From NCBI RefSeq assembly GCF_006345805.1, contig NC_043006.1, positions 71,672,001 through 71,736,000 of the forward strand: a stretch of 64,000 nucleotides of DNA, read 5' to 3'. This stretch comes from Octopus sinensis (taxonomy: Eukaryota). Of the stretch, positions 1 to 64,000 are shown piece after piece; the stretch's first letter is position 1, and each line of letters opens with the position of its first letter. Under the pieces are notes generated by a model, which had not been told where the DNA came from, searched no databases, and was given only the letters and a program-made list of their open reading frames with translations. The position numbers and the translations under genes were made by a program.

Positions 1-818
1 GGAAGAAACGGGTGAGGGTTGGTGACAGGAAGAGCATCTGACCTCAGAGATCCTGCATTGACAGCTTAGAAAAGATGATATTGATTCTTTTGAGGTGGGT
101 TTCACAGTGTCTAGACACTGTTTGCCAGTTCAACATGATTGAATTCCAGTTGACTTCATCTTCGAGGTTAAGGACGTACTTTAGTCACAGAATGATAACT
201 GTGATTAACAAATTGGTGCATTCTCGAAGGGGAGATAATCCATGACCCTGATGAGACCTGCACTAGTTAGTTTTGAATGTGAGTTTGGAAGTGTGAGAGA
301 TATCATATGTAATCCATGGCACATCATAGACATATATAGGCAACATACAATAATAACATGGTTGATTTACATCAACTTTTTACACTGGGACAAGTCATTG
401 CAGCTCTCCTGGATGGGTTAGATCATATCTTGTAAGTTTCGTTTTTGACAAGTTTTTGTTTTAGAAGGGCATCTTTATGCCTAGATGCCCTTCTAAAACA
501 AAAACTTTACAAAGTGTACCGGGTGCATTTTCTCATATTACCAGCACTAGAGAGGAAAGAAGCAAGAGTGGATAATGGCAAGGGGTGAGTGTAACTTTCT
601 TTCACACAGCAACTTGTGCCCATTTAATATTTCAATATAATGAAATAAGGCAAAATAGATTTTTAAATATTATTAATCAGGAATGGAGTTTGAACTGTTG
701 ATCTGGGTCAAATGCTTGCAAGCAACTAAAGGCAACCACTAATCTGTGTTCAGTAATTTGGGATTAACCCAAAAGAGGTTTCAGCTTTCTTAGTTGAGGG
801 TCAGTATTTCTTTTAGCC

Positions 819-1368
819 ATTGGGTTGTCCGGAAAGTTCGTACTGATTTTTAGTAGCTTACCTTTCAACTTAGAACATGGTTGAGTCCATAAAATATGAT
901 TTGACTTCACCTCCATTTAGAGCACAGTTTAAGCTATCTTTACATGGAAGAAGGTTTATGTTCCTATAACCTGTTTTAATTCTGTAACCCTTTAAAATGG
1001 AAGATAAGAAAGTTCATTTTCGGCACTTGATGCTTTGGGAACCAGACAAAAATTGCTGCAGCTCAGCTGGCATGTGTTATCCCACCCTCCATATTCACCA
1101 GATATTGCTCCTTCAGATTTCCACTTATTCGGGTCTCTTAATGGTAAAAATCTCAATTCCTTGGATGACGTAAAAAGATACCTTGATGAATTCTTTGCCA
1201 TGAAACCACCTCAATTCTGGGGAGAGGGTATGTTCAAGTCAAAGGAAAGATGGAGATTATTGTGCAACAAAATGGCTCATATTTGGTTGATTAAAAATGT
1301 AATGGCAAGTATTTATTGACCTTTTCTTTTCCTTTAAAAATCGGCACAAACTTTCCGGACAACCCAAT
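819..1368 (+). mobile_element. Mariner-family non-autonomous deletion derivative
   Basis: TIRs ATTGGGTTGTCCGGAAAGTT / AACTTTCCGGACAACCCAAT(A); transposase remnant HPPYSPDIAPSDFHLF. Confidence 0.9.
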
Positions 1369-1470
1369 ACTTTTTGAGAGGCAATAAAACAAAAATAGAA
1401 GTCAATTCCATCAAATACTGAAACAGTCCTATAAAAAACAATAAAAAATAAATTCAAACTCATTCCTCAC

Positions 1471-1538
1471 CTTATCATCTTCAACCACACAGGTAATCTG
1501 TAGTTTTTTAATGCCATAGCCAACTGGAACAAATTTAG
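1471..1538 (-). CDS. EEF1B2: EF1-beta coding exon 5 (68 nt)
   Basis: [23 protein letters not shown]; ttccag acceptor, GTGAGG donor. Confidence 0.95.
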
Positions 1539-1672
1539 CTGGAAGCAAAAAAAAAAACATGAGCATGAAAGCATGGAAAGCGGACGTTAAACGATGATGA
1601 TGTTTGAAATCTAACATACACAATCTCCATAATTCCCTTCAAAATGTGGTACTATTCAGTGTATATATATAT

Positions 1673-1710
<38 letters not shown>

Positions 1711-2829
1711 CAATACTATATAGCAGGGTACTATTATTTGTAACAAGGATAAAATGATCGTTGCTAGGGCCATGGAGTGAGTGGCTCCCATGCCAGTGAC
1801 ACGTGAAAACACCATTCAAGCATGATCGTTGCCTTACCGGCACATGAAAACAACATTCAAGCGTGGTCGTTGCCAGTGCAGGTATCATGTAAAAACATTT
1901 CTTGAGCGTGGTCATTGCCAGAACCGCCTGACTGGCCCTCATGCCGGTGGTACGTAAAAAGCACCCACTACACTCTCGGAGTGGATGGCATTAGGAAGGG
2001 CATCCAGCTGTAGAAACTTTGCCAGATCAGATTGGCACCTGGTGCAGCCTCTGGCTCACCAGTCCTCAGTCAAACAACAATGAACGATATGGTGTCATTC
2101 ATTATCTGGGTAACCATACCGATATTTTACAGTAAGTACAGAACTGTTAATTACATGGGTACAAACAGTGATATTCCAATATAAAGTGTGATATTTAGTG
2201 TAGATATACACAGTAATATCCTACAATATATATATCATCATCATCATCATCATTTAACGTCCGTTTTCCGTGCTAGCACGGGTTGGACGGTTTTGACCGG
2301 GGTCTAGGGAGCCAGGGGCTGCCCCAGGCTCCAGTCTGGTCTGGCAGTGTTTCTACAGCTGGATGCCCTTCCTAACGCCAACCACTCCGCGAGTGTAGTG
2401 GGTGCTTTTTACGTGCCACCTGCACAGGTGCCAGAGGGGTCTGGCATCGGCCACGGTCAGTTGGTGCTTTTTATGTGCCACCTGCACAGAAGCCAGTCGG
2501 GGCGGTGCTGGCACCGGCCACGTTCGGATGGTGCTTTTTATGTGGGGGGAGGGTGCAGAAATATAGGGGAGCACCAGTGGGGAGGGTGTGTTCGAGAAAC
2601 GATGACAGGTTCTAGACAAGTAGAACGTAGGATATCACGAGAGGGGTAATGCATGGTGAAATAGCATATTGAAGAGGGGGGTTCGAAGAGTAGACCCTAT
2701 AATGGTGGTGGGAGAAGCGACATCCGGTATAGATGGAGCAAAATATAGAGATACCGGTATTGGTGGTGGGGGTGGGCAAGGGCGGGTGCACCGGAATATG
2801 CGAAGGTTGAACTTGACGGGCTATATATA

Positions 2830-2861
<32 letters not shown>

Positions 2862-5800
2862 CATACATACATACATATTGTATGATATTACTGTAGAGCT
2901 ATTCAGTGATATCCAATGTTATGCACAGCACCATGCATTGTCTATTTATGGAATCACTCAAAAAAAAAAAAAAAAAAAGAGAGAGAGAAAAACATCATGC
3001 TATAAGCTCTTTATATGTAAAGGCTGTCCCCAATGAGACTCACCAAACCTTAAATATCTACATATTCCAGTAGATTGCACACTGCAAACCCCCATCCTGT
3101 AACAATACAGAGGAAGCTACTTACAAGCACCCCACAGTAGACCATCACAGCTAACACTTCGCACACATTCTTCTAACTTGGACATGTCAGTCTCATCGTC
3201 CCATGGCTTTACATCCAAAATAAGGTTACTCTTGGCAATAATAGCAGGCTCTGAGTGAGAGAAAGAAAACATGAATTAGCAAAATACAGTGCAGATCAAA
3301 AACTGGAGGTCAGGACACACAACATATTGAAGTCACTAACATACATATACTATACAAAAAAAATCCCATAACTATTACTTTGTTATCAGGGTAACAAGTA
3401 GCAAGACTTTATAACAGCCTTCCATCCTCCAGGAAATTCATTTTGGTCAACTCATCCAAGTAAGAGACATAATTAAAGTGAAAATGGCAAGACTAAATAT
3501 TAAAACTGGACTTCACGATCAGCATAATATCTGCTCCTTCTACTCCACTTATTGACACAAAAACAATTTTCACATCCTTCCTTCATCTTGTCCATTCACC
3601 ACCCCCACCTATCCACCATGGTTTGGATCACTCAGAGTTCTTTGCTATATGGTACATATATATTCAACAACAGAAAATTCAGTCAAATGGCTTATGGAAT
3701 TGAATTGCATTTCTACCAACGTCTTTACAGCATGGACAGAGTTCCACATTTTATTAGGCTTCGGGCAATAAAGAAATTGTTTTGCAATGGAAGTAAAGAA
3801 TTTTTCCACAATGTATTGGTTCTTGTAAAGTTTTTAATCTCCTTAAATGGTTTGCAAAGTTCATGTCCTTTCTGTTACATTATTTTATCTTTTCCAACCA
3901 TAACTACTACACAAAAGAAAAATACATTTTAGTTGAACAGGTGCAAAATTAGCAGATAGTTTATGATATCCCTTTACAAAATAAAAGCATCTTTAATTTT
4001 TTACTTGTTTGTGACACTGGATTGCAGTCATGCTGGGGCACAGCTTTGAAGGGCTTGAGGCAAAGTAACCTCAGTACATATTTTTAAGCTTGGTACCCAT
4101 TCTTTCAGTCTCTTACGCTAAACTACTAAACAGGGACATAAACAAACCAACACCAATCGTTAAGCAGGGAGTGGGGGGTGAACGAACACAAAGACACACA
4201 TATACACACACAACATGCTTCTTTTAGTTTCCATCTACCAACTCCACTCACAAGGCTTTGGTTGTCCTAGGCTTATAGAAGACACACATTCAAGATGCCA
4301 CACACTGGAACTGAACCCAGAACATGATAGGGGAGCAAACTTCTTGCCACAGTCATGTCTGCCCCATATTTATTTTTAAAATGTAAAATATATATAAAGT
4401 ATATACAGGAGGCTTCTTTCTATCACATATTTCACATGTATGTGCACCATATCATTATCATACTTTTAGCATCTGCATTTCCATGCCTGCATAGGTCAGA
4501 TGGAATTTGCAGAGGCAGACACACACACACAGGTGTGGCTATGTGGTAAGAAGCTTGCTTCCCAACTACATGGCTTCAGGTTCAGTTCCACTACACAGAA
4601 CCTTGGGCAAGTGTCTTCTATCGGCCTGAGGCAACCAAAGCCTAGTGAGTGGATTTGGTAGTCAGAAATTAAATGAATTTTAGCGCTCACACACGTTTGC
4701 ATTAACAATCTAGTAGCCCAACTCAGTCAATGTTGTTGACTTAAAGCTACAGTTTTTTTCCTCCATGGTAACTGCCACAAACATATTTTAAGTAACCTAA
4801 ATTTGCTTATGCCTAAGCACTGCTTGGTGCTCATACTGCTGAGCACGTGCACGCACACACACAAACAGTGTCTTTCATGTTCAATATATGAAAGCATGTC
4901 TGGTCAGAGGAAATATTACCTTACTTCAAAACCCGTGTGAATTGGTAACAGGAAGGGCATTAGGTCATAGGAAATTTGCTTCCAAAAACCCCATCTGACC
5001 CATGCAAGCATGGAAAAATGCACATTAAAACGATGATGCATGTATAAACCAAAATTATGCAGATATTTTGAGATTTATTTTATAATCAAGAATTTGGCAT
5101 ATTTTTAATTAGTCATTAGGGAAACAGTTGTAAATCCTAAAATAATAGAGAATATCAAAATTAGGAAAACGAAACAATTAGAAGACTATAACCTGAGGAC
5201 AGCATCACGTTAATTTATGAGGCAGAAAAATAATCAACTCACTTTTGCTCTTCTTTAAATTATATTCTTCAATTCGCTTCTGGTGTTCCTTTTTCCTTTC
5301 CTCGTCCTCCTCATCATCATCAGAACCAAAGAGATCAATGTCATCATCATCATTATCACTGTCATCAGCTGGTTTAGACTTTGTAGCAGTTGTTCCAGTG
5401 CCATAGGAGTCTAGACTCTTCTTGACTCCAGGGAATCTGACAATGAATATCAAACATCCACAAATAACAACAGTATCTTTTGCCAGACATCACAATGGAA
5501 TGGTCAGCTCAACAGTATGGCATATCCAATCACTAAGGATCAACATTTCAATACCTATCAATGAGTTCAGTGATTTGGGACCTTCCCCACCACTACCACC
5601 ACTGCTATAATAAAGGTATTCAGGTGTAAAAATCAAACCAAATCAATACTTTGATCTAAATGATAAGGAAGTATTTCTAACAGTCACAGTAAACAATCTT
5701 TACAACACTGAAACCATTCTCAGAATTATATTTAAGAATACCTTTTTTCGATAGAATTTGAAGGATGTTGGTGGAAATTTTAACAGGCCAAAAGAGTGTC

Positions 5801-6409
5801 TGAATTCACTGCAAGTTTTACCATCTTGAGTCCACCTTGACCAGCTCTGCCATGGCTAAATCAACAGATGTATAGGAATAAAAATAACAGTAGAGAGAGT
5901 ACATGTCCAGACTGGCACACTGCACCTCATGTGGTTAATTATCTGGTGTACAAAAATAATTGCAACCAGTTCAAACTTTTAAACTACATCACTTCTGACC
6001 TTGGCACAGGATAAAGAGCAGTTTTTTTTAACCCCAGATAGGAAACATACCCTAAATAGTTACAACAGAGTGAACTCATCTCTGGTTTGTCTAAGAAGGC
6101 AGCAACTTTAAATAATAACAGACTCAGACTGTGACAATCCATCTAACCCATAACAGCTTGGAAAGTAGATGTAAAATCATGATGATGATGGAATTTGGTA
6201 AAACAAAATAAGAGACTGCAGATAATAAAATGATACTGGAAGGAGTATTAGACATCAGTAGGTCCAGTTTGCAACCGAGAAGTGTTATAGGCCTATCTCA
6301 AGGCTTAAAACATATTTATCATTTGTGATGGGAATACACTATTCAGGAACTGCTATGCCATCTTCTGAAATCTATGATTAGTTTCTTTTGTTTAAGATTG
6401 GTAATGTTT

Positions 6410-6440
<31 letters not shown>

Positions 6441-9067
6441 TACAGCCACTCATATATTAATTGATATTGATTATAATGTAATCTTGCAGCCTGTTGCATC
6501 ATGTGCCATGCCCGTTATGAAAGGAATGAAGGTGAAAACAAACTCTCCCGTTGCCAAAAAGGCTCGGTAAGTTTTTACTTGGATTTCTTAAAACTTATTC
6601 ACTACCATAACTGGTTAAGGCAGTTGAAACCTCTCACTTGCAATAACATCTCATCTTTTACAAGACACTCTGTCTTCTCAAACACAGAGACTCAGTTTTC
6701 AGTAATATGACTTAGTAACAACAACAATAATAATAATAAGAGCACTCAGAGAGCGCAAACCTTTGCCAAGGCAACACCAACATCCTCTCAATGATTAGCC
6801 TGAGATGATTTCTAAATTGAGAATATCTGAAATAAACTAGTCTGCTCTCACAAACAAGAACATTAAAAAATAAACCTGACCACTCTCAAAAATTAAGTTA
6901 AAAAAAATGGAAAAATAATCCAGAATCCTTGTCCGGTACCTGATCGATCCCAATGGTAATCATGGAATGTAAAGGTGGCTGTAGTTTATTCTTATCGAAT
7001 ACAAGCCAAAGTTAGAAAATTCACCATGCAAAATAGTTACAGCCTAAAGGGAGATAATTGAGAAAGACTTGACAGTTAACATAAGATTGTAATCATGTAA
7101 AGTAAATATAACAAATAATCCAGAATCCTTGTCCAGTACTGAATTGATCCAAAAATCTAATCAGTTTGTACCATCCATGAGGCCAAACATCCCTGAAAGT
7201 TTCATCTGAATCCATTCAGTGGTTCTTGAGATATCTTGTCCAGGGACGAACAAGTACAACTGAAAACAATACCTCTGCTTTTCTAAGGCAGAGGTAATAA
7301 TCCTTTCTACTATAGGCACAAAGGCCAAAACTTTAGGAGAGGGGGCCCAGTTGATTACTTTGACCCTATGCCCCCAGTGCTCAACTAGTTCTTATTTTAT
7401 TGATCCTAAAAAGATGAAAAGCAAGGTCAAGCTTGGCGGAACTCAGAACATAAAGTGGAAGAAATGCTGCTAAGCATTTTATCTGAAACACAAACAATTC
7501 TGTCAATAATAACATTTTTTTTTTTTTTTTTGATTCAGAACAAAAAAACAAGGAAAATAGGTCTTACTTTGCAACTTGTGTCTTGAAAGATTTAATGTGC
7601 TCAAACCAGCGTTTGGCATGACAGTAATTTGCAGAGGGCGAAGTAGTAAGTCCACCAAAGACAACACTGTCGGCTTGAGATGGTTCATAGCTGGAACATA
7701 CCAAAACAGAAAGAAAAAAAAAAAAAAGGATTTACAATGAATTCAAAAGCATCACCCATCCATTTTCTCCCTCTATTCCTGGGTTACAGTCTTCAGGTAT
7801 CTCCTCTATAGGGGTCCTATCAGAACTATCACTATGCTTCCCTAGTCAAGATTATCTGTGTATTCAGTAGATTATCTGTTCAGTTCTATACTTAAGAGAT
7901 GAGACATTTATATTTGACGGATATTTATAAGCCCTAAAATTCACTCCATAACTGCCCACGGGCATATGTTGTAGTGGTTAAGAGCATGGGCTACTAACCC
8001 TACGATTCTGGGTTTGATTCCAGGCAGTGACCTGAAGAATAATAATAAATAATAATATCGAAAAATACCTTAGGAATGAGAACCCAGGTTCGAAATTTCC
8101 CCAAGACACCTGATGAAGGCTGGAGGGTATTATCAGCCGAAACGTTGTGTTAACAATAAGATGAGGACAAACATTCATCAAATGTAAATAATTTATATTA
8201 TCTGTTACCCAAGGTAATTTAATCTACATTCCAATCAATGTAAACGATGATGATGTACTGAATAGTACACACAAAAATTTCTCAATGTTTCATGTCCACT
8301 TTCCATTTTAGCAGGGACTGAATAGATTGCTATAAATTCTTTTGTTTCAGTTACTGGACTGCAACAATCATACTGGGGCATTTAAGAGTTTACCAAATTA
8401 AATTGACAAGTACCTCTGTTAAATCAGGTACTTATTCTATTAGTTTCTTTTTGCCAAACTGCTAAGTTATACGGATGCACACAAACCAACAGCTATTGTC
8501 AAGTGGCTGAAGTGCAACAACGACACACAAAAACACACTTCTCAAGTTTCCGTCCAGCAATTTCCCTCACAAGGCATTGGTTGGCCTGAGGCAATAGAAG
8601 GCATGGCCATGATGCAATGAAATGAGATATAACTGAAGACTTCGTGGTAACAAAGTGAATTCCATATACACAGTCACATACACACGCACTTTTGCATGAA
8701 TATGTAATGCTGGATAAACTTGTGTTCTGATTGATACAAGAATGTAGTAATATTTCAACTGTACATGTAACATGCAAAAACCACAATATTCAATGTTTAA
8801 AAAAATATTCTAAATGTATGAAGAAAACTGAAAAAGCAACAAATATTTGCACCATTCAGGCAACAAACCTCCAACAGAGGATTGTTTTGGGTAGTCATTG
8901 CTGGTGTGGGTTTTACAAGGTCAGAGTGCAAATACTACCACAATAATAATGATAAAAATATAATTAAAAATAAAAAACAAATGTTTGAGAAGGAACGAAG
9001 GAGACAACCATTCGCTTCAGGCTGCTTCTCAGAAGTTCTCAAGTTAATTTAGGAAGTTGATGGGTTG

Positions 9068-9098
<31 letters not shown>

Positions 9099-12000
9099 CA
9101 GCCATAGAAAGAACCTATGTTGTCTTTTGAAACTTCCATGATATTTCAATACATCACATGTCAGTCCTAATAAACTACAAATTGTCTTTAATAAAAGCTT
9201 ATGGTTATAGAAGACAAGACTGGAATAAAACATGATTCGTGATAGTTACCACACAATGCAATGAATCTACTACTAACAGCCACTCCACACAACATGTATT
9301 GACAGCCAATCCAAGATGCAATATTGACAGCCACACTACACAAGCACGGACAGCCACCACACAAACATGTAATGAAAGCTACACTGCAATCTATGCATGA
9401 CTCAACTATCACACAGCACACCCAAACTCTAGTGTATCCCAGATGGTGATCACAGGAATTACTGCCAAATGTTTGGCCAGCTGACTCTAAAGTCCTATTC
9501 AGAGTAGAGAGATTTTCCAAATTGTACAGGAATACAACAATATTTAAAACCCGACAAGTTTTTTTTTTTTAATGTTCTAAAACAAATAACTTAAGAAAGC
9601 TTAAAACCAACAAATGTTTGAGATTTAATGTAGAAAACAACCACTGAAAACAATGAGGTACACGCATCAATTTAGGAAATTGAAATTAAAAATGATAGGG
9701 TTAGAAAGGATCTATGCTATCTTTTGGAACTTCCATAATCTTTTAACCCTAATGCACTTAATCCAGTCATATCTGGCTCAAATGTTCTGTTTTAAGTTCA
9801 AATTGGTCAGAGTCAGCTTCTCACACCTAACTCTCCAATGTTATTCATGTAACACATGTTAGTCCCAATTAAGCAGAGACAGTTCTTTATAACAACTTAA
9901 ACACCAGAATGTGGTACAAGCCTTAGTAGTATTTTTAATATAAAAGTAGTAGTAGACATGTGCTGTAACTATGCATCATGACTCCATCATTTGTTGGATT
10001 TTCTATTTCTGCCAAATGACACCTTTGTACCACTCAGGCGACAAACCTCCAACACATAGGGCTGTTTTAGATAGTCGTTGCTAGTGTGGGTTTTACAAGG
10101 TCAGAGTGATAATGATAATGATGAAAATAATAAAAACTATAATTTTAATACACCATAAAAGAAGAAGCTTGAGTGATCACTTTATTATAAAGAACAGCCA
10201 TTCCTAACTTCAGTCCTAAAATGAAAAAAAAAGGACACTAGATAAGGTAATTCATGGATCTGGCTGAAAGCTGGGAGTTGAACACAATCATTACCTCTCA
10301 CATATACTGTAGCTCTAAATCAAAGTAATGATGAATTTTACTGATTGGTATCCAGGTTCCACTAAATAACATTTCAGAAAGTAAAAACAAACATCTTTAT
10401 CATCTATTGAACACAGCTATATCCAAATTTATCACCACAGAATATCCTCCACAGTTCCATTTGCACTCATACACACATATGTACACAGCCATTCAAGTAA
10501 ACCTACTTCACAGCTACACTACATAAACACTACTGCATCAGTCACACATACGTGGTGAACTACTTAACCATAAGATTGTACCATTGCTAAGTATTACGAT
10601 GTAAAAAAAAGAAAAAGTAGAAACTATATATAATAATCTTTCCTACTGAAGCTGGAGCAGGGTGGGGTAAGTCAATTGTAGAGCTGAAAAAGAGGTAATT
10701 TCTACTCTTCTCCTCTGGAAGCCATCTACTCGCAATACCAGAGGGCGCACACTCTCCTACCCTGATTTAATCTCCAGGGATACAGGCATCCAGCAACAGG
10801 ACCTCCGTAATGCCATGATGGACCGTTAAGTCTGGCGTAGCATGGTAAATTCCACTGTCTCGACCACGGTCGAACAATGATGATGAAGTCATTTACTTTG
10901 GCCCCACCCCCTGCCCTTAGTGCTCAACTACTAATTCTATTAACCATGAAAAGACGGAAGGAAAAGTCAACCTCAGCAGAATTTGAACCCAGAACAAAAA
11001 AAAAAATGTTAACAGCATTTCTTCCAGTCTTTAGGTATTGAAAACTACCACACATTATGAAAGCCACATAGCATACAGCAAAATGACCTGACTCTAGCAT
11101 ATACAAAGAAGTGGTCACAAGAATTATTGCCAAACATCTAACCAGCTGCTTTTGAGTCTTTTGTAGGAACATTTCCCAAATTGTACAGTAACACAATGTT
11201 TAAAACATTATTTTTTTTTAAATGTCTTAAAACAAATATCTTAAGAAAGCTTAAAAATCAACAAATGTTTGAGATTTAATGTAGAAGACAACCACTGAAA
11301 ACAGATTGCTCCCACGAGGTTCACACATTGATTTCGGAAGTTGAAATTAAAAAAGATAGACGTGGAAAAGATCTAGCTTTCTTTCGGAACTTCCATAATC
11401 TTTGAATCTAACAAATTAGTCCTAATTAATTACAGACTATTCTATATAAAAGCCTAAACACAAGAATATAGTACAAACCCCAGTTAGTAATGATTAATTT
11501 TATTGATTGTATCCAGGTTCTACTAAATGGCATTTCAGAAAGTTAGTAAAAATAGCCATTTATTTACTTAACACAATTATATCCAACTTTATTTCAACAG
11601 ATCATCTCCAGTTCAACTTGCAGTTTGGGCACCATATAAACACTGGTGCGTCATTTACACACAAGTATATTATATATATATATATGTGTGTGTGTCTATC
11701 TTTTAGAGTTAGCCCAAAAGACAAAGTTCATTGCAGCAGACATGCCATATTTGTCGTAAGAGAAGTAAGTTTTGTACTGGTCTAAAAAGGCATTTAAATA
11801 TCCACAAATGAGACAAATTTGGACAACTTGCATTACAATTACAATTAAGAGTCGACCCGGTGCGCGCACTCGCATTAGTTAGTCATGACTAGTCGATCCA
11901 TACTTCGTGTTCTATTTACTTTGTTTAAAAAAATTATTTATTTTGTGTTTTATTTACTTGGCTAGGTAGTAGTTGTAGGATCGACTAGTCACGACTAGCT

Positions 12001-13118
12001 AGCGCGGGACCATTCTTCGTTTTCATCGACCAAATTCATTCAGAAATATAAACGACACTTGCCCAAGAGGTCGGGGGCCGGGGGTGGCAAACGATATCGA
12101 CTGGACGGTCACATATAGATATACATTCGCATTTCCTTTTCTAGTAGCCTATTGAAACACAAGTAAAATTTTACATGAATCTTATGTTACATATGTATTT
12201 AGATTTAATAAGAACTACCGGGCATATTAATTTCTTTTATACTTTTTTTTTATGGTCTAAATATTTCATGATCTTTACTTTTCGACAGTATTTTATTCCT
12301 ATATTTTTATTTAATAAAAGCTCTCAGTAACTAACAATCGTACCGATCGAGCTTGACAGAAAGATATATAATGTGTATTCATAATATGTTCGCTTAAGTT
12401 ATACTAAGGACATAAAATGCATTCACATATGTTTTAGAACGTTTTGTGTATGCATGCAACATGGCCAAATGGGTTTAAAGCACAGATGGGCAACTTTTTC
12501 GGAGAAGCAGGCCGCAAGAGACAATCAGAAAAATCAGAAAAAAAGAAAGAAGTTCAAGCTAATTTTACAATTCGGCGTACCATTCAGAAAGTCCCGCAGA
12601 TTGTACATGACTGCTTTGGGAGATCATTTGACATAATTACAGATTTGTGCCTCCCCCTCCCACTCCGGCTTTGTTACCTGAAAAATACATTCTTTTACAA
12701 TGAAATTTGGTGAAGATAGGTTTCCGAGGGTGTAGGTGACGATTATGTTGATAACATTAAGAAAAATTGATGCGAAGTGAGAATGAATTTCGGATCATTT
12801 TTTCTCACCTCCCGACTTCATTTCTTTGTAACTCTTCAAAATGCATATTTTTTAAATATTTTGGTGAAATATATTTTCGCGAGTTAAATTACGTAATGTT
12901 TCAAACATAAATTTTAAAAAACATTAAAGTTAAGGAAATTAGTGATAACAAAGTTGAGGATGGGGATAAACGGCATTTAAATGTCGGTATGAACACGTGG
13001 ACACATAACGAGAGAGGAATATGGTAATAATGTCATACCCTTCGACGTAGCTGCGAGTAGACATATACTCGTTTAAAGCTTTCAAACCAGCATCTGTTTT
13101 CAGGTCTCCAAAACCCAT
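1471..13118 (-). CDS. EEF1B2: Elongation factor 1-beta, multi-exon, 3'-partial: join of 13118-13039, 7690-7568, 5436-5243, 3250-3125, 1538-1471; last exon not found in the window
   Basis: Spliced translation (197 codons): [34 protein letters not shown]...RWFEHIKS...[15 protein letters not shown]...[23 protein letters not shown]...[20 protein letters not shown]. All introns GT-AG with consistent phases. The MGFGDLK N-terminus identifies the beta rather than the delta subunit. Confidence 0.97.
1760..2075 (+). mobile_element. RTE-LINE 3'-tail / SINE-like copy
   Basis: GGAAGGGCATCCAGCTGTAGAAAC core shared with the LINE tail at 25686-26050. Confidence 0.75.
2236..2540 (-). mobile_element. RTE-LINE 3'-tail / SINE-like copy
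   Basis: (CAT)n-TTTAACGTCC...GGATGCCCTTCCTAACGCCAACC on plus. Confidence 0.8.
3125..3250 (-). CDS. EEF1B2: EF1-beta coding exon 4 (126 nt)
   Basis: [42 protein letters not shown]; ctcag acceptor, GTAAGT donor. Confidence 0.96.
4001..4364 (-). mobile_element. tRNA-derived octopus-type SINE (degenerate)
   Basis: Homology to the full copy at 18399-18804. Confidence 0.65.
5243..5436 (-). CDS. EEF1B2: EF1-beta coding exon 3 (194 nt, acidic region)
   Basis: [12 protein letters not shown]...[36 protein letters not shown]; tgtcag acceptor, GTGAGT donor. Confidence 0.96.
6490..6566 (+). pseudogene. NDUFS1: Duplicated NDUFS1 exon (orphan copy, I->V change) within a 643-bp duplicate at 6085-6727
   Basis: Near-identical to 32258-32334 with both splice sites retained; flanks match 31855-32495. 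Confidence 0.92.
6738..7300. mobile_element. Non-autonomous Helitron/Helentron-like element
   Basis: Terminal hairpin ACCTCTGC-N9-GCAGAGGT (7271-7295); internal direct repeat AATAATCCAGAATCCTTGTCC; no TSD seen. Confidence 0.5.
7568..7690 (-). CDS. EEF1B2: EF1-beta coding exon 2 (123 nt)
   Basis: ttccag acceptor; [40 protein letters not shown]; GTAAGA donor. Confidence 0.96.
7960..8192 (+). mobile_element. tRNA-derived SINE-like element with a minimal hammerhead ribozyme core
   Basis: A-box TGTTGTAGTGG, anticodon-like arm GGG-CTACTAA-CCC, B-box GGTTTGATTCC, (AAT)n linker, then the hammerhead motif at 8105-8151. Confidence 0.7.
8105..8151 (+). ncRNA. Minimal type I hammerhead ribozyme (Penelope-type)
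   Basis: GACAC-CUGAUGA-A-GGCUG..CAGCC-GAAA-CG-UU-GUGUU; stem I GACAC/GUGUU; palindromic ACGU helix III. Confidence 0.65.
8979..9140 (-). ncRNA. H/ACA snoRNA-like gene, copy 1 (diverged)
   Basis: Same basal stem, H box AAAUUA, UUGAGA/UCUCAA stem and ACAUUU; 29-nt poly(U) expansion disrupts the 5' pocket; different 3' pocket. Confidence 0.58.
9612..9737 (-). ncRNA. H/ACA snoRNA-like gene, copy 2 (probably degenerate)
   Basis: Paralog of 11263-11397; 5' pocket UCCAA/AUUUCA and ACAUUU retained, but H box AAAUUG and ~10-nt deletion in the 3' upper stem. Confidence 0.55.
10694..10890 (+). mobile_element. Non-LTR retrotransposon (RTE/L2-like) 3' end
   Basis: [42 protein letters not shown] followed by a TGA-repeat tail. 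Confidence 0.7.
11263..11397 (-). ncRNA. H/ACA snoRNA-like gene, copy 3 (apparently intact)
   Basis: 135 nt, sense to host intron; GGAAGU/ACUUCC stem, H box AAAUCA (11334-11329), second hairpin, ACA+UUU end; 5' pocket UCCGA / AUUUCA fits 18S UGAAAU-U-C-UUGGA. Confidence 0.72.
13039..13118 (-). CDS. EEF1B2: EF1-beta coding exon 1 (80 nt)
   Basis: ATG at 13118, [27 protein letters not shown], donor GG|GTATGA. Confidence 0.96.
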
Positions 13119-13340
13119 CTTGACGGAGATTTTTCAGTTAAAATAGAAGGAGCTCGCAGAAAACGTTCAGCTTCCAATGGCTATAAAATGGCGTAAAGAC
13201 CGGTGACTACTGAAATATTCCCGAATTTAAAACACGGACTGTATTTCTTTTTGTTTTTTTCTTATTGTTTCATAAATATATGTGTATGTATGTCTCTCTA
13301 TATATATATATATTATTCAGGCTTAATGCCAATGTAAGTT
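13119..13340. promoter_or_regulatory. Putative bidirectional promoter for EEF1B2 and NDUFS1
   Basis: CpG-retaining island; pyrimidine tract CTCCTTCT on minus (13152-13145, TOP/TCT-like); CCAAT 13174-13178; TATAAAA 13182-13188 overlapping YY1-like AAAATGGCG; GTAAGT donor at ~13334 on plus. Confidence 0.55.
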
Positions 13341-15312
13341 ATCAAGTATTCATGTGTGTTTGTGAATATCTATATATGTATGTAGTTAGAGAGGTGGGTG
13401 ATTTCGAGCGTTACGGAAATGGGGTGTTCGTGAAAGCCTTGCTGTAACACAAATCCTTGTAATGCGGAATTAATTTTTCCATTGATTTTTATGTTATAAA
13501 ATAAGATGTATTCCTTAGGATTTTTGCAGGTTAAAAAACGATACATGAATTTTATGCATTAAAATAACAATTTCTAAGCATACGCATATACATTAGGGAA
13601 TAAATAAAAATCGTAATAGGGTATGTACTCAAAAAAGATATTGACTTCTGAGGTAGGGTATAAGAGATTGAGGGACACTATGTTCTATCATATAGTTCAT
13701 CATCATCAACATTTACTTCAGGAATGCAGAATTTATCCAAAATTGTTTGATGTTTATAGCACATTATCTCTTTCTATAGGAACGAAGATAAATGGGTGAA
13801 AGAGTGTGGCGAAAGGAAGTCATATATGATTAGTTAACTGAATGATTATTGGATTCACTGGCATTTTGCTCCTTGTACTTCTGACTTAAATCATTAAAAC
13901 TCCACACTCTACACAAACACATTCCTTTGTATTGATATACAACATATGTAGCTACAGGCATTTTTATTGGGCTGATGGCAGTATTATTATTGCCAGTTGA
14001 TTATTAAAAAATAATAGGTTAGTAGTGGTGTTAGTGGTGATTGTATCAGTTTTGGTGTTCGTGTTGGTCATGGTACTGCTGGAGATGATGGGAATGTTGT
14101 TGGCAGTAGTGGTGATCATATTGATCTTGTAAATTTCATTGATTTAAAATTAAAAAATCATTTCATTCAACTTTTAAAAGACACTAGAGTAGATAGATAG
14201 CTGATCTTTGTTTCAAAAATATATGAACAAATACAAATATTTACAATGAAAAATTCTACCCCATTCTTTATAAGTGTTTGTAGTGGTGCATACACAGCAC
14301 TTGCATTAAAAGTGCATGCATGCACACACACGTGTGTGTGTGTGTTGTGATTATAGGTTTTTGAATTGTTATTTATACTTTAACCATAGCTAAAATGCTG
14401 AGAAATGAATTATCAGCTAAGAAAACATGTAGTATTTAAATTGCTAAGATTTTTTCAACGTAAGGCAAAGCTAGAGTGTATGTGCATGTGTGTGTGTATA
14501 AATGTAATGCACAATATATGGATTTATATAATCCAGTGGTCATCATGAAAAAGCTCCCTTTGTGGATCCAGCTACAAACCACATAGTAAACAAATACATA
14601 GTAGTGTAATGTAGAGTCCTATGCAGTTTAAAATACAGTAAATCCAATATGTGAAAGTTATTTCATAAGGAGTATATAGAATATAAAGGAAGTCAGAAGG
14701 TATGAAATGAATATATTTGTTTCACAAGTTGATATCCATAGGATGACAACTGTTTCTCAGCAAACATGCAAAAATAATTTATTTTAGTGTATAATAAATC
14801 ATTTTACAAATCTGCATTAATGTGTATGCTATAAATTGCATAGTATTATTGTACATTTTACAAACAAATGCAGATATAGAAAGCTGGCTCATCAGATCAA
14901 CAGAATATCATGGTTACATCAATTTTTGAACTCCAGTATGCACATACAAAAATACATCTTCAGATTTTTAATGTATGAAAGACAATAATATTATTGTCTT
15001 CCTTACATTAGAAAGTGTTGGTGGCTACTTAAGTATGCTGCAGTGATATTAGTATGGAGGGTTTCTTAAGCCAATGTTTTAATGTTCACAAGAGTATATA
15101 GGTTGTTTTAAAAGTTGTTGGTCATCATATTTGTCTATAGACAGGAAAAAAAACCCATAAATATTACCAATGTGCTAGTGAAATAAACCTCACCACCCAG
15201 CTACATTCTTTTGTGAACCTTTAAATACTAATCCCTTACAAGCTAACATACCAAGAAAACACCCCTAACTACAAAGGATAAAAACTGGACTGAAGTGTAG
15301 GATTTAACTTAC

Positions 15313-15700
15313 ACTCTTTTACTTGTTTCAGTCATTTGATTGCGACCATGCTGGAGCACCACCTTTAGTCGAGCAAATCGCCCCCAGGACTTATTCTTTC
15401 TAAGCCTAGTACTTAGTCTATCGGTCTCTTTTGCTGAACCGCTAAGTTATGGGGATGTAAACACACCAGCATCGGTTGTCAAGCAATGTTGGGGGGACAA
15501 ACATAGACACACACACACACATATATATACATATATATGATGGGCTTCTTTCAGTTTCCGTCTACCAAATCCACTCACAAGGCTTTAGTTGGCCTGAGGC
15601 TATAGTAGAAGACACTTGCCCAAGGTGCCAGGTAGTGGGACTGAACCTGGAACCATGTGGTTGGTAAGCAAGCTACTTACCACACAGCCACACCTGTACC
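15313..15700 (-). mobile_element. tRNA-derived SINE, near full length
   Basis: Reverse complement of the 18399-18804 family. Confidence 0.85.
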
Positions 15701-16823
15701 TACACATTCTCAAATTATAAAGTTAATATCTAAATACAACCAACAACAACCAAACTGTGTGACAGTGCTGTGACTAACAACATTACAACATTCTTTTGTG
15801 AAATCCTTTGACTTGAACATGACACACCTAAGCACACACAAAGCTATACATGCATGAATAAATTCTAACCATTAGCACTTACCCAAATTTAACCAATAAA
15901 AATTCTCCATACAATGTAACATACAGCATGATTATCATAATTATCATTCAACAGAATTCAAGTTACACTAGAAAATTTGAAATTAACAGAGACTATATAA
16001 TGCCAAGATGAACTTAAATGATTTCTAGTCTGATGATGGCTTATCTGGCTGAAACTTCAAAATCACTGTCAGTACTATGCTTATCAAAGAATAGTAAAGA
16101 TATACACTACCAAATATATTGACTAATCCCTCAACTTATTGGAAAATTGTTTTTATTATAATATAAAAACAAAAGATAATACACACACACACACATATAT
16201 AGACAGTCACATATATACACACACACATACACAAGCACATGTATATGTATATAGTTGAAATTTACAGAAAAACAAAAAACAAAGACAGATGTACAAATAA
16301 CAAGCAGGTGTATTAGTTTAATGCGAAAGTCTTTTATGTTTTGAGCCTATGCTCTTCAACAGAAAGGAATAAGAGAAAATAAACAGAGAGAGAAAAACTT
16401 GTGGATTTAGCGATCAAGCAGGGTGATGTACATACACATCATTAAACATATTTATGTATGTATGTTTGTATGTGTTTTATATATATATATATACTAGCAG
16501 AGATACCCAACCTTGCTCTGGATTAAAATGGCATAGTTTTTTATTGTTTCACTTGTTTCAGTCAGGTGACTGTAGCCATGCTGGAGCATTGCCATTGGTC
16601 GAACAAATTGACCACAGGATTTATTCTTTGCATGCCTAGTACCTATTCTATTAGTGTTTTTTTGCCAAGCAGCTAAGTTATGGGAACTTAAACACAGCAA
16701 CATCGGTTGTCAAACAATGTTGGGGCTACAAACACAGACACACAAATATACACATATACATGACAATCTTCTTTCAGTTTCCATGTATGAAATCCACTCA
16801 CAAGGCTTTGGTTGGCTTGAGGC

Positions 16824-16827
<4 letters not shown>

Positions 16828-16886
<59 letters not shown>

Positions 16887-17060
16887 CCATATATAAACAT
16901 TTATATATATATATATACACACACACATATATATGTATATATGCATATATATATATATATATAATATATATATATATATTATATATATATATATATATAA
17001 TAATATAAATATATGCCTATATACATACATATATGTACATACCTACATATATATGTATAT
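16828..17060. repeat. (TA)n-rich microsatellite block
   Basis: Long imperfect TA/TG run; source of spurious YI-rich ORFs. Confidence 0.95.
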
Positions 17061-17392
17061 ATACATGCATATATTGATACAGGACATCAAAAAAACACTG
17101 AACACAATGACAAGCGAAAACATAGAAACAAACTTTTTTTCAAACAACGAAAAAAGAAACAAACAGAGAAACGAGACATACAACATAAAGAATATTCTCC
17201 TTCTTCAGTTGTCCCTGTTTCAACTACTCCACCACGTTTCGAAGGCAAGGACAAGACGTGACTTTGTTGAAACAGTCCTTCCCGCAAAGGAAATTAAATA
17301 AAATTTGGGATTTTTTGCGGAGGGTGAAAGTGGTAACAAGAACAGGACAGTGAGAACAAAACAGTAAAAACAATAAAAAAGTAAAAACAGTA

Positions 17393-19041
17393 AAAAACAG
17401 AACAATGAGAACAAAACAGTAAAAACAAACGGTGAGGGTTGTTAAGCCAAAATGATTAGAAAATTATTCTGAACGTTTAGGAAGACAAGCTTATGAAGGA
17501 GACAGTATAAGCACATTTAGTCTTTACGAAGGTTGTGGATAGAAAGGTAGATTCTCTTTCGTCACGTGTCAGTGATGAGAGAGTCAAGGAGGAGGAGTGA
17601 AAGAGAGGGAATGGTGAAGAGAAGAGGAGAAGAATAGGGAAGGGTGGGAGAGAAAACCAGAAAGGATGAAGGACAAGAGGGGGAGAGAGATAGAAGAGTG
17701 CACATCGTAATTATTAAGATAAAACTTACTTAGAAAAGGATGCGTGGCGTTTGATCATATAATATAAATATATGCATATATACATACATCTATGTACATA
17801 CCTACATATATATGAGATAATAACAATTCATAGTAAATAATTCTGAAAAAAGTTTTTGTGTGTTCTCAGAGAATATTACCCTCAGTGGCGCTAGTGTTGG
17901 TATATCCATAAATAAGTCACTAACCAAAATAAGTGGATCTATCATTTAGGAAAATAGTATTTATTGTTTAAGTGTTGTACTGGATAAATTGCAAAAATAA
18001 CTCAAAAACAGAACAATGAGAACAAAACAGTAAAAACAAACGGTGAGGGTTGTTAAGCCAAAATGATTAGAAAATTATTCTGAACGTTTAGGAAGACAAG
18101 CTTATGAAGGAGACAGTATAAGCACATTTAGTCTTTACGAAGGTTGTGGATAGAAAGGTAGATTCTCTTTCGTCACGTGTCAGTGATGAGAGAGTCGAGG
18201 AGGAGGAGTGAAAGAGAGGGAATGGTGAAGAGAAGAGGAGAAGAATAGGGAAGGGTGGGAGAGAAAACCAGAAAGGATGAAGGACAAGAGGGGGAGAGAG
18301 ATAGACAGAGAAGAGATAGAAGAGTGCACATCGTAATTATTAAGATAAAACTTACTTAGAAAAGGATGCGTGGCGTTTGATCATATAATATAAATATAGG
18401 CGCAGGAGTGGCTGTGTGGTAAGTAGCTTGCTAACCAACCTCATGGTTCCGGGTTCAGTCCCACTGCGTGGCATCTTGGGCAAGTGTCTTCTGCTATAGC
18501 CCCGGGCCGACCAATGCCTTGTGAGTGGATTTGGTAGACGGAAACTGAAAGAAGCCTGTCGTATATATATATATATATATATGTGCGTGTTTGTATGTCT
18601 GTGTTTGTGCCCCTAGCATTGCTTGACAACCGATGCTGGTGTGTTTACGTCCCTGTCACTTAGCGGTTCGGCAAAAGAGACCGATAGAATAAGTACTGGG
18701 CTTACAAAGAATAAGTACCGGGGTCGATTTGCTCGACTAAAGGCGGTGCTCCAGCATGGCCGCAGTCAAATGACTGAAACAAGTAAAAGAGTAAAGAGTA
18801 AGAGATATGCATATATACATACATCTATGTACATACCTACATATATATGAGATAATAACAATTCATAGTAAATAATTCTGAAAAAAGTTTTTGTGTGTTC
18901 TCAGAGAATATTACCCTCAGTGGCGCTAGTGTTGGTATATCCATAAATAAGTCACTAACCAAAATAAGTGGATCTATCATTTAGGAAAATAGTATTTATT
19001 GTTTAAGTGTTGTACTGGATAAATTGCAAAAATAACTCAAA
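17393..19041. repeat. 611-bp direct tandem duplication, second copy interrupted by a SINE
   Basis: 17393-18003 matches 18004-19041 once the insert is removed, apart from one substitution and a 14-bp indel seen. Confidence 0.92.
18399..18804 (+). mobile_element. Full-length young tRNA-derived SINE (406 bp)
   Basis: A/B boxes, internal (TA)n, (GAGTAAA) tail, ATA duplication; empty site present in the first tandem copy. Confidence 0.9.
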
Positions 19042-19384
19042 TAGTTCAAATACTAAGAAATAAGCATACTCAATTTGATTTATACGAAATAATTTACGAA
19101 CATGAATGTGTTATTTCCCTTGGCTATATACAAGGATCCCTTTCAGGAGCTAATGGGTTATTTCCCTTGGATGTTCAAAAATAATATATTAGTTATATAT
19201 AGTATATAAGAATCCCTTCCAGGGGCTCTATTATCGATTGTTTTCAACAATCTAAGTATGTCACTAGTTTTCCAGACATGAGTTCTACTCACGTGTCAGG
19301 AGTTAGATAACAACGCCACAAACAAACACACCCACAGATTTCCACATATGTAGTAGATATATCCATATATATATATGCAATACT

Positions 19385-20035
19385 AACTTCAGGAAACCTA
19401 CCAGTCACCTAGTCAACTACCGATTGGGCTGACATACTAGCCAAATTGACTACATCCCATTCCAGAAAAAGGGAAAGATGGCTGCTTATAAATGCCAAAA
19501 CCTTCCTAGGCGAAGAATGTACCCGACAACATAGACTGGTCATTAGTGACTTTAGGATCAGGACTAAGTGGACGCCCAGAAGACAACCAACATGGAAAAG
19601 AAGGGTCTGGAAGCTTAAAGATCCTGCAAATGGACAGAGATTTAGAGACATATTACTTGAAGCCTTTGACGAAATAGAAGGGGATATAGCTTCACATAGT
19701 GTAAAAGACAACTAGAGGTTTCTACGGGACAACCTGCTGAGAGCCACTGACCAGATCTGTGGATGGTGCACAGTCTCCTTTCTAACCCAAAATAATGTGA
19801 TAGTGGAACGATGTTGTAGACAGGGCTATTAGAGAAAAGAGACAGGCTTGGAAGGACTGGAAGAACGGTGGTAGCAGGGAATTGTATCAGACTGCCAGAA
19901 GAGAAGCTAGGAGACAGGTTTACTTAGCCAAAGGGGAAGCAGATAAGAAAAATTTGCCAATGTTCTGTGCTGTAAGGATCAAAAACTTGAGATATTTCAT
20001 GTTGCAAGACAATGTGTGAGAGGGAATTGTGATGT
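19385..20035 (+). mobile_element. RTE-clade LINE internal fragment (end of endonuclease and linker)
   Basis: KTFLGEECTRQHRLVISDFRI...RRVWKLKDPANGQRFRDILLEAF with stops. Confidence 0.8.
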
Positions 20036-23000
20036 GCCATTTTCTCACACCGTCTCCAATGAATGGATATATAAATTATCCTGGAAACAGCTGTAAGACC
20101 TTTTTATAAATGTTCTGAAATCTTTCACAGCCTTGGATTTTTAATTCATTCTGTTAATTTTGTATATATAAACATGTATATAAATACATGGTGAAACTAA
20201 TATATATATATACACATAGTGAAAGTAATTGAAATCATAAAGTGAAAGTATCACAATCACATTACAATAGAGATGTTATTGTTTCACTTTTGACATGTAA
20301 TACTGAAACAGTGTAAGAGATAAGAGATTGCTCTGGGCTCACATTAGGCAAGAAGTCGAAAATATACTTTAGCCTATCATGCTCCATGGACTCTAAGTAA
20401 GGCATGTGTAATATTTTAATGAAATCAGTTAGGTAGTTCTCAAGTTTTAGTGATGCACACATAAACACAGTCTCAGTTTTATATATATAGATATATATAT
20501 GACGTTGAAAGAGAAGAATAGAGGTTTGGATAAAAAGGTTAGTTTTTGACTATTTCACAATATAATAATTCTCTTGTACACACTCTCTTTGTAAAGGGCA
20601 TATGTTTTTGTTTGAGCAATTGCAATTTTCAGTATTTGTTTTGATGAACTGGGTACTAAGTTTTCATTAGATGTAAGTAAAATTAGTGAGGAGTTAGGAG
20701 TGATGAAGTATGAGAGTTTTATGTTTTTGTGTATTTATATTTAGCTGGGAAATCTGTATAGTAGCTGAAAAAAGTTTTTTGTGAGAGATGTTTTGATTTC
20801 TGCATCAAAGAATGGGCCATGCCTTTTTTTGCTTATCCAATACTATTAATATATTAATATTGGGGCAGCACTTCATCTCTTTTGTGGAACTATTTTTACC
20901 CTGCACACTGTAATATTGATTTCCCCACCCCCTCTATATACCCAGGTTCTCACCAGTTACAGTATTCTCTACCCCCACTCCCTCCTCGTGTCTTCTTGGC
21001 AATATCCTGCCACATATATTATAACCTCCATACCTTGGGGTTATGCCCTGGCACTTGCCACCATTTATTGATCTCTTCCTTACTTTACCATCCTATCCAT
21101 GCTCTGATCCCCATTCCTTGTAAGTATACCCTGGCACTTTGCCACCATCTCTTTTATGCTGTCTCCCACTCTCTCTCTCTTTCCCTTACTTTTCCCTCTG
21201 GCTGGTAAACCATGTATCTCCACTACAGCAGCACATCTGTTTCTGCCCTCATTTTTGATCACTCTCTCTCCTTCCTTCTCTTGCTCTTACCTATAGTTAG
21301 GTAACCATGTATCTCCTTTACAGTGACACACCTGTTTCTGCCCTCTTTCTTGTTAACTCTCTCTCCCTCTGGGTAACCATGTATCACCTCTACAGCAGCA
21401 CACCTGTTTCTGCCCTCAGTCTTAATCTCTGTCTCTCCCTCCCTTTCTCCAGCTGGGTAACCTTGTACCTCCTCTACAGCAAGACATCTATTTCTGTCTC
21501 TCTGTCATACTCTAACCTTTGATCATCTGACACAAGATCACCTCCTCCAATACCCGCTCCCCTCTCAAAGATTCCTTGTCTTGCAAGTTACTTGGTGACC
21601 CTGCCAGTGCTGGTGACATTTAAAAATCACCCAGTCCACTCTGTAAAGCAGTTGGCATTTGAAAGGTGACCTTGCATGTGCTGGTGCTATGTAAAAAGCA
21701 CTCAGCCCACTCTGCAGATGCCAAAATAGACACAGAAGTGAGGAGCAGTCTTCTGCCTGACTAGCTCTTATCAAACTGTTCAACCCATGCCAGCATGGAA
21801 CATGGATATAATATGATGATGGTGTATTATTATAGTCATGGGAGTTTTCAATAAAGATTTCTTCATTCAAGTCTAATTTAGAAGTGAAATACTGGCTTCA
21901 AATTTTGGCACAAGGCCAGCAATTTCGAGGTAAGGACTAAGTCGATTATATTGTCCCCAGTGCTCAACTGGTACTTATTTTATCAACCCCAAAAGGATTT
22001 TGGAGGAATTTGAACTCAGAATGTAAAGATGGATGGAATACAGCTAAGCATTTTGTCTGGCATCCTAACAATTCTGCCAAGTCATTGCCTAATTTATAAG
22101 TGAAATATTATAAACTAGATTGTTAATAATGTTTTTGAGGATCATTTGTTAATTTGTGTATTTATTGAAATCGTTTGGTAAGTTGAACTATTTGGGGTTA
22201 AGTTATATCTAAGGAGTGGATTATTTTTGTTGTGTTTTGACAGTCATTTTGAAGCCAGATCTTTAACAAATTTGTGGAGGTCCTTGAATTTATCTATTTT
22301 TCTTTTTTTTTAATCAGTTGAAGTTACAAAGGCTAATAAAACTATTCTCCCAGTATAGACTGCCAGATATGAAGATGGTATGCTATATGTGGACCTGAAG
22401 TCACTAATTTTGACCAACTTGATTTGTTTTTTTTCTTAATCCAAGATTTTTTCGTTTATAATTTTGCTGCTTCAATGTCAGTTAGTTTTATGGGGTTAAT
22501 AGTACTTGGATATTGAAAACTGCTCTCCTCTACCACACTGGGATAATTCAACTTCTGTATTCTATTGGTTTATTTCCTCCAGAATAAATAGGAATATTGT
22601 TTCTTTCCAATTTCTTATTTGTGATTATTATCTTTCAATCACAAATCTATTCTCAAAGATATTATTCACTTCGCAAGTACCATGTCATTAACCACCTTCA
22701 ATTATTTCTTGCCTGACTTTTGTTTAAATTTTCTGAATTATCCAAGTCCATTTACTAGTGCTTTTGATGTTTATTGAGACAAAAGCACTTGTCCTCAGAT
22801 GTCTGCTTATCTCCAAACAGTCAAATATTTTCCTCAATGGCATGTCGGCTTCAGACAATTCATGATTCTTGAAATAATCTCCCATCCTCTTTAGGTGCTT
22901 GTCGTACAATTGCCACAACGCATTTATTTATTTTACTCTAGAAGGGGAGGTAATTTCATTACATCAAGAATTTATCTTGATTGGTAATTGATATATCTTT

Positions 23001-25685
23001 ACTGAGTTTTATTTGTGTGTGTGTAAAATTAATCCATAAATAATTTATATATGTATGCATGTATAAAACATCTACGTCCCGGTATAATGAGTTGGTGATA
23101 ATTTTCAAGAGGCTTACAGATATATCGTCATAATCCCTAGTTATATTTTCCAATATTTTCATTAAAGCTTCTCGTCTATCTATGACCAAAACTCAGACAT
23201 TCTATTCCACTCACTGATACTAATTATAGTAAATCTGAATCCATATATTAAATGTCACTAATCTAAAAAATAAAACAAATTAGTTTTCGGTGTTGAAAAC
23301 TTTCAAAAAAGGATTTTAAACTTGTATTTTATTTCCAAAAGTTATTTATAATCCATTTAGAACGTATTGCTAAAAGAATAAGAAATTCCTTTTATAATCA
23401 TTTACGGATAATTTTGTAAAGTGTTTCCTTCTCCCACTTCATTATCATTAATAATACAAAAATATAATCCCATAATTTTGAAGAAACTATCCATCACCTT
23501 TGACATAGTGATATTACAGAGCTAGTGAAAACTATTACAGCGTAGCTTTAAATTATTTATGGGTTAATTTTCTTCGTGGAATATCTCAAAGTGTTTAATA
23601 TCATATATTATTATTTATAAATTCATCTTCAAGAAAAGTGAAAGCCATGAATAATATTTTTGCCAAATGAAAAATATATAAATAATAATAATAATTCTTC
23701 GAAACTAACGATTTACCTTCATTGCTATCGAGTCTAAGGACGAAGTGATCGGTATGTATTTATGATAACTCAATTTTGTTGCTAATAGTCCCCGCCTAAA
23801 TAACCATCTAGGCTCCTTGCAGTCTTTTACAAGCTAACCAAATCATTAAAAGTTTAATTTATGCCTGAAAAATATTAGAGTAAACATTAGACTATGTAAT
23901 TGAAGAAGCAACAGAGAAGCGTGTCTGTGAAAAATTTTCAAGGTGTCCTTAACAGTCTTATACATTGTCCCGATGTTATTTATCAATATTTCCAACTTAA
24001 CTCTCATGATAACAATATCTTAGCTTGATAAAATAATAAAATTGTTATTTGATTCAGATCTGACTGCCATTTCTTGCTATTTGGGGATGGTGCAAAAAGT
24101 CGTTCATTGCATAACGTTGTGGCGGTATGCTGCATTGACTTTCAATGCTGCCTCCAAGGTGGAATAAAATAAACACTAGTAACATTTTCAAGTCAGTTAC
24201 ACTCATTACCCGTGCATCACGTAGAAAATGTGAAAAAATGTTGTTAATATCTACTACCAAACAAACTCGCTCACTTATTTATGTCGTAAAATGCTATGAT
24301 CGTCATAAATATCTGATTATCAACAAAGCAGTATGCATCGGATAGTTAAGCCATCAAATAAGTCTTTTAATCAACACAACAGTTTTAGGTCCCATATTTT
24401 TGAAACCATTGAATGTTTTCTCTTTTTAAAATTTAACATGTACTGAAAGTCAACCATAAATGTCAGTTTATCATTCAATATGATTTGATAAAAAAAAATA
24501 TCTTATTGTGTAACACCCTTTCCCTGTTCATCCTACTCACACTACCCGACACATCTTCGCATGTAAAAGAAGTAGAAACTGAATATTAATACATAAGTTT
24601 ATATATATATATATTAAACAAATATACGTATCCCAGATCCATAGAATTGTTTTTTATAAATACATGTGCTCCTATTTTAATTACTATTCTAAATAGCTTT
24701 TTATAAATTTAATTTTTAAAAATAGTTGTTTACTCTATGCTGTGATACAAAATGTAGTTTCAAAGGTACGAGCCTCAGTGTTCACTAAAGCGATATTTCT
24801 TGCTTTTTATAGGTAATATATCATCGCACAGGAGATATTGCATATTATTTTAGCTAGCCTATTCGAGTAGGAATTTATATAACAATTATGTACACTTACA
24901 CACAGATATTACGTACACACTTTGATATTTCCCAAAATGACCTTCCGACTAAATGATAGGCAACTGCTCACCAAAAGAGCTCTCTTTCCAGCATTATAGG
25001 CCACTGGGCAAAGCTATATACACTAGGGCCTAGAGTATTTATTTATTGGGAGCAAACCACAACATACACGGATTAACATTAAGGCTCCTAAAACCGCTGG
25101 GTCCCCAAACAACTACCCTATGTGCCCATATCTAAAGACGACACTGTTCACCAACACTCTTCGACCGCTGGCCCACAAACACAATATCTCTTTATATCTT
25201 TCTTTTCGTCACTGGTGTCAGGCTGTATCGGCCTTTAACTTTCTCTTGGATAACATCGGTGTCGTGCAGAGGGGAGGCTGGTATGCATGCGCAACTGCTG
25301 GTCTTCCATAAACAACCTTGCCCAGACTTGTTCCTCAGTGGGGTAACTTTCTTGGTGCTATCCCACGGTCATTATATATATATAATATGAGTGAGAGATG
25401 TAAAGAATTATGTGTAGTCACATTATCAATTTAGCAGTTATTAATATATATATATATATATATCTCAATGACAAGAGAACAGGAGTTTTGTAACCAGCCT
25501 CATTAGTATGCAGCTGTTTTTGCTCTAAGAAGCCGTGTACTCAGAGCTGTATGGTTATGCAACATCTTATAGCTGCCTTGATGCAATTAAATTAAACTGT
25601 ATCTTTAGTTTGGAAGGCAATTAAATACATACAGTTGGTTACTTTCAGAACCATATATATATATATATATCTATATATATATATA

Positions 25686-27540
25686 TCATCATCATCATCA
25701 TTTAACGTCCATTTTCCACACTAGCATGGGTTGGACGGTCTGACCAGGGTCTGGAAGCCATGGAGGCTGCACCAGGCTCCAGTCTGATTTGGCAGTGTTT
25801 CTACAGCAGGATGCCCTTCCTAACGCCAACCACTCCATGAGTGTAGTGGGTGTTTTTTACGTGCCACCAGCACAGGAGCCAGGGCAAACGGCCATGATCG
25901 GTTGGTGCTTTTACGTGTCACCAACACGGACGCCAGTCAGGCGGCGCTGGCATCTGCTACGTTCGGATGGTGCTTTTTATGTGTCACCGGCATGGGTGTC
26001 TTAACTATAATTTCCATTTGAGTTGTTATTTTGATGTTGATGTACTTGACTCAATAGGTCTCCTCAAGAACAGCGGGTCACTCTATGGTCCAAGATTAGT
26101 ACTGCAGGCTGTCCTGCGAGCCATGAACTCACTTCATTTGTCAGGTCTTCGAAGTCACAGCATATTTCCAGAGGTCTCGGTCTTTTGTCGTAGCCTCTGT
26201 GAGACTCAAAGTACGAAGGTCATGCTTGACCACCTCATCCCATGCTTCCTGGGTCTACCTCTACCCTGGATTCCTTCAACAATTTGGGAGTGGCACTTCT
26301 TCACACATCTCTCCTCATCCATCTGTAGTACATGACCATACCAACGCAATCGTCTCTCCTGCACGCTGCATCCAATGCTTCTTATGCCCAACATTTCTCT
26401 CAGGGCGCTTACACTCTGTTGTACATGGACACTGACATTACACATCCAGCGGATCATGCTAACTTCATTTCTTTCAAGCCTACGCATGTCCTCCGCAGTC
26501 ACAAACCATGTTTGACTGCTGTGAAGCATTGCGGTTCGCACACATGCATCATACAATCTATCTTTCACTCTGAGTGAGAGACCCTTTGTCGCCAGTAGGG
26601 GAAGAAGCTTCCTAAACTTTGCCCAGGCTATTCTTATTCTAGTGGTAACACTCTCTGAGCATCCACCCCTGCTACTGATTTGGTCACCTAGGTATCAGAA
26701 ACTATCAACTATTTCTAGTTTCTCCCCAAGGAGTGTAATGGAATCTGTTCTCTGAGTATCAATGGTGTCTATTGCCCCTGTGCATCTGCCGCACATGAAA
26801 GCTATCTTCTCAGTTAATTTTCTTTTGATATTGCTGCACCTCTTATGTGTCCATAGCTTACACTGGGTACATCTTATGGAGTTTCTACCTACACCTTTTC
26901 TACAGATTGAGTAGGGCCACCTACCTGAAGGGGTGTGTGGTGAGTTTGCCTTCCTACTTACTAGGAACTTTGGTCTTTGCTACATCGACTCTAAGGCCTT
27001 TTGATTCTAAACCTAGCTTCCACACCCGAAATTTCTTCTCTAGTTCCGGTAGTGATTCTGCTACGAGGGCTAGGTCATCAGCATAGAGGAGCTCCCAGGG
27101 ACAACCCATCTTAAATTCTATGATGAATAGAAGGGGGCTGAGCCTTGGTTGACCTCAACTTCTACCTGGAATTCTTCACTGTACTCATTGCCTATCCTAA
27201 CCTTACTAACAGCCTCTCTGTAAAGGGCCTGTACAGCCCTTATTAACCATTCGTCAATCTCCAGTTTCTGCATCGCCCACCAGATAAGGGATCGGGGGAC
27301 CCTGTCAAAGGCTTTCTCCAAGTCCACAAAAACTAAGTATAGGGGTTTATCTTTGGCTAGGTATTTCTCTTGCAGTTGTCGAACCATGGCACAAAACCAA
27401 ACTGCATCTCATCTAGGCTAACTTTCTCCCTAATTTCTCTGTGACCTTCATTACCTGATCCAGCAGTTTGATACCCCTGTAGTTGTTTCTATCTAGAGCA
27501 TCACCTTTACCCTTGTAGCAGTTGACTATGGTGCTGCTAT
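25686..27540 (-). mobile_element. 5'-truncated RTE-clade LINE: RT fragment, C-terminus and 3' UTR with (ATG)n tail
   Basis: FVDLEKAFDRVPRSLIWWAM; RRLRWYGHV...GRGRPRK; the 3' UTR equals the abundant GGAAGGGCATCC repeat. Confidence 0.9.
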
Positions 27541-27621
27541 AAAAGATAATATGGTTTGATGATGAAAAACCACACCCAGTGGTGCACAGATTTACATGTA
27601 TCTAAGTATTTGCACACCTGG

Positions 27622-27659
<38 letters not shown>

Positions 27660-27827
27660 GGCTACTATTTTTAGAAGGTTGAGCCCCTTCATTAGTTCTA
27701 TGATGTGTTTGCTTATTCAGTTGATTATACTCCTTCAAGAAAAGATGATATCATTATCATCACCATCATCTCATCATTTTCTGTTATTTATGTTGTTTTT
27801 TTTATCATTTTTACACCAGCCATCAAG

Positions 27828-27882
27828 ATGTTACGTCTAGCGTCTCTGAAGCTTCTTCAGAGACCAACTAGCATAGCTTGTG
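27828..27882 (+). CDS. NDUFS1: NDUFS1 first coding exon (transit peptide; exon starts 27820, so an upstream non-coding exon is implied)
   Basis: ttacaccag|ccatcaagATG; [18 protein letters not shown]; G|GTAAGT. Confidence 0.9.
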
Positions 27883-30800
27883 GTAAGTGCATCTCTTTTT
27901 GCTTTTGCTCTACATTTTAATTTCAAGCCTGGCTCAATGGCTGAAAAATTGGCTTTACAATCATGTATGTGGCCTTAGGTTCAGTTCTACAATGTGACTT
28001 CTTAGGCAAATGTCTTCTATTCTTGTTTTGGGCCAACTAATACTTTGTGAGTGAAAATGTTGATATAGACTGCATGGAAGACTGCTTTATGCATGGTGCT
28101 GGTGCCATGTGAAAAGCTCCCTGTTCACTGTAAGGTGGTTGGCATTAGGAAAGGCATCCATCTGTAAAAACCTGTCAATCAGACCCCGATGGTGTTGGTG
28201 CTACATAGAAAGCACCCTGTTCACTCTGTAAGGTGGTTGGCATTAGGAAGGGTATCCAGCTGTAAAACCCATGCCAACACAGACAGTGGAGCTTGGTGCA
28301 GTCCTCTGGCTTGCTAACTCCTGTCAAACCATCCAGCCCATACCAACTTGGAAGATGGACATCAAATGATATATACGCACAAACATTATTTAACATCTGT
28401 TCTCTATGGGATGGGTTCGATGGTTTAAGAGGATTCATTGAGTTGGTCGACCACAGGAGCCAGTAAGGTGGCCCTGGCATCAATCATGTTCAGATAGTGC
28501 TTTTTATGTGTCACCAGTCACAGGAGCCGGTCAGGCGGGCCTGGCATCGATCATGTTCGGATAGTGCTCTTTACAGGCCACCGGCATGGGAGCCACTAAT
28601 AGTTAGTTGGACTATTATTTTTTAGTATTAAGGTAGAGTCAGTTTAATTATGGTGCAGGTGCATATTCATTTTAATCAACGATATTGCTGCTGGAAATAT
28701 GAAAGGGGAAGTAGACCATGAAGGGACATAACCTATGTACCATAAAGTATTCTGTCTTGTGCTCCACTGATTTTGTCAGTTTTATACCTTATCTGTGGAG
28801 GCTTTGATAAAGAATAACAATTACAGGATTTTATGGGACTTCCCCATAAAGACCTCCCATACTATCGCAGCAAGAATACCAGATACGATTGTTGAGGACA
28901 AAAGAAACAAACAGTGTAAGATCATAAACTTTGCAATACTATATATTAATAGGGTGGATACCAAAGAAATTTACAAAATTGAGAAATATCAGGATCGAGT
29001 TAGGGAGATGAAGATTTCATGGAAGACTAAGATGATACTTATTCCTGCGGTAATTGGTGCACTTGGTGTAGCATCCAAATTACCAACTAAGAGGTTGAAG
29101 AATATTGGAGTTTGAGTCTCGCATTGTTAGCCTGTAGAGAAATGCAATCCTGTATTCTGCAAGAATCCTAAGAGTCTTCAAATTTGAGGAGACTCGTTAC
29201 CAAACTTCATGATAGTAACTCTGCTAACTAATATAGCATGTAATAATTAAAGTGATCATAATAATTTGATAAAAAATCTTTATAATGAGGGTTATCGTCT
29301 AAAGTGTGTTATTTCTTGTTGAAATTATTTGAAGTAATTTTGAACATGTCTCCAAATTGTGTTTTGTTATTGCAGCTCGTCTTACCTCAGGGTCTGCAGC
29401 CCCAGAAAAGGTGGAGTTGTTTGTTGATGACAAACCAGTTTATGTTGAACCTGGAACCACTGTGTTACAAGTGAGCATTCGTTGTTTTATCTTGATTGTT
29501 TTCTTTGAGATTGCTTATTAGATTTGTGATGATATGGGTAGCTATGAGGTGAATTGGCAAAATTGTTAGATTGCCGGATGGAATGCTTTGTGATATTTAT
29601 TTTGGTTCATTGCCTTTTATTGATCAGTAAACCACTGAGTAAGTATTGGGGATTGATACAATTGGCTGTTTCACTGGCCCTTGTGCTGATGGTACATAAA
29701 ATAAAAGCACCCACTACACTCTTGGAGTGGTTGGCGTTAGGAAAGGCATCCAGCTGTAGAAACTCTGCCAGATCAAGATTGGAGCCTGGTGCAGCCATCT
29801 GCTTCGCCAGTCCTCAGTCAAATCGTCCAACCCATGCTAGCATGGAAAGCGGACGTTAAACGATGATGATGATGATGAGATGCTTGGCCCTTTGCCTATA
29901 TTGAGTGAACAAAATTAATGTAATGACCAAAGTTACCTTGTATGTATTTCCAACTGATTTATATCCATTTAAGTCAACATCAACTTGTGTTTGGTTTCTT
30001 ATGCACTCAATAAAATATACCTCAGCGCAAGAGAGCTGTGAACAAGGGCCATTTAAAAATAGATATCAGTTGATGTAAGGGAGATAATTGTATTGCTATA
30101 GATAGTTATAAAATGAGTGGAATGAGTGTTGCTAATGTTGTTGTTTAACCCCAGGTCAATCCTGATTGAGCAGATCTAAGCTCAAGGTCATTTCAATCAT
30201 AACTATCCTGCTGCTTTGGAAGTAACTGTGATTACATTATCCAAAGCGTTTTCTGTTTTTAAGTTAGTGGAATGTGATCTGAGGCAAATTTGGGTGCTAT
30301 TGTAGCATGTTGAGTGATCTCAGAATGTTCCTCAGTGTGTGCTGCCTGTGGGATGGAAGGTAAGAGAGGCGGAAACCAAGGAAAATGTGGGTTGAAGTGA
30401 GGAGGTTAGATCTTGGGATACTAAGTTTCACAGATGAGCTAACAAAAGATTAAGACTGAAGGCAATAGGCAGTGTAATAGACCTGTCTCTCCTATGCCAG
30501 AATAAACTTTGATGATGACATAGAGGTCATAATTGATTCACTTAGTTTCTAAATGTAAATTCTAAGAGCATGCCATTGATGAGGTCTTGAATGGTAACAA
30601 AAAGACTGACAAACCTTGCTGATTGATTGATTATCTTAATTAATCAAATAATGAATTAAATGGTTAAATGATTAACCAACTGATTAATAATAATAAAAGA
30701 AGTGAAATAGAACGAGTGCATGTGTTTATTGTTGGTGTAATGACCTTCCCAAGATACAACAAAATACGTTTTTCCCTCTTCTCAATTTCAGGCTTGTGCT

Positions 30801-33800
30801 GCGGCTGGAGTTGAAATTCCAAGATTTTGTTACCATGATCGTTTATCGGTGGCAGGAAACTGTCGGATGTGTTTAGTTGAAGTGGAGCGAGCAGCAAAGG
30901 TGAATCTCATATTTCTATCCCTCTTTCAGTTGTGGTCTTAATTGAATGCAAGAGAGTTAGTCTGTGTTCGCTGTCCAGATAATGGAAACAGACACTAGCC
31001 CTGTATCCAAAATGGCCAATTTTTTTTTACATTCTGCACAGCGACTAAACTCTCTTGCATTTTATTATTATTGTTGTTAATGCAGAACCTCATTAGTTGC
31101 TTGGATTATGGATTTTATTATTAGTATTAATTATTTTAAATCAGTTTGATGTTAGCTCAACACAGTATTGTAATGATAAAGCCATCATTTCATTAATCCA
31201 GGGAACACTATTCTCAGAATAATCAGTTCTACTTGTATGACAAGTCCCTCAAGATGTATGTAGACACCTTACTCATAAAATCTACCTAGCTGTAAATTAG
31301 ACCATGAACTGAGGCAGTCCACCTGACTGTAAGTAGATACCACACTGTGGTACAGTCTACCCAGCTGTGTCTACCACACAGTGACAGTCCACTTAGCTGT
31401 CAGTAGGTACAACACATTGACACAATCCACCTAACTGTCAGTTGGTATTACAATGTGGTACATTCCACTTGGCCGTTAGTAGGTACCTATCACTCTGTTT
31501 CTGTTATTTTACTCTCTCCTCTCATTCTTATACTATTTGTCTCTGTCAAGACAATCTGTTGGTGTTGGTGAATGAATAAATGGAGATGACATTCAGCAAG
31601 GGAGAACTCTTTACTTTTGCTGAGGGTAAGGTAACCTCTCTGGTGCTGGTGCTGTGCTAAAACCAGACTCTGTAAAGTGGTTGTCAAGTGAATAGAGACA
31701 GTGTTGGGTAGGGAGACTTATTTAGTCTTGCTGGGGATATGACAAACACTTTAGTGCTGGTGCCATGGTAAAATGCATCCTGTCCATTCTGTAAAGTAGT
31801 TGGTGATAGCAAACCATTCCAAAAATGGAATGTATGAATGAAACTTGGTCCCCAGTTTGTCTAAGAAGGCAGCAACTTTAAATAAGAACAGACTCAGACT
31901 GTGACAATCCATCCAACCCATAACAGTTTGGAAAGTAGATGTAAAATCATGATGATGATGGAATTTGGTAAAACAAAATAAGAGACTGCAGATAATAAAA
32001 TGATACTGGAAGGAGTATTAGACATCAGTAGGTCCAGTTTGCAACCGAGAAGTGTTATAGGCCTATCTCAAGGCTTAAAACATATTTATCATTTGTGATG
32101 GGAATACACTATTCAGGAACTGCTATGCCATCTTCTGAAATCTATGGTTAGTTTCTTTTGTTTAAGATTGGTAATGTTTTCTCTCTCTCTCACACACACA
32201 CACACACATACAGCCATTCATATATTAATTGATATTGATTATAATGTAATCTTGCAGCCTGTTGCATCATGTGCCATGCCCGTTATGAAAGGAATGAAGG
32301 TGAAAACAAACTCTCCCATTGCCAAAAAGGCTCGGTAAGTTTTTACTTGGATTTCTTAAAACTTATTCACTACCATAACTGGTTAAGGCAGTTGAAACCT
32401 CTCACTTGCAATAACATCTCATCTTTTACAAGACACTCTGTCTTCTCAAACACAGAGACTCAGTTTTCAGTAATATGACTTAGTAACAACAACAACAACA
32501 ATAATTATCATAGTAGTAATAATTGTGTCTACTTTAGGTATAAGGCCAGCAGTTTTTAGTAGGAGAGGGTTCGTTTCATCAGCCCTCTACATATTTGGTA
32601 CTTTATCATTGACCCTGGAGGGATGAACAACAAAATTGACCTCAGTAAGATTTGAATTTAAAATGTAAAGAGCTGGAACAAATACTGTAAGCCATTTTGT
32701 CCAATGCTCCTACAATTCTGTGAATACATCACCCTAAGTAATCCTTTTTAATTTTGGCACAAGGCCAGCAATTTTGAGGGGAGAGGGAACTCCATTACAT
32801 CAACTCCAGTACTCAACTGGTGTGTATTTTATTGAATATGAAAAAAGCAAAGTTGACCGTGATGGAATTTGAACTCAGAACATTATAAAGAAAGACACAC
32901 TGGAAAATATAGTTGTAAATAGACACATCCTTCCAGAGTCGATATAAAAATGGGGAGGAAGTTAATTGATTCCATCAGTATCTGTCAGGTACTGATGTTG
33001 ATGATATTGACTAAACCCTCCCCACAAAATTGCTGGTCTTGGGCCAAAATTAGAAGCAATTATTGTTAAGAGTGATGGAATACTGGAATAAATATTTTTT
33101 TATACACATGTCCCTATAAATATACACACACACACACAAGCACGTGCGTGTGGCTCTGTGGTAAGAAGTTTTTGTATTCAGTCTCACTGTATGGCATCTT
33201 GGACAAATGTTTTCTACTATAGCCCAAGGGGCTGACCAAAGCATCATGAGTAGATTTGGTAGACAGAAATTGAAAGAAGCCTATAGTGTGTGTGTGTGAG
33301 ACTGTCTGTTTGCTTTGACATATGATAGTTGTAAGTGATTGTCACTATCATGCAAGTGGCATCCTTTGTTTCCAGTCCTCTGATACATGTCTGCACATGA
33401 GGAAATATTACCTTACTTGGAAACAGAAAGGGCATCCAGCTGTAGAAAACCTGCCTCAACAAATCCTATCTGGCCCATACAAGCATGGAAAAGCTGACAT
33501 TAAAACAATGACAATGAAGATCAGTCACACAGCTCAGCCCTTATTTAACTACATCTAGGTAAAGTTAAATGGAAACAGTGTAGTGTTGTATCTTACTCTT
33601 AATAGTAAACGATTCGCTAATTGTTAAAGGGGTTGCTTAATTCAATAAGTTTTGCTTTGTTCTTTTTTAAAGGGAAGGTGTGATGGAATTCCTTCTGGTC
33701 AATCATCCATTGGACTGTCCAATTTGTGACCAAGGTGGAGAATGTGATTTGCAGGTAGAGTATTTACTTATTATCACTCATTCTTTCTTTTGTCTGATTG

Positions 33801-36800
33801 TCTGTCTTGGATTATATCTGTCTTTCTGTCATAAATACTATTGTTTGATATATATATATATTCATACACACATACATATTAATGTGTGTGTGTGTGAAGG
33901 CGCATGGCTTAGTGGTTAAGGTGTTGTAGGTTCGATTCCCAGACTGAGCGTTGCATTGTGTTCTTGAGCAAAGCACTTCATTTTACAGTGTTCTGCGATC
34001 ATTTCGGCATCTGACATGTGGCATCTGTTGTACCTGTACAAATAATGTTGATCTGATGGAGGGTGTGAGCTTATGTGTACACAAACATGTGATCACTATA
34101 GACAAATCATCTCTCTGGTTGTTCGGCAAGAAATTGTCAAATCCTCATACATTGCCTAACAACAAGAGAGTCCATCATTTATATATATATACTAGCAGTA
34201 TCACCCGGCGTTGCTCGGGTTTGTAAGGGAAATAACTATATAAGCATTTTTAGAAAGTTACTTCCCTTATAGATGCCAATTCGGGCTTTCTTAGCCCTTT
34301 CTGTTTTGGTGTCTTCAAGCCATGAAGTCGTTGTTCTAAAAGAACGCTGGTCTCCTTGACAACGCTTTACGACGTTGATTTCCTTACACTCCCTTCCCCA
34401 CAGCTTCACGAGGGAGGGAAGAAGGGGGAGAAGCAAACAGGTGCAGGTGTGACCATGGACGCCAACTCCGCCGCCATCGACACACGAAAAATTATGCATT
34501 AAAATGGAATAAAAAATGATGTTAAATTATTTTTAAAATCGTAGACTCATCGTAGACGGGCTCGATATGAATCACGACTATAAGATACCCGAATTTGGTT
34601 AAACTGCACCGCAAAATGTGGGAGTAGTTAGGAATCTAAATCGAAGGGGACAGACACTCACACAACTACAGTTTTATATATATAGATATTAGGTATATAT
34701 ACAGACATATGCATGCATGCATGTGGTTTAGAAGCTTGCTTCCCAACCATATAGTCTCAGGTTCAGCTCCACTGTGTAGCACTTTGGGCAAGTGTCTTCA
34801 ACTACAGCTTTGGACAACCAAAGCCTTGTGAGTGAATCTGCTTGATGGAAACTGAAAGAAGCCTGCTGTGTGTGTTTGTGCCTGTCCTTATCTCAGTAGC
34901 ACATGGGTGTATTTGATGTGTGTATTTGGTGTGCAAAGTTGTTGTGTGTTAGTATGAATGCTTACAGTCTGTGCTGCCCTGAAAAAGTGCCGAATTATGG
35001 ATGATGATGTTTGTTTGATATTTTGTGGCTCTTTTACTTCTGTAGCTGAGTAAAATAAAAACTGTCATACTTAAAAAAAAAAAAAGAGTCAGGTTAGGAT
35101 AAACAATAGAAAGGACACATGGCTATAAGAACAGTGCTTCAGTTGTTTTTGTCTAACCCATGCAAGCACGAAAAACAGACATAAAATTTCTTTCTTTCTA
35201 CTATCAGTGCAAGGCCTGAAATTTTTGAGGAAGGAACTAGTCTATTTCATCAACCCCAGTTCTTGACTGGTAGTTATTTTACCGACCCCGAAAGAATGAA
35301 AGGCAAATTTGACCTCAGCAGGATTTGAACTCAAAATGTAAAGCTGAAGAAATGCTGCAAAGCATTTTGATTGACTCTGCTAGATAATAAGATGAATGAA
35401 CAAAATATTATATAGATTGTGTATCATTAATAAGGAATAATAAGGTTGTGAACTGGCAGGATCATTACTGCACTAGATAAAATGCTTAGAAGCATTTTGA
35501 GTTCAAATCCTGCTCAGGGTGATTTTTGCTTTTCATCCTTTCAGGGTAGATAAAATAAGTATCACTTGAACACTGGGGACTTACCCATCTCCTGAAATTG
35601 CTAGCCTTTTGCCAAAATTAGAAAGTGAAAAGTTATTAATAGTAGGAGTGAACAGGCGTAGGAGTGGCTGTGTGGTAAGTAGCTTGCTTATCAACCACAT
35701 GGTTCTGGGTTCAATCCCACTGCGTAGAATCATAGGCAAGTGTTTTCTGTTATAGCCTCGGGCTGACCAAAGCCTTGTGAGTGGATTTGGTAGACGGAAA
35801 CTGAAAGAAGCCCGTTGTATATGTGTGTGTGTATGTTTGTATGTCTGTGTTTGTCCCTCCTACCATTGCTTGACAACCAATGCTGGTGTGTTTACATCGC
35901 CATAACTTAGCAGTTCAGCAAAATAAATCGATAGAATAAGTACTAGGCTTACAAAGAATAAGTCCTGTGGTCGATTTGTTCAACTAAAGGTGGTGCTCCA
36001 ACACGGCTACAGTTAAATGACTGAAACAAGTAAAATAGTAAAAGAGGGAACTACCAGATATTGAAACCTTGATAGCAATATGAAGCATGTCTCTTTCCTT
36101 GTTTTTCAGGATCAGTCTATGGTGTTTGGGAGTGATCGCAGTAGATTTACAGACATTAACTTTACAGGCAAAAGGTCAGTAGTGACAATTTGATATATCC
36201 CTTTATTAGTATAATGATACATCTTTCTTCTGTTGAATATTAAGTCTGTTATTTTTGAGGTTTTGTTGCTGTTACTGTAATTGTTTTGTGGTTTTGTTGC
36301 AGGGCTGTTGAAGACAAGAATGTTGGTCCCCTTATAAAAACCATTATGACACGTTGCATTCACTGCACTAGATGCATACGGTAAGGTTATGGTCTTGTCA
36401 GATGTCTTTATTTATTCATGTATTTGTTTGTTGTTGTTTTGTCCCAGGTCAGCTCTTATCCACCAGGTCTTGTGACTACAATTTACAGAAACCCCTGCAT
36501 TACAGAAACATTGCATTCATGAAATCTTTGGGGTAACATGGAATTCCTTAATTGTAACACATAATGTACATTCCTATTATCTTCCATTTCATTGGCTTTC
36601 ATTTAACATCAAAGTCAACGGGAAAATTTACTCCATGTTATGAAATGGTTTTCGTGAGTGCAATGCCTCTGTAACACAAGGAATGCGTTGTTTTTCAGAC
36701 ATAGTATACCTGTCAAAACTATGTGATAGAAGCAGTATATGAAAGATTAGACAGGTGTGTGTGTATAGGCACAGGCATAGCTGTGTGTTAAGAAGCTTGC

Positions 36801-39800
36801 TTCCCAAACATGTGACCTCCGGTTCATTCCTACAGCACAGCATCTTGGGCTTGAGAAGGTCCTTTACCTTGTTTCATGTTGCTCCAATCTTCTCTACTGA
36901 AAAAGAGTACCAGCCTAGTGTTGGAGCAGCCCTTTCTCCAGCTGTCACATTTTGCATTGGGTTAAGGGGTTAAGGTTAAGGTCGAGAAGGTGTCTATGTT
37001 TGAAGTGATAGCCAAGCTATTACATGTGTATATGTGGATGTATTTATATAATCTGTGTGTGTGTGTTAATCTGATACAATTGATCCTAGGTATTATTAGA
37101 TTTTAATGACATTGTGTCTGGTACAAATTAATGAAAGAAGAAAAAAAGTTTAATTTGTGGCCAGGTTAGCAATCACAGAAACTTCCACAAGTAATCTCCC
37201 ATCAACTTGATATGAACTGTTGTTGTTATTGGATAGTCACCTGTGTGTTCCTAAACGTACATTCAAGCGGTTTGTAAGAACCTAATCATATAAATAACAA
37301 GTAAAGAAATGGTACAAAACTCGGAAGTATTTTTGTCATACATGAGAGACATGTATATCCTCACTAAATCTTGTGGTTCTCTTCTTTTATATGATACATT
37401 TCTCTTTATCATACAGATTTGCCAGTGAAGTTGCTGGAGTGGATGATCTGGGAACAACTGGGCGTGGTAGCAACATGGAGGTCGGCACATATGTTGAAAA
37501 AATGTTTCGGTCGGAACTCTCTGGTAATGTCATTGATTTGTGTCCAGTTGGCGCTTTGACATCCAAACCTTACGCCTTCACCGCTCGTCCTTGGGAGACT
37601 AGGTAAGAAACAAATACCATTTACAAATATTTCTTGATACTGGTTATTTACAGACTCACTCAACTACACTCCTCCCCACAATTTTGGAGCGTTCTGCCAA
37701 AGTTGGAATCCATTATGGTTATTATTATTAAGGTGGTGAGCTGGCAGAATTGTTAGCACGCTTGATGAAATGCTTAGCGGTATTTTGACCGTCACTACAT
37801 TCTGAGTTCAAATTTCACTGTGGTCAGTTTTGCCTTTCATCCTTTCGGGGTTGATAAAATAAGTACCAGTTGAACACTGGGGTTGATGTAATCAACTCAT
37901 CTCCACCTCCCCCAAGCTGCCCATGTGGCAAAAATTTGAAATAATTATTAAGGTGGTGAGCTTGTAGAATTAACACATTAGACAAAATGCAAAATGCTTT
38001 GTGGCTCTTCATTATATTCTGAGCTCAAATCCCATCAAGGTCTGTTTTGCCTTTCATCCTTTTGGGGTGGCTGAAGTAAGTACTAGTTGAACACTGGTGT
38101 CAATGTAATTGTTTATCCCCCCTCCCCTCAAAATTGCTAACCTTTTGCCAAAATGAGAAGGAGTTACTGTAATTATTGGTATTATTATTATTATTATTAT
38201 TGTACTTCATTAGCACACCAGGCAAAATGTTAAGCAGCATTTTGTCCATCTTTATGTTCTGAGTTCAAATTCCAGTTGGCTTTGTCTTTCATCGTTTTGG
38301 GTCAATAAAATGCACTGGGGGCAATGTAATTGACTTACCCCCAGCTCTGAAATTGCTGGCCTTGTGTCAAAATTTGAAGCCATTATATTAAGTACCAGTG
38401 AAACCCTGGAGTTGATGTAATCAACTAGTCCCCTCCCATCAAAAATTCAGGCCTTGTGCCTTTAGAAGAAAGGATTATTGTTGTTGTTGCTGCTGCTGCC
38501 ACCACTGCAGCTGCAGCAGAAAAACTGCTTAGTGGTATTTTTTCTGTCATGTTCTGAGTCCAAATGCTGCTGGGATCAGCTTTGCCTTTCATCCTTTTGG
38601 GGTTGATAAAATATGAACCAGTTAGTACTGGGGTCAATGTAATTGACTAGTCCCCTTCACTAAAATTTCAGGCCTTGGACCTAGAGTAGAAAGGGTTATT
38701 ATTATTAAAAAGTTGGTGGGTGGAGAAAATTGTTACAGTTTTGGTCAAAACATCAGCGTGACTGATTAGCAAGAAGCTTGCTTACCAACTACATGGTTCT
38801 GGGTTCAGATCTACTGTGTGGCACCTTTGGAAAGTGTCTTCTATAGCCTTGGGCCAACCAAAGCCTTGTGAGTGGATTTGGTCGACAGAAACTGAAAGAA
38901 GCCTGTCATAATGTATATGACTAGAGATGTTTGCCTTGCCTTAACATTTGTTGTCCTCTTTAGCAATTATATATCTGCTATATCGGTAATCTGCAATGGC
39001 TCCATAACTACTGTCTTGGCTATAACCTTTGAGCCCTATTATCCGTTACAGCACTTACCTAGCATACCTAGTCACCTGTAAACTAAACCCCCATATTTTA
39101 TATATACGCGTGTGTCTGTTTCCCCCACCTCTTGTCATCGCCTGACAACCAATGTTGGTTTATGTCCCCAAACTTAACGGTCCGGCAAAAGAGACCTGTA
39201 GAATCAGTACTAGGCTTACAAAGAATAAGTCCTGTGGTTGATTTCTTCAACTAAAGGCTGTGCTCCTGCATGGCCGCAGTTAAATGACCAAAACATGTAA
39301 AAGAGTGTATTTCCAGCTTTTTATATTCTGAGTTTAGAGCCTGCCAGAGTCAGCTTTGCATTTTATTCATCCTTTTGGGTTGGTAGACAATTTCCAAGTA
39401 TCAGCATAACTCACATTTTCCTCTCCCCAAAATTGGTGGGCCTGTACCTGCACGTAAAAAGCACCATTTGAACGTGGTTGATGCCAGGTCTATGCCAATA
39501 GCATGTAAAAAGCACCAACCAAACGTGGCCGATGCCAGTACCCCCAGACTGGCTGCCGTGCCAGTGGCACATAAAAAGCACCATCCGAATGTGGTCAATG
39601 CCTGGTCCACCTGACTGGCTCCTGTGCTGGTGGCACATAAAAAGTACCCACTACACTCAGAGCGGTCGGTTGGCGTTAGGAAGGGCATCCAGCTGTAGAA
39701 ACATTGCCAGATCAGATTGGGGCCTAGTGCAGCCGCTGGCTCTCCATACCTCAGCCAAACCGTCCAACCCAGGCTAGCATGGAAAGTGGACGTTAAACAA

Positions 39801-42800
39801 TGATGATGATGATGAGTGGAGTTGTAGAGTGACTAAATTCCTTTTGGTATTTTGGTTATGTCCTATCACATTCCGAGTTCAAATCCCACTAAAGGTGACT
39901 TTACCTTCTGTACTTCATAGGAATTGATAAAATGAGTAGCAGTCATTTTCTGATAATATAAATAAGGACCACTGTCATCATTGTCATCACCACCATCATC
40001 ATCTGCTTCCTCTTCATTGCTATCATTATTAGGTGGCAAGTTGGCAGAGTTGTTAGCATGCTGGACGAAATGCTTAGTGGTATTTCGCCCATCGCTATGT
40101 TCTGAGTTCAAGTTCTGCCGAGGTTGACTTTGCCTTTCATCCTTCCGGGGTTGATAAAATAAGTACTAGTTGAACACTGGGGTCAATGTAATTGACTCCT
40201 CCCCGTCTCCCCCAAGCTGCCTTTGTAGCAAAAATTTGAAATAGTTATTATTATTAATGTTATTGTTATTATGTGGGGTATATTTTTTCAGGAAAACTGA
40301 AAGTATTGATGTTATGGACGCAATTGGTTCCAATATTGTTGTGAGCACAAGGTCCAATGAAGTGATGCGGATTCTGCCACGGATGAATGAGGTAAGCAGG
40401 GCCTCAACTCACTGTCTTTTCGTCTCTCAAAATATAAATTTAAATTAATAATAAAATTAATTAATTAATAACCAAAATTAGTTAATAAATAATAATAAAG
40501 CAAATGCTACCTCTCACCAGGTTCCAAACAAGGAGTCCTTCAGGGACTGGTGCTTAACTTCAGTTTGATAGCATTGAGAATCTGAGAGGATAGGCATGTC
40601 TTCCACTAGGATAGAAAACTCTGCTATCTCACTTGATATTTCTCTCACTAAGATGGTTTTGTATCTATTTCTTATCTTATTCAAGTACTGAGGCAATGAT
40701 GAGTAAAATATACTCCCCTGGAAACAGGGAAACATGAACACCAGCATTAAGTAGATTTGAACTGAAGATGGAAACTATTCAAAAACAATTTCTGGGATGT
40801 AGTAAAGCACTAAAGTGAAGGCATGCAGCTTAGTGGTTTGCGTGTTGCATTTATGATTGCAAGATTGTGGTTTCAATTCCTGGGTTGGACAGTATGTTGT
40901 GTTCTTGAGCAAAACATTTTACTTGACGTTGGGCCTCACGGAAACAATGACCAAGACCTTTGGCATCATGTTGTGCTAGAGAAGAAGACCCATCAAGCCG
41001 AGCAAAATCACAGTTGTGGCAGACACTGGTGTCACACAAATTGGCACCCATACTGGTGGCACGTAAACGCACCCCAGTATCATGCAAATGGCACCCATGC
41101 CAGTGATATGTGAAAGTACCCATTACACTCTCGGAGAGGTTGGCGTTAAGAATGACATCCAGCTGTAGAAACCCATGCCAAATCAGACTGGTGTCTGGTG
41201 CAGCCTTCCAGCGTGTTAGCCCAGTCAAACTGTCCAACCCATGCCAGGCGTTAAATGATGATGATTGTTCTATAATCACTTCTGATATGTAGCACACCAT
41301 GCACCTGTATAGACAATGTTGATTTGATTGAAGGAATGAGCTAATGAGGAGCACAATCATTCGGTTGCTATACACAAAACATCTGTGCAGGTTGTTCAGC
41401 AAGAAATTGCAAACCCTTATCTGTCGTCTATGGCACAAAGAGTCCACTAAAGCACTGAATTAACTAAAGCAGCATACCATTTTATTAATTAAAGCATGAG
41501 CACTAAATGAATCCTAACTTTATCTTCACTTTCCCAGAAATCAAGCAAGCTAAATTACAAGTCATTATTACTTAAAACTCAGATGAACCCCGACTGGACT
41601 GACTTCCGATTAAAGCCATCCCTCCCAATGACCATCCTGTCTTTTTAAGCCTAAGACCATATGTAATACTCCAGCATGACCTCAGCTGTGGTTGTTATAA
41701 CTAAGTAAAGAACAACGATACAAAATAGGTAGAAGTAGAATTATTGCTAGGTTATTCTTAATTTCAATATTGCAGGTATGTAGCTTAGTGGTTAGGGGTA
41801 TGCATCTCATGATCGTAAGATCATTAGTTCAATTCCTGGTGGCTCATTGTACTCTTGAGCAAGACACTTCATTTCACATTGCTCCAATCAACTCAGCTTG
41901 CAAAAATGAGTTGTACCTGTAATTCAAAGGGCCAACCTTGTCACATTTTGTGTCCTGCTGAATCTCCCTGAGAACTACGTTAAGGGTACATGTGTCTGTG
42001 GAGTGCTCAGCCACTTGCATCTTAATTCCATGAGCAGGCTGTTCCGTTGGTCAGATCGGAGACCTCCTCATTGTAACCAACGGAATGCTAGTACCAATAT
42101 TGCACTGTGTTCTACTGAGGTATTATTGTCTGATTGAATTGAAATAGATTAAAAATTGTTTCAAATGGTGATGGTTCTCATTTTTTCATGGCAGGAAATA
42201 AACGAGGAATGGATTTCTGACAAGACTCGGTTTGCCTATGATGGTCTGAAAAGGCAGCGTCTGACTGTCCCTTACATTAAGAACAGCAATGGTGTGTTAG
42301 TCCAGACTGATTGGGAGGACGCTTTGCATACTGCAGCTGAGAAGGTAAATCTTTCATATTTACACGCTTGCACAAAGATACACACACGCTCACACAAAGA
42401 CACACACACACATACACATTGACCATCCATTCCTATCTGTAATTTCATTCCTCCTTCTCTCCCAGGTACTGCCATATGCTTAAGAAGTTCGTTTTGCAGG
42501 CAATAGTTTTGGGTCCAGTCTCACCATGCAGCATGCTGATCATGTATGTTCTGCTATTGATCCAGCTGACAAAATCTTTCATGTGTGGATTTGGTAAATG
42601 GAAAGTAAAAGAAACTTGCTATACACACAAACACGCACATACATGTGCGCATATATATAGGGGATATTCCAACCCCATTTTATGGTTCGTTACTTTAACA
42701 GCTCCTTTATAGGATCCAGTGGCCAAGGACATCATCAGGAGGAACTGCATCCAGTTTCAGCCCCTACTCCTCTACCGTTTTCAACGTGGCAGGGCTACCC

Positions 42801-43173
42801 CCTTTTGGAAGTGTCTTCAGCTCTGGTGTTGAGTGCGGTTTTTATCTTTGGCCTTTTGTTCTTTGGTTTCTTCGATGCAGCATCAATGAATGCCAGCAGG
42901 TGAATGACTATCCTGTCAAATTTCCCTTTGAACACTTGCCAGTAGGCTCCAGAACATTATTACTCATAAGAGATAACAATATTAGTGGCCACAAGCTTAA
43001 AACTGTATAGACTGTATAGAAGAATTACATATAACAAAGGCACTAAAAACACCAGCTTTGCTAAATATAGGAGTCAAAAACACTCTGAAGCCAGTGTTAA
43101 TTCTTGTGGCTTCAGAATGTTTTTGACTCCTATTTTTAGCAAAGCTGGTGCTTCTTAGTACCCTTGTTATATA

Positions 43174-43213
<40 letters not shown>

Positions 43214-43215
43214 TG

Positions 43216-43246
<31 letters not shown>

Positions 43247-43266
43247 ATATAATATATATATATATA

Positions 43267-43327
<61 letters not shown>

Positions 43328-45774
43328 TGTGTATATATATATATAATGTGTGTATATATATATATATATATATATGTGTATATATATATATATTATATAT
43401 ATATATANNNNNNNNNNNNNNNNNNNNNNNNNNNNNNNNNNNNNNNNNNNNNNNNNNNNNNNNNNNNNNNNNNNNNNNNNNNNNNNNNNNNNNNNNNNNN
43501 NNNNNNNTTGCAGTTAAATTTACTTTAACAAATTTTCTGTTGTCTTTAACATGAGGTAGTGTTTTGAGATCTAAATTTTTGTAGACTGAAATTAATAGGG
43601 TAATATGTGCCTTGCCCAGGAACAGTATTGACTGCTGCAAGGTTTGAACTCAAGTTAGTTGTTGTGATTAGTATTTTAACATCATACCTCATAGTCCGTC
43701 TTATTGCACAACAATCAATGCATAGAGGTAATAGTGTAAACCTAGTCACCCCGCTTTAAGATATAAAGTTAGGGATGATAATGACTAAAGATAAATAATG
43801 CCTGTTAGTTACAGTAATGACTGTAACTTGTCCATTAATTATATGATTAATGCATTGATTGTTGTTTTATTTGTTTTTTTTCTTTTTTGTTCTCACCATC
43901 TAGCACTGATATTAGGTCAAACTATCTACTCAACACAACCATTGCTGGGATTGAGGAGGCAGATCTTGTTCTTTTGATTGGTACCAACCCTCGATATGAA
44001 GCATCACTCTTTAATGCTAGACTCAGAAAATGGTAAGACACACCTTGTTTTTATTCCCATGTAGATGTTTCTTGTTTGATTCTAATATTTTGTTTTCATG
44101 TCATTAAGTCACACAGACTAATAGACACTCAGTCAATGTTTACTGGAGTTGACCCCTATCCTCACTAAACCCTTCAGCGTTTTGGGTCTGTTTTCTCTCT
44201 GTGTGGCTTCATCTATTTTCTAAGCATATTATACTGGAACTTAAGATTACAATGTCTAAGTATACTTTTTTAAACCCTTTCGTTGCCACATTTCTGTTGA
44301 AATACACACTGCCTTTGTTGCGATTAATTTTTAAAATAAGGAAGAATTTAGTGAAATAACTTTGTTATTATTAGTTTTATAATTGGGACATAAATTAACA
44401 TAAAGTTCTTATGAAAGGTTTTAATTTAAATCAATTTAAACAAGAAATTTGTATCATAGAACCAGTGGCAGTCTCAAGAGGGTTAGTATCAAAAAGGTAT
44501 AAGCCAGTAGAGTGAAATTTGAAGGAAATTATTGGTCTGCTTTTAGTAGCAGACCAAGTAACCACCTCATCTTGCTGAGAAAGAAAGTTTAGTTATCTAT
44601 GGTCCTTTATATATTTTACCTGTGTTATGTGTGTGTCTGTTCAAAAAAGAGAGAGAGAGAGAGAGATCTACATAGTTCATCTATAAATCTGTAGTAAAGG
44701 TCAATCTGTTGAACAGAGGTTCATCTCTCCTGGTCACCAGCTGTGCAAAGATTCTGGGTTAACAAGATCATTAATTACATGCATTATAGAATAGAAATGA
44801 TGAATGGGTGGTGATCACTTCAGTGATAAGGTGGTTGTGGTGGTGGCCAAGATAGAGGTTGTGGTGTTTACCATCTGTTGTATTGTTTAGTAAATGATGT
44901 GATTAGTTCCTAAAAAATGCAATCAATCAGTGATTGTAAAGGTGAAAGTGAACAGGTGAGCAAATGTCATTGGAGTTGAACTGTCATTTTTCAGAGAGTG
45001 GTTAGTCTATACTGGAGTTGTTTTATGACTCCCAGGTAAACTGATATATCAGTGTATGGTTGGCACAGAAGCATTTTGAAACACTTCAGTGTGTATGCAT
45101 GCATGCACATGTGGATGGATGAATTTATAAGAGATGTATATGTTGGTGTTACTTTTTTTCTGTGTTTAAATGTGTGTATATTACTAGCATATGTATAAAA
45201 GCATTTTAAATAAATACATGTGTTTTCAGAAGCTTGCTTCCCAACCACATATTCTGAGTTCAGTCCCACTGTGCAGCACCTTAGGTTAGTATCTTCTATA
45301 GCCCTGGGCTGTTCAAAGCCTTCCAAGTGGATTTGGTACATAGAAACTGAGAAAAGCCCATTGTGTGTGTATGTGCATGTGTGTGTAGTTATATATATAT
45401 ATATTACTCTTATTCTTTTTACTTGTTTCTGTCATTTGACTGTGGCCATGCTGGTGCACTGCCTTTAGTCGAGCAAATCAACCCCAGGACTTATTCTATC
45501 GGTCTCTTTTGCCGAACCGCTAAGTTACGGGGATGTAAACACAACAGTATCAGTTGTCAAGCGATGTTGGGAGGACAAACACACACACACATATATATAT
45601 ATATACATATATATGACGGGCTTCTTTCAGTTTCCGTCTACCAAATCCACTCACAAGGCTTTGGTCAGCCCGAGGCTTTAGTAGAAGACACTTGCCCAAG
45701 GTGCCACGCACTGGACTGAACCTGGAATCATGTGGTTCATAAGCAAGCAACTTACTACACAGCCATCCTATGCC

Positions 45775-45839
<65 letters not shown>

Positions 45840-46199
45840 ATATGTATTTGTGTATGTGAGTGAGTTGCCGTCTCTTTGACTTGGCATTGTTTGGTAGTTG
45901 TAAACAAGTGTTATCATAATATAAGTGGTGTCCTTCATTTCCAATCTTCCATGAAAATACATCTGGCCATTGGGAAACATTACCTAACTTGGAAACTGGT
46001 ATGTGTTGGTGACAGGAAGGGCATTGAGCCATACAAAATCTGCCTCAACAAATTCCATCCCACCCATACCAGCATGGAAAAGTGAATGTTAAAATGGTGG
46101 TGGTCTTTGTATAAATGTGTAGTTGAATATATTTCTGTATAGAAACACTTCAAATCCTTCAGCATATACCTAGGTATGTCAGTTTTCATGTATACATAC

Positions 46200-46233
<34 letters not shown>

Positions 46234-49200
46234 GCACATATATGTGCTTGAGTTTGTGTATTGGTGTAGCTGTTTTTTCCCATTTAAATTTGTGTATGTA
46301 AATATGTGTAGGAGCACTTTAAAATAAATTTATGTGAATGCATGTAAATGTTTGATTGCGTGTTGTTTCATGTGTATGTTTATAGGAATCTCTGCATGCA
46401 CATGTTTGAATAAGTATGTAAATATGTATGCGCACGTGTGTGTGTTGTTCTGATGACACCTTTTGAAGCAGAAACACATGTCCATGGCTGTCCTCTTATC
46501 TTCAGACACTAATCCTCTCCTTTCCCTTAACCCTTTTATTATCAAATGTCTATTGAAATGCATTACTTTGGTTTTAATTAATTTTGGAAATAATGAAGAA
46601 TTTAGTAAAATAACTTTGCTTTATGAAGCTGGTTTTTGGAGCATAAATTAACATGAAATTTTGATGGAAGGTTTTAATTCAGATCACTTTATTATAGGAC
46701 CCAAGGTAGTCTTAGGCAGTTGGTATCAAAAGGGTTAATGGCATATAAACTTTGGAGAATACTTGATTCTTGAAATTATCTTGCCACTTCGTATGGATCT
46801 GGTTAAAGATTTGTGTTGTATGGTATTTGATATACTTTTATTTGGCTGTTGTTCAGATACCTGCCATAGACCACTCTGAGCTATTTATCTTAGTTTGTTT
46901 TCATTTAAATTTGATACATGTTATGTTTGCAACCACATCTATATGCACTTATCTGAATAAATATGTGAACAAGCATGTCTATGTATATTTACAGTTATAT
47001 GTATGTGCATATAGCATAAAGGTAGTACAACCAATTTTCTGGCACTCTTTGTTACAGATCCATGCCAGGTTATCCATTTTGCTGGAACAAAAGTAGTCTT
47101 GTGATAATAATTCAGGGAAAATTTCTCTAAGACAGCTGCCATGTTACCAATAACTTTCTTTTTACTTATAAACCTTTACAACACTAGAAACCTGTTACCA
47201 AGGTGGAAACATTCTTTAATAGTATGAAAGTATAAATATTTAACGTAAAATCTAATGCCTTACATTAACCTCCTAACTACTGGGCCCTCACTGGACCCTC
47301 TTTTCAAACATAACTGTAAAGGGATATATTTAGTTTCATGCTGAGACACTGTATTTTCTTTGTATTTTCACTTTTCACAGATAGTCTTTAAGGAGTTTAT
47401 ATGTGGTGTTAAATTTAGTTTTAACCCTTTAATTGCAAAATTGAATTTCATGGTTATTTCTGTAACGATGATAAATATCGACCAAAAAAAGAGCTGGTAT
47501 TTTCTGCCAGTCACATTGTCTCAGTAAACTTTACATATATACCTCAACAAAAAATGGTTTCAAACCTGACATTCCTCGACATAAGATAGACTTGTATATA
47601 AAACTGCTTTCTAACGTTAAGAGTAATGAAATTTTGAGTGGATATAACTGAATTCTATAGTAAAAGGGTTAAACACATGCATCTTATATTATCATAATTT
47701 AGGTTAGAAAGAGAGTGTCATCTTTCATGATATGTTATTGTAACACATTGTGAATAAATGGATGTTGTGAAATGGTTATGAGAAATTGATGTCTTCACTT
47801 AATTATGTGATGAAAATCTTCACATAATCATATCTGGATTAAAAGAAGTTCTGGACCATCAGTTACTTGAATATTGGTGGTGTACCTGTATATGAATAAG
47901 TATGCATATGTGTATGTATGTTTACAGGGATATGTGACATTTTCCAATAATAGAAAATGTTGTTGTTTCAGCTGGATACACAATGAGCTTGAAGTTGCCA
48001 TGGTGGGAACTTCAGTTGACCTAACCTTTGACTACCAGGTGAGTAATTTTTCAAGAGCACACTTAACGATTATTATCATCACTAGCTGGCCCTATGATGG
48101 CTAATTGTAGTATTTCATATATAAGGTACATAATAATCTCATATACAAACATTCACATACTTTCCTTGTACATGCACACACATTCACACATATACTCACA
48201 CAGACTTGAAACGCTGTTTGATTTTTCTTTTCAGTGTTGAATGTTCACCGTCCCACTTCTATTGCACACACAAACACATGACTCCCTTTTACATACATAC
48301 ACATATTCATGCATAGTTGAAACATTGTTTGATTTTTTTTCACCATAGAACTTCCATCATCCCACTACAAAGTTTGCCATCACTCCTCTCTTCCTTATTC
48401 ATCTACCCCTTTCTTTCTCCTTCATATGTTGTGATGGAGATATACATAGAGTATTATTATAGTAGATTACCATCATAGACATCTTGATCATGACCATCAT
48501 CACATTATTGTCATTTCCTTATTAATATAATTAATTGCATTCACCTTTGATCATTGATCATCATTGCCTATGTTAGAAATAATTTTTAAAGGCAATGAGT
48601 AGGCAGAACCATGAAAGCATCCCCCAAAATGTTGCCTTGCTGTATTTGTTTTGACTCTTTACATTCTGAGTTCAAATCTTGTTGAGGTCATCTCAGCCCT
48701 TTCTTCCTCCAGGGTCAATAAAATAAAGTACCATTCATGTACTGATATATTATTTTGTCATCTAACATCCTTCCACTAAATTACCTGGTACCTTTTTTTT
48801 ATAAGCTAAGGATGGTGGATTAGCTGAATCATTAAAGTGTTGAGCAAAGGGCTTTGGAGTCTTTCTTTACATTATGGTTCAAATTTCACTATGGTCAGCT
48901 TTACCTTTCCTCTCTGTAGAATTGATACCAGTCAAGAACTGATGTCAATCATATTGACATATTCTTTCCTCAAATTTGCTGGCTTTGTGTCTAAATCAGA
49001 AACCATTATTATTATTACTAATAATAATCCTTTCTGCCAAAGGCACAAGGCCTGAAATTATGAGGGAGAAGGCTAGTTGATTACATTGACCCCAGTGTGT
49101 AACTGGTACTTATCTTATTAACCCCAAAAGGATGAAAGGCATAGTCGACCTCAGCAGAATTTGAACTCAGAATGTGAAGACAGATGAAATGCCACTAACC

Positions 49201-52200
49201 ATTTTACCCAGCGTGTTAACGATCCTGCTAGCTCACTGCCTTAATAAGAATAAAGTGGGGTGGGGTGGGGTGAGCAATAAATTGCAGAATTATCAAACCG
49301 TCAGAAAAGATGCCTTGCAGTATGTGTTTTGGCTCTTTTCATCCCAAGTTCAAATCCCATGAAAGTCAACTTTCCCTTTTTATCCCTCCGGGGTTGATAA
49401 AATAAATTATCATCCAAGTACTGCAGTTGATGGTGTCAACTAACCCTTTCCACATGAAATCCTATATCGGAAACCATTATTACTTTTAATAATAAAAGGT
49501 CAGGGACATGCAGAATCATTAGACCATTAATCAATATAATCAATCCTCATCTTATTTCTGGTTGTGTGTCTATAATTAGAGATAATTATTAAAGGCAGTA
49601 AGATGGCTAGTGTTCTGAGTTCAAGGTCCACTGAAGTCAACTTTGCTTTTCACCCTTCCAGGTTTGATAAAATAAAGTATCACTCAACTACTGATGCTTT
49701 ATTTTAACAACTAACTACCATTCCCACTAAAATTGCTGGCCTTGTGCCCAAGTAGAAAGAATTATGATTATTATTAGGTTAACCTCACCTTTTATTCTTT
49801 TAGGGTCAATGTAATTGACTTACCCATTCCTCTGCTCCACCCCACAAATTTCAGGCCTTATGCCTGTAGTAAAATAGATTGTATTATTATTATTTCTTTG
49901 TTTTTTTAAATAAAATTCTTCTACAAAACATTTTTCTTTCAATATTTTTAGCATCTTGGTGATTCAACAGATGTTTTAAAACAACTTGCTAACGGCAGCC
50001 ATCCCTTCTGTAAGGTAACTATATTTTTGTGTACGTCATTGGCAATATAAAGCTGTAATCTCCAGACAACTTTATTTCAGGTGGTGTGGGTTTGATAGTT
50101 CTCCAAATGTTTGTATTTGCACAAGCTGCAGGTTTAATATTTCTTTCCGTTATCACTAATTACTCATCCATAAGATTAGGGAGCTGCGTAATATACTTGT
50201 GTTTGTTTCCTCTCTTAATGCTGCAGCTTAACACATACCATGTGCAATGTGTTGCGTTCTTGAGCAAAACACTTAATTTCACATTGCTCCACTCCACTCG
50301 CCTGTAAATAAGTAATCCAGTGATGGAGTGACATTCTGTTCAAATGGAATGTTGTGATCCCAGTCACTTATACACCACAGAAACTGGGTAACTGGCTCTA
50401 GGAGTCCTAGGATTTGAGACTGTAATGTCCAGGTATTGATGATGGTGAAGATCTAGTGTTACCATGTAAAAAGCACCCATGCTGGCGCCATGTACGAAGC
50501 ATCTGTGTTGGTGTCACTTATGGAACACCTGTGCTGGTGCCACATATAGAACACTTGTGTTGGCACCACGTATAGAGCACCTGTGCGGACACCACATATA
50601 GAACACCTGTGCTGGCACCACATATAGAACACTTGTGTTGGCTCCACATATAGAACACCTGTGTTGGCACCACGTATAGAGCACCTGTGCTGGCACCACA
50701 TATAGAACACCTGTTCTGGCACCACATATAGAACACCTGTGCTGGCACCACATATAGAACATCTGTGCTGGTGCCACGTATAAACCACCTGTGTGCTACA
50801 TATAAGGTATCCATGCTGGTATTGCATAAAAGGAACTCCTGCTGATGCCACATAAACGTCCATGCTGATGTCACTTAAAAGACACCCGTGCTGGCGTCAC
50901 ATGTAAAGAATCTATGCTGGTGCTACATAAAAAGCACCCAGTACACTCTGTAAAGTGATTGGCATTAGGAAAGGCATCCAGTTGTAGAACCATAGCAAAA
51001 CAAACAATTGGAACCTGGTGCAGCTCTCCAGCCATGCCAGTTCCTGTCAAACTGTCCAACCCTGCCAGCATGGAAAACTGATTTTACATGATAATGATAT
51101 TCTATATTCTGAGTTTGAATTCCACCAATGTTGGTGAAATATGCACCAGTAATATATTGATAACATTGTTATTGATGGTGCCTCACTCCATAATTTCTGG
51201 TTTTATGCCATTGATAAAAATCATCATAAAACGGCAACAGGTTGGCAGAATCGTTAGAGCACCAGAAAAAGGCTTTGCTCCATTTCTTTTGGCTCTACTT
51301 TCTGAGTTCAACTCCTGCCAGGGTCAACTTTGCTTTTTGTCTTTCTGGGATCAATAAAATAAAGGACCAGTCAAGAACCGGAGTCAATATAATCCAGGTT
51401 TTCTCTCCAACCAAATTCTTAGCCCTATGTCATTGTTGTTATTGCTGAAAACTGTGGTGTGGCAGAAATTGTGGAATGTTAGACTAATTGTATTGTGGCT
51501 ATGTGGTTTTATTTGTTTTACATTCTGAGTTCAAATCCTGCTAGAGCCAGTAAAATAACTTCAAAAAATAGAGTAGGGGTCAGTTGAATCAGTTATTCTT
51601 CTCCTATAAATTTATGATCAAGTGTCTGTATTAGAAATTGTTGTTGTTCTTTTTTGTGACAGACATTGAACTCTGCGAAAAAACCAGTCATTGTTGTTGG
51701 AAGTGCATTGTTACAAAGGTCTGACAGTGCAGCCATCCATGCTTTGGTGACTACCATTGCCCAGAATGCTAGGGTCCAGTGTGGCAGTGGAGATGACTGG
51801 AGAGTGCTTAATATCTTACATCGGGTAAGTACCAGTCATTTACTTGGGGATAGCAACTGTAATTGATTATACTGTTCTCTTTTCAGATATGTTCTTTAAG
51901 CCTGTTGTTGTTGCTGCTATTGCTGCTGCTGTTGTTGTTGTTATTAAAGTGGCAAGCTGGCAGAACTGGTAGCACACTTGATGAAGTCTTTAGCACCTTT
52001 TTGTCCATTTTTACATTTTGAGTTCAAACACTGCTGAGGTTGACTTTGCCTTTCATCCTTATTGGGGTTGAGGAAATAAGAACCAGTGGAGCACTGGGAT
52101 TGAATTAATCGACTACCCCACCACAAAATTTCAGGCCTTGTGCCTATAATATAAAGGATTATTATTATTATTAAAAGGTAGTAAGCTGGCAGAATCATTG

Positions 52201-53142
52201 CCACATCAGATAGAATTGCTAAATGGCATTCCTTCTGACTTTTTGATTCTAAGTTCAAATCCCACTGTGACCAATTTTGCCTTTCGTTCTTTTAGGGTTG
52301 AACACTAGAGCCAATGTAACCAGCTCACTCCCACCATAAAAATGCTGGCCTTGTACCAAAATTTGAAATTATTATTAATATTATTATTAAAAAGGCGGTG
52401 AGCTGGTAGAGTCATTAGCATGACAAGCAAAATTCCTAGCAGTATTTCGCTTGTCACTGCATTCTGAGTTCAAATTCCGCTGAGGTCAGCTTTACCTTTC
52501 GCCCTTTCAGGGTCAATAAATTAAGTACCGGTTGAGTACTAGGGTTGATGTAATCGACTTACCCCCACACCAGACAAAATACTTAGTGTTATTTTGTCTG
52601 TCTTTAAATTCTAAGTTCAAATTTTGCTGAGGTCATCTTTGATTTTCATCCTTTCAGAGTTGGTAAAATAAATCCATTGACCCTCGTACTCTCTAATTTC
52701 TGGCCATGTGCCTATACAAGAAAGGATTATTGTTATTATTAAGGTAGTGAGCTGACAGAATCGTTAGCACACAAGGCAAAATGCCTAGCAGCATTTAATC
52801 CGTCTTTGTGTTCTTAGTTCAAATTCTGCTGAAGCTGACTTGGCTTTTCATTCTTTTCTGATTGATAAAATATGGAACACTGGTCAATGCAATTGACACC
52901 CACTCCCTTGAAATTTTTGGCCAAGATTTGTTATTATTAAGGCAATGAGTTGGCAGAATCGTTAGTATGCCAAGCAAAATGCTTAGCAGTATTTCGCTCA
53001 TTGCTGCGCTCTGAGGTCAACTTTGCTTTTCATCCTTTCGGGGTCGATAAAATAAGTACCTATGAAACACTGAGGTCAATGAAATTGACCAAAATTTCAG
53101 GCCTTGTGCCTTTAGTAGAAAGGATTATTATTATTATTATTA

Positions 53143-53176
<34 letters not shown>

Positions 53177-54041
53177 GTATAAAGGATTATGAGTAAGGCC
53201 AGAACAATGCGAAGTAAATGCAAGGCAGATCACATTGTTCTTGTGATTTGCCTTGCATTTACTTCGCATTGTTCTGGCCTTACCCACAATCCTTTATACA
53301 ATATATTCTACACAATGCTTCCTAGTAATTATATGTTATTATTATTATAGGTTGCCAGCCAGGTAGCTGCATTGGACATAGGCTACAAAGCCGGAGTGTC
53401 ATACATTCGAGAAAAGAAACCCAAGGTTTTGTTTATGCTTGGAGCTGATGAGGGAAGCATCACAAGGGCAGACCTCCCCAGTGATTGTGTTGTGATTTAC
53501 CAAGGTTAGTTAATGTCAACTGCATTGCGATTGGTTGTGTGTAGCTGTGACCTGTGAATGTGGTTGATGTACCAGTGATCTCATGGTTGTCAGAATTTTA
53601 TGGAAAGGGTCCATCACACACACATCAACACCACCACCACCATTATCATCTCCACTGTATCTATTCTGTCTGTTCATCATTTCTTCTACTCACCATGCTG
53701 AACCACCTGTAAGTGAGAGGAAAGCTTTCAACATGTGCCTACTAAATTCCTCCTCTCCCTCTATACCTAACTTATACCCTCCCATCACCCATCATCTCTT
53801 GTATATACTGTACCATGTCACCCAGTCTATAGATTTTGGATGCCTTTTGACTCCACCATTCATATCCTGTTTTCCCTCCTTCTGACCTTTATGATACTTG
53901 AATGGGGAAGGAGTGGTTGAATTCTTTCAATTTTTTCTCACTCTCTCTAACTTTTCTGTCACCTTTTCACTTTATGAGGCATGTTATTTTGTGAATGATT
54001 GAATCTCGGCCTGAAATAATCTCTCTCTCTCTCTCTCTTTC

Positions 54042-54087
<46 letters not shown>

Positions 54088-57000
54088 GCTGAGATTGTTC
54101 CTAGAAATATCTACATGCCATCAGTTGTTTATTTTTTATTGTTTTGGTTGTATTTTTCCCTTTTTCAGGTCATCATGGAGATGCTGGGGCTCAAATGGCT
54201 GATATAATTTTACCTGGTACTGCTTACACCGAAAAGGAAGCCACTTATGTAAACACAGAAGGAAGAGCACAACATACAAGACTCGCTGTTACTCCTCCAG
54301 GAATGGCCAGGACTGACTGGAAAATTATCAGAGCCCTCGCACAGGTTTGATTAAAGTCTTGATTTGATTACACTATAAATTTATGTGGGTTTTTTTTTTC
54401 TTGTTTTTTTTTTTTGTTTCTTACAAGATTTAAAATGAGCCTTTACATGGCCTCCTATACTGCTGGTAGGAAGGGAGGAAGTTATCTTCAAAATAAAGAC
54501 ATGGCTTGAATACATCATCATCATCATCATCATCATCATTTAACGTCCGCTTTCCATGCTAGCATGGGTTGGACGGTTCAACTGGGGTCTGGGGAGCCCG
54601 AAAGCTGCACCAGTCCAGTCAGATCTGGCAGTGTTTCTACAGCTGGATGCCCTTCCTAACGCCAACCACTCCGAGAGTGTAGTGGGTGATTTTATGTGCC
54701 ACCGACACAGGTGCCAGACGAGGCTGGCAAACGCCCACGCTCGGATGGTGTTTTTTATGTGCCACCGACACAGGTGCCAGACGAGGCTGGCAGACGGCCA
54801 CGCTCGGATGGTGTTTTTATGTGCCACCGACACAGGTGCCAGACGAGGCTGGCAGACGGCCACGCTCGGATGGTGTTTTTATGTGCCACCGACACAGTGC
54901 CAGATGAGGCTGGCAAACGGCCACGATCGGATGGTGCTTGTTACGTGCCCACAGCACGGAGGCCAGTCGATTCGGTACTGGCTACGGCCACGTTCGGATG
55001 GTTTTCTTATGTGCCACGTGCCACCGGCACTGGTACCACACAGATACAAATTCCATTGATGTTCATCTATTTTGATTTGTTTTGATTTTCACTTGTCTCA
55101 ACAGGTCTTCACAAGTGTCACAAGAAGGAAGGTATGCACAGGTGGACTGACTACGTCCCAGGTAGGGGCCATGGGTTATGGCCTGACTAGTCTTGCCGGG
55201 TCTTCGGATGGTGTTTTTATGTGCCACCGACACAGGTGCTAGATGAGGCTGGCGAACGGCCACGATCGGATGGTGTTTGTCATGTGCCCACCGCACTGAC
55301 TACGGCACTGATGGATTTCTTGTGTGCCACAGGCACTGGTACCACAAGATACAAATTCCATTGATGTTCATCTATTTTGTCTAGATTTGATTTGATTTTC
55401 ACTTGCCTCAACCGGTCTTCACAAGTGTCACAAGAAGGAAGGTATGCACAGGTGGACTGACTAGTCTTGCCGGGTCTTCGGAAGGTGTTTTTATGTGCCA
55501 CCGACACAGGTGCCAGATGAGGCTGGCGAACGGCCATGATCGGATGGTGTTTGTTACGTGCCCACAGCACGGAGGCCGGTCGATGCGGAACTGGCTACGG
55601 CCACGTTCGGATGGTTCTCTTGTGTGCCACCGGCACTGGTACCACAAAGTGTGTGCCACCGGCACTGGTACCACAAAGATACAGATTCCATTGATGTTCA
55701 TCTATTTTGATTTGTTTTGATTTGATTTTCACTTGCCTCAACAGGTCTTCACAAGTGTCACAAGAAGGAAGGTATGCACAGGTGGACTGACTACGTCCCA
55801 GGTAGGGGCCATGGGTTATGGCCTGACTAGTCTTGCCGGGTCTTCGGATGGTGTTTTTATGTGCCACCGACACAGGTGCTAGATGAGGCTGGCGAACGGC
55901 CACGATCGGATGGTGTTTGTCATGTGCCCACAGCACGGAGGCCAGTTGATGCGGTACTGGCTACGGCCACTTTACAACAATATGTACTCTGTTAAAAGAT
56001 ATCATAGAGTCAGGTGATGGCATTAACTGGAAGATCAATATATTACAGAATTTGTACAAATCAATATTTAGGGATAAGTTTGATTCATAGTATCGCTGCA
56101 TTTCTTTTTTAATTGTTCTCATATGAAGCACAGTTGTGAAACATACTGAAATAATACTAAAAAGTATTAGAACTCCTTAAAGTATACACCCACCCTTTTC
56201 CAAGTCTATTGTGGCTCGATTATCTTTCTATCTTGTACTTATTTCAGCCTTTGGACTGTGGCAATGTTGGGGCACCAGTCTGAAGGGTTTTTTAGTCAAA
56301 CGGATTGACCCTGGTACTTATTCTATCAGTCTCTTACACCAAACTGCTGAGTTACAGGGATGTAAACAAACTAACACCAGTTCACAGCATTTTAGCAATA
56401 TTTCTAACCTACCACATTTTACCATGTGACCCTGAATGACTAATGAAAATCAGCCAAGATGATGTGTTCCAAACACAGTTTCAGCGATTCACATATTTCT
56501 TTACTCCTCACACACGTACCATACATATATGAAACTCCATGTAGTAATGAATCCTTAATTGATTCCCAACAAACTTTATGCAAATGATGTTGAGAATATG
56601 AAATATACAGAAATAGTACTAAATAATGTTGCAACAATTCCCTGCCAGTGCCCTCTGAATGGCTTCCATGCTGGTAGCATGTAAAAAGCACCATGCGAAC
56701 ATGGTCGATGCCAGTGCCTTTGACTGGCTCCCATGCTGGTGGCACATAAAAAGCACCATGCGAATGTGGTTGATGCCAGTGCCCCCTGACTGGCTCCCAT
56801 GCCAGTAACATGTAAAAAGCACCCACTACACTCTTGGAGTGGTTGGCATTAGGAAGGGCATCCAACTGTAGAAACTTTGCCAGATCATATTGGAGCCTGG
56901 TGCAGCCTATCGGCTTGCCAGACCTCAGTCAAACCATCCAACCCATGACAGCATGGAAAGCGGACGTTATACGATGATGATGATGATATATATACATGTA

Positions 57001-60000
57001 AATTTTTTGAATATGTTGTTGTTTCATTATTTTTTTTGATGTGATCTGCTCTTCTCTCTTCTTCAGATTTGTGGAGTTGGCCTGCCTTACGACGAACTGA
57101 ATGATGTTCGAAAACGCCTTTATGAAGTGAGTCCCAGTCTTGTACAATATGGCGAGACTGAGGAGGCCAATTTCTTCAAACAGGCTCAACAATTAGCTTC
57201 TGTAAGTGCCAAATTCTGACTTTGCATTTTGTATGTGTATATACATGTATGTTTCTGTAATTCATGCTTCAATGGATTTGAAGGGTTATATTTGCACTCA
57301 AGGTTTTACTGTGTCCAAAGTATGAAGGTCAAGAAACTAAAATAGTGACAAGAAGCTTGATGTTGAAAATAGATGCAGGGTGTTGTATGTGAAATATCAG
57401 ATATTGTATGTGTTGATTTCTTTTAGACACAGATGTGATGTGGATGTGCAGTAGCAGTTTGCCTCCCAACCTCATGGGTTTGGGTTCAGTCTCACTAAGT
57501 GGAACCTTATGTGAGTGTTTTCTACTGTAGCCTTTGGCTAACAAAAACCTGTGAGTGGATATGGTAGATGGAAACTAAAAGAAGCCCATTGTGTGTGTGC
57601 GCATACATACACACAGTGAAGGTGCATGGCTCAGTGGTTAGAGTGTTGGACTCACAATCATGAGGTTGTGAGCTCAATTGCCAGACTGGGCTATGAGTTG
57701 TGTTCTTGAGCAAGACACTTTATTTCATGTTGCTCCAGTTCACTCAGCTGTAGAAATGAGTTGCGACATCACTGGTGCCAATCTGTATCACCCTTTGCCT
57801 TTTCCTTGGATAAAATTTGTGGTGTGGAGAGGGGAGGCTGGTATGCATGGGTAACTGCTGGTCTTCCATAAACAATCTTGCCTGGACTTGCGCCTTGGAG
57901 GGAAACTTTCTAGGTACAATCTCGTGATCATTCATAACCGAAGGGAGTCTTTACTCTTTTACACACACACACAAGTATATATATGTATGTTTGTATATAT
58001 ATGAAAAAGAATACGAAAACTGGGATAAGAACGCAAAACATCCAGATAGCTAGATGATACAAAAAAGGGACAACAGGAGTGGCTGTGTGGTAAGAAGCTT
58101 GCTTACTAATCACATGGTTCCGGGTTCAGTCCCGCTGTGTAGCACCTTGGACAAGTGTCTTCTACAGCCTTGGGCCAGCCAAAGCCTTGTGAGTGGATTT
58201 GGTAGATGGAAACTGAAAGAAGCCCATCGTATTGGCTGTGTGGTAAGTAGCTAGCTTACGAACCACATGGTTCTGGGTTCAGTCCCACTGCGTGGCACCT
58301 TGGGCAAGTGCTTTCTACTATAGCCTCAGGCCGACCAAAGCCTTGTGAGTGGATTTGGTAGATGGAGACTGAGGGAAGCACGTCGCATATATATATATAT
58401 ATATGTGTGTTTGTGTTTGTGTGTCTGTGTTTACGTCCCTGTAACTTAGCGGTTCGGTAAAAGAGACTGATAGAATAAGTACTAGGCTTACAAAGAATAA
58501 ATTATGGGGTCGATTTGCTTGACTAAAGACGGTGCTCCAGCATGGCCGCAGTCAAATAACTGAGACAAGTAAAAGAGTAAAGAGCAAAAGAGTATATATA
58601 TATATATAATACTAAGCAATAAGGGTTAGCAACGAATTGCCTTACCACATACCGAATTTAGAAATAGCAGTCAAAGGGTTATAGCTATTTCTTCGAAGAA
58701 ATAGCTATAACCCTTTGACTGCTATTTCTAAATTCGGTATGTGGTAAGGCAACTCGTTGCTAAACCCTTATTGCTTAGTATTACTTAAATTTTCCTCGAA
58801 TGAGGCTTTTACATGCCGAAGACTACTTGGTGTAATTGATAATTTTTCCAAATTAATTAATTTCACCCTTCATTATTATTATATATATATATATATATAT
58901 ATATGTGTATGTATGTAGTATATATGTATCTATTTATGTGTCTGTTTGTCCCTCCACCATTGGTTGACAACCGATGTTAGTGTGTTTATGTCCCTGTAAA
59001 TTAGCGGTTCGGCAATAGAAACAGGTAGGATAGGTACTAAGCTTACAAAGAATAAGTCCTGGAGTTGATTCGTTTGACTAAAGGTAGTGCTCCAGCATGG
59101 CTGCAGTCAAATGACTGAAAGAAGTAAAAGAATAAAAGAATGTGTGTGTGTGTGTGTGTAGTACTGTGTCCTTGTCTCATGATTGTTGTAAATAAATATC
59201 AGTCATGCAAACAGTGTCCTTTGTTTCCAGTATTCTGTGAAAGCATATCTGATCATGTATAAAGAAGTATTACCTTACTTTGAGACAGCTAAGTGTTGGT
59301 GGTAGGAAGGGCATCCAACCGTAGAACATCTGCCTCAGCAAACTCTGAGCTATGGAAGAAAAGTGGACAATAAATGATGGTGATGATGATAGTGTTACAT
59401 GCTGTATATTTCACTGTTATGTGTATGAGATCTAAGATGTTATATATCTTGATGATGGGTATGAGATATAGATTTTGACTAGGAAAATGTGGCTGCTTTT
59501 CCATATAATAATAATAATACAAGTATAATATTGTAATAATACATTAGTAATACAATGACACATATAATACAACAGTAGTACCGAATCAACATTAATGCTG
59601 ATAAAATTGGATATACAAGGTCATAGTAGGAACATCTTTGTCGTGACCTACACCCAGGAGGCCTTCAGTTTGGCAACATGTCAACTAATCATCATCGTTT
59701 AATGCTGGCATAGGCTGGATGGTTTGACTGAGGACTGGTAAGCCAGGAGGCTGCACCAGGCTCCAATCTGATCTGGCAAGGTTTCTACAGCTGGATGACC
59801 TTTCTAACACCAACCACTCCAAGAGTGTAGTGGGTGTTTTTTATGTGCCACCAGCACTGGAGCCAACACTTGCTAATGATACTGTACACCAACTACTTCT
59901 TGTTACGGATTGTACCTACCTATGGTTGATGTAGTGAGCCAGTAAGTGTTAAATGTCTTAGCTATAGATGCATCATGACATTGGGGATGGGGAGTAAAAT

Positions 60001-62963
60001 GTTAGCTTTTGGGCTGGGAAGTCATTTTGACACCTGTGACATTTTTCTTGGTTGGTAGGGTTGGGAGTGCTGGTCGATGAACAGTTTTTGCAATTAAACC
60101 AAGCCATAAACAATAAACAAGTAAATAAACAACCCTCGCATCACTCTGTCAAGTTGTTACATTATCTGAAGGAATGATTGATCACATGAACTAAATAATG
60201 AATGAAAACAAAAAGAAATATTTATGTAGAGATGTGTGCAGAATTGGCAGAGAAACAGATGGAATAATTTGTGGCAGTTTAGCATGTCCCTTTAGGTTCT
60301 GAGTTCACATTCCACCCAGGTTAACATTACCATTCATTCTTCAGAGATCCATAAAATGAGTACTTGTTACAGGTTTTGATATAATTAAGTTTACATTTTG
60401 AAGGCGGTGCCCCTGTATGGCCGCAATCCTATGATAAATTAGTAAACGGATAAAAGATTGAGATTATGTAGTCAGTATTTATTTGTAAGTTGTACAGCTA
60501 GCTTTTAGTATTATATTCTTGTTAGCGGCCAGACTATTGGATGTTGTTATACATGCTGGTCACAGTGCATTTTGCATTGTTTTAGCTTTCAAATGATGCC
60601 ACCCTGCTGGTTAGGTAATCAAGGGCCAACATTCCACCTGGTCAAAAGACTATTCTGTCACAGGGTGTACCCATTTATAGCTAAGTGGAATGGACCAACA
60701 TGAAATTAAGTGTTTTGCTCTAGAATTGAAACCACGATCTTGTGATTGCGAGAGCAACATGCCTAACCACTCTGCCACTACCCAATGGTTAGGCATATTG
60801 TATTAGTATTAGTAATATCTACATATGTGGTTTGTATTTCACTGTGTGTTGTACCATTACATTTATATATATGTGGTCAGTGTTTGGCTATTTTGTGCTT
60901 CTAGTTACTTTACCTAAATATTTTTCTGTTTTCTTGCTGGGTCTGGAAGAAGAGGTAATGTCTATTTCATTTGCTGAGCCTTTTTAAGCCAGTGCGATTG
61001 TTGCTATTAATATTCCTGTTGAACCTTTGTCAGTCAACACCCGCAAGGAAGAGGAGAACTGGGCGAAAATTCCAGAAGGCGACATTCTGTGTGGTGGGAG
61101 GACTAAGTATAATGATTAGCATAGGAACAGATGTGGACATGCAACAAATATGATAGGAGGAGGAGAGGAAAGTAGGACAGGAATATCTAAGCAGAGGTGG
61201 CATGAGTGTAGCCAGTTCCAAGGAGAAGAGGCTAATGTTGTACTGATGATGATGATGGTGGTCTCTTGTAGTCTGAGAAAGACAGTTCTGCAGTTTCTTG
61301 ATGAACTATCTGTGCAAATAATCTGTTTATGGTGATCAAATGTATGTGCTGTACATTTGCTCGTTCCCTCCATCAAAGAAATTTTGTTTTTATATATGTT
61401 TTTGATCACCTTGCTTGTATGCAAAGGATGTTTATGTTTTTGTTTTTATGATTATCAACCTGGCCAAATCAGCCAAGCTGCCAAAAAAGGGCTTAATCCA
61501 ATTTTTTATGCAATTTCTGAAACAAAATTTTTGTAATCTTTATTGTAATCGATGAAAAAAAATATTTGATGTAAATTGGATTGATAAATAAATATTAATA
61601 AATAAAAAAAATTGATGGGAAACCATTGAGCTAGTGGATTTCCAAGATATAGCCTCCAGATCATCACAGATCCTCCTCCATGTTTAACAGTTGGAAGAAG
61701 GCAGTCTGGGTCAAATACTTCTTTCGGCTGTCTTCCCGTGTATACTCGGCCGGTGGTCGGAAATAAAGTAAAGGATGACTCGTCTGAGAAAATAATATTC
61801 TTCCACTGCTCTAGGGACCACTCTAAACACTTTGCAACGTTTGTTTGTGGAAGTAGTGGTTTTCTGATTGCAGCCCTCCTGTGAAATCTAGCTTTATGCA
61901 GCTCCCAGCGGACAGTTTTTGTGGAAACTGGGTTCTCAAGGTGGTCATATGAGCACCAACAATTTGACCTCTTTGAAAGTCCAATAGATGTGTCATTTTA
62001 ATGAATTTTAATTACCTTTTTCTGATAATATCTGGAAAGAAACAGCAATTTTAGCAAAACATATTAAGCAACACTAATAATAAATCAAAAAACATAAAAA
62101 TGAACAAGCTTTTGATGGTTTTATAATTATTTCAAAATTATGATGTTATGATGCTAGGTGTTTCCATTATTTTGTCCAAGCCCTGTATATGCCAGAAATA
62201 CAATATGTAATCAGTATTTGAATATATTTTATTTATTAACCCATTGCCTGCCATTAGCCCTATTTTGGGATCTACTAAAAACAGTCTCACTGCTGGTTGT
62301 TTGTTGTATTTAAAGTGAATTGCTTATGTACATTGCATTTGCAGAGGTGTGTTTAACAATATTTAGTAGTTAAAGTTTGTCATTATTAGTTCTCCTTATT
62401 TCTAGACGACATTCTATGTCATAAATTGCAATTTTTTGATCTACAAAAATATTGACTGTTCTGAAAACTTTTTTTTTCGTTTGCATTTCCCATCTAAATC
62501 ATTCATTGGTATTTCATACACATTCACATTTGATACTATTGTTTCAAAAAAACTAAAATGTTTATTATTATAGAAAAGGATAAATATGCTCTTTTTCAGC
62601 AATCCCCATGTGGGATTTTTTGAAAAATTTATCATAATTTCCAAAATAATTCACATATGAAGAAAATTTAAATACTATATGTATTTTAACTCCTAAGACA
62701 CCTAGCAAAGCCAAAAAATATGAATAAAAAAAATTTGGCAGTTAATGGATTAAATATGATAACAGTACATAATGTTTTTTTGATTTTGTTTTTCATATTT
62801 CTTTATTTTTATTTTCCAGTTAACCCAGTCTGAATTATTGCCTGATCCTCTGAAACCTCAACTTACAAAGCTGAGTGAGTTCTACATGACAGATACCATC
62901 AGTCGAGCATCTCAAACTATGTCTAAATGTGTAAAAGCTGCCTCTACCCCAAGCCGTTATTGA
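27828..62963 (+). CDS. NDUFS1: NADH:ubiquinone oxidoreductase 75-kDa Fe-S subunit, mitochondrial precursor; 18 visible coding exons plus 1 missing; ~723 aa if the missing exon is 146 nt
   Basis: Exons carry the N1b ([15 protein letters not shown]...SCAMPV), N5 ([14 protein letters not shown]) and N4 (CIHCTRCIR...CPVGAL) cluster motifs and C-terminal [16 protein letters not shown]; all junctions GT-AG. Confidence 0.97.
28795..29220 (+). mobile_element. R4/Dong-like non-LTR retrotransposon 3' fragment (restriction-like endonuclease)
   Basis: [34 protein letters not shown]...KIEKYQD...IPAVIGALG (PD..D/ExK RLE signature). Confidence 0.8.
29376..29470 (+). CDS. NDUFS1: NDUFS1 exon (95 nt)
   Basis: [32 protein letters not shown]; tgcag / GTGAGC. 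Confidence 0.95.
30792..30899 (+). CDS. NDUFS1: NDUFS1 exon (108 nt)
   Basis: [36 protein letters not shown]. Confidence 0.97.
32258..32334 (+). CDS. NDUFS1: NDUFS1 exon (77 nt; fourth N1b Cys ligand)
   Basis: [26 protein letters not shown]; tgcag / GTAAGT. Confidence 0.96.
33673..33754 (+). CDS. NDUFS1: NDUFS1 exon (82 nt)
   Basis: [27 protein letters not shown]. Confidence 0.97.
34191..34687. mobile_element. Non-autonomous Helitron/HINE-like element
   Basis: ACTAG end with CCCGGCGTTGCTCGGG hairpin; opposite end GACAGACAC...TTTTATATATATAGAT; similar ends at ~16494 and ~20490. Confidence 0.6.
35655..36045 (+). mobile_element. tRNA-derived SINE, full length
   Basis: Homology to 18399-18804. 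Confidence 0.85.
36110..36174 (+). CDS. NDUFS1: NDUFS1 exon (65 nt)
   Basis: [22 protein letters not shown]; ttcag / GTCAGT. Confidence 0.94.
36303..36380 (+). CDS. NDUFS1: NDUFS1 exon (78 nt)
   Basis: [26 protein letters not shown]. Confidence 0.96.
37417..37602 (+). CDS. NDUFS1: NDUFS1 exon (186 nt)
   Basis: [62 protein letters not shown]. Confidence 0.97.
37730..38700. mobile_element. Cluster of Nin/Deu-domain SINEs
   Basis: Repeated TTCTGAGTTCAAAT...GCCTTTCATCCTTTCGGGGTTGATAAAATAAGTACC, both orientations. Confidence 0.75.
40292..40391 (+). CDS. NDUFS1: NDUFS1 exon (100 nt)
   Basis: [33 protein letters not shown]. Confidence 0.96.
42195..42344 (+). CDS. NDUFS1: NDUFS1 exon (150 nt)
   Basis: [50 protein letters not shown]. 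Confidence 0.96.
43408..43507. other. Assembly gap (100 N) after a long (TA)n tract
   Basis: N run; NDUFS1 phase discontinuity across it. Confidence 0.99.
43904..44032 (+). CDS. NDUFS1: NDUFS1 exon (129 nt)
   Basis: [42 protein letters not shown]. Confidence 0.96.
46527..46738. mobile_element. TTAA-flanked (piggyBac-like) MITE
   Basis: TTAA-CCCTTTT ... AAAAGGG-TTAA; related copy at ~44270-44500. Confidence 0.7.
47421..47672. mobile_element. Second TTAA-flanked MITE family
   Basis: TTAA-CCCTTT ... AAAGGG-TTAA with a different interior. Confidence 0.65.
47972..48038 (+). CDS. NDUFS1: NDUFS1 exon (67 nt)
   Basis: [22 protein letters not shown]; ttcag / GTGAGT. Confidence 0.93.
49952..50014 (+). 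CDS. NDUFS1: NDUFS1 exon (63 nt)
   Basis: [21 protein letters not shown]; tttag / GTAACT. Confidence 0.93.
50459..51090 (+). repeat. RTE-tail element containing a 26-bp minisatellite (~10 units, 50521-50790)
   Basis: Unit CATATAGAACACCTGTGCTGGCACCA followed by the GGAAAGGCATCC core. Confidence 0.85.
51663..51824 (+). CDS. NDUFS1: NDUFS1 exon (162 nt)
   Basis: [54 protein letters not shown]. Confidence 0.95.
51945..53125 (+). mobile_element. Head-to-tail array of ~6 Nin/Deu-domain SINEs
   Basis: Successive AAGG(T/C)GGTGAGCTGGCAGAA heads separated by (ATT)n. Confidence 0.8.
53173..53303. repeat. 131-bp fold-back (MITE-like) with ~60-bp arms
   Basis: TATTGTATAAAGGATT...GCAAGGCAGATCAC / GTGATTTGCCTTGC...AATCCTTTATACAATA. 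Confidence 0.92.
53351..53504 (+). CDS. NDUFS1: NDUFS1 exon (154 nt)
   Basis: [52 protein letters not shown]. Confidence 0.95.
54169..54344 (+). CDS. NDUFS1: NDUFS1 exon (176 nt)
   Basis: [58 protein letters not shown]. Confidence 0.97.
54515..55980 (-). repeat. RTE-tail element expanded into 4x 62-bp units and 3x ~310-330-bp higher-order units
   Basis: ATGTGCCACCGACACAGG starts at 54694, 54757, 54819, 54881; long units start near 55027, 55333, 55662. Confidence 0.88.
57067..57201 (+). CDS. NDUFS1: NDUFS1 exon (135 nt)
   Basis: [45 protein letters not shown]. Confidence 0.95.
57619..57960 (+). mobile_element. tRNA-headed SINE of a further family
   Basis: TGGCTCAGTGG A-box, TTGTGTTCTTGAGCAAGACACTT core; relatives at ~33895, ~40840, ~41770. 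Confidence 0.7.
58075..58592 (+). mobile_element. Two tandem tRNA-derived SINE copies (head + full)
   Basis: Two GGCTGTGTGGTAAG heads at ~58080 and ~58233, one tail. Confidence 0.8.
58607..58783. repeat. 177-bp loopless palindrome
   Basis: Centre TTC|GAA at 58694/58695; one mismatch and one 1-nt indel. Confidence 0.95.
61500..62187 (-). mobile_element. Tc1-family transposon remnant
   Basis: [26 protein letters not shown]...[12 protein letters not shown]; TIR TA-CAGGGCTTGGACAAAATAATGGAAA at the 62187 end. Confidence 0.85.
62820..62963 (+). CDS. NDUFS1: NDUFS1 last coding exon (144 nt incl. TGA)
   Basis: [47 protein letters not shown]; tandem TGATGA. Confidence 0.95.
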
Positions 62964-63498
62964 TGAAGACTTTCACATTAGTTTCTTCCACATTCTCTAT
63001 TTAGTTTACTTTATTCAAAAGGACTTTTTTTTTTGTAAAACAAGCCCCTCTGTTGTTTAAATGACTTCTGACCAGTTAAGACCTAAAAACCATATTTGTA
63101 AAATATTCTCAGTCAAGATTAAACTCAAGGCCTAACAGTATTGACAAAGTCTGCCAGTTGGGGGCCCTCTACCAGCAAGCCATTATAAATAACTGCTCTT
63201 ACTCTTGGTATACCATGGCTCTCAGCTGCAGTTCCTCCTGTGTCACTTAGAATTACCACAGCTTTGTTGATGTTTTTGTCAGCCTTTGTTTAGAAAGCAG
63301 GAGCTGTCTGGTTGATAACCTGTCAACTTAGACTCAATACTGTTATGCTGTTTCAGTTAGCACATATTAGATAGAAAGCTTTATACCATATGTCATTTCT
63401 ATGAACCCCTGGATATGAATGTATGTATATATGTGTGTGTGTATATGCATATATATATTATTGGATATACTTACCACAAAAAATATATAAGTATTTCC

Positions 63499-63531
<33 letters not shown>

Positions 63532-63621
63532 ATATATATACATGCACGCAGACACACAAGTGGTCAGAAAGAAAACTAGTTCTTTTTACTCAGTAAATAC
63601 TAAAATGTATTTTCTTTATTT

Positions 63622-63627
63622 AATAAA
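63622..63627 (+). terminator. Candidate NDUFS1 polyadenylation signal AATAAA
   Basis: Canonical hexamer ~660 nt after the stop, followed by T-rich sequence; not verifiable without transcripts. Confidence 0.35.
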
Positions 63628-64000
63628 AATATTGTTCTATAATGTTAATAATAATAAAAACAGCAGCAGCAATGTTTTCTTTAATGGATTTTATGTTTTT
63701 ATTTTATGTCATTTTTAGTATTTATTTTTTTGTTAGTTGTGGTTGGCTAGGCCTGATTGAACAGCTCTTTATCCAAGATGTTATGCTTCAGTTAAATCCA
63801 GTTTGTACATGGTACCAACTGGATTTAATTGGAACTACTGAACTCTGTGGTTCATGTTAGAAATGGCATCTGACTCATCTCGAAGGGTAGTAAAAACTGA
63901 TTTGAATCCTGATGATTCCTCCAACTCATGCCAGCATCAAAAACAAGATGTGAATGTCAATGACAGCGATGGTGATGTCTGTTTCCTCTGTGATGACCAA

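What the first reader, a model, noticed from the sequence alone, without database searches (positions are those of the whole stretch)
6085..6727. An NDUFS1 exon with both flanks is copied, antisense, into EEF1B intron 2
6085-6727 matches 31855-32495 with only 6 substitutions and one CA-unit difference. It includes the 77-nt exon carrying the fourth N1b Cys, both splice sites intact and one I->V change. It lies upstream of the NDUFS1 promoter, so it cannot be cis-spliced into NDUFS1. Every EEF1B pre-mRNA would however carry ~640 nt complementary to the NDUFS1 pre-mRNA made from the same promoter. Inference: a possible intermolecular dsRNA/ADAR or splicing interaction, or a recent exon-capture event. 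A misplaced haplotig is the alternative.
Basis: partly seen in the sequence, partly recalled or inferred. Interest (0 to 1): 0.7.

Follow-up and report, generated by a model that had tools for sequence, protein, structure and literature searches.

The report
Real NDUFS1 exon copy inside EEF1B
A 0.65-kb piece of the octopus NDUFS1 gene (one exon plus parts of both flanking introns) really was duplicated into an intron of the neighbouring EEF1B gene a few million years ago; it is shared by two sister octopus species, looks like a neutral by-product of DNA repair, and is not an assembly error.

Summary
Window 6085-6727 matches 31855-32495 with 6 substitutions and one CA unit, and the match extends to 6737/32505. 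The window is Octopus sinensis chromosome CM016868.1. EEF1B runs on the minus strand and NDUFS1 on the plus strand. The copy lies in EEF1B intron 2, antisense to EEF1B, and carries NDUFS1 coding exon 4 (77 nt) with both splice sites intact.

The haplotig alternative is refuted. An independent de novo assembly of the sister species O. vulgaris has the same copy, the same two junctions and all six diagnostic substitutions. O. bimaculoides has an empty site. Polarised with the O. bimaculoides source, 4 changes arose in the copy and 2 in the source. The rough age is 5-8 My.

The copy evolves like neutral intron, and both changes in its exon alter the amino acid. No transposon hallmarks were found and the junctions are blunt. 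The best reading is capture of nearby DNA during double-strand-break repair.

The "same promoter" claim is unproven: the two ATGs lie 14.7 kb apart and the NDUFS1 TSS is unknown. The trans-dsRNA/ADAR idea is geometrically valid but untested, with a low prior. This is a real but ordinary small dispersed duplication.

The parts
6085..6737 (+). Segment B: the duplicated NDUFS1 fragment (copy). It comprises 405 nt of intron 3, exon 4 and 171 nt of intron 4. It lies in EEF1B intron 2, antisense to EEF1B.
   Evidence: 653 columns, 98.5% identical to 31855-32505. Present with identical junctions in O. vulgaris L002 16640-17287. Absent in O. bimaculoides.
6490..6566 (+). Copy of NDUFS1 coding exon 4 (77 nt) with intact AG| and |GT splice sites. 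Carries Ile>Val (A>G at 6550).
   Evidence: The O. vulgaris copy adds a second non-synonymous change at 6562 (Ala>Thr).
31855..32505 (+). Source segment in NDUFS1 (end of intron 3, exon 4, start of intron 4). This is the ancestral locus.
   Evidence: Collinear with O. bimaculoides L006 14829-16396 across both source breakpoints, 89.6% over 1621 columns.
32258..32334 (+). NDUFS1 coding exon 4 (source exon), encoding [26 protein letters not shown]. Skipping it would frameshift into a stop.
   Evidence: The exon model reproduces P0241 exactly. The exon is 77/77 identical between O. sinensis and O. bimaculoides.
5693..6084 (.). Segment A: 392 bp directly left of the copy. Present in O. sinensis and O. 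vulgaris, absent in O. bimaculoides. Origin unknown and non-coding.
   Evidence: No match elsewhere in the window or in any fetched locus.
6738..6955 (.). Segment C: 218 bp directly right of the copy. Present in O. sinensis and O. vulgaris, absent in O. bimaculoides. Its last ~43-63 nt are an old local duplicate of 7091-7153.
5437..7567 (-). EEF1B intron 2 (2131 nt), the host of the insertion. It is about 817 bp in O. bimaculoides.
7568..7690 (-). EEF1B coding exon 2.
   Evidence: exact match to P0121.
5243..5436 (-). EEF1B coding exon 3.
13039..13118 (-). EEF1B coding exon 1 (ATG at 13118), with a pyrimidine-rich leader just upstream. It lies in the CpG-undepleted zone 11.8-13.6 kb.
27828..27882 (+). 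NDUFS1 first coding exon (ATG at 27828), preceded by a polypyrimidine tract plus CAG. An upstream non-coding exon is therefore likely and the TSS is unmapped.

Best explanation
This is a genuine, evolutionarily young interspersed duplication. In the common ancestor of Octopus sinensis and O. vulgaris, after the split from O. bimaculoides, a 0.65-kb stretch of genomic DNA from NDUFS1 was copied. It comprised the end of intron 3, the 77-nt coding exon 4 and the start of intron 4. The copy was pasted 25.8 kb away into intron 2 of the divergently oriented neighbour EEF1B, in the same chromosomal orientation as the source and hence antisense to EEF1B.

The most likely mechanism (inferred, not shown) is repair of a double-strand break in the EEF1B intron. 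Either a nearby cis template was copied by synthesis-dependent or template-switching repair, or a DNA fragment was captured by end joining. Either route gives blunt junctions, with one end in a microsatellite.

Since then the copy has drifted as neutral intronic DNA. Its pseudo-exon is not under protein-level constraint and is not positioned to be spliced into either gene. The pair of direct repeats brackets the 5' halves of two essential genes, so it is a potential substrate for unequal recombination.
For: Shown:
1. The repeat is real and highly significant.
2. The window is O. sinensis GCA_006345805.1 (100% identical to L001).
3. The O. vulgaris assembly GCA_951406725.2 aligns collinearly across window 9501-4552 at 99%, straight through both junctions. 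It is ONT+10x+Omni-C, de novo, and used O. sinensis only for chromosome-scale dot-plots.
4. All 6 copy-vs-source differences seen in O. sinensis are also in the O. vulgaris copy. Polarised with O. bimaculoides, 4 are copy-derived and 2 are source-derived.
5. O. bimaculoides has an empty site with no Ns...CACAGGAA|CAGA|GTAATCATGG....
6. The source locus is collinear with O. bimaculoides across both source breakpoints, so the source is ancestral and was retained. This is copy-and-paste.
7. Copy-source divergence is 0.99%, against 0.66% between the two species' copies and 3.8% between O. sinensis and O. bimaculoides. That gives an age of roughly 5-8 My (CI 2-14) on a local clock calibrated with the 2.5-My split.
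8. Neutrality. Osin-Ovul divergence in the copy is 0.77%, against 0.5-1.0% in the flanking intron. The copied exon has 2 non-synonymous and 0 synonymous changes, whereas the real exon is 77/77 conserved out to O. bimaculoides.
9. No terminal inverted repeats, no convincing target-site duplication and no poly(A). Microhomology at the left junction is 0-1 bp.
10. Introns are retained, and only 1 of 4 copy-derived changes is A>G. There is thus no sign of a spliced or hyper-edited RNA intermediate.
Against: - The repair mechanism is inferred from the absence of other hallmarks, not from a positive signature.
- The right junction lies in an A-rich (AAC)n(AAT)n tract, which could also fit internal priming by a reverse transcriptase.
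- The copy sits inside a 1263-bp block (5693-6955) that O. bimaculoides lacks entirely. Segments A and C on either side have unknown origin. The event may therefore have been a larger composite insertion, possibly carried by an element I cannot recognise. Alternatively, O. bimaculoides may have deleted ancestral intron. No usable outgroup was available, because Argonauta introns do not align.
- I could not search the whole octopus genome for further copies of A, B or C.
- Neutrality rests on very few substitutions.
- No read-level or RNA data were available.
Confidence: 0.72

Rival explanations
1. Assembly artefact: a misplaced alternative haplotype (haplotig) of the NDUFS1 exon-4 region was stitched into the EEF1B intron.
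For: Copy-source divergence (about 1%) is in the range of octopus heterozygosity (1.22% in O. vulgaris). The O. sinensis assembly has elevated duplicated BUSCOs (5.2%).
Against: - There are no Ns at either junction.
- An independent assembly, from a different species, individual and sequencing technology, has the same insert, the same junctions and all six diagnostic differences, plus its own private changes.
- O. bimaculoides shows a clean empty site.
Confidence: 0.01
2. RNA-mediated origin: an unspliced NDUFS1 pre-mRNA fragment was reverse-transcribed by a LINE enzyme, primed internally at the A-rich (AAC)n(AAT)n tract and 5'-truncated at 31855. The cDNA was inserted or captured at a break in the EEF1B intron.
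For: - The 3' end of the copy (in NDUFS1 sense) coincides with an A-rich microsatellite, and the 5' end is abrupt.
- A LINE-like ORF fragment exists nearby at 26206-26568. This is weak evidence, since it has no Pfam hit.
- The one exon change is A>G (Ile>Val), the type that ADAR editing would leave.
Against: - There is no target-site duplication at 6084/6738, and no added poly(A). The A-rich tract is inherited from the source, and O. bimaculoides has it too.
- Only 1 of 4 copy-derived changes is A>G.
- Retained introns give no positive evidence for an RNA step.
Confidence: 0.12
3. Transposon-mediated capture: the whole 1263-bp block A-B-C (5693-6955) is a non-autonomous element, or a transduced or transduplicated cargo, that picked up the NDUFS1 fragment and inserted as a unit.
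For: - O. bimaculoides lacks the entire 1263 bp, not just B.
- A and C have no recognisable origin in 64 kb of surrounding sequence.
- 'GTAA' occurs at both outer edges, a possible 4-bp duplication.
Against: - There are no terminal inverted repeats, no Helitron-like termini and no coding capacity.
- No second copy of A or C exists in about 190 kb of octopus sequence examined.
- The distal end of C is an old local duplicate of intron sequence 200 bp away. This fits A and C being ancestral intron that O. bimaculoides deleted.
Confidence: 0.1
4. Functional trans-antisense element (compatible with any origin): the abundant EEF1B pre-mRNA pairs through its intron 2 with nascent NDUFS1 pre-mRNA. This would trigger ADAR hyper-editing, mask the exon-4 splice sites or generate small RNAs, so coupling the two genes.
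For: - Complementarity is about 640 nt at 99%, with perfect runs of 219, 177 and 100 nt.
- The two genes are neighbours and divergently transcribed.
- Coleoid cephalopods edit RNA exceptionally heavily (established knowledge).
- Intermolecular sense-antisense editing is reported as common in some metazoan lineages (PMC9989829).
- Molluscan precedent exists for pseudogene-derived antisense regulation (Lymnaea antiNOS, PMC3537157).
- The insertion has been retained for more than 2.5 My in two species.
Against: - There is no sequence constraint. The copy diverges at the intronic rate and the O. vulgaris copy has 5 private changes plus a 3-bp deletion.
- A systematic search found no editing attributable to antisense pairing in human data (PMC13445718).
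- Introns are short-lived, and retention for a few My is what a neutral insertion would show anyway.
- There is no expression or editing data.
Confidence: 0.07

Closest known systems
Small interspersed (dispersed) segmental duplications and templated insertions produced by double-strand-break repair: ectopic SDSA, MMBIR/FoSTeS template switching, or end-joining capture of DNA fragments such as numts (PMC8421209, PMC2567098)
   Same: - Copy-and-paste with the donor left intact.
- The insertion is absent at the orthologous site of an outgroup.
- No transposon hallmarks, and blunt or minimal-microhomology junctions.
- The donor lies close by in cis (25.8 kb).
   Different: - At 653 bp the insert is far longer than typical polymerase-theta templated insertions (tens of bp).
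- No diagnostic microhomology was found.
- The surrounding 610 bp (segments A and C) may or may not belong to the same event.
Gene-fragment (duplicated, unprocessed) pseudogenes lying antisense in a host gene and acting as trans natural antisense transcripts, for example the Lymnaea antiNOS pseudogene RNAs (PMC3537157) and pseudogene-derived trans-NATs in general (PMC2984423)
   Same: A fragment of a protein-coding gene, transcribed in antisense as part of another transcript, with long near-perfect complementarity to the parent RNA. The best-known precedent is also a mollusc.
   Different: - Here the antisense exists only as intronic RNA of a host pre-mRNA.
- It is mostly complementary to introns of the parent (77 of about 650 nt are exonic).
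- No expression, duplex formation or regulatory effect has been shown.
Processed retrocopies and LINE-mediated 3' transduction
   Same: A dispersed partial gene copy with an abrupt 5' end and an A-rich 3' end.
   Different: Introns are retained, no poly(A) was added, there is no target-site duplication, and no adjacent LINE is seen at the source.
Uncollapsed haplotigs or false duplications in heterozygous invertebrate assemblies
   Same: About 1% divergence between the copies, similar to the allelic divergence of the species.
   Different: The copy is present with identical junctions and diagnostic substitutions in an independent assembly of a sister species, and no gaps flank it.

Membership tests
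Real germline interspersed duplication (versus assembly artefact) | Both junctions are reproduced in an independent assembly or individual. | tested here: met
   O. vulgaris L002 13869-18818 is collinear with window 9501-4552 at 99%, and the junction sequences are identical. The independence of the assemblies was checked in PMC10700109.
Real germline interspersed duplication (versus assembly artefact) | Copy-source differences are inherited substitutions, not allelic noise. | tested here: met
   All 6 differences are shared by the O. vulgaris copy: 4 copy-derived and 2 source-derived, polarised against the O. bimaculoides outgroup.
Real germline interspersed duplication (versus assembly artefact) | Normal (diploid) read depth at both copies, with reads spanning the junctions. 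| not testable with these tools
DSB-repair templated insertion / DNA capture | An empty orthologous site in an outgroup, with the donor locus retained. | tested here: met
   Empty site in O. bimaculoides. The source is collinear with O. bimaculoides across both breakpoints.
DSB-repair templated insertion / DNA capture | Absence of TE hallmarks (TIR, TSD, poly(A), Helitron ends). | tested here: met
   Only a 4-bp 'GTAA' occurs at the outer A/C edges, and nothing at the edges of B.
DSB-repair templated insertion / DNA capture | Junction microhomology or other template-switch signatures. | tested here: inconclusive
   The left junction has 0-1 bp. The right junction is ambiguous within the (AAC)n(AAT)n tract. 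An old 43-63-nt local duplicate lies at the distal end of C.
LINE-mediated retrocopy | Loss of introns. | tested here: not met
   The copy contains 405 nt of intron 3 and 171 nt of intron 4.
LINE-mediated retrocopy | An added poly(A) tail and flanking target-site duplication. | tested here: not met
   The A-rich end is inherited from the source, and O. bimaculoides has it as well. No TSD is present.
Transposon-captured gene fragment (Pack-MULE / Helitron-type) | Terminal repeats or characteristic termini, and TSDs, around the cargo. | tested here: not met
   The repeat finder on 5400-7300 shows no terminal inverted repeats at either the B edges or the A-B-C edges.
Transposon-captured gene fragment (Pack-MULE / Helitron-type) | Multiple genomic copies of the carrier sequence. 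| not testable with these tools
   Only about 190 kb of octopus DNA could be searched, with no extra copies of A or C.
Trans natural antisense regulator / ADAR substrate | Long complementarity between two co-expressed RNAs. | tested here: met
   Complementarity was shown: about 640 nt at 99%, with a longest perfect run of 219 nt. Co-expression is inferred from both being housekeeping genes and was not measured.
Trans natural antisense regulator / ADAR substrate | Duplex formation in vivo with a measurable effect (editing clusters, exon skipping, siRNAs). | not testable with these tools
   No RNA-seq is available here.
Trans natural antisense regulator / ADAR substrate | Evolutionary constraint on the complementary segment. 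| tested here: not met
   The copy diverges at 0.77% between species, against 0.5-1.0% for the flanking intron. O. vulgaris has 5 private changes plus a 3-bp deletion. Numbers are small.
Bidirectional-promoter gene pair (NDUFS1/EEF1B) | TSSs of the two genes within about 1 kb on opposite strands. | tested here: inconclusive
   The head-to-head orientation is confirmed, but the ATGs are 14.7 kb apart (10.4 kb in O. bimaculoides). The NDUFS1 ATG exon is preceded by an acceptor-like sequence. CpG-undepleted zones lie at 11.8-13.6 kb and weakly at 23-24.4 kb. The TSS is unmapped.

The most novel reading that the evidence does not exclude
In O. sinensis and O. vulgaris, but not O. bimaculoides, the intron 2 RNA of the very highly expressed EEF1B gene may act in trans as a 640-nt antisense to nascent NDUFS1 pre-mRNA made 25 kb away on the same chromatin. 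The resulting intermolecular dsRNA would be hyper-edited by the unusually active cephalopod ADARs, or diced, or would mask the exon-4 splice sites. That would be a lineage-specific, naturally controlled case of trans-duplex editing or regulation linking a translation factor to a complex I core subunit.
Probability: 0.07. Interest if true: 0.6.

Novelty: new member of a known kind. Interest (0 to 1): 0.25.

Why it matters
Taken at face value, this is one more small, neutral gene-fragment duplication, and such events are common in animal genomes. Three modest points of value remain.

1. **Assembly quality.** A roughly 1%-diverged duplicate in a heterozygous invertebrate assembly, which looks like a haplotig, is here shown to be real by cross-species comparison. 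This is useful as a quality-control example.

2. **A natural experiment.** It is cleanly dated and polarised. Two species carry a 640-nt trans-complementary segment between two housekeeping pre-mRNAs, and a close relative lacks it. The clade has extreme ADAR activity, and whether intermolecular duplexes are edited at all is currently disputed (PMC9989829 versus PMC13445718). Existing octopus RNA-seq could answer this at almost no cost.

3. **A recombination hazard.** The direct repeats bracket EEF1B exons 1-2 and NDUFS1 exons 1-3. Unequal recombination between them would delete the 5' ends of two essential genes.

Tried and rejected
1. **First homolog search.** A 281-aa NDUFS1 fragment returned only proteins under 500 aa. 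The top hit, P0001, was an unrelated chimeric bacterial model. This search did not help identify the species.

2. **Argonauta hians as an outgroup for segments A and C.** Its EEF1B intron 2 (about 1160 bp) shows no alignable intronic similarity even at word size 7, so the polarity of A and C stays unresolved.

3. **The O. vulgaris NDUFS1 source copy.** That species' model is an odd 1400-aa protein that the length-limited searches did not return. The 50%-representative library also lacked it, with a best hit of 58%. A true four-way copy/source-by-species comparison was therefore not possible. I used three ingroup sequences plus the O. bimaculoides source instead.

4. **Metagenome scan.** A scan for the 28-nt left-junction sequence, looking for a third individual, gave 0 hits.

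5. **Rfam on the whole window.** The aim was to find snoRNAs or other RNAs in the EEF1B introns. There were 0 hits at gathering thresholds.

6. **Pfam on the frames of segment A.** Direct counting shows A and C are closed in all six frames. The LINE-like ORF at 26206-26568 has no Pfam hit.

7. **TIR/TSD search.** Only chance-level 12-nt inverted matches between A and C were found, plus a 4-bp GTAA at the outer edges.

8. **A shared 10-mer.** ATGGAATGTA occurs in the source's left flank (31826-31835) and in the target's right outer flank (6961-6970). I considered it as a possible template-switch microhomology. I rejected it because the geometry does not connect those points to the observed junctions.

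9. **Gene conversion between copy and source.** I looked for signs of it. The six differences are spread along the whole length and are retained in both species, so there is no evidence for conversion. The asymmetry of 0 private substitutions in the O. sinensis copy against 5 in the O. vulgaris copy is not significant.
Full report

Yes. A BLAST comparison of the two regions gives a single direct (+/+) alignment, window 6085-6737 against 31855-32505. It has 653 columns at 98.5% identity and is by far the strongest self-match in the window. Within 6085-6727 there are six substitutions (6116, 6144, 6157, 6377, 6449, 6550) and one CA-unit difference (6421-6422). The left boundary is abrupt. The right boundary decays over 6727-6737 inside an (AAC)n(AAT)n microsatellite. 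The window's only assembly gap is at 43408-43507, far from both copies.

**2. What are the genes and the organism?**

A protein search with the assembled EEF1B exons found a 100% identical protein named Octopus vulgaris/Octopus (P0121). It also found orthologues from O. bimaculoides (P0122) and Argonauta hians (P0123). Fetching the encoding loci showed that the window is O. sinensis GCA_006345805.1, chromosome CM016868.1 (L001, 100% identity over 23,118 bp).

Exon models were fixed by requiring GT-AG boundaries and exact reproduction of the annotated proteins.
- **EEF1B coding exons (minus strand):** 13118-13039, 7690-7568, 5436-5243, 3250-3125 and 1538-1471. The last exon lies beyond the window start.
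- **NDUFS1 coding exons 1-6:** 27828-27882, 29376-29470, 30792-30899, 32258-32334, 33673-33754 and 36110-36174.

The copy therefore lies in EEF1B intron 2 (7567-5437), antisense to EEF1B. It comprises about 405 nt of NDUFS1 intron 3, the 77-nt coding exon 4 (copy 6490-6566) and 171 nt of intron 4. Both splice sites are letter-for-letter identical to the source. The one exonic difference is A>G at 6550 (Ile>Val). The exon encodes PVASCAMP..., which holds the last Cys of the C-x10-C-x2-C-x13-C motif of the N-terminal 2Fe-2S domain. The motif was read from the sequence, the Pfam Fer2_4 assignment comes, and the N1b cluster assignment is from established knowledge.

**3. Artefact or real?**

The O. 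vulgaris reference GCA_951406725.2 is a different species and a different individual. It is a de novo ONT+10x+Omni-C assembly, and O. sinensis was used only for chromosome-scale dot-plots. It aligns collinearly to window 9501-4552 at 99% identity, straight across both junctions. The junction sequences are identical.

In a four-sequence alignment (O. sinensis copy, O. vulgaris copy, O. sinensis source, O. bimaculoides source), all six copy-versus-source differences are shared by the O. vulgaris copy. With O. bimaculoides as outgroup:
- **Copy-derived (4):** 6116 G>T, 6144 C>T, 6377 G>A, 6550 A>G.
- **Source-derived (2):** 31927 and 32217, both C>T.

The O. vulgaris copy adds 4-5 private substitutions and a 3-bp deletion. 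The O. sinensis copy adds only one CA unit. These are inherited substitutions, not allelic noise.

O. bimaculoides has an intron 2 of only about 817 bp, with no Ns and a clean empty site. Its NDUFS1 source region is collinear with O. sinensis across both source breakpoints. The source is therefore ancestral and the event was copy-and-paste.

**4. How old is it, and how does it evolve?**

Excluding the microsatellite, the divergences are as follows.

| Comparison | Differences | Divergence |
|---|---|---|
| Copy vs source (O. sinensis) | 6/607 | 0.99% |
| O. sinensis copy vs O. vulgaris copy | 4/604 | 0.66% |
| O. sinensis source vs O. bimaculoides source | 23/605 | 3.8% |

A local neutral clock was taken from the rest of intron 2 (8 substitutions in 1511 bp between the two species) together with the 2.5-My split quoted in PMC10700109. 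This dates the insertion to roughly 5-8 My, with a Poisson range of about 2-14 My. That is before the sinensis/vulgaris split and well after the split from O. bimaculoides.

Between the two species the copy diverges at 0.77%, no slower than the flanking intron (0.5-1.0%). The copied exon has two changes, both non-synonymous (Ile>Val shared; Ala>Thr in O. vulgaris). The real exon is 77/77 identical out to O. bimaculoides. On very small numbers, the copy behaves as neutral DNA.

**5. What does the insertion site look like?**

Relative to O. bimaculoides, O. sinensis and O. vulgaris carry 1263 extra bp (5693-6955) where O. bimaculoides has 4 bp. The NDUFS1 fragment (B) is the middle third. It is flanked by segment A (392 bp) and segment C (218 bp).

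A and C are closed in all reading frames. Neither matches anything else in the window or in about 190 kb of fetched octopus sequence, with one exception. The last 43-63 nt of C are an old (75-88%) duplicate of intron sequence 200 bp to the right, and this motif occurs only at those two places. That old local duplicate mildly favours A and C being ancestral intron that O. bimaculoides deleted. In that case the event is just the 653-bp insertion. A single composite insertion cannot be excluded, because Argonauta introns are unalignable.

There are no terminal inverted repeats, no Helitron-like ends, no added poly(A) and no target-site duplication at the edges of B. Only a 4-bp GTAA occurs at the outer edges of A-B-C. 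The left B junction has 0-1 bp of microhomology. The right junction is inside the microsatellite.

**6. What is the most likely mechanism?**

This part is inference. A double-strand break in EEF1B intron 2 was repaired by copying or capturing DNA from a nearby cis template 25.8 kb away. The route could have been ectopic synthesis-dependent repair, template switching or end-joining capture. This belongs to the same family of events as templated insertions and numt capture (PMC8421209, PMC2567098).

An RNA route would involve reverse transcription of unspliced pre-mRNA primed at the A-rich tract. It is less likely for three reasons:
- The A-rich tract is inherited from the source.
- There is no target-site duplication.
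- Only one of the four copy-derived changes is A>G.

**7. What are the consequences?**

The following are shown by geometry or sequence:
- Every EEF1B pre-mRNA contains about 640 nt complementary to NDUFS1 pre-mRNA, with perfect runs of 219, 177 and 100 nt.
- On the EEF1B sense strand the insert contributes no strong donor site and only one acceptor-like site, so there is no obvious cryptic exon.
- Skipping the genuine NDUFS1 exon 4 would frameshift into a stop.
- The copy lies 21.7 kb upstream of the NDUFS1 ATG, inside the EEF1B gene body, so it is not placed to be cis-spliced into NDUFS1.

Whether the two RNAs pair in vivo is unknown. The literature is divided. Intermolecular sense-antisense editing is reported as common in some metazoan lineages (PMC9989829). 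A 2026 systematic search found no editing attributable to antisense pairing in human data (PMC13445718). A molluscan precedent exists for a pseudogene-derived antisense regulator (Lymnaea antiNOS, PMC3537157). Given neutral evolution of the copy, I put the functional reading at about 7%.

Separately, 653 bp of 98.5% identical direct repeat now brackets EEF1B exons 1-2 and NDUFS1 exons 1-3. Unequal recombination between the repeats would remove the 5' ends of two essential genes. This is inference.

**8. Do the two genes share a promoter?**

The pair is head-to-head, as I recall it being in human (from memory; a literature search found nothing specific). However, the ATGs are 14.7 kb apart here and 10.4 kb apart in O. 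bimaculoides.

The NDUFS1 ATG exon is immediately preceded by a polypyrimidine tract plus CAG, so an upstream non-coding exon is likely. CpG-undepleted DNA is strong at 11.8-13.6 kb, around the EEF1B start, and weak at 23-24.4 kb. A shared bidirectional promoter with a long first NDUFS1 intron is possible, but so is a separate promoter about 10 kb away. This needs TSS data.

**9. Verdict**

The haplotig alternative is refuted. The event is a real, dated, lineage-specific small interspersed duplication of a gene fragment, which makes it a new member of a well-known kind, and it is most probably neutral. Its one distinctive asset is the natural carrier/non-carrier contrast among closely related octopus species, which could test trans-duplex RNA editing. 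Interest is 0.25.

Noticed in passing
window 43168-43507 (NDUFS1 intron/exon region): A (TA)n array at 43168-43407 abuts the 100-N assembly gap at 43408-43507. The O. sinensis NDUFS1 model (P0241, 706 aa) has about 34 residues of junk ([34 protein letters not shown]). O. bimaculoides and Argonauta have a conserved stretch of about 51 aa there (AVSDDEIGAVVGGMADAESLIVLKDFLNRLGSEALCTEESFPMNGAG). At least one exon is lost in the gap and the public model is wrong at that point.
   Followed up: partly
window 13118 vs 27828; L003/L006; L004: EEF1B and NDUFS1 are head-to-head neighbours in O. sinensis, O. vulgaris and O. bimaculoides, as I recall them being in human (from memory). In the Argonauta hians assembly the two genes sit on different contigs, and the gene upstream of EEF1B is an ankyrin-repeat gene. 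This may be ancient microsynteny that was broken in Argonauta.
   Followed up: partly
L002 1-3429 (about window 20.5 kb onward, + strand): The O. vulgaris annotation has a 1400-aa gene model on the NDUFS1 strand, starting about 7 kb upstream of the NDUFS1 ATG. It is probably an over-extended or fused model. It could not be retrieved.
   Followed up: partly
window 17393-19041: Near-identical local duplicates are present: 17770-18006 = 18805-19041 at 100% (237 bp), and 17393-17772 vs 18004-18398 at 96%. The O. vulgaris alignment is rearranged and shorter here. This is either a recent local duplication, a structural polymorphism or an assembly expansion in the intergenic region.
   Followed up: no
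window 2204-2544, 25655-25983, 29673-29880, 39499-39815, 54509-54829, 56675-56987, 59702-59865; second family 15313-15702, 18398-18798, 35654-36046, 45480-45765, 58073-58608, 58908-59139: At least two SINE-like interspersed repeat families (about 300-400 bp, 78-91% identity) are present, with many copies in both orientations in NDUFS1 introns and the intergenic region. A 56-nt fragment of the first family lies inside the duplicated segment (6135-6190 / 31905-31960).
   Followed up: no
window 50515-50793; 54685-55970; 56643-56823: Tandem arrays occur in NDUFS1 introns: a 26-bp unit x10.7, a 62-bp unit x5.3 embedded in a larger block of 91-94% identical repeats (54866-55970), and a 65-bp unit x2.8.
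   Followed up: no
window 6085-6737 vs L002 16640-17287: There is an asymmetry since speciation. The O. vulgaris copy has 4-5 private substitutions plus a 3-bp deletion, whereas the O. sinensis copy has none, only one extra CA unit. This is not statistically significant (about 1/16). It could reflect polymorphism, polishing differences or partial conversion.
   Followed up: partly
window 5820-5860, minus strand (segment A): On the EEF1B sense strand, segment A contains an exon-like stretch: tttag|CCATGGCAGAGCTGGTCAAGGTGGACTCAAGATG|gtaaaa (34 nt). If spliced in, it would frameshift EEF1B. Its donor scored below my 8/9 threshold, and there is no evidence that it is used.
   Followed up: no
window 26206-26568, minus strand: A 120-aa ORF (...RLRWYGHV...) resembles, from memory, the C-terminal tail of LINE reverse-transcriptase ORFs. 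It has no Pfam hit, so the call is weak.
   Followed up: partly
L001 28554-28922 / L002 27055-28379 / L003 24947-25315 / L004 19582-19950 (outside the window, about 5.5 kb beyond its start): A histone-fold gene (122 aa; 82 aa in the O. vulgaris model) lies just downstream of EEF1B, convergent with it, in all four octopod assemblies. This neighbour is conserved even in Argonauta, where NDUFS1 is not adjacent.
   Followed up: no

Follow-up and report, generated by a model that had tools for sequence, protein, structure and literature searches.

Two families of H/ACA RNA that direct pseudouridylation of U6 snRNA at position 40 are represented in Rfam. The vertebrate H/ACA scaRNA SCARNA3/HBI-100 (RF00565) guides U6-Ψ40 (PMC3884663), and the same target belongs to Drosophila PsiU6-40 (pugU6-40; RF02669), an intron-encoded H/ACA RNA for which Cajal-body localisation and WDR79 binding have been shown and whose target was verified experimentally on a U6 33–46 substrate (PMC3884663). 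Vertebrate SNORA14/ACA14 (RF00397) guides 18S-Ψ966 (PMC6984369) and carries its guide in the 3' domain. Several H/ACA RNAs within a single intron are already known in Drosophila, in translation-related host genes (PMC3089462). Here we compare with these systems a group of H/ACA-like units in an intron of the octopus gene for elongation factor 1-beta.

The window, by which we mean the whole 64-kb stretch of Octopus sinensis DNA that was analysed and whose positions serve as coordinates below, is 100% identical to assembly GCA_006345805.1 over positions 1–16000. A first-pass annotation had placed three homologous units at 8979–9140, 9612–9737 and 11263–11397, inside EEF1B intron 1 and sense to the host, and both the placement and the kinship were confirmed. 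EEF1B lies on the minus strand (ATG exon 13118–~13038, following exon 7689–7570, from tblastn and splice-site reading), its protein matches the Octopus EF-1-beta entry P0001 at 100% identity, and all three units, here called U1, U2 and U3, lie on the minus strand between these two exons.

7690–13037, minus strand: host intron, the first coding intron of the elongation factor 1-beta gene EEF1B (tblastn, splice-site reading)
8979–9140, minus strand: U1, a complete predicted box H/ACA RNA of ~160 nt, candidate U6-Ψ40 guide, SCARNA3/PsiU6-40-like (fold, Rfam, orthologs, covariation)
9612–9737, minus strand: U2, a degenerate paralog and probable pseudogene with an intact 5' hairpin (3' basal stem 2/7, H position AAAUUG)
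11263–11397, minus strand: U3, a paralog of doubtful function with an intact 5' hairpin and an H box, AAAUCA, at 11329–11334 (3' basal stem 4/7)
9446–9746, no strand assigned: segmental duplication block with U2, 77% identical by self-BLAST to 11111–11406, which holds U3

The paralogy is borne out by the identities between the units, 80% for U2 against U3 and about 71% for U1 against either. The flanks of U2 and U3 were duplicated along with the units, which indicates that the copies arose by tandem DNA duplication and not by retroposition. Our own covariance model gives the three units 195, 61 and 41 bits, with the next match at 17 bits, and the 64-kb window contains no further copies.

The predicted fold of U1 is hairpin-hinge-hairpin-tail, with 7/7 pairs in the basal stems of both hairpins and with both an H box and an ACA. 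Its elements, all on the minus strand, are as follows.

9131–9137, minus strand: 5' hairpin basal stem, 5' strand GGAAGUU, partner AACUUCC at 9052–9058 (7/7 pairs in three Octopus species)
9068–9096, minus strand: 29-nt U run in the internal loop of the 5' hairpin, on its 3' side (sequence alignment)
9045–9050, minus strand: H box AAAUUA, which fits ANANNA (same in three Octopus species)
9036–9042, minus strand: 3' hairpin basal stem, 5' strand UUGAGAA, partner UUCUCAA at 8985–8991 (7/7 pairs)
9030–9034, minus strand: 3' pocket, 5' strand UUCUG, pairs with U6 snRNA 42–46 (CAGAG, one G·U; direct reading and complementarity scan)
9010–9019, minus strand: apical loop of the 3' hairpin, UGAAGCGAAU (alignment; Sepia and Mytilus show UGAG here)
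8992–8998, minus strand: 3' pocket, 3' strand UCGUUCC, exact complement of U6 snRNA 33–39 (GGAACGA)
8979–8984, minus strand: ACA box and UUU tail (sequence reading)

The first-pass annotation had described a hairpin-hinge-hairpin-ACA layout in each unit, with stems kept despite sequence change. The layout is fully present in U1. In U2 and U3 it is partial: the 5' hairpin is retained in all three units (basal stem 6–7/7, upper stem 8/9) and contains one compensatory pair (C-G in U1, U-A in U2), but the 3' basal stem declines from 7/7 in U1 to 4/7 in U3 and 2/7 in U2. All three units have an ACA; the further detail of 3 nt following it reflects where the unit ends had been drawn. A canonical ANANNA H box occurs in U1 (AAAUUA) and in the U3 of O. 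sinensis and O. vulgaris (AAAUCA), and is missing from U2 (AAAUUG) and from the O. bimaculoides U3.

The 3' pocket of U1 matches U6 snRNA, in the sequence that we take to be conserved among metazoans, through 7+5 bp with one G·U. Fourteen nucleotides separate the first base of UCGUUCC from the ACA, which puts U40 at 15 nt from the ACA. Read in this way, independently of the SCARNA3 family assignment, the pocket places a candidate target, U6 U40, at the same site as that of SCARNA3/HBI-100 and Drosophila PsiU6-40, and the U6 stretch involved, 33–46, corresponds to the substrate used for the fly RNA (PMC3884663). A crude scan turned up chance matches in rRNA operons that score at least as well as the U6 match; because of these, the assignment draws on guide conservation and family homology in addition to complementarity.

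The Rfam SCARNA3 match is weak but full-length and coincides exactly with the unit, both for U1 and for its O. bimaculoides ortholog. All Rfam scores fall below the gathering thresholds, however, at 22.7 bits for U1, 23.3 bits for the O. bimaculoides U1 and 28.5 bits for a Sepia ortholog against SCARNA3 (threshold 47), and 31.5 bits for a Mytilus ortholog against PsiU6-40 (threshold 48). U1 has in common with SCARNA3 the two-hairpin H/ACA layout, the intronic location, a GGAAG...CUUCC-type basal stem, a hinge of CCUA and H box, and a CUG-containing 5' pocket strand; in the Rfam consensus, too, UCGUUCC starts 14 nt before the ACA in the 3' pocket, with 7 further nt following it in octopus. It differs in that the vertebrate consensus reads UCUCUG whereas the octopus 5' strand forms 5 bp with one G·U, in the U run of the 5' hairpin, in the apical loop, which is UGAAG in octopus and not the exact UGAG of the CAB-box consensus, and in the host, which in vertebrates is not EEF1B2. 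Sepia and both Mytilus copies do have UGAG in their 3' apical loop. The likeness to PsiU6-40 lies in the proposed target, in the intronic origin and in the match of a U1 homolog, the Mytilus EEF1B copy, to this family; octopus U1 itself has no PsiU6-40 match at E ≤ 10 and, unlike the fly RNA, is known here from its sequence. In O. sinensis, O. vulgaris and O. bimaculoides alike the U run has precisely the same length, 29 nt; it was not found in the aligned Sepia or Mytilus orthologs.

Orthologs of U1 occur in EEF1B outside Octopus. Intron 1 of Sepia pharaonis contains a predicted H/ACA RNA on the sense strand (L003:13701–13829), with the same order of UCGUUCC, 7 nt and ACA (E = 0.0015 against SCARNA3), and in Mytilus a model built from cephalopods finds one copy each in EEF1B introns 2 and 4, with scores of 48.6 and 53.6 bits and E-values of about 1e-7; the PsiU6-40 match is one of these two. 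Three separate loci (octopus U1, Sepia and Mytilus) each match one of the two Rfam U6-Ψ40 guide families. The 9-nt guide CUUCGUUCC does not differ between octopus, Sepia and the two Mytilus copies while the surrounding stems vary, and the CUG of the opposite pocket strand is invariant in all orthologs. Both-sided changes are seen at 9 stem pairs across octopus, Sepia and Mytilus, including 6/7 of the 3' basal stem; on four of five measures 0/500 shuffles reached the observed values, and slid controls were far lower. No ortholog of U1 was found in the EEF1B loci of Argonauta, abalone or oyster. One intron of oyster EEF1B carries three SNORA33-like copies. Human EEF1B2 carries SNORD51 and SNORA41, and the earlier statement that the octopus cargo differs from the human one is correct for the main RNA, U1.

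Within Octopus, the U1 sequences of O. sinensis and O. bimaculoides agree at 97.5% of positions, compared with an intron background of 91.6% (4 mismatches in 160 sites against 8.4% for the intron; p = 0.0024), and none of the four mismatches, read directly from the alignment, lies in the basal stems, the H box, the ACA or the U6 guide strands. This argument is weakened because other, non-structured stretches of the intron are equally conserved among Octopus species. U3 shows 93.3% identity in the same comparison (p = 0.30); its 135 nt contain no indels relative to O. bimaculoides, and it stands apart from background only if gap columns enter the comparison (p = 0.003), which leaves room for weak constraint. 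U2 differs by 4/126 substitutions in O. sinensis compared with O. vulgaris, a rate somewhat above the background of 0.85%, and its ortholog was not found in O. bimaculoides. In both U2 and U3 ACAUUAA stands in place of UCGUUCC, so that the U6 guide is lost. The O. bimaculoides U3 ortholog, besides lacking an H box, has one basal pair fewer, and the minimum-energy fold of U3 hides the ACA inside a stem. From these sequences U2 and U3 are probably non-functional decaying copies, most likely pseudogenes.

The first-pass annotation had proposed a different target, with a 5' pocket of UCCRA and AUUUCA, common to the three units, pairing with 18S rRNA and placing the target U about 14 nt from the H box. 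Two units have such a pocket.

9724–9728 and 9681–9686, minus strand: U2 5' pocket, UCCAA and AUUUCA, complementary to 18S around 966
11384–11388 and 11342–11347, minus strand: U3 5' pocket, UCCGA and AUUUCA, complementary to 18S around 966

In both 5' hairpins 6+5 bp can form with 18S 960–965 and 968–972, leaving U966 and C967 free at 14 nt from the H position, which in U2 is not a canonical box. We take U966 to be exactly the bracketed residue of UGAAAU[U]C-UUGGA, a segment present in at least 120 eukaryotic 18S contigs. The spacing and the complementarity thus stand for U2 and U3 but not for U1, which has UUUCAA and CCAUCA in these positions, the 3' strand not being complementary to 18S. 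A role for U1 as an 18S-Ψ966 guide is contradicted by its sequence.

The first-pass annotation had correctly named SNORA14 as the guide of 18S-Ψ966 (PMC6984369), and the bipartite match of U2 and U3 to that same site spans 11 bp with the right spacing to the H position. In SNORA14, however, the guide lies in the 3' domain, whereas in U2 and U3 it would belong to the 5' domain, the carriers look degenerate, and a search against Rfam gave no SNORA14 match at E ≤ 10 in 8800–11600. This 18S guide is absent from the aligned cuttlefish (Sepia) and mussel (Mytilus) orthologs. The U2 match is the best all-Watson-Crick match in a scan of four rRNA operons; in the crude scan, matches of 10–14 bp arose by chance for every pocket tested, including matches comparable to that at 18S-Ψ966.

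The reading that we prefer, with a probability of roughly 0.72, is that U1 is a genuine intron-encoded U6-Ψ40 H/ACA guide and that U2 and U3 are tandem-duplicated copies, most likely decaying. It draws on observed homology and architecture, on guide complementarity and covariation, and on differential conservation. Weighing against it are the sub-threshold Rfam scores, the odd U run in the 5' hairpin of U1, the UGAAG apical loop, the chance matches that rival the U6 pairing, the failure to find an ortholog in the Argonauta, abalone and oyster EEF1B loci, the high conservation of other parts of the intron within Octopus, and the indel-free U3. That no unit is functional, and that tandemly duplicated intronic sequence has acquired an H/ACA-like shape and guide matches by chance, would fit the Rfam gathering thresholds never reached, the modest fold z-scores (−0.8 to −2.3), the frequency of chance guide matches and the equal conservation of non-structured parts of the intron among Octopus species. 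We nevertheless consider it very improbable, given that the cephalopod-built model recovers two copies in mussel EEF1B introns, that the number of compensatory stem pairs was reached in none of the 500 shuffles, that the 9-nt guide stays fixed amid changing stems, and that matches to SCARNA3 or PsiU6-40 come from three separate loci. Just as improbable is the first-pass view of all three units as functional 18S-Ψ966 guides with a common 5' pocket, released endonucleolytically from one intron. The homology, sense orientation and common 5' hairpin of the units agree with it, as do the 18S complementarity of two units and the true role of SNORA14 at 18S-966; yet the sole complete unit conserved across species, U1, has CCAUCA for AUUUCA and a 29-nt U run in that strand, a SNORA14 match is absent even at E ≤ 10, it is the U6 guide of the 3' hairpin that is conserved from octopus and cuttlefish to mussel, and the other two units are degenerate.

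A division of labour, in which U1 keeps U6-Ψ40 while U3 and perhaps U2 are expressed as 18S-Ψ966 guides through their 5' hairpins, with two to three H/ACA RNAs per intron, deserves more weight and is still unlikely. The pairing of AUUUCA and UCC(A/G)A around U966 at the proper distance from the H position, the top rank of the U2 match, the 5' hairpin stems retained in all copies, and the canonical H box of the O. sinensis and O. vulgaris U3 together with its freedom from indels all speak for it, and introns with several units have precedents in the Drosophila H/ACA clusters (PMC3089462) and in the SNORA33-like copies of oyster EEF1B. Against these points stand a 3' basal stem reduced to 2–4/7, an ACA buried in the U3 fold, the H box missing from U2 and from the O. 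bimaculoides U3, a U3 rate indistinguishable from neutral, a U2 rate above background and the deletion of U2 in O. bimaculoides. For the pairing itself to form, the upper stem would have to open at its weak A-U base, and bases between the guide helix and this stem would stay unpaired; chance matches of similar length and the absence of the 18S guide from the Sepia and Mytilus orthologs weigh in the same direction. Slightly less likely again is the evolutionary form of this proposal, a split in the octopus lineage after the tandem duplication that left U1 on U6 and re-tooled U3, and possibly U2, for 18S Ψ966, which needs more than one H/ACA RNA per intron. Were such a split true, U3 and U2 would have converged on the role of the 3' domain of vertebrate SNORA14. 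In the same speculative vein, the 29-nt U run of U1, conserved exactly in length, might be a further functional peculiarity of this RNA. The locus resembles the Drosophila clusters in having several H/ACA-type units in one intron of a translation-related host; it differs in that only one of three units looks functional, and there may be no working cluster here. If U1 alone is functional, the endonucleolytic release of the earlier proposal would not be needed.

For U1 as a U6 guide, we infer expression, processing, RNP assembly and modification along the following lines. U1 would be freed from the spliced EEF1B intron 1 by debranching and exonucleolytic trimming and would assemble with the H/ACA core proteins; its 3' pocket would pair with U6 on either side of U40 (UCGUUCC with 33–39, UUCUG with 42–46), and U40, ~15 nt from the ACA, would then be converted to pseudouridine. 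U1 would be the cephalopod counterpart of SCARNA3/HBI-100 and PsiU6-40, residing in EEF1B at least as far back as the ancestor shared by cephalopods and bivalves. Tandem DNA duplication of a block carrying the RNA would have given rise to U2 and U3 in the octopus lineage, where the U6 guide, the 3' basal stem and, in part, the H box would since have disappeared from both copies.

Judged by its sequence, U1 is an ordinary new addition to a known RNA family. For sequence-only scans the locus carries a caution, since the 18S target first proposed fits only two degenerate copies and the conserved copy points to another substrate. The intronic tandem duplication would neatly illustrate how snoRNAs arise and decay. 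U1 offers a concrete candidate guide for U6 snRNA Ψ40 in cephalopods, and in molluscs generally, that Rfam thresholds miss, and the presence of U1-type RNAs in EEF1B introns of both cephalopods and bivalves would represent a long-lived association between a snoRNA and its host gene, unlike the cargo of human EEF1B2.

We located EEF1B (elongation factor 1-beta) by tblastn, with human EEF1B2 as the query, together with a reading of the splice sites. The gene lies on the minus strand, and after splicing it yields a product with 100% identity to the Octopus EF-1-beta entry in the database. The first 16 kb of the window are 100% identical to assembly GCA_006345805.1 (Octopus sinensis/vulgaris group). 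Given the exon positions, the segment 8979-11397 falls within the first coding intron (intron 1, 7690-13037), with the minus strand as sense:

13118-~13038, minus strand, EEF1B ATG exon (tblastn and splice sites)
11263-11397, minus strand, H/ACA-type unit U3
9612-9737, minus strand, H/ACA-type unit U2
8979-9140, minus strand, H/ACA-type unit U1
7689-7570, minus strand, next EEF1B exon (tblastn and splice sites)

The pyrimidine tract CTCCTTCTATTTT (13140-13152, minus strand), ~25 nt 5' of the EEF1B start codon, resembles in sequence the 5' terminal oligopyrimidine motif, which is typical of genes for translation factors and of genes that host snoRNAs.

Comparison bore out the first-pass annotation in placing three homologous units, sense to EEF1B, at exactly these coordinates. 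Identity is 80% between U2 and U3 and ~71% between U1 and either of them. A covariance model run over the 64-kb window scored the three units at 195, 61 and 41 bits and found no fourth copy; with only three copies and the next match at 17 bits, the units do not form an interspersed repeat. When the intron was compared with itself, block 9446-9746, which holds U2, proved to be duplicated as 11111-11406, which holds U3, and further flanks are duplicated as well. The copies therefore arose by tandem DNA duplication. A transposable-element origin is ruled out by the same co-duplicated flanks and by the confinement of all three copies to EEF1B intron 1.

The 5' hairpin is retained in U1, U2 and U3 (basal stem GGAAGUU/AACUUCC, 6-7 of 7 pairs; upper stem, 8 of 9), with one compensatory pair, C-G in U1 versus U-A in U2. 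The H box (ANANNA) reads AAAUUA in U1 and AAAUCA in U3 of O. sinensis/vulgaris; a canonical H box was found neither in U2 (AAAUUG) nor in U3 of O. bimaculoides. In the minimum-energy fold of U3 the ACA box is buried within a stem. The hairpin-hinge-hairpin layout that had been ascribed to each unit thus holds for U1, with a complete 3' basal stem (7/7 pairs), but not for U3 (4/7) or for U2 (2/7, H box missing). Similarly, U2 and U3 carry the proposed 5' pocket UCCRA / AUUUCA but U1 does not: its 3' strand reads CCAUCA after a 29-nt U run. This run (9068-9096, minus strand) lies in the internal loop of the U1 5' hairpin and is exactly 29 nt long in O. sinensis, O. vulgaris and O. bimaculoides, whereas another T run of intron 1 varies among these species (14, 16 and fewer than 12 nt). 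Such length stability is unusual for a mononucleotide run. The U run was not found in the Sepia and Mytilus orthologs of U1 described below.

At gathering (curated) thresholds, Rfam gave zero matches in the whole window. With relaxed thresholds, U1 matches SCARNA3 (HBI-100), a family of H/ACA guides for Ψ40 of U6 snRNA, over its full length (8980-9140, minus strand; 22.7 bits, E = 0.21 in 2.8 kb), and its O. bimaculoides ortholog likewise matches full-length at 23.3 bits. The 3' strand of the U1 3' pocket, UCGUUCC, is the exact complement of U6 residues 33-39, and the 5' strand, UUCUG, would pair with residues 42-46, leaving U40 and A41 free and U40 15 nt from the ACA. The U1 pocket fits the site guided by SCARNA3/HBI-100 and by PsiU6-40/pugU6-40. 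In human, U6 Ψ40 is guided by HBI-100 (SCARNA3) and ACA12, and in Drosophila by pugU6-40, which was assayed with a U6 33-46 substrate (PMC3884663).

We compared the EEF1B loci of O. bimaculoides, Argonauta hians, Sepia (Acanthosepion) pharaonis, O. vulgaris and the window's own assembly, GCA_006345805.1; those of oyster, abalone and mussel were added later. The Sepia (L003) and mussel (L011) loci contain the following:

L003:13701-13829, sense strand, Sepia H/ACA RNA in EEF1B intron 1 (fold and SCARNA3 match)
L011:5163-5296 and 7151-7290, Mytilus galloprovincialis U6-Ψ40-type H/ACA RNAs in EEF1B introns 2 and 4

The Sepia RNA has two hairpins, the H box ACAGUA, a 3' basal stem of 7 bp, an apical loop with UGAG, and UCGUUCC followed after 7 nt by ACA; it matches SCARNA3 at 28.5 bits (E = 0.0015). 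Model R1, which combines octopus U1 with its Sepia counterpart, recovered the two Mytilus copies at 48.6 and 53.6 bits (E ~1e-7). Both carry UGAG in the 3' apical loop, and one also matches Rfam PsiU6-40 at 31.5 bits. In a five-sequence alignment of the octopus, Sepia and Mytilus RNAs, 9 stem pairs are altered on both sides, including 6 of the 7 pairs of the 3' basal stem, and the guide CUUCGUUCC and the CUG opposite are invariant. On four of five measures, the observed covariation was not attained in any of 500 column shuffles, and slid controls were far lower. The EEF1B loci of Argonauta, abalone and oyster yielded no U1 homolog; their best matches (14-18 bits) were poly-U-driven. A second Sepia match, L003:10817-10961 (22 bits), is a poly-U artefact without fold signal.

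All three units had been proposed to guide 18S Ψ966, the SNORA14 site. An 18S fragment anchored on Ψ1248 places U966 at UGAAAU[U]C-UUGGA, a segment found in >120 eukaryotic 18S contigs. U2 matches this site with 6+5 Watson-Crick pairs and U3 with one G·U, both with correct spacing, and this much of the claim stands. The carriers of the match are, however, the degenerate units; the 18S guide was not found in the Sepia and Mytilus orthologs; and chance matches are common. Our home-made guide-target scan against four complete rRNA operons and five snRNAs was too permissive to discriminate, with 10-14 bp matches in the four operons for each pocket tested, so complementarity alone is insufficient for the 18S claim. 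A perfect 7+7 match of the U1 5' pocket fell in a variable region of the 18S of a single protist, a region missing from metazoan-like 18S. Membership in SNORA14 was rejected, there being no match in 8800-11600 even at E <= 10. What the first-pass annotation said of SNORA14 itself was correct: in all vertebrates, the 3' domain of this RNA is the guide for 18S-966 (PMC6984369).

Within Octopus, the background identity of intron 1 is 91.6% at aligned sites between O. sinensis and O. bimaculoides, with 0.85% substitutions against O. vulgaris. Tested against this background in the O. bimaculoides comparison, U1 is 97.5% identical (4 mismatches/160; p = 0.0024, or p = 4e-6 with gaps) and U3 93.3% (p = 0.30, or p = 0.003 with gaps); neither has any change in O. 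vulgaris. U2 has no ortholog in O. bimaculoides and 4 changes over 126 nt in O. vulgaris. On direct reading of the alignment, all 4 U1 mismatches lie outside the basal stems, the two boxes (H and ACA) and the strands of the U6 guide. The U3 ortholog of O. bimaculoides is missing the first A of its H box and one basal pair. Since other parts of intron 1 are also highly conserved among Octopus, the cross-class evidence outweighs this within-genus comparison. One such part, block 8727-8838 (minus strand, ~150 nt downstream of U1), matches at 99 of 100 positions in the O. sinensis-O. bimaculoides comparison. Neither a stable fold (z = +1.7) nor a match in Rfam was found for it, and it may serve in regulation or splicing.

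Several other elements were seen in the intron and in the EEF1B loci:

8126-8209, minus strand, weak match to snoZ196/R39/R59 (27.7 bits, threshold 55)
9896-9999, minus strand, weak snR60/Z15-like C/D match (20.7 bits)
8846-8965 and 10024-10144, ~80% identical repeat pair flanking the units
8428-8600, probable interspersed repeat
L009:6256-6392, 7064-7201 and 8092-8228, SNORA33-like units in the last EEF1B intron of the oyster Magallana gigas

The first, a weak match to the family of human U51, has a CUGA D box, the guide-like ACGUUUCGG and a degenerate C box. It is not conserved (O. bimaculoides aligns over the 3' 58 nt only, with CUGA changed to UUGA) and could be a relic of SNORD51 cargo, as hosted by human EEF1B2, or a chance match. 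The second, AUGAUGG plus GCAUAGUU without a CUGA D or D' box, lacks a counterpart of its 5' half in O. bimaculoides and is probably non-functional. Matches to snoZ159/U59 (27-30 bits) at 5268-5357 (minus strand) and L001:10051-10134 (one of the compared EEF1B loci) are false positives on the GAT-repeat acidic EEF1B exon 3. The repeat assignment of 8428-8600 follows from its further copies across the window (about 15409, 16639, 18491-18696, 35751-35943, 45485 and 56313). The three oyster units are near-identical (40-42 bits, threshold 74) and, judged by sequence, are a different H/ACA cargo, with several copies in one intron.

For U2 and U3, the best explanation is decay after tandem duplication in the octopus lineage. 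Special processing of a "polycistronic cluster" would be needed only if U2 or U3 were expressed; Drosophila already provides examples of such H/ACA clusters (PMC3089462). U1 is best explained, from its pocket and orthologs, as the cephalopod representative of the U6-Ψ40 guides (SCARNA3 / PsiU6-40), and from this family membership we infer its expression, RNP assembly and modification of U6. Human EEF1B2 carries SNORD51 and SNORA41, so the main octopus cargo, U1, differs from the human cargo, as the first-pass annotation had held. A predicted U6-Ψ40-type RNA is hosted by EEF1B in both cephalopods and bivalves.
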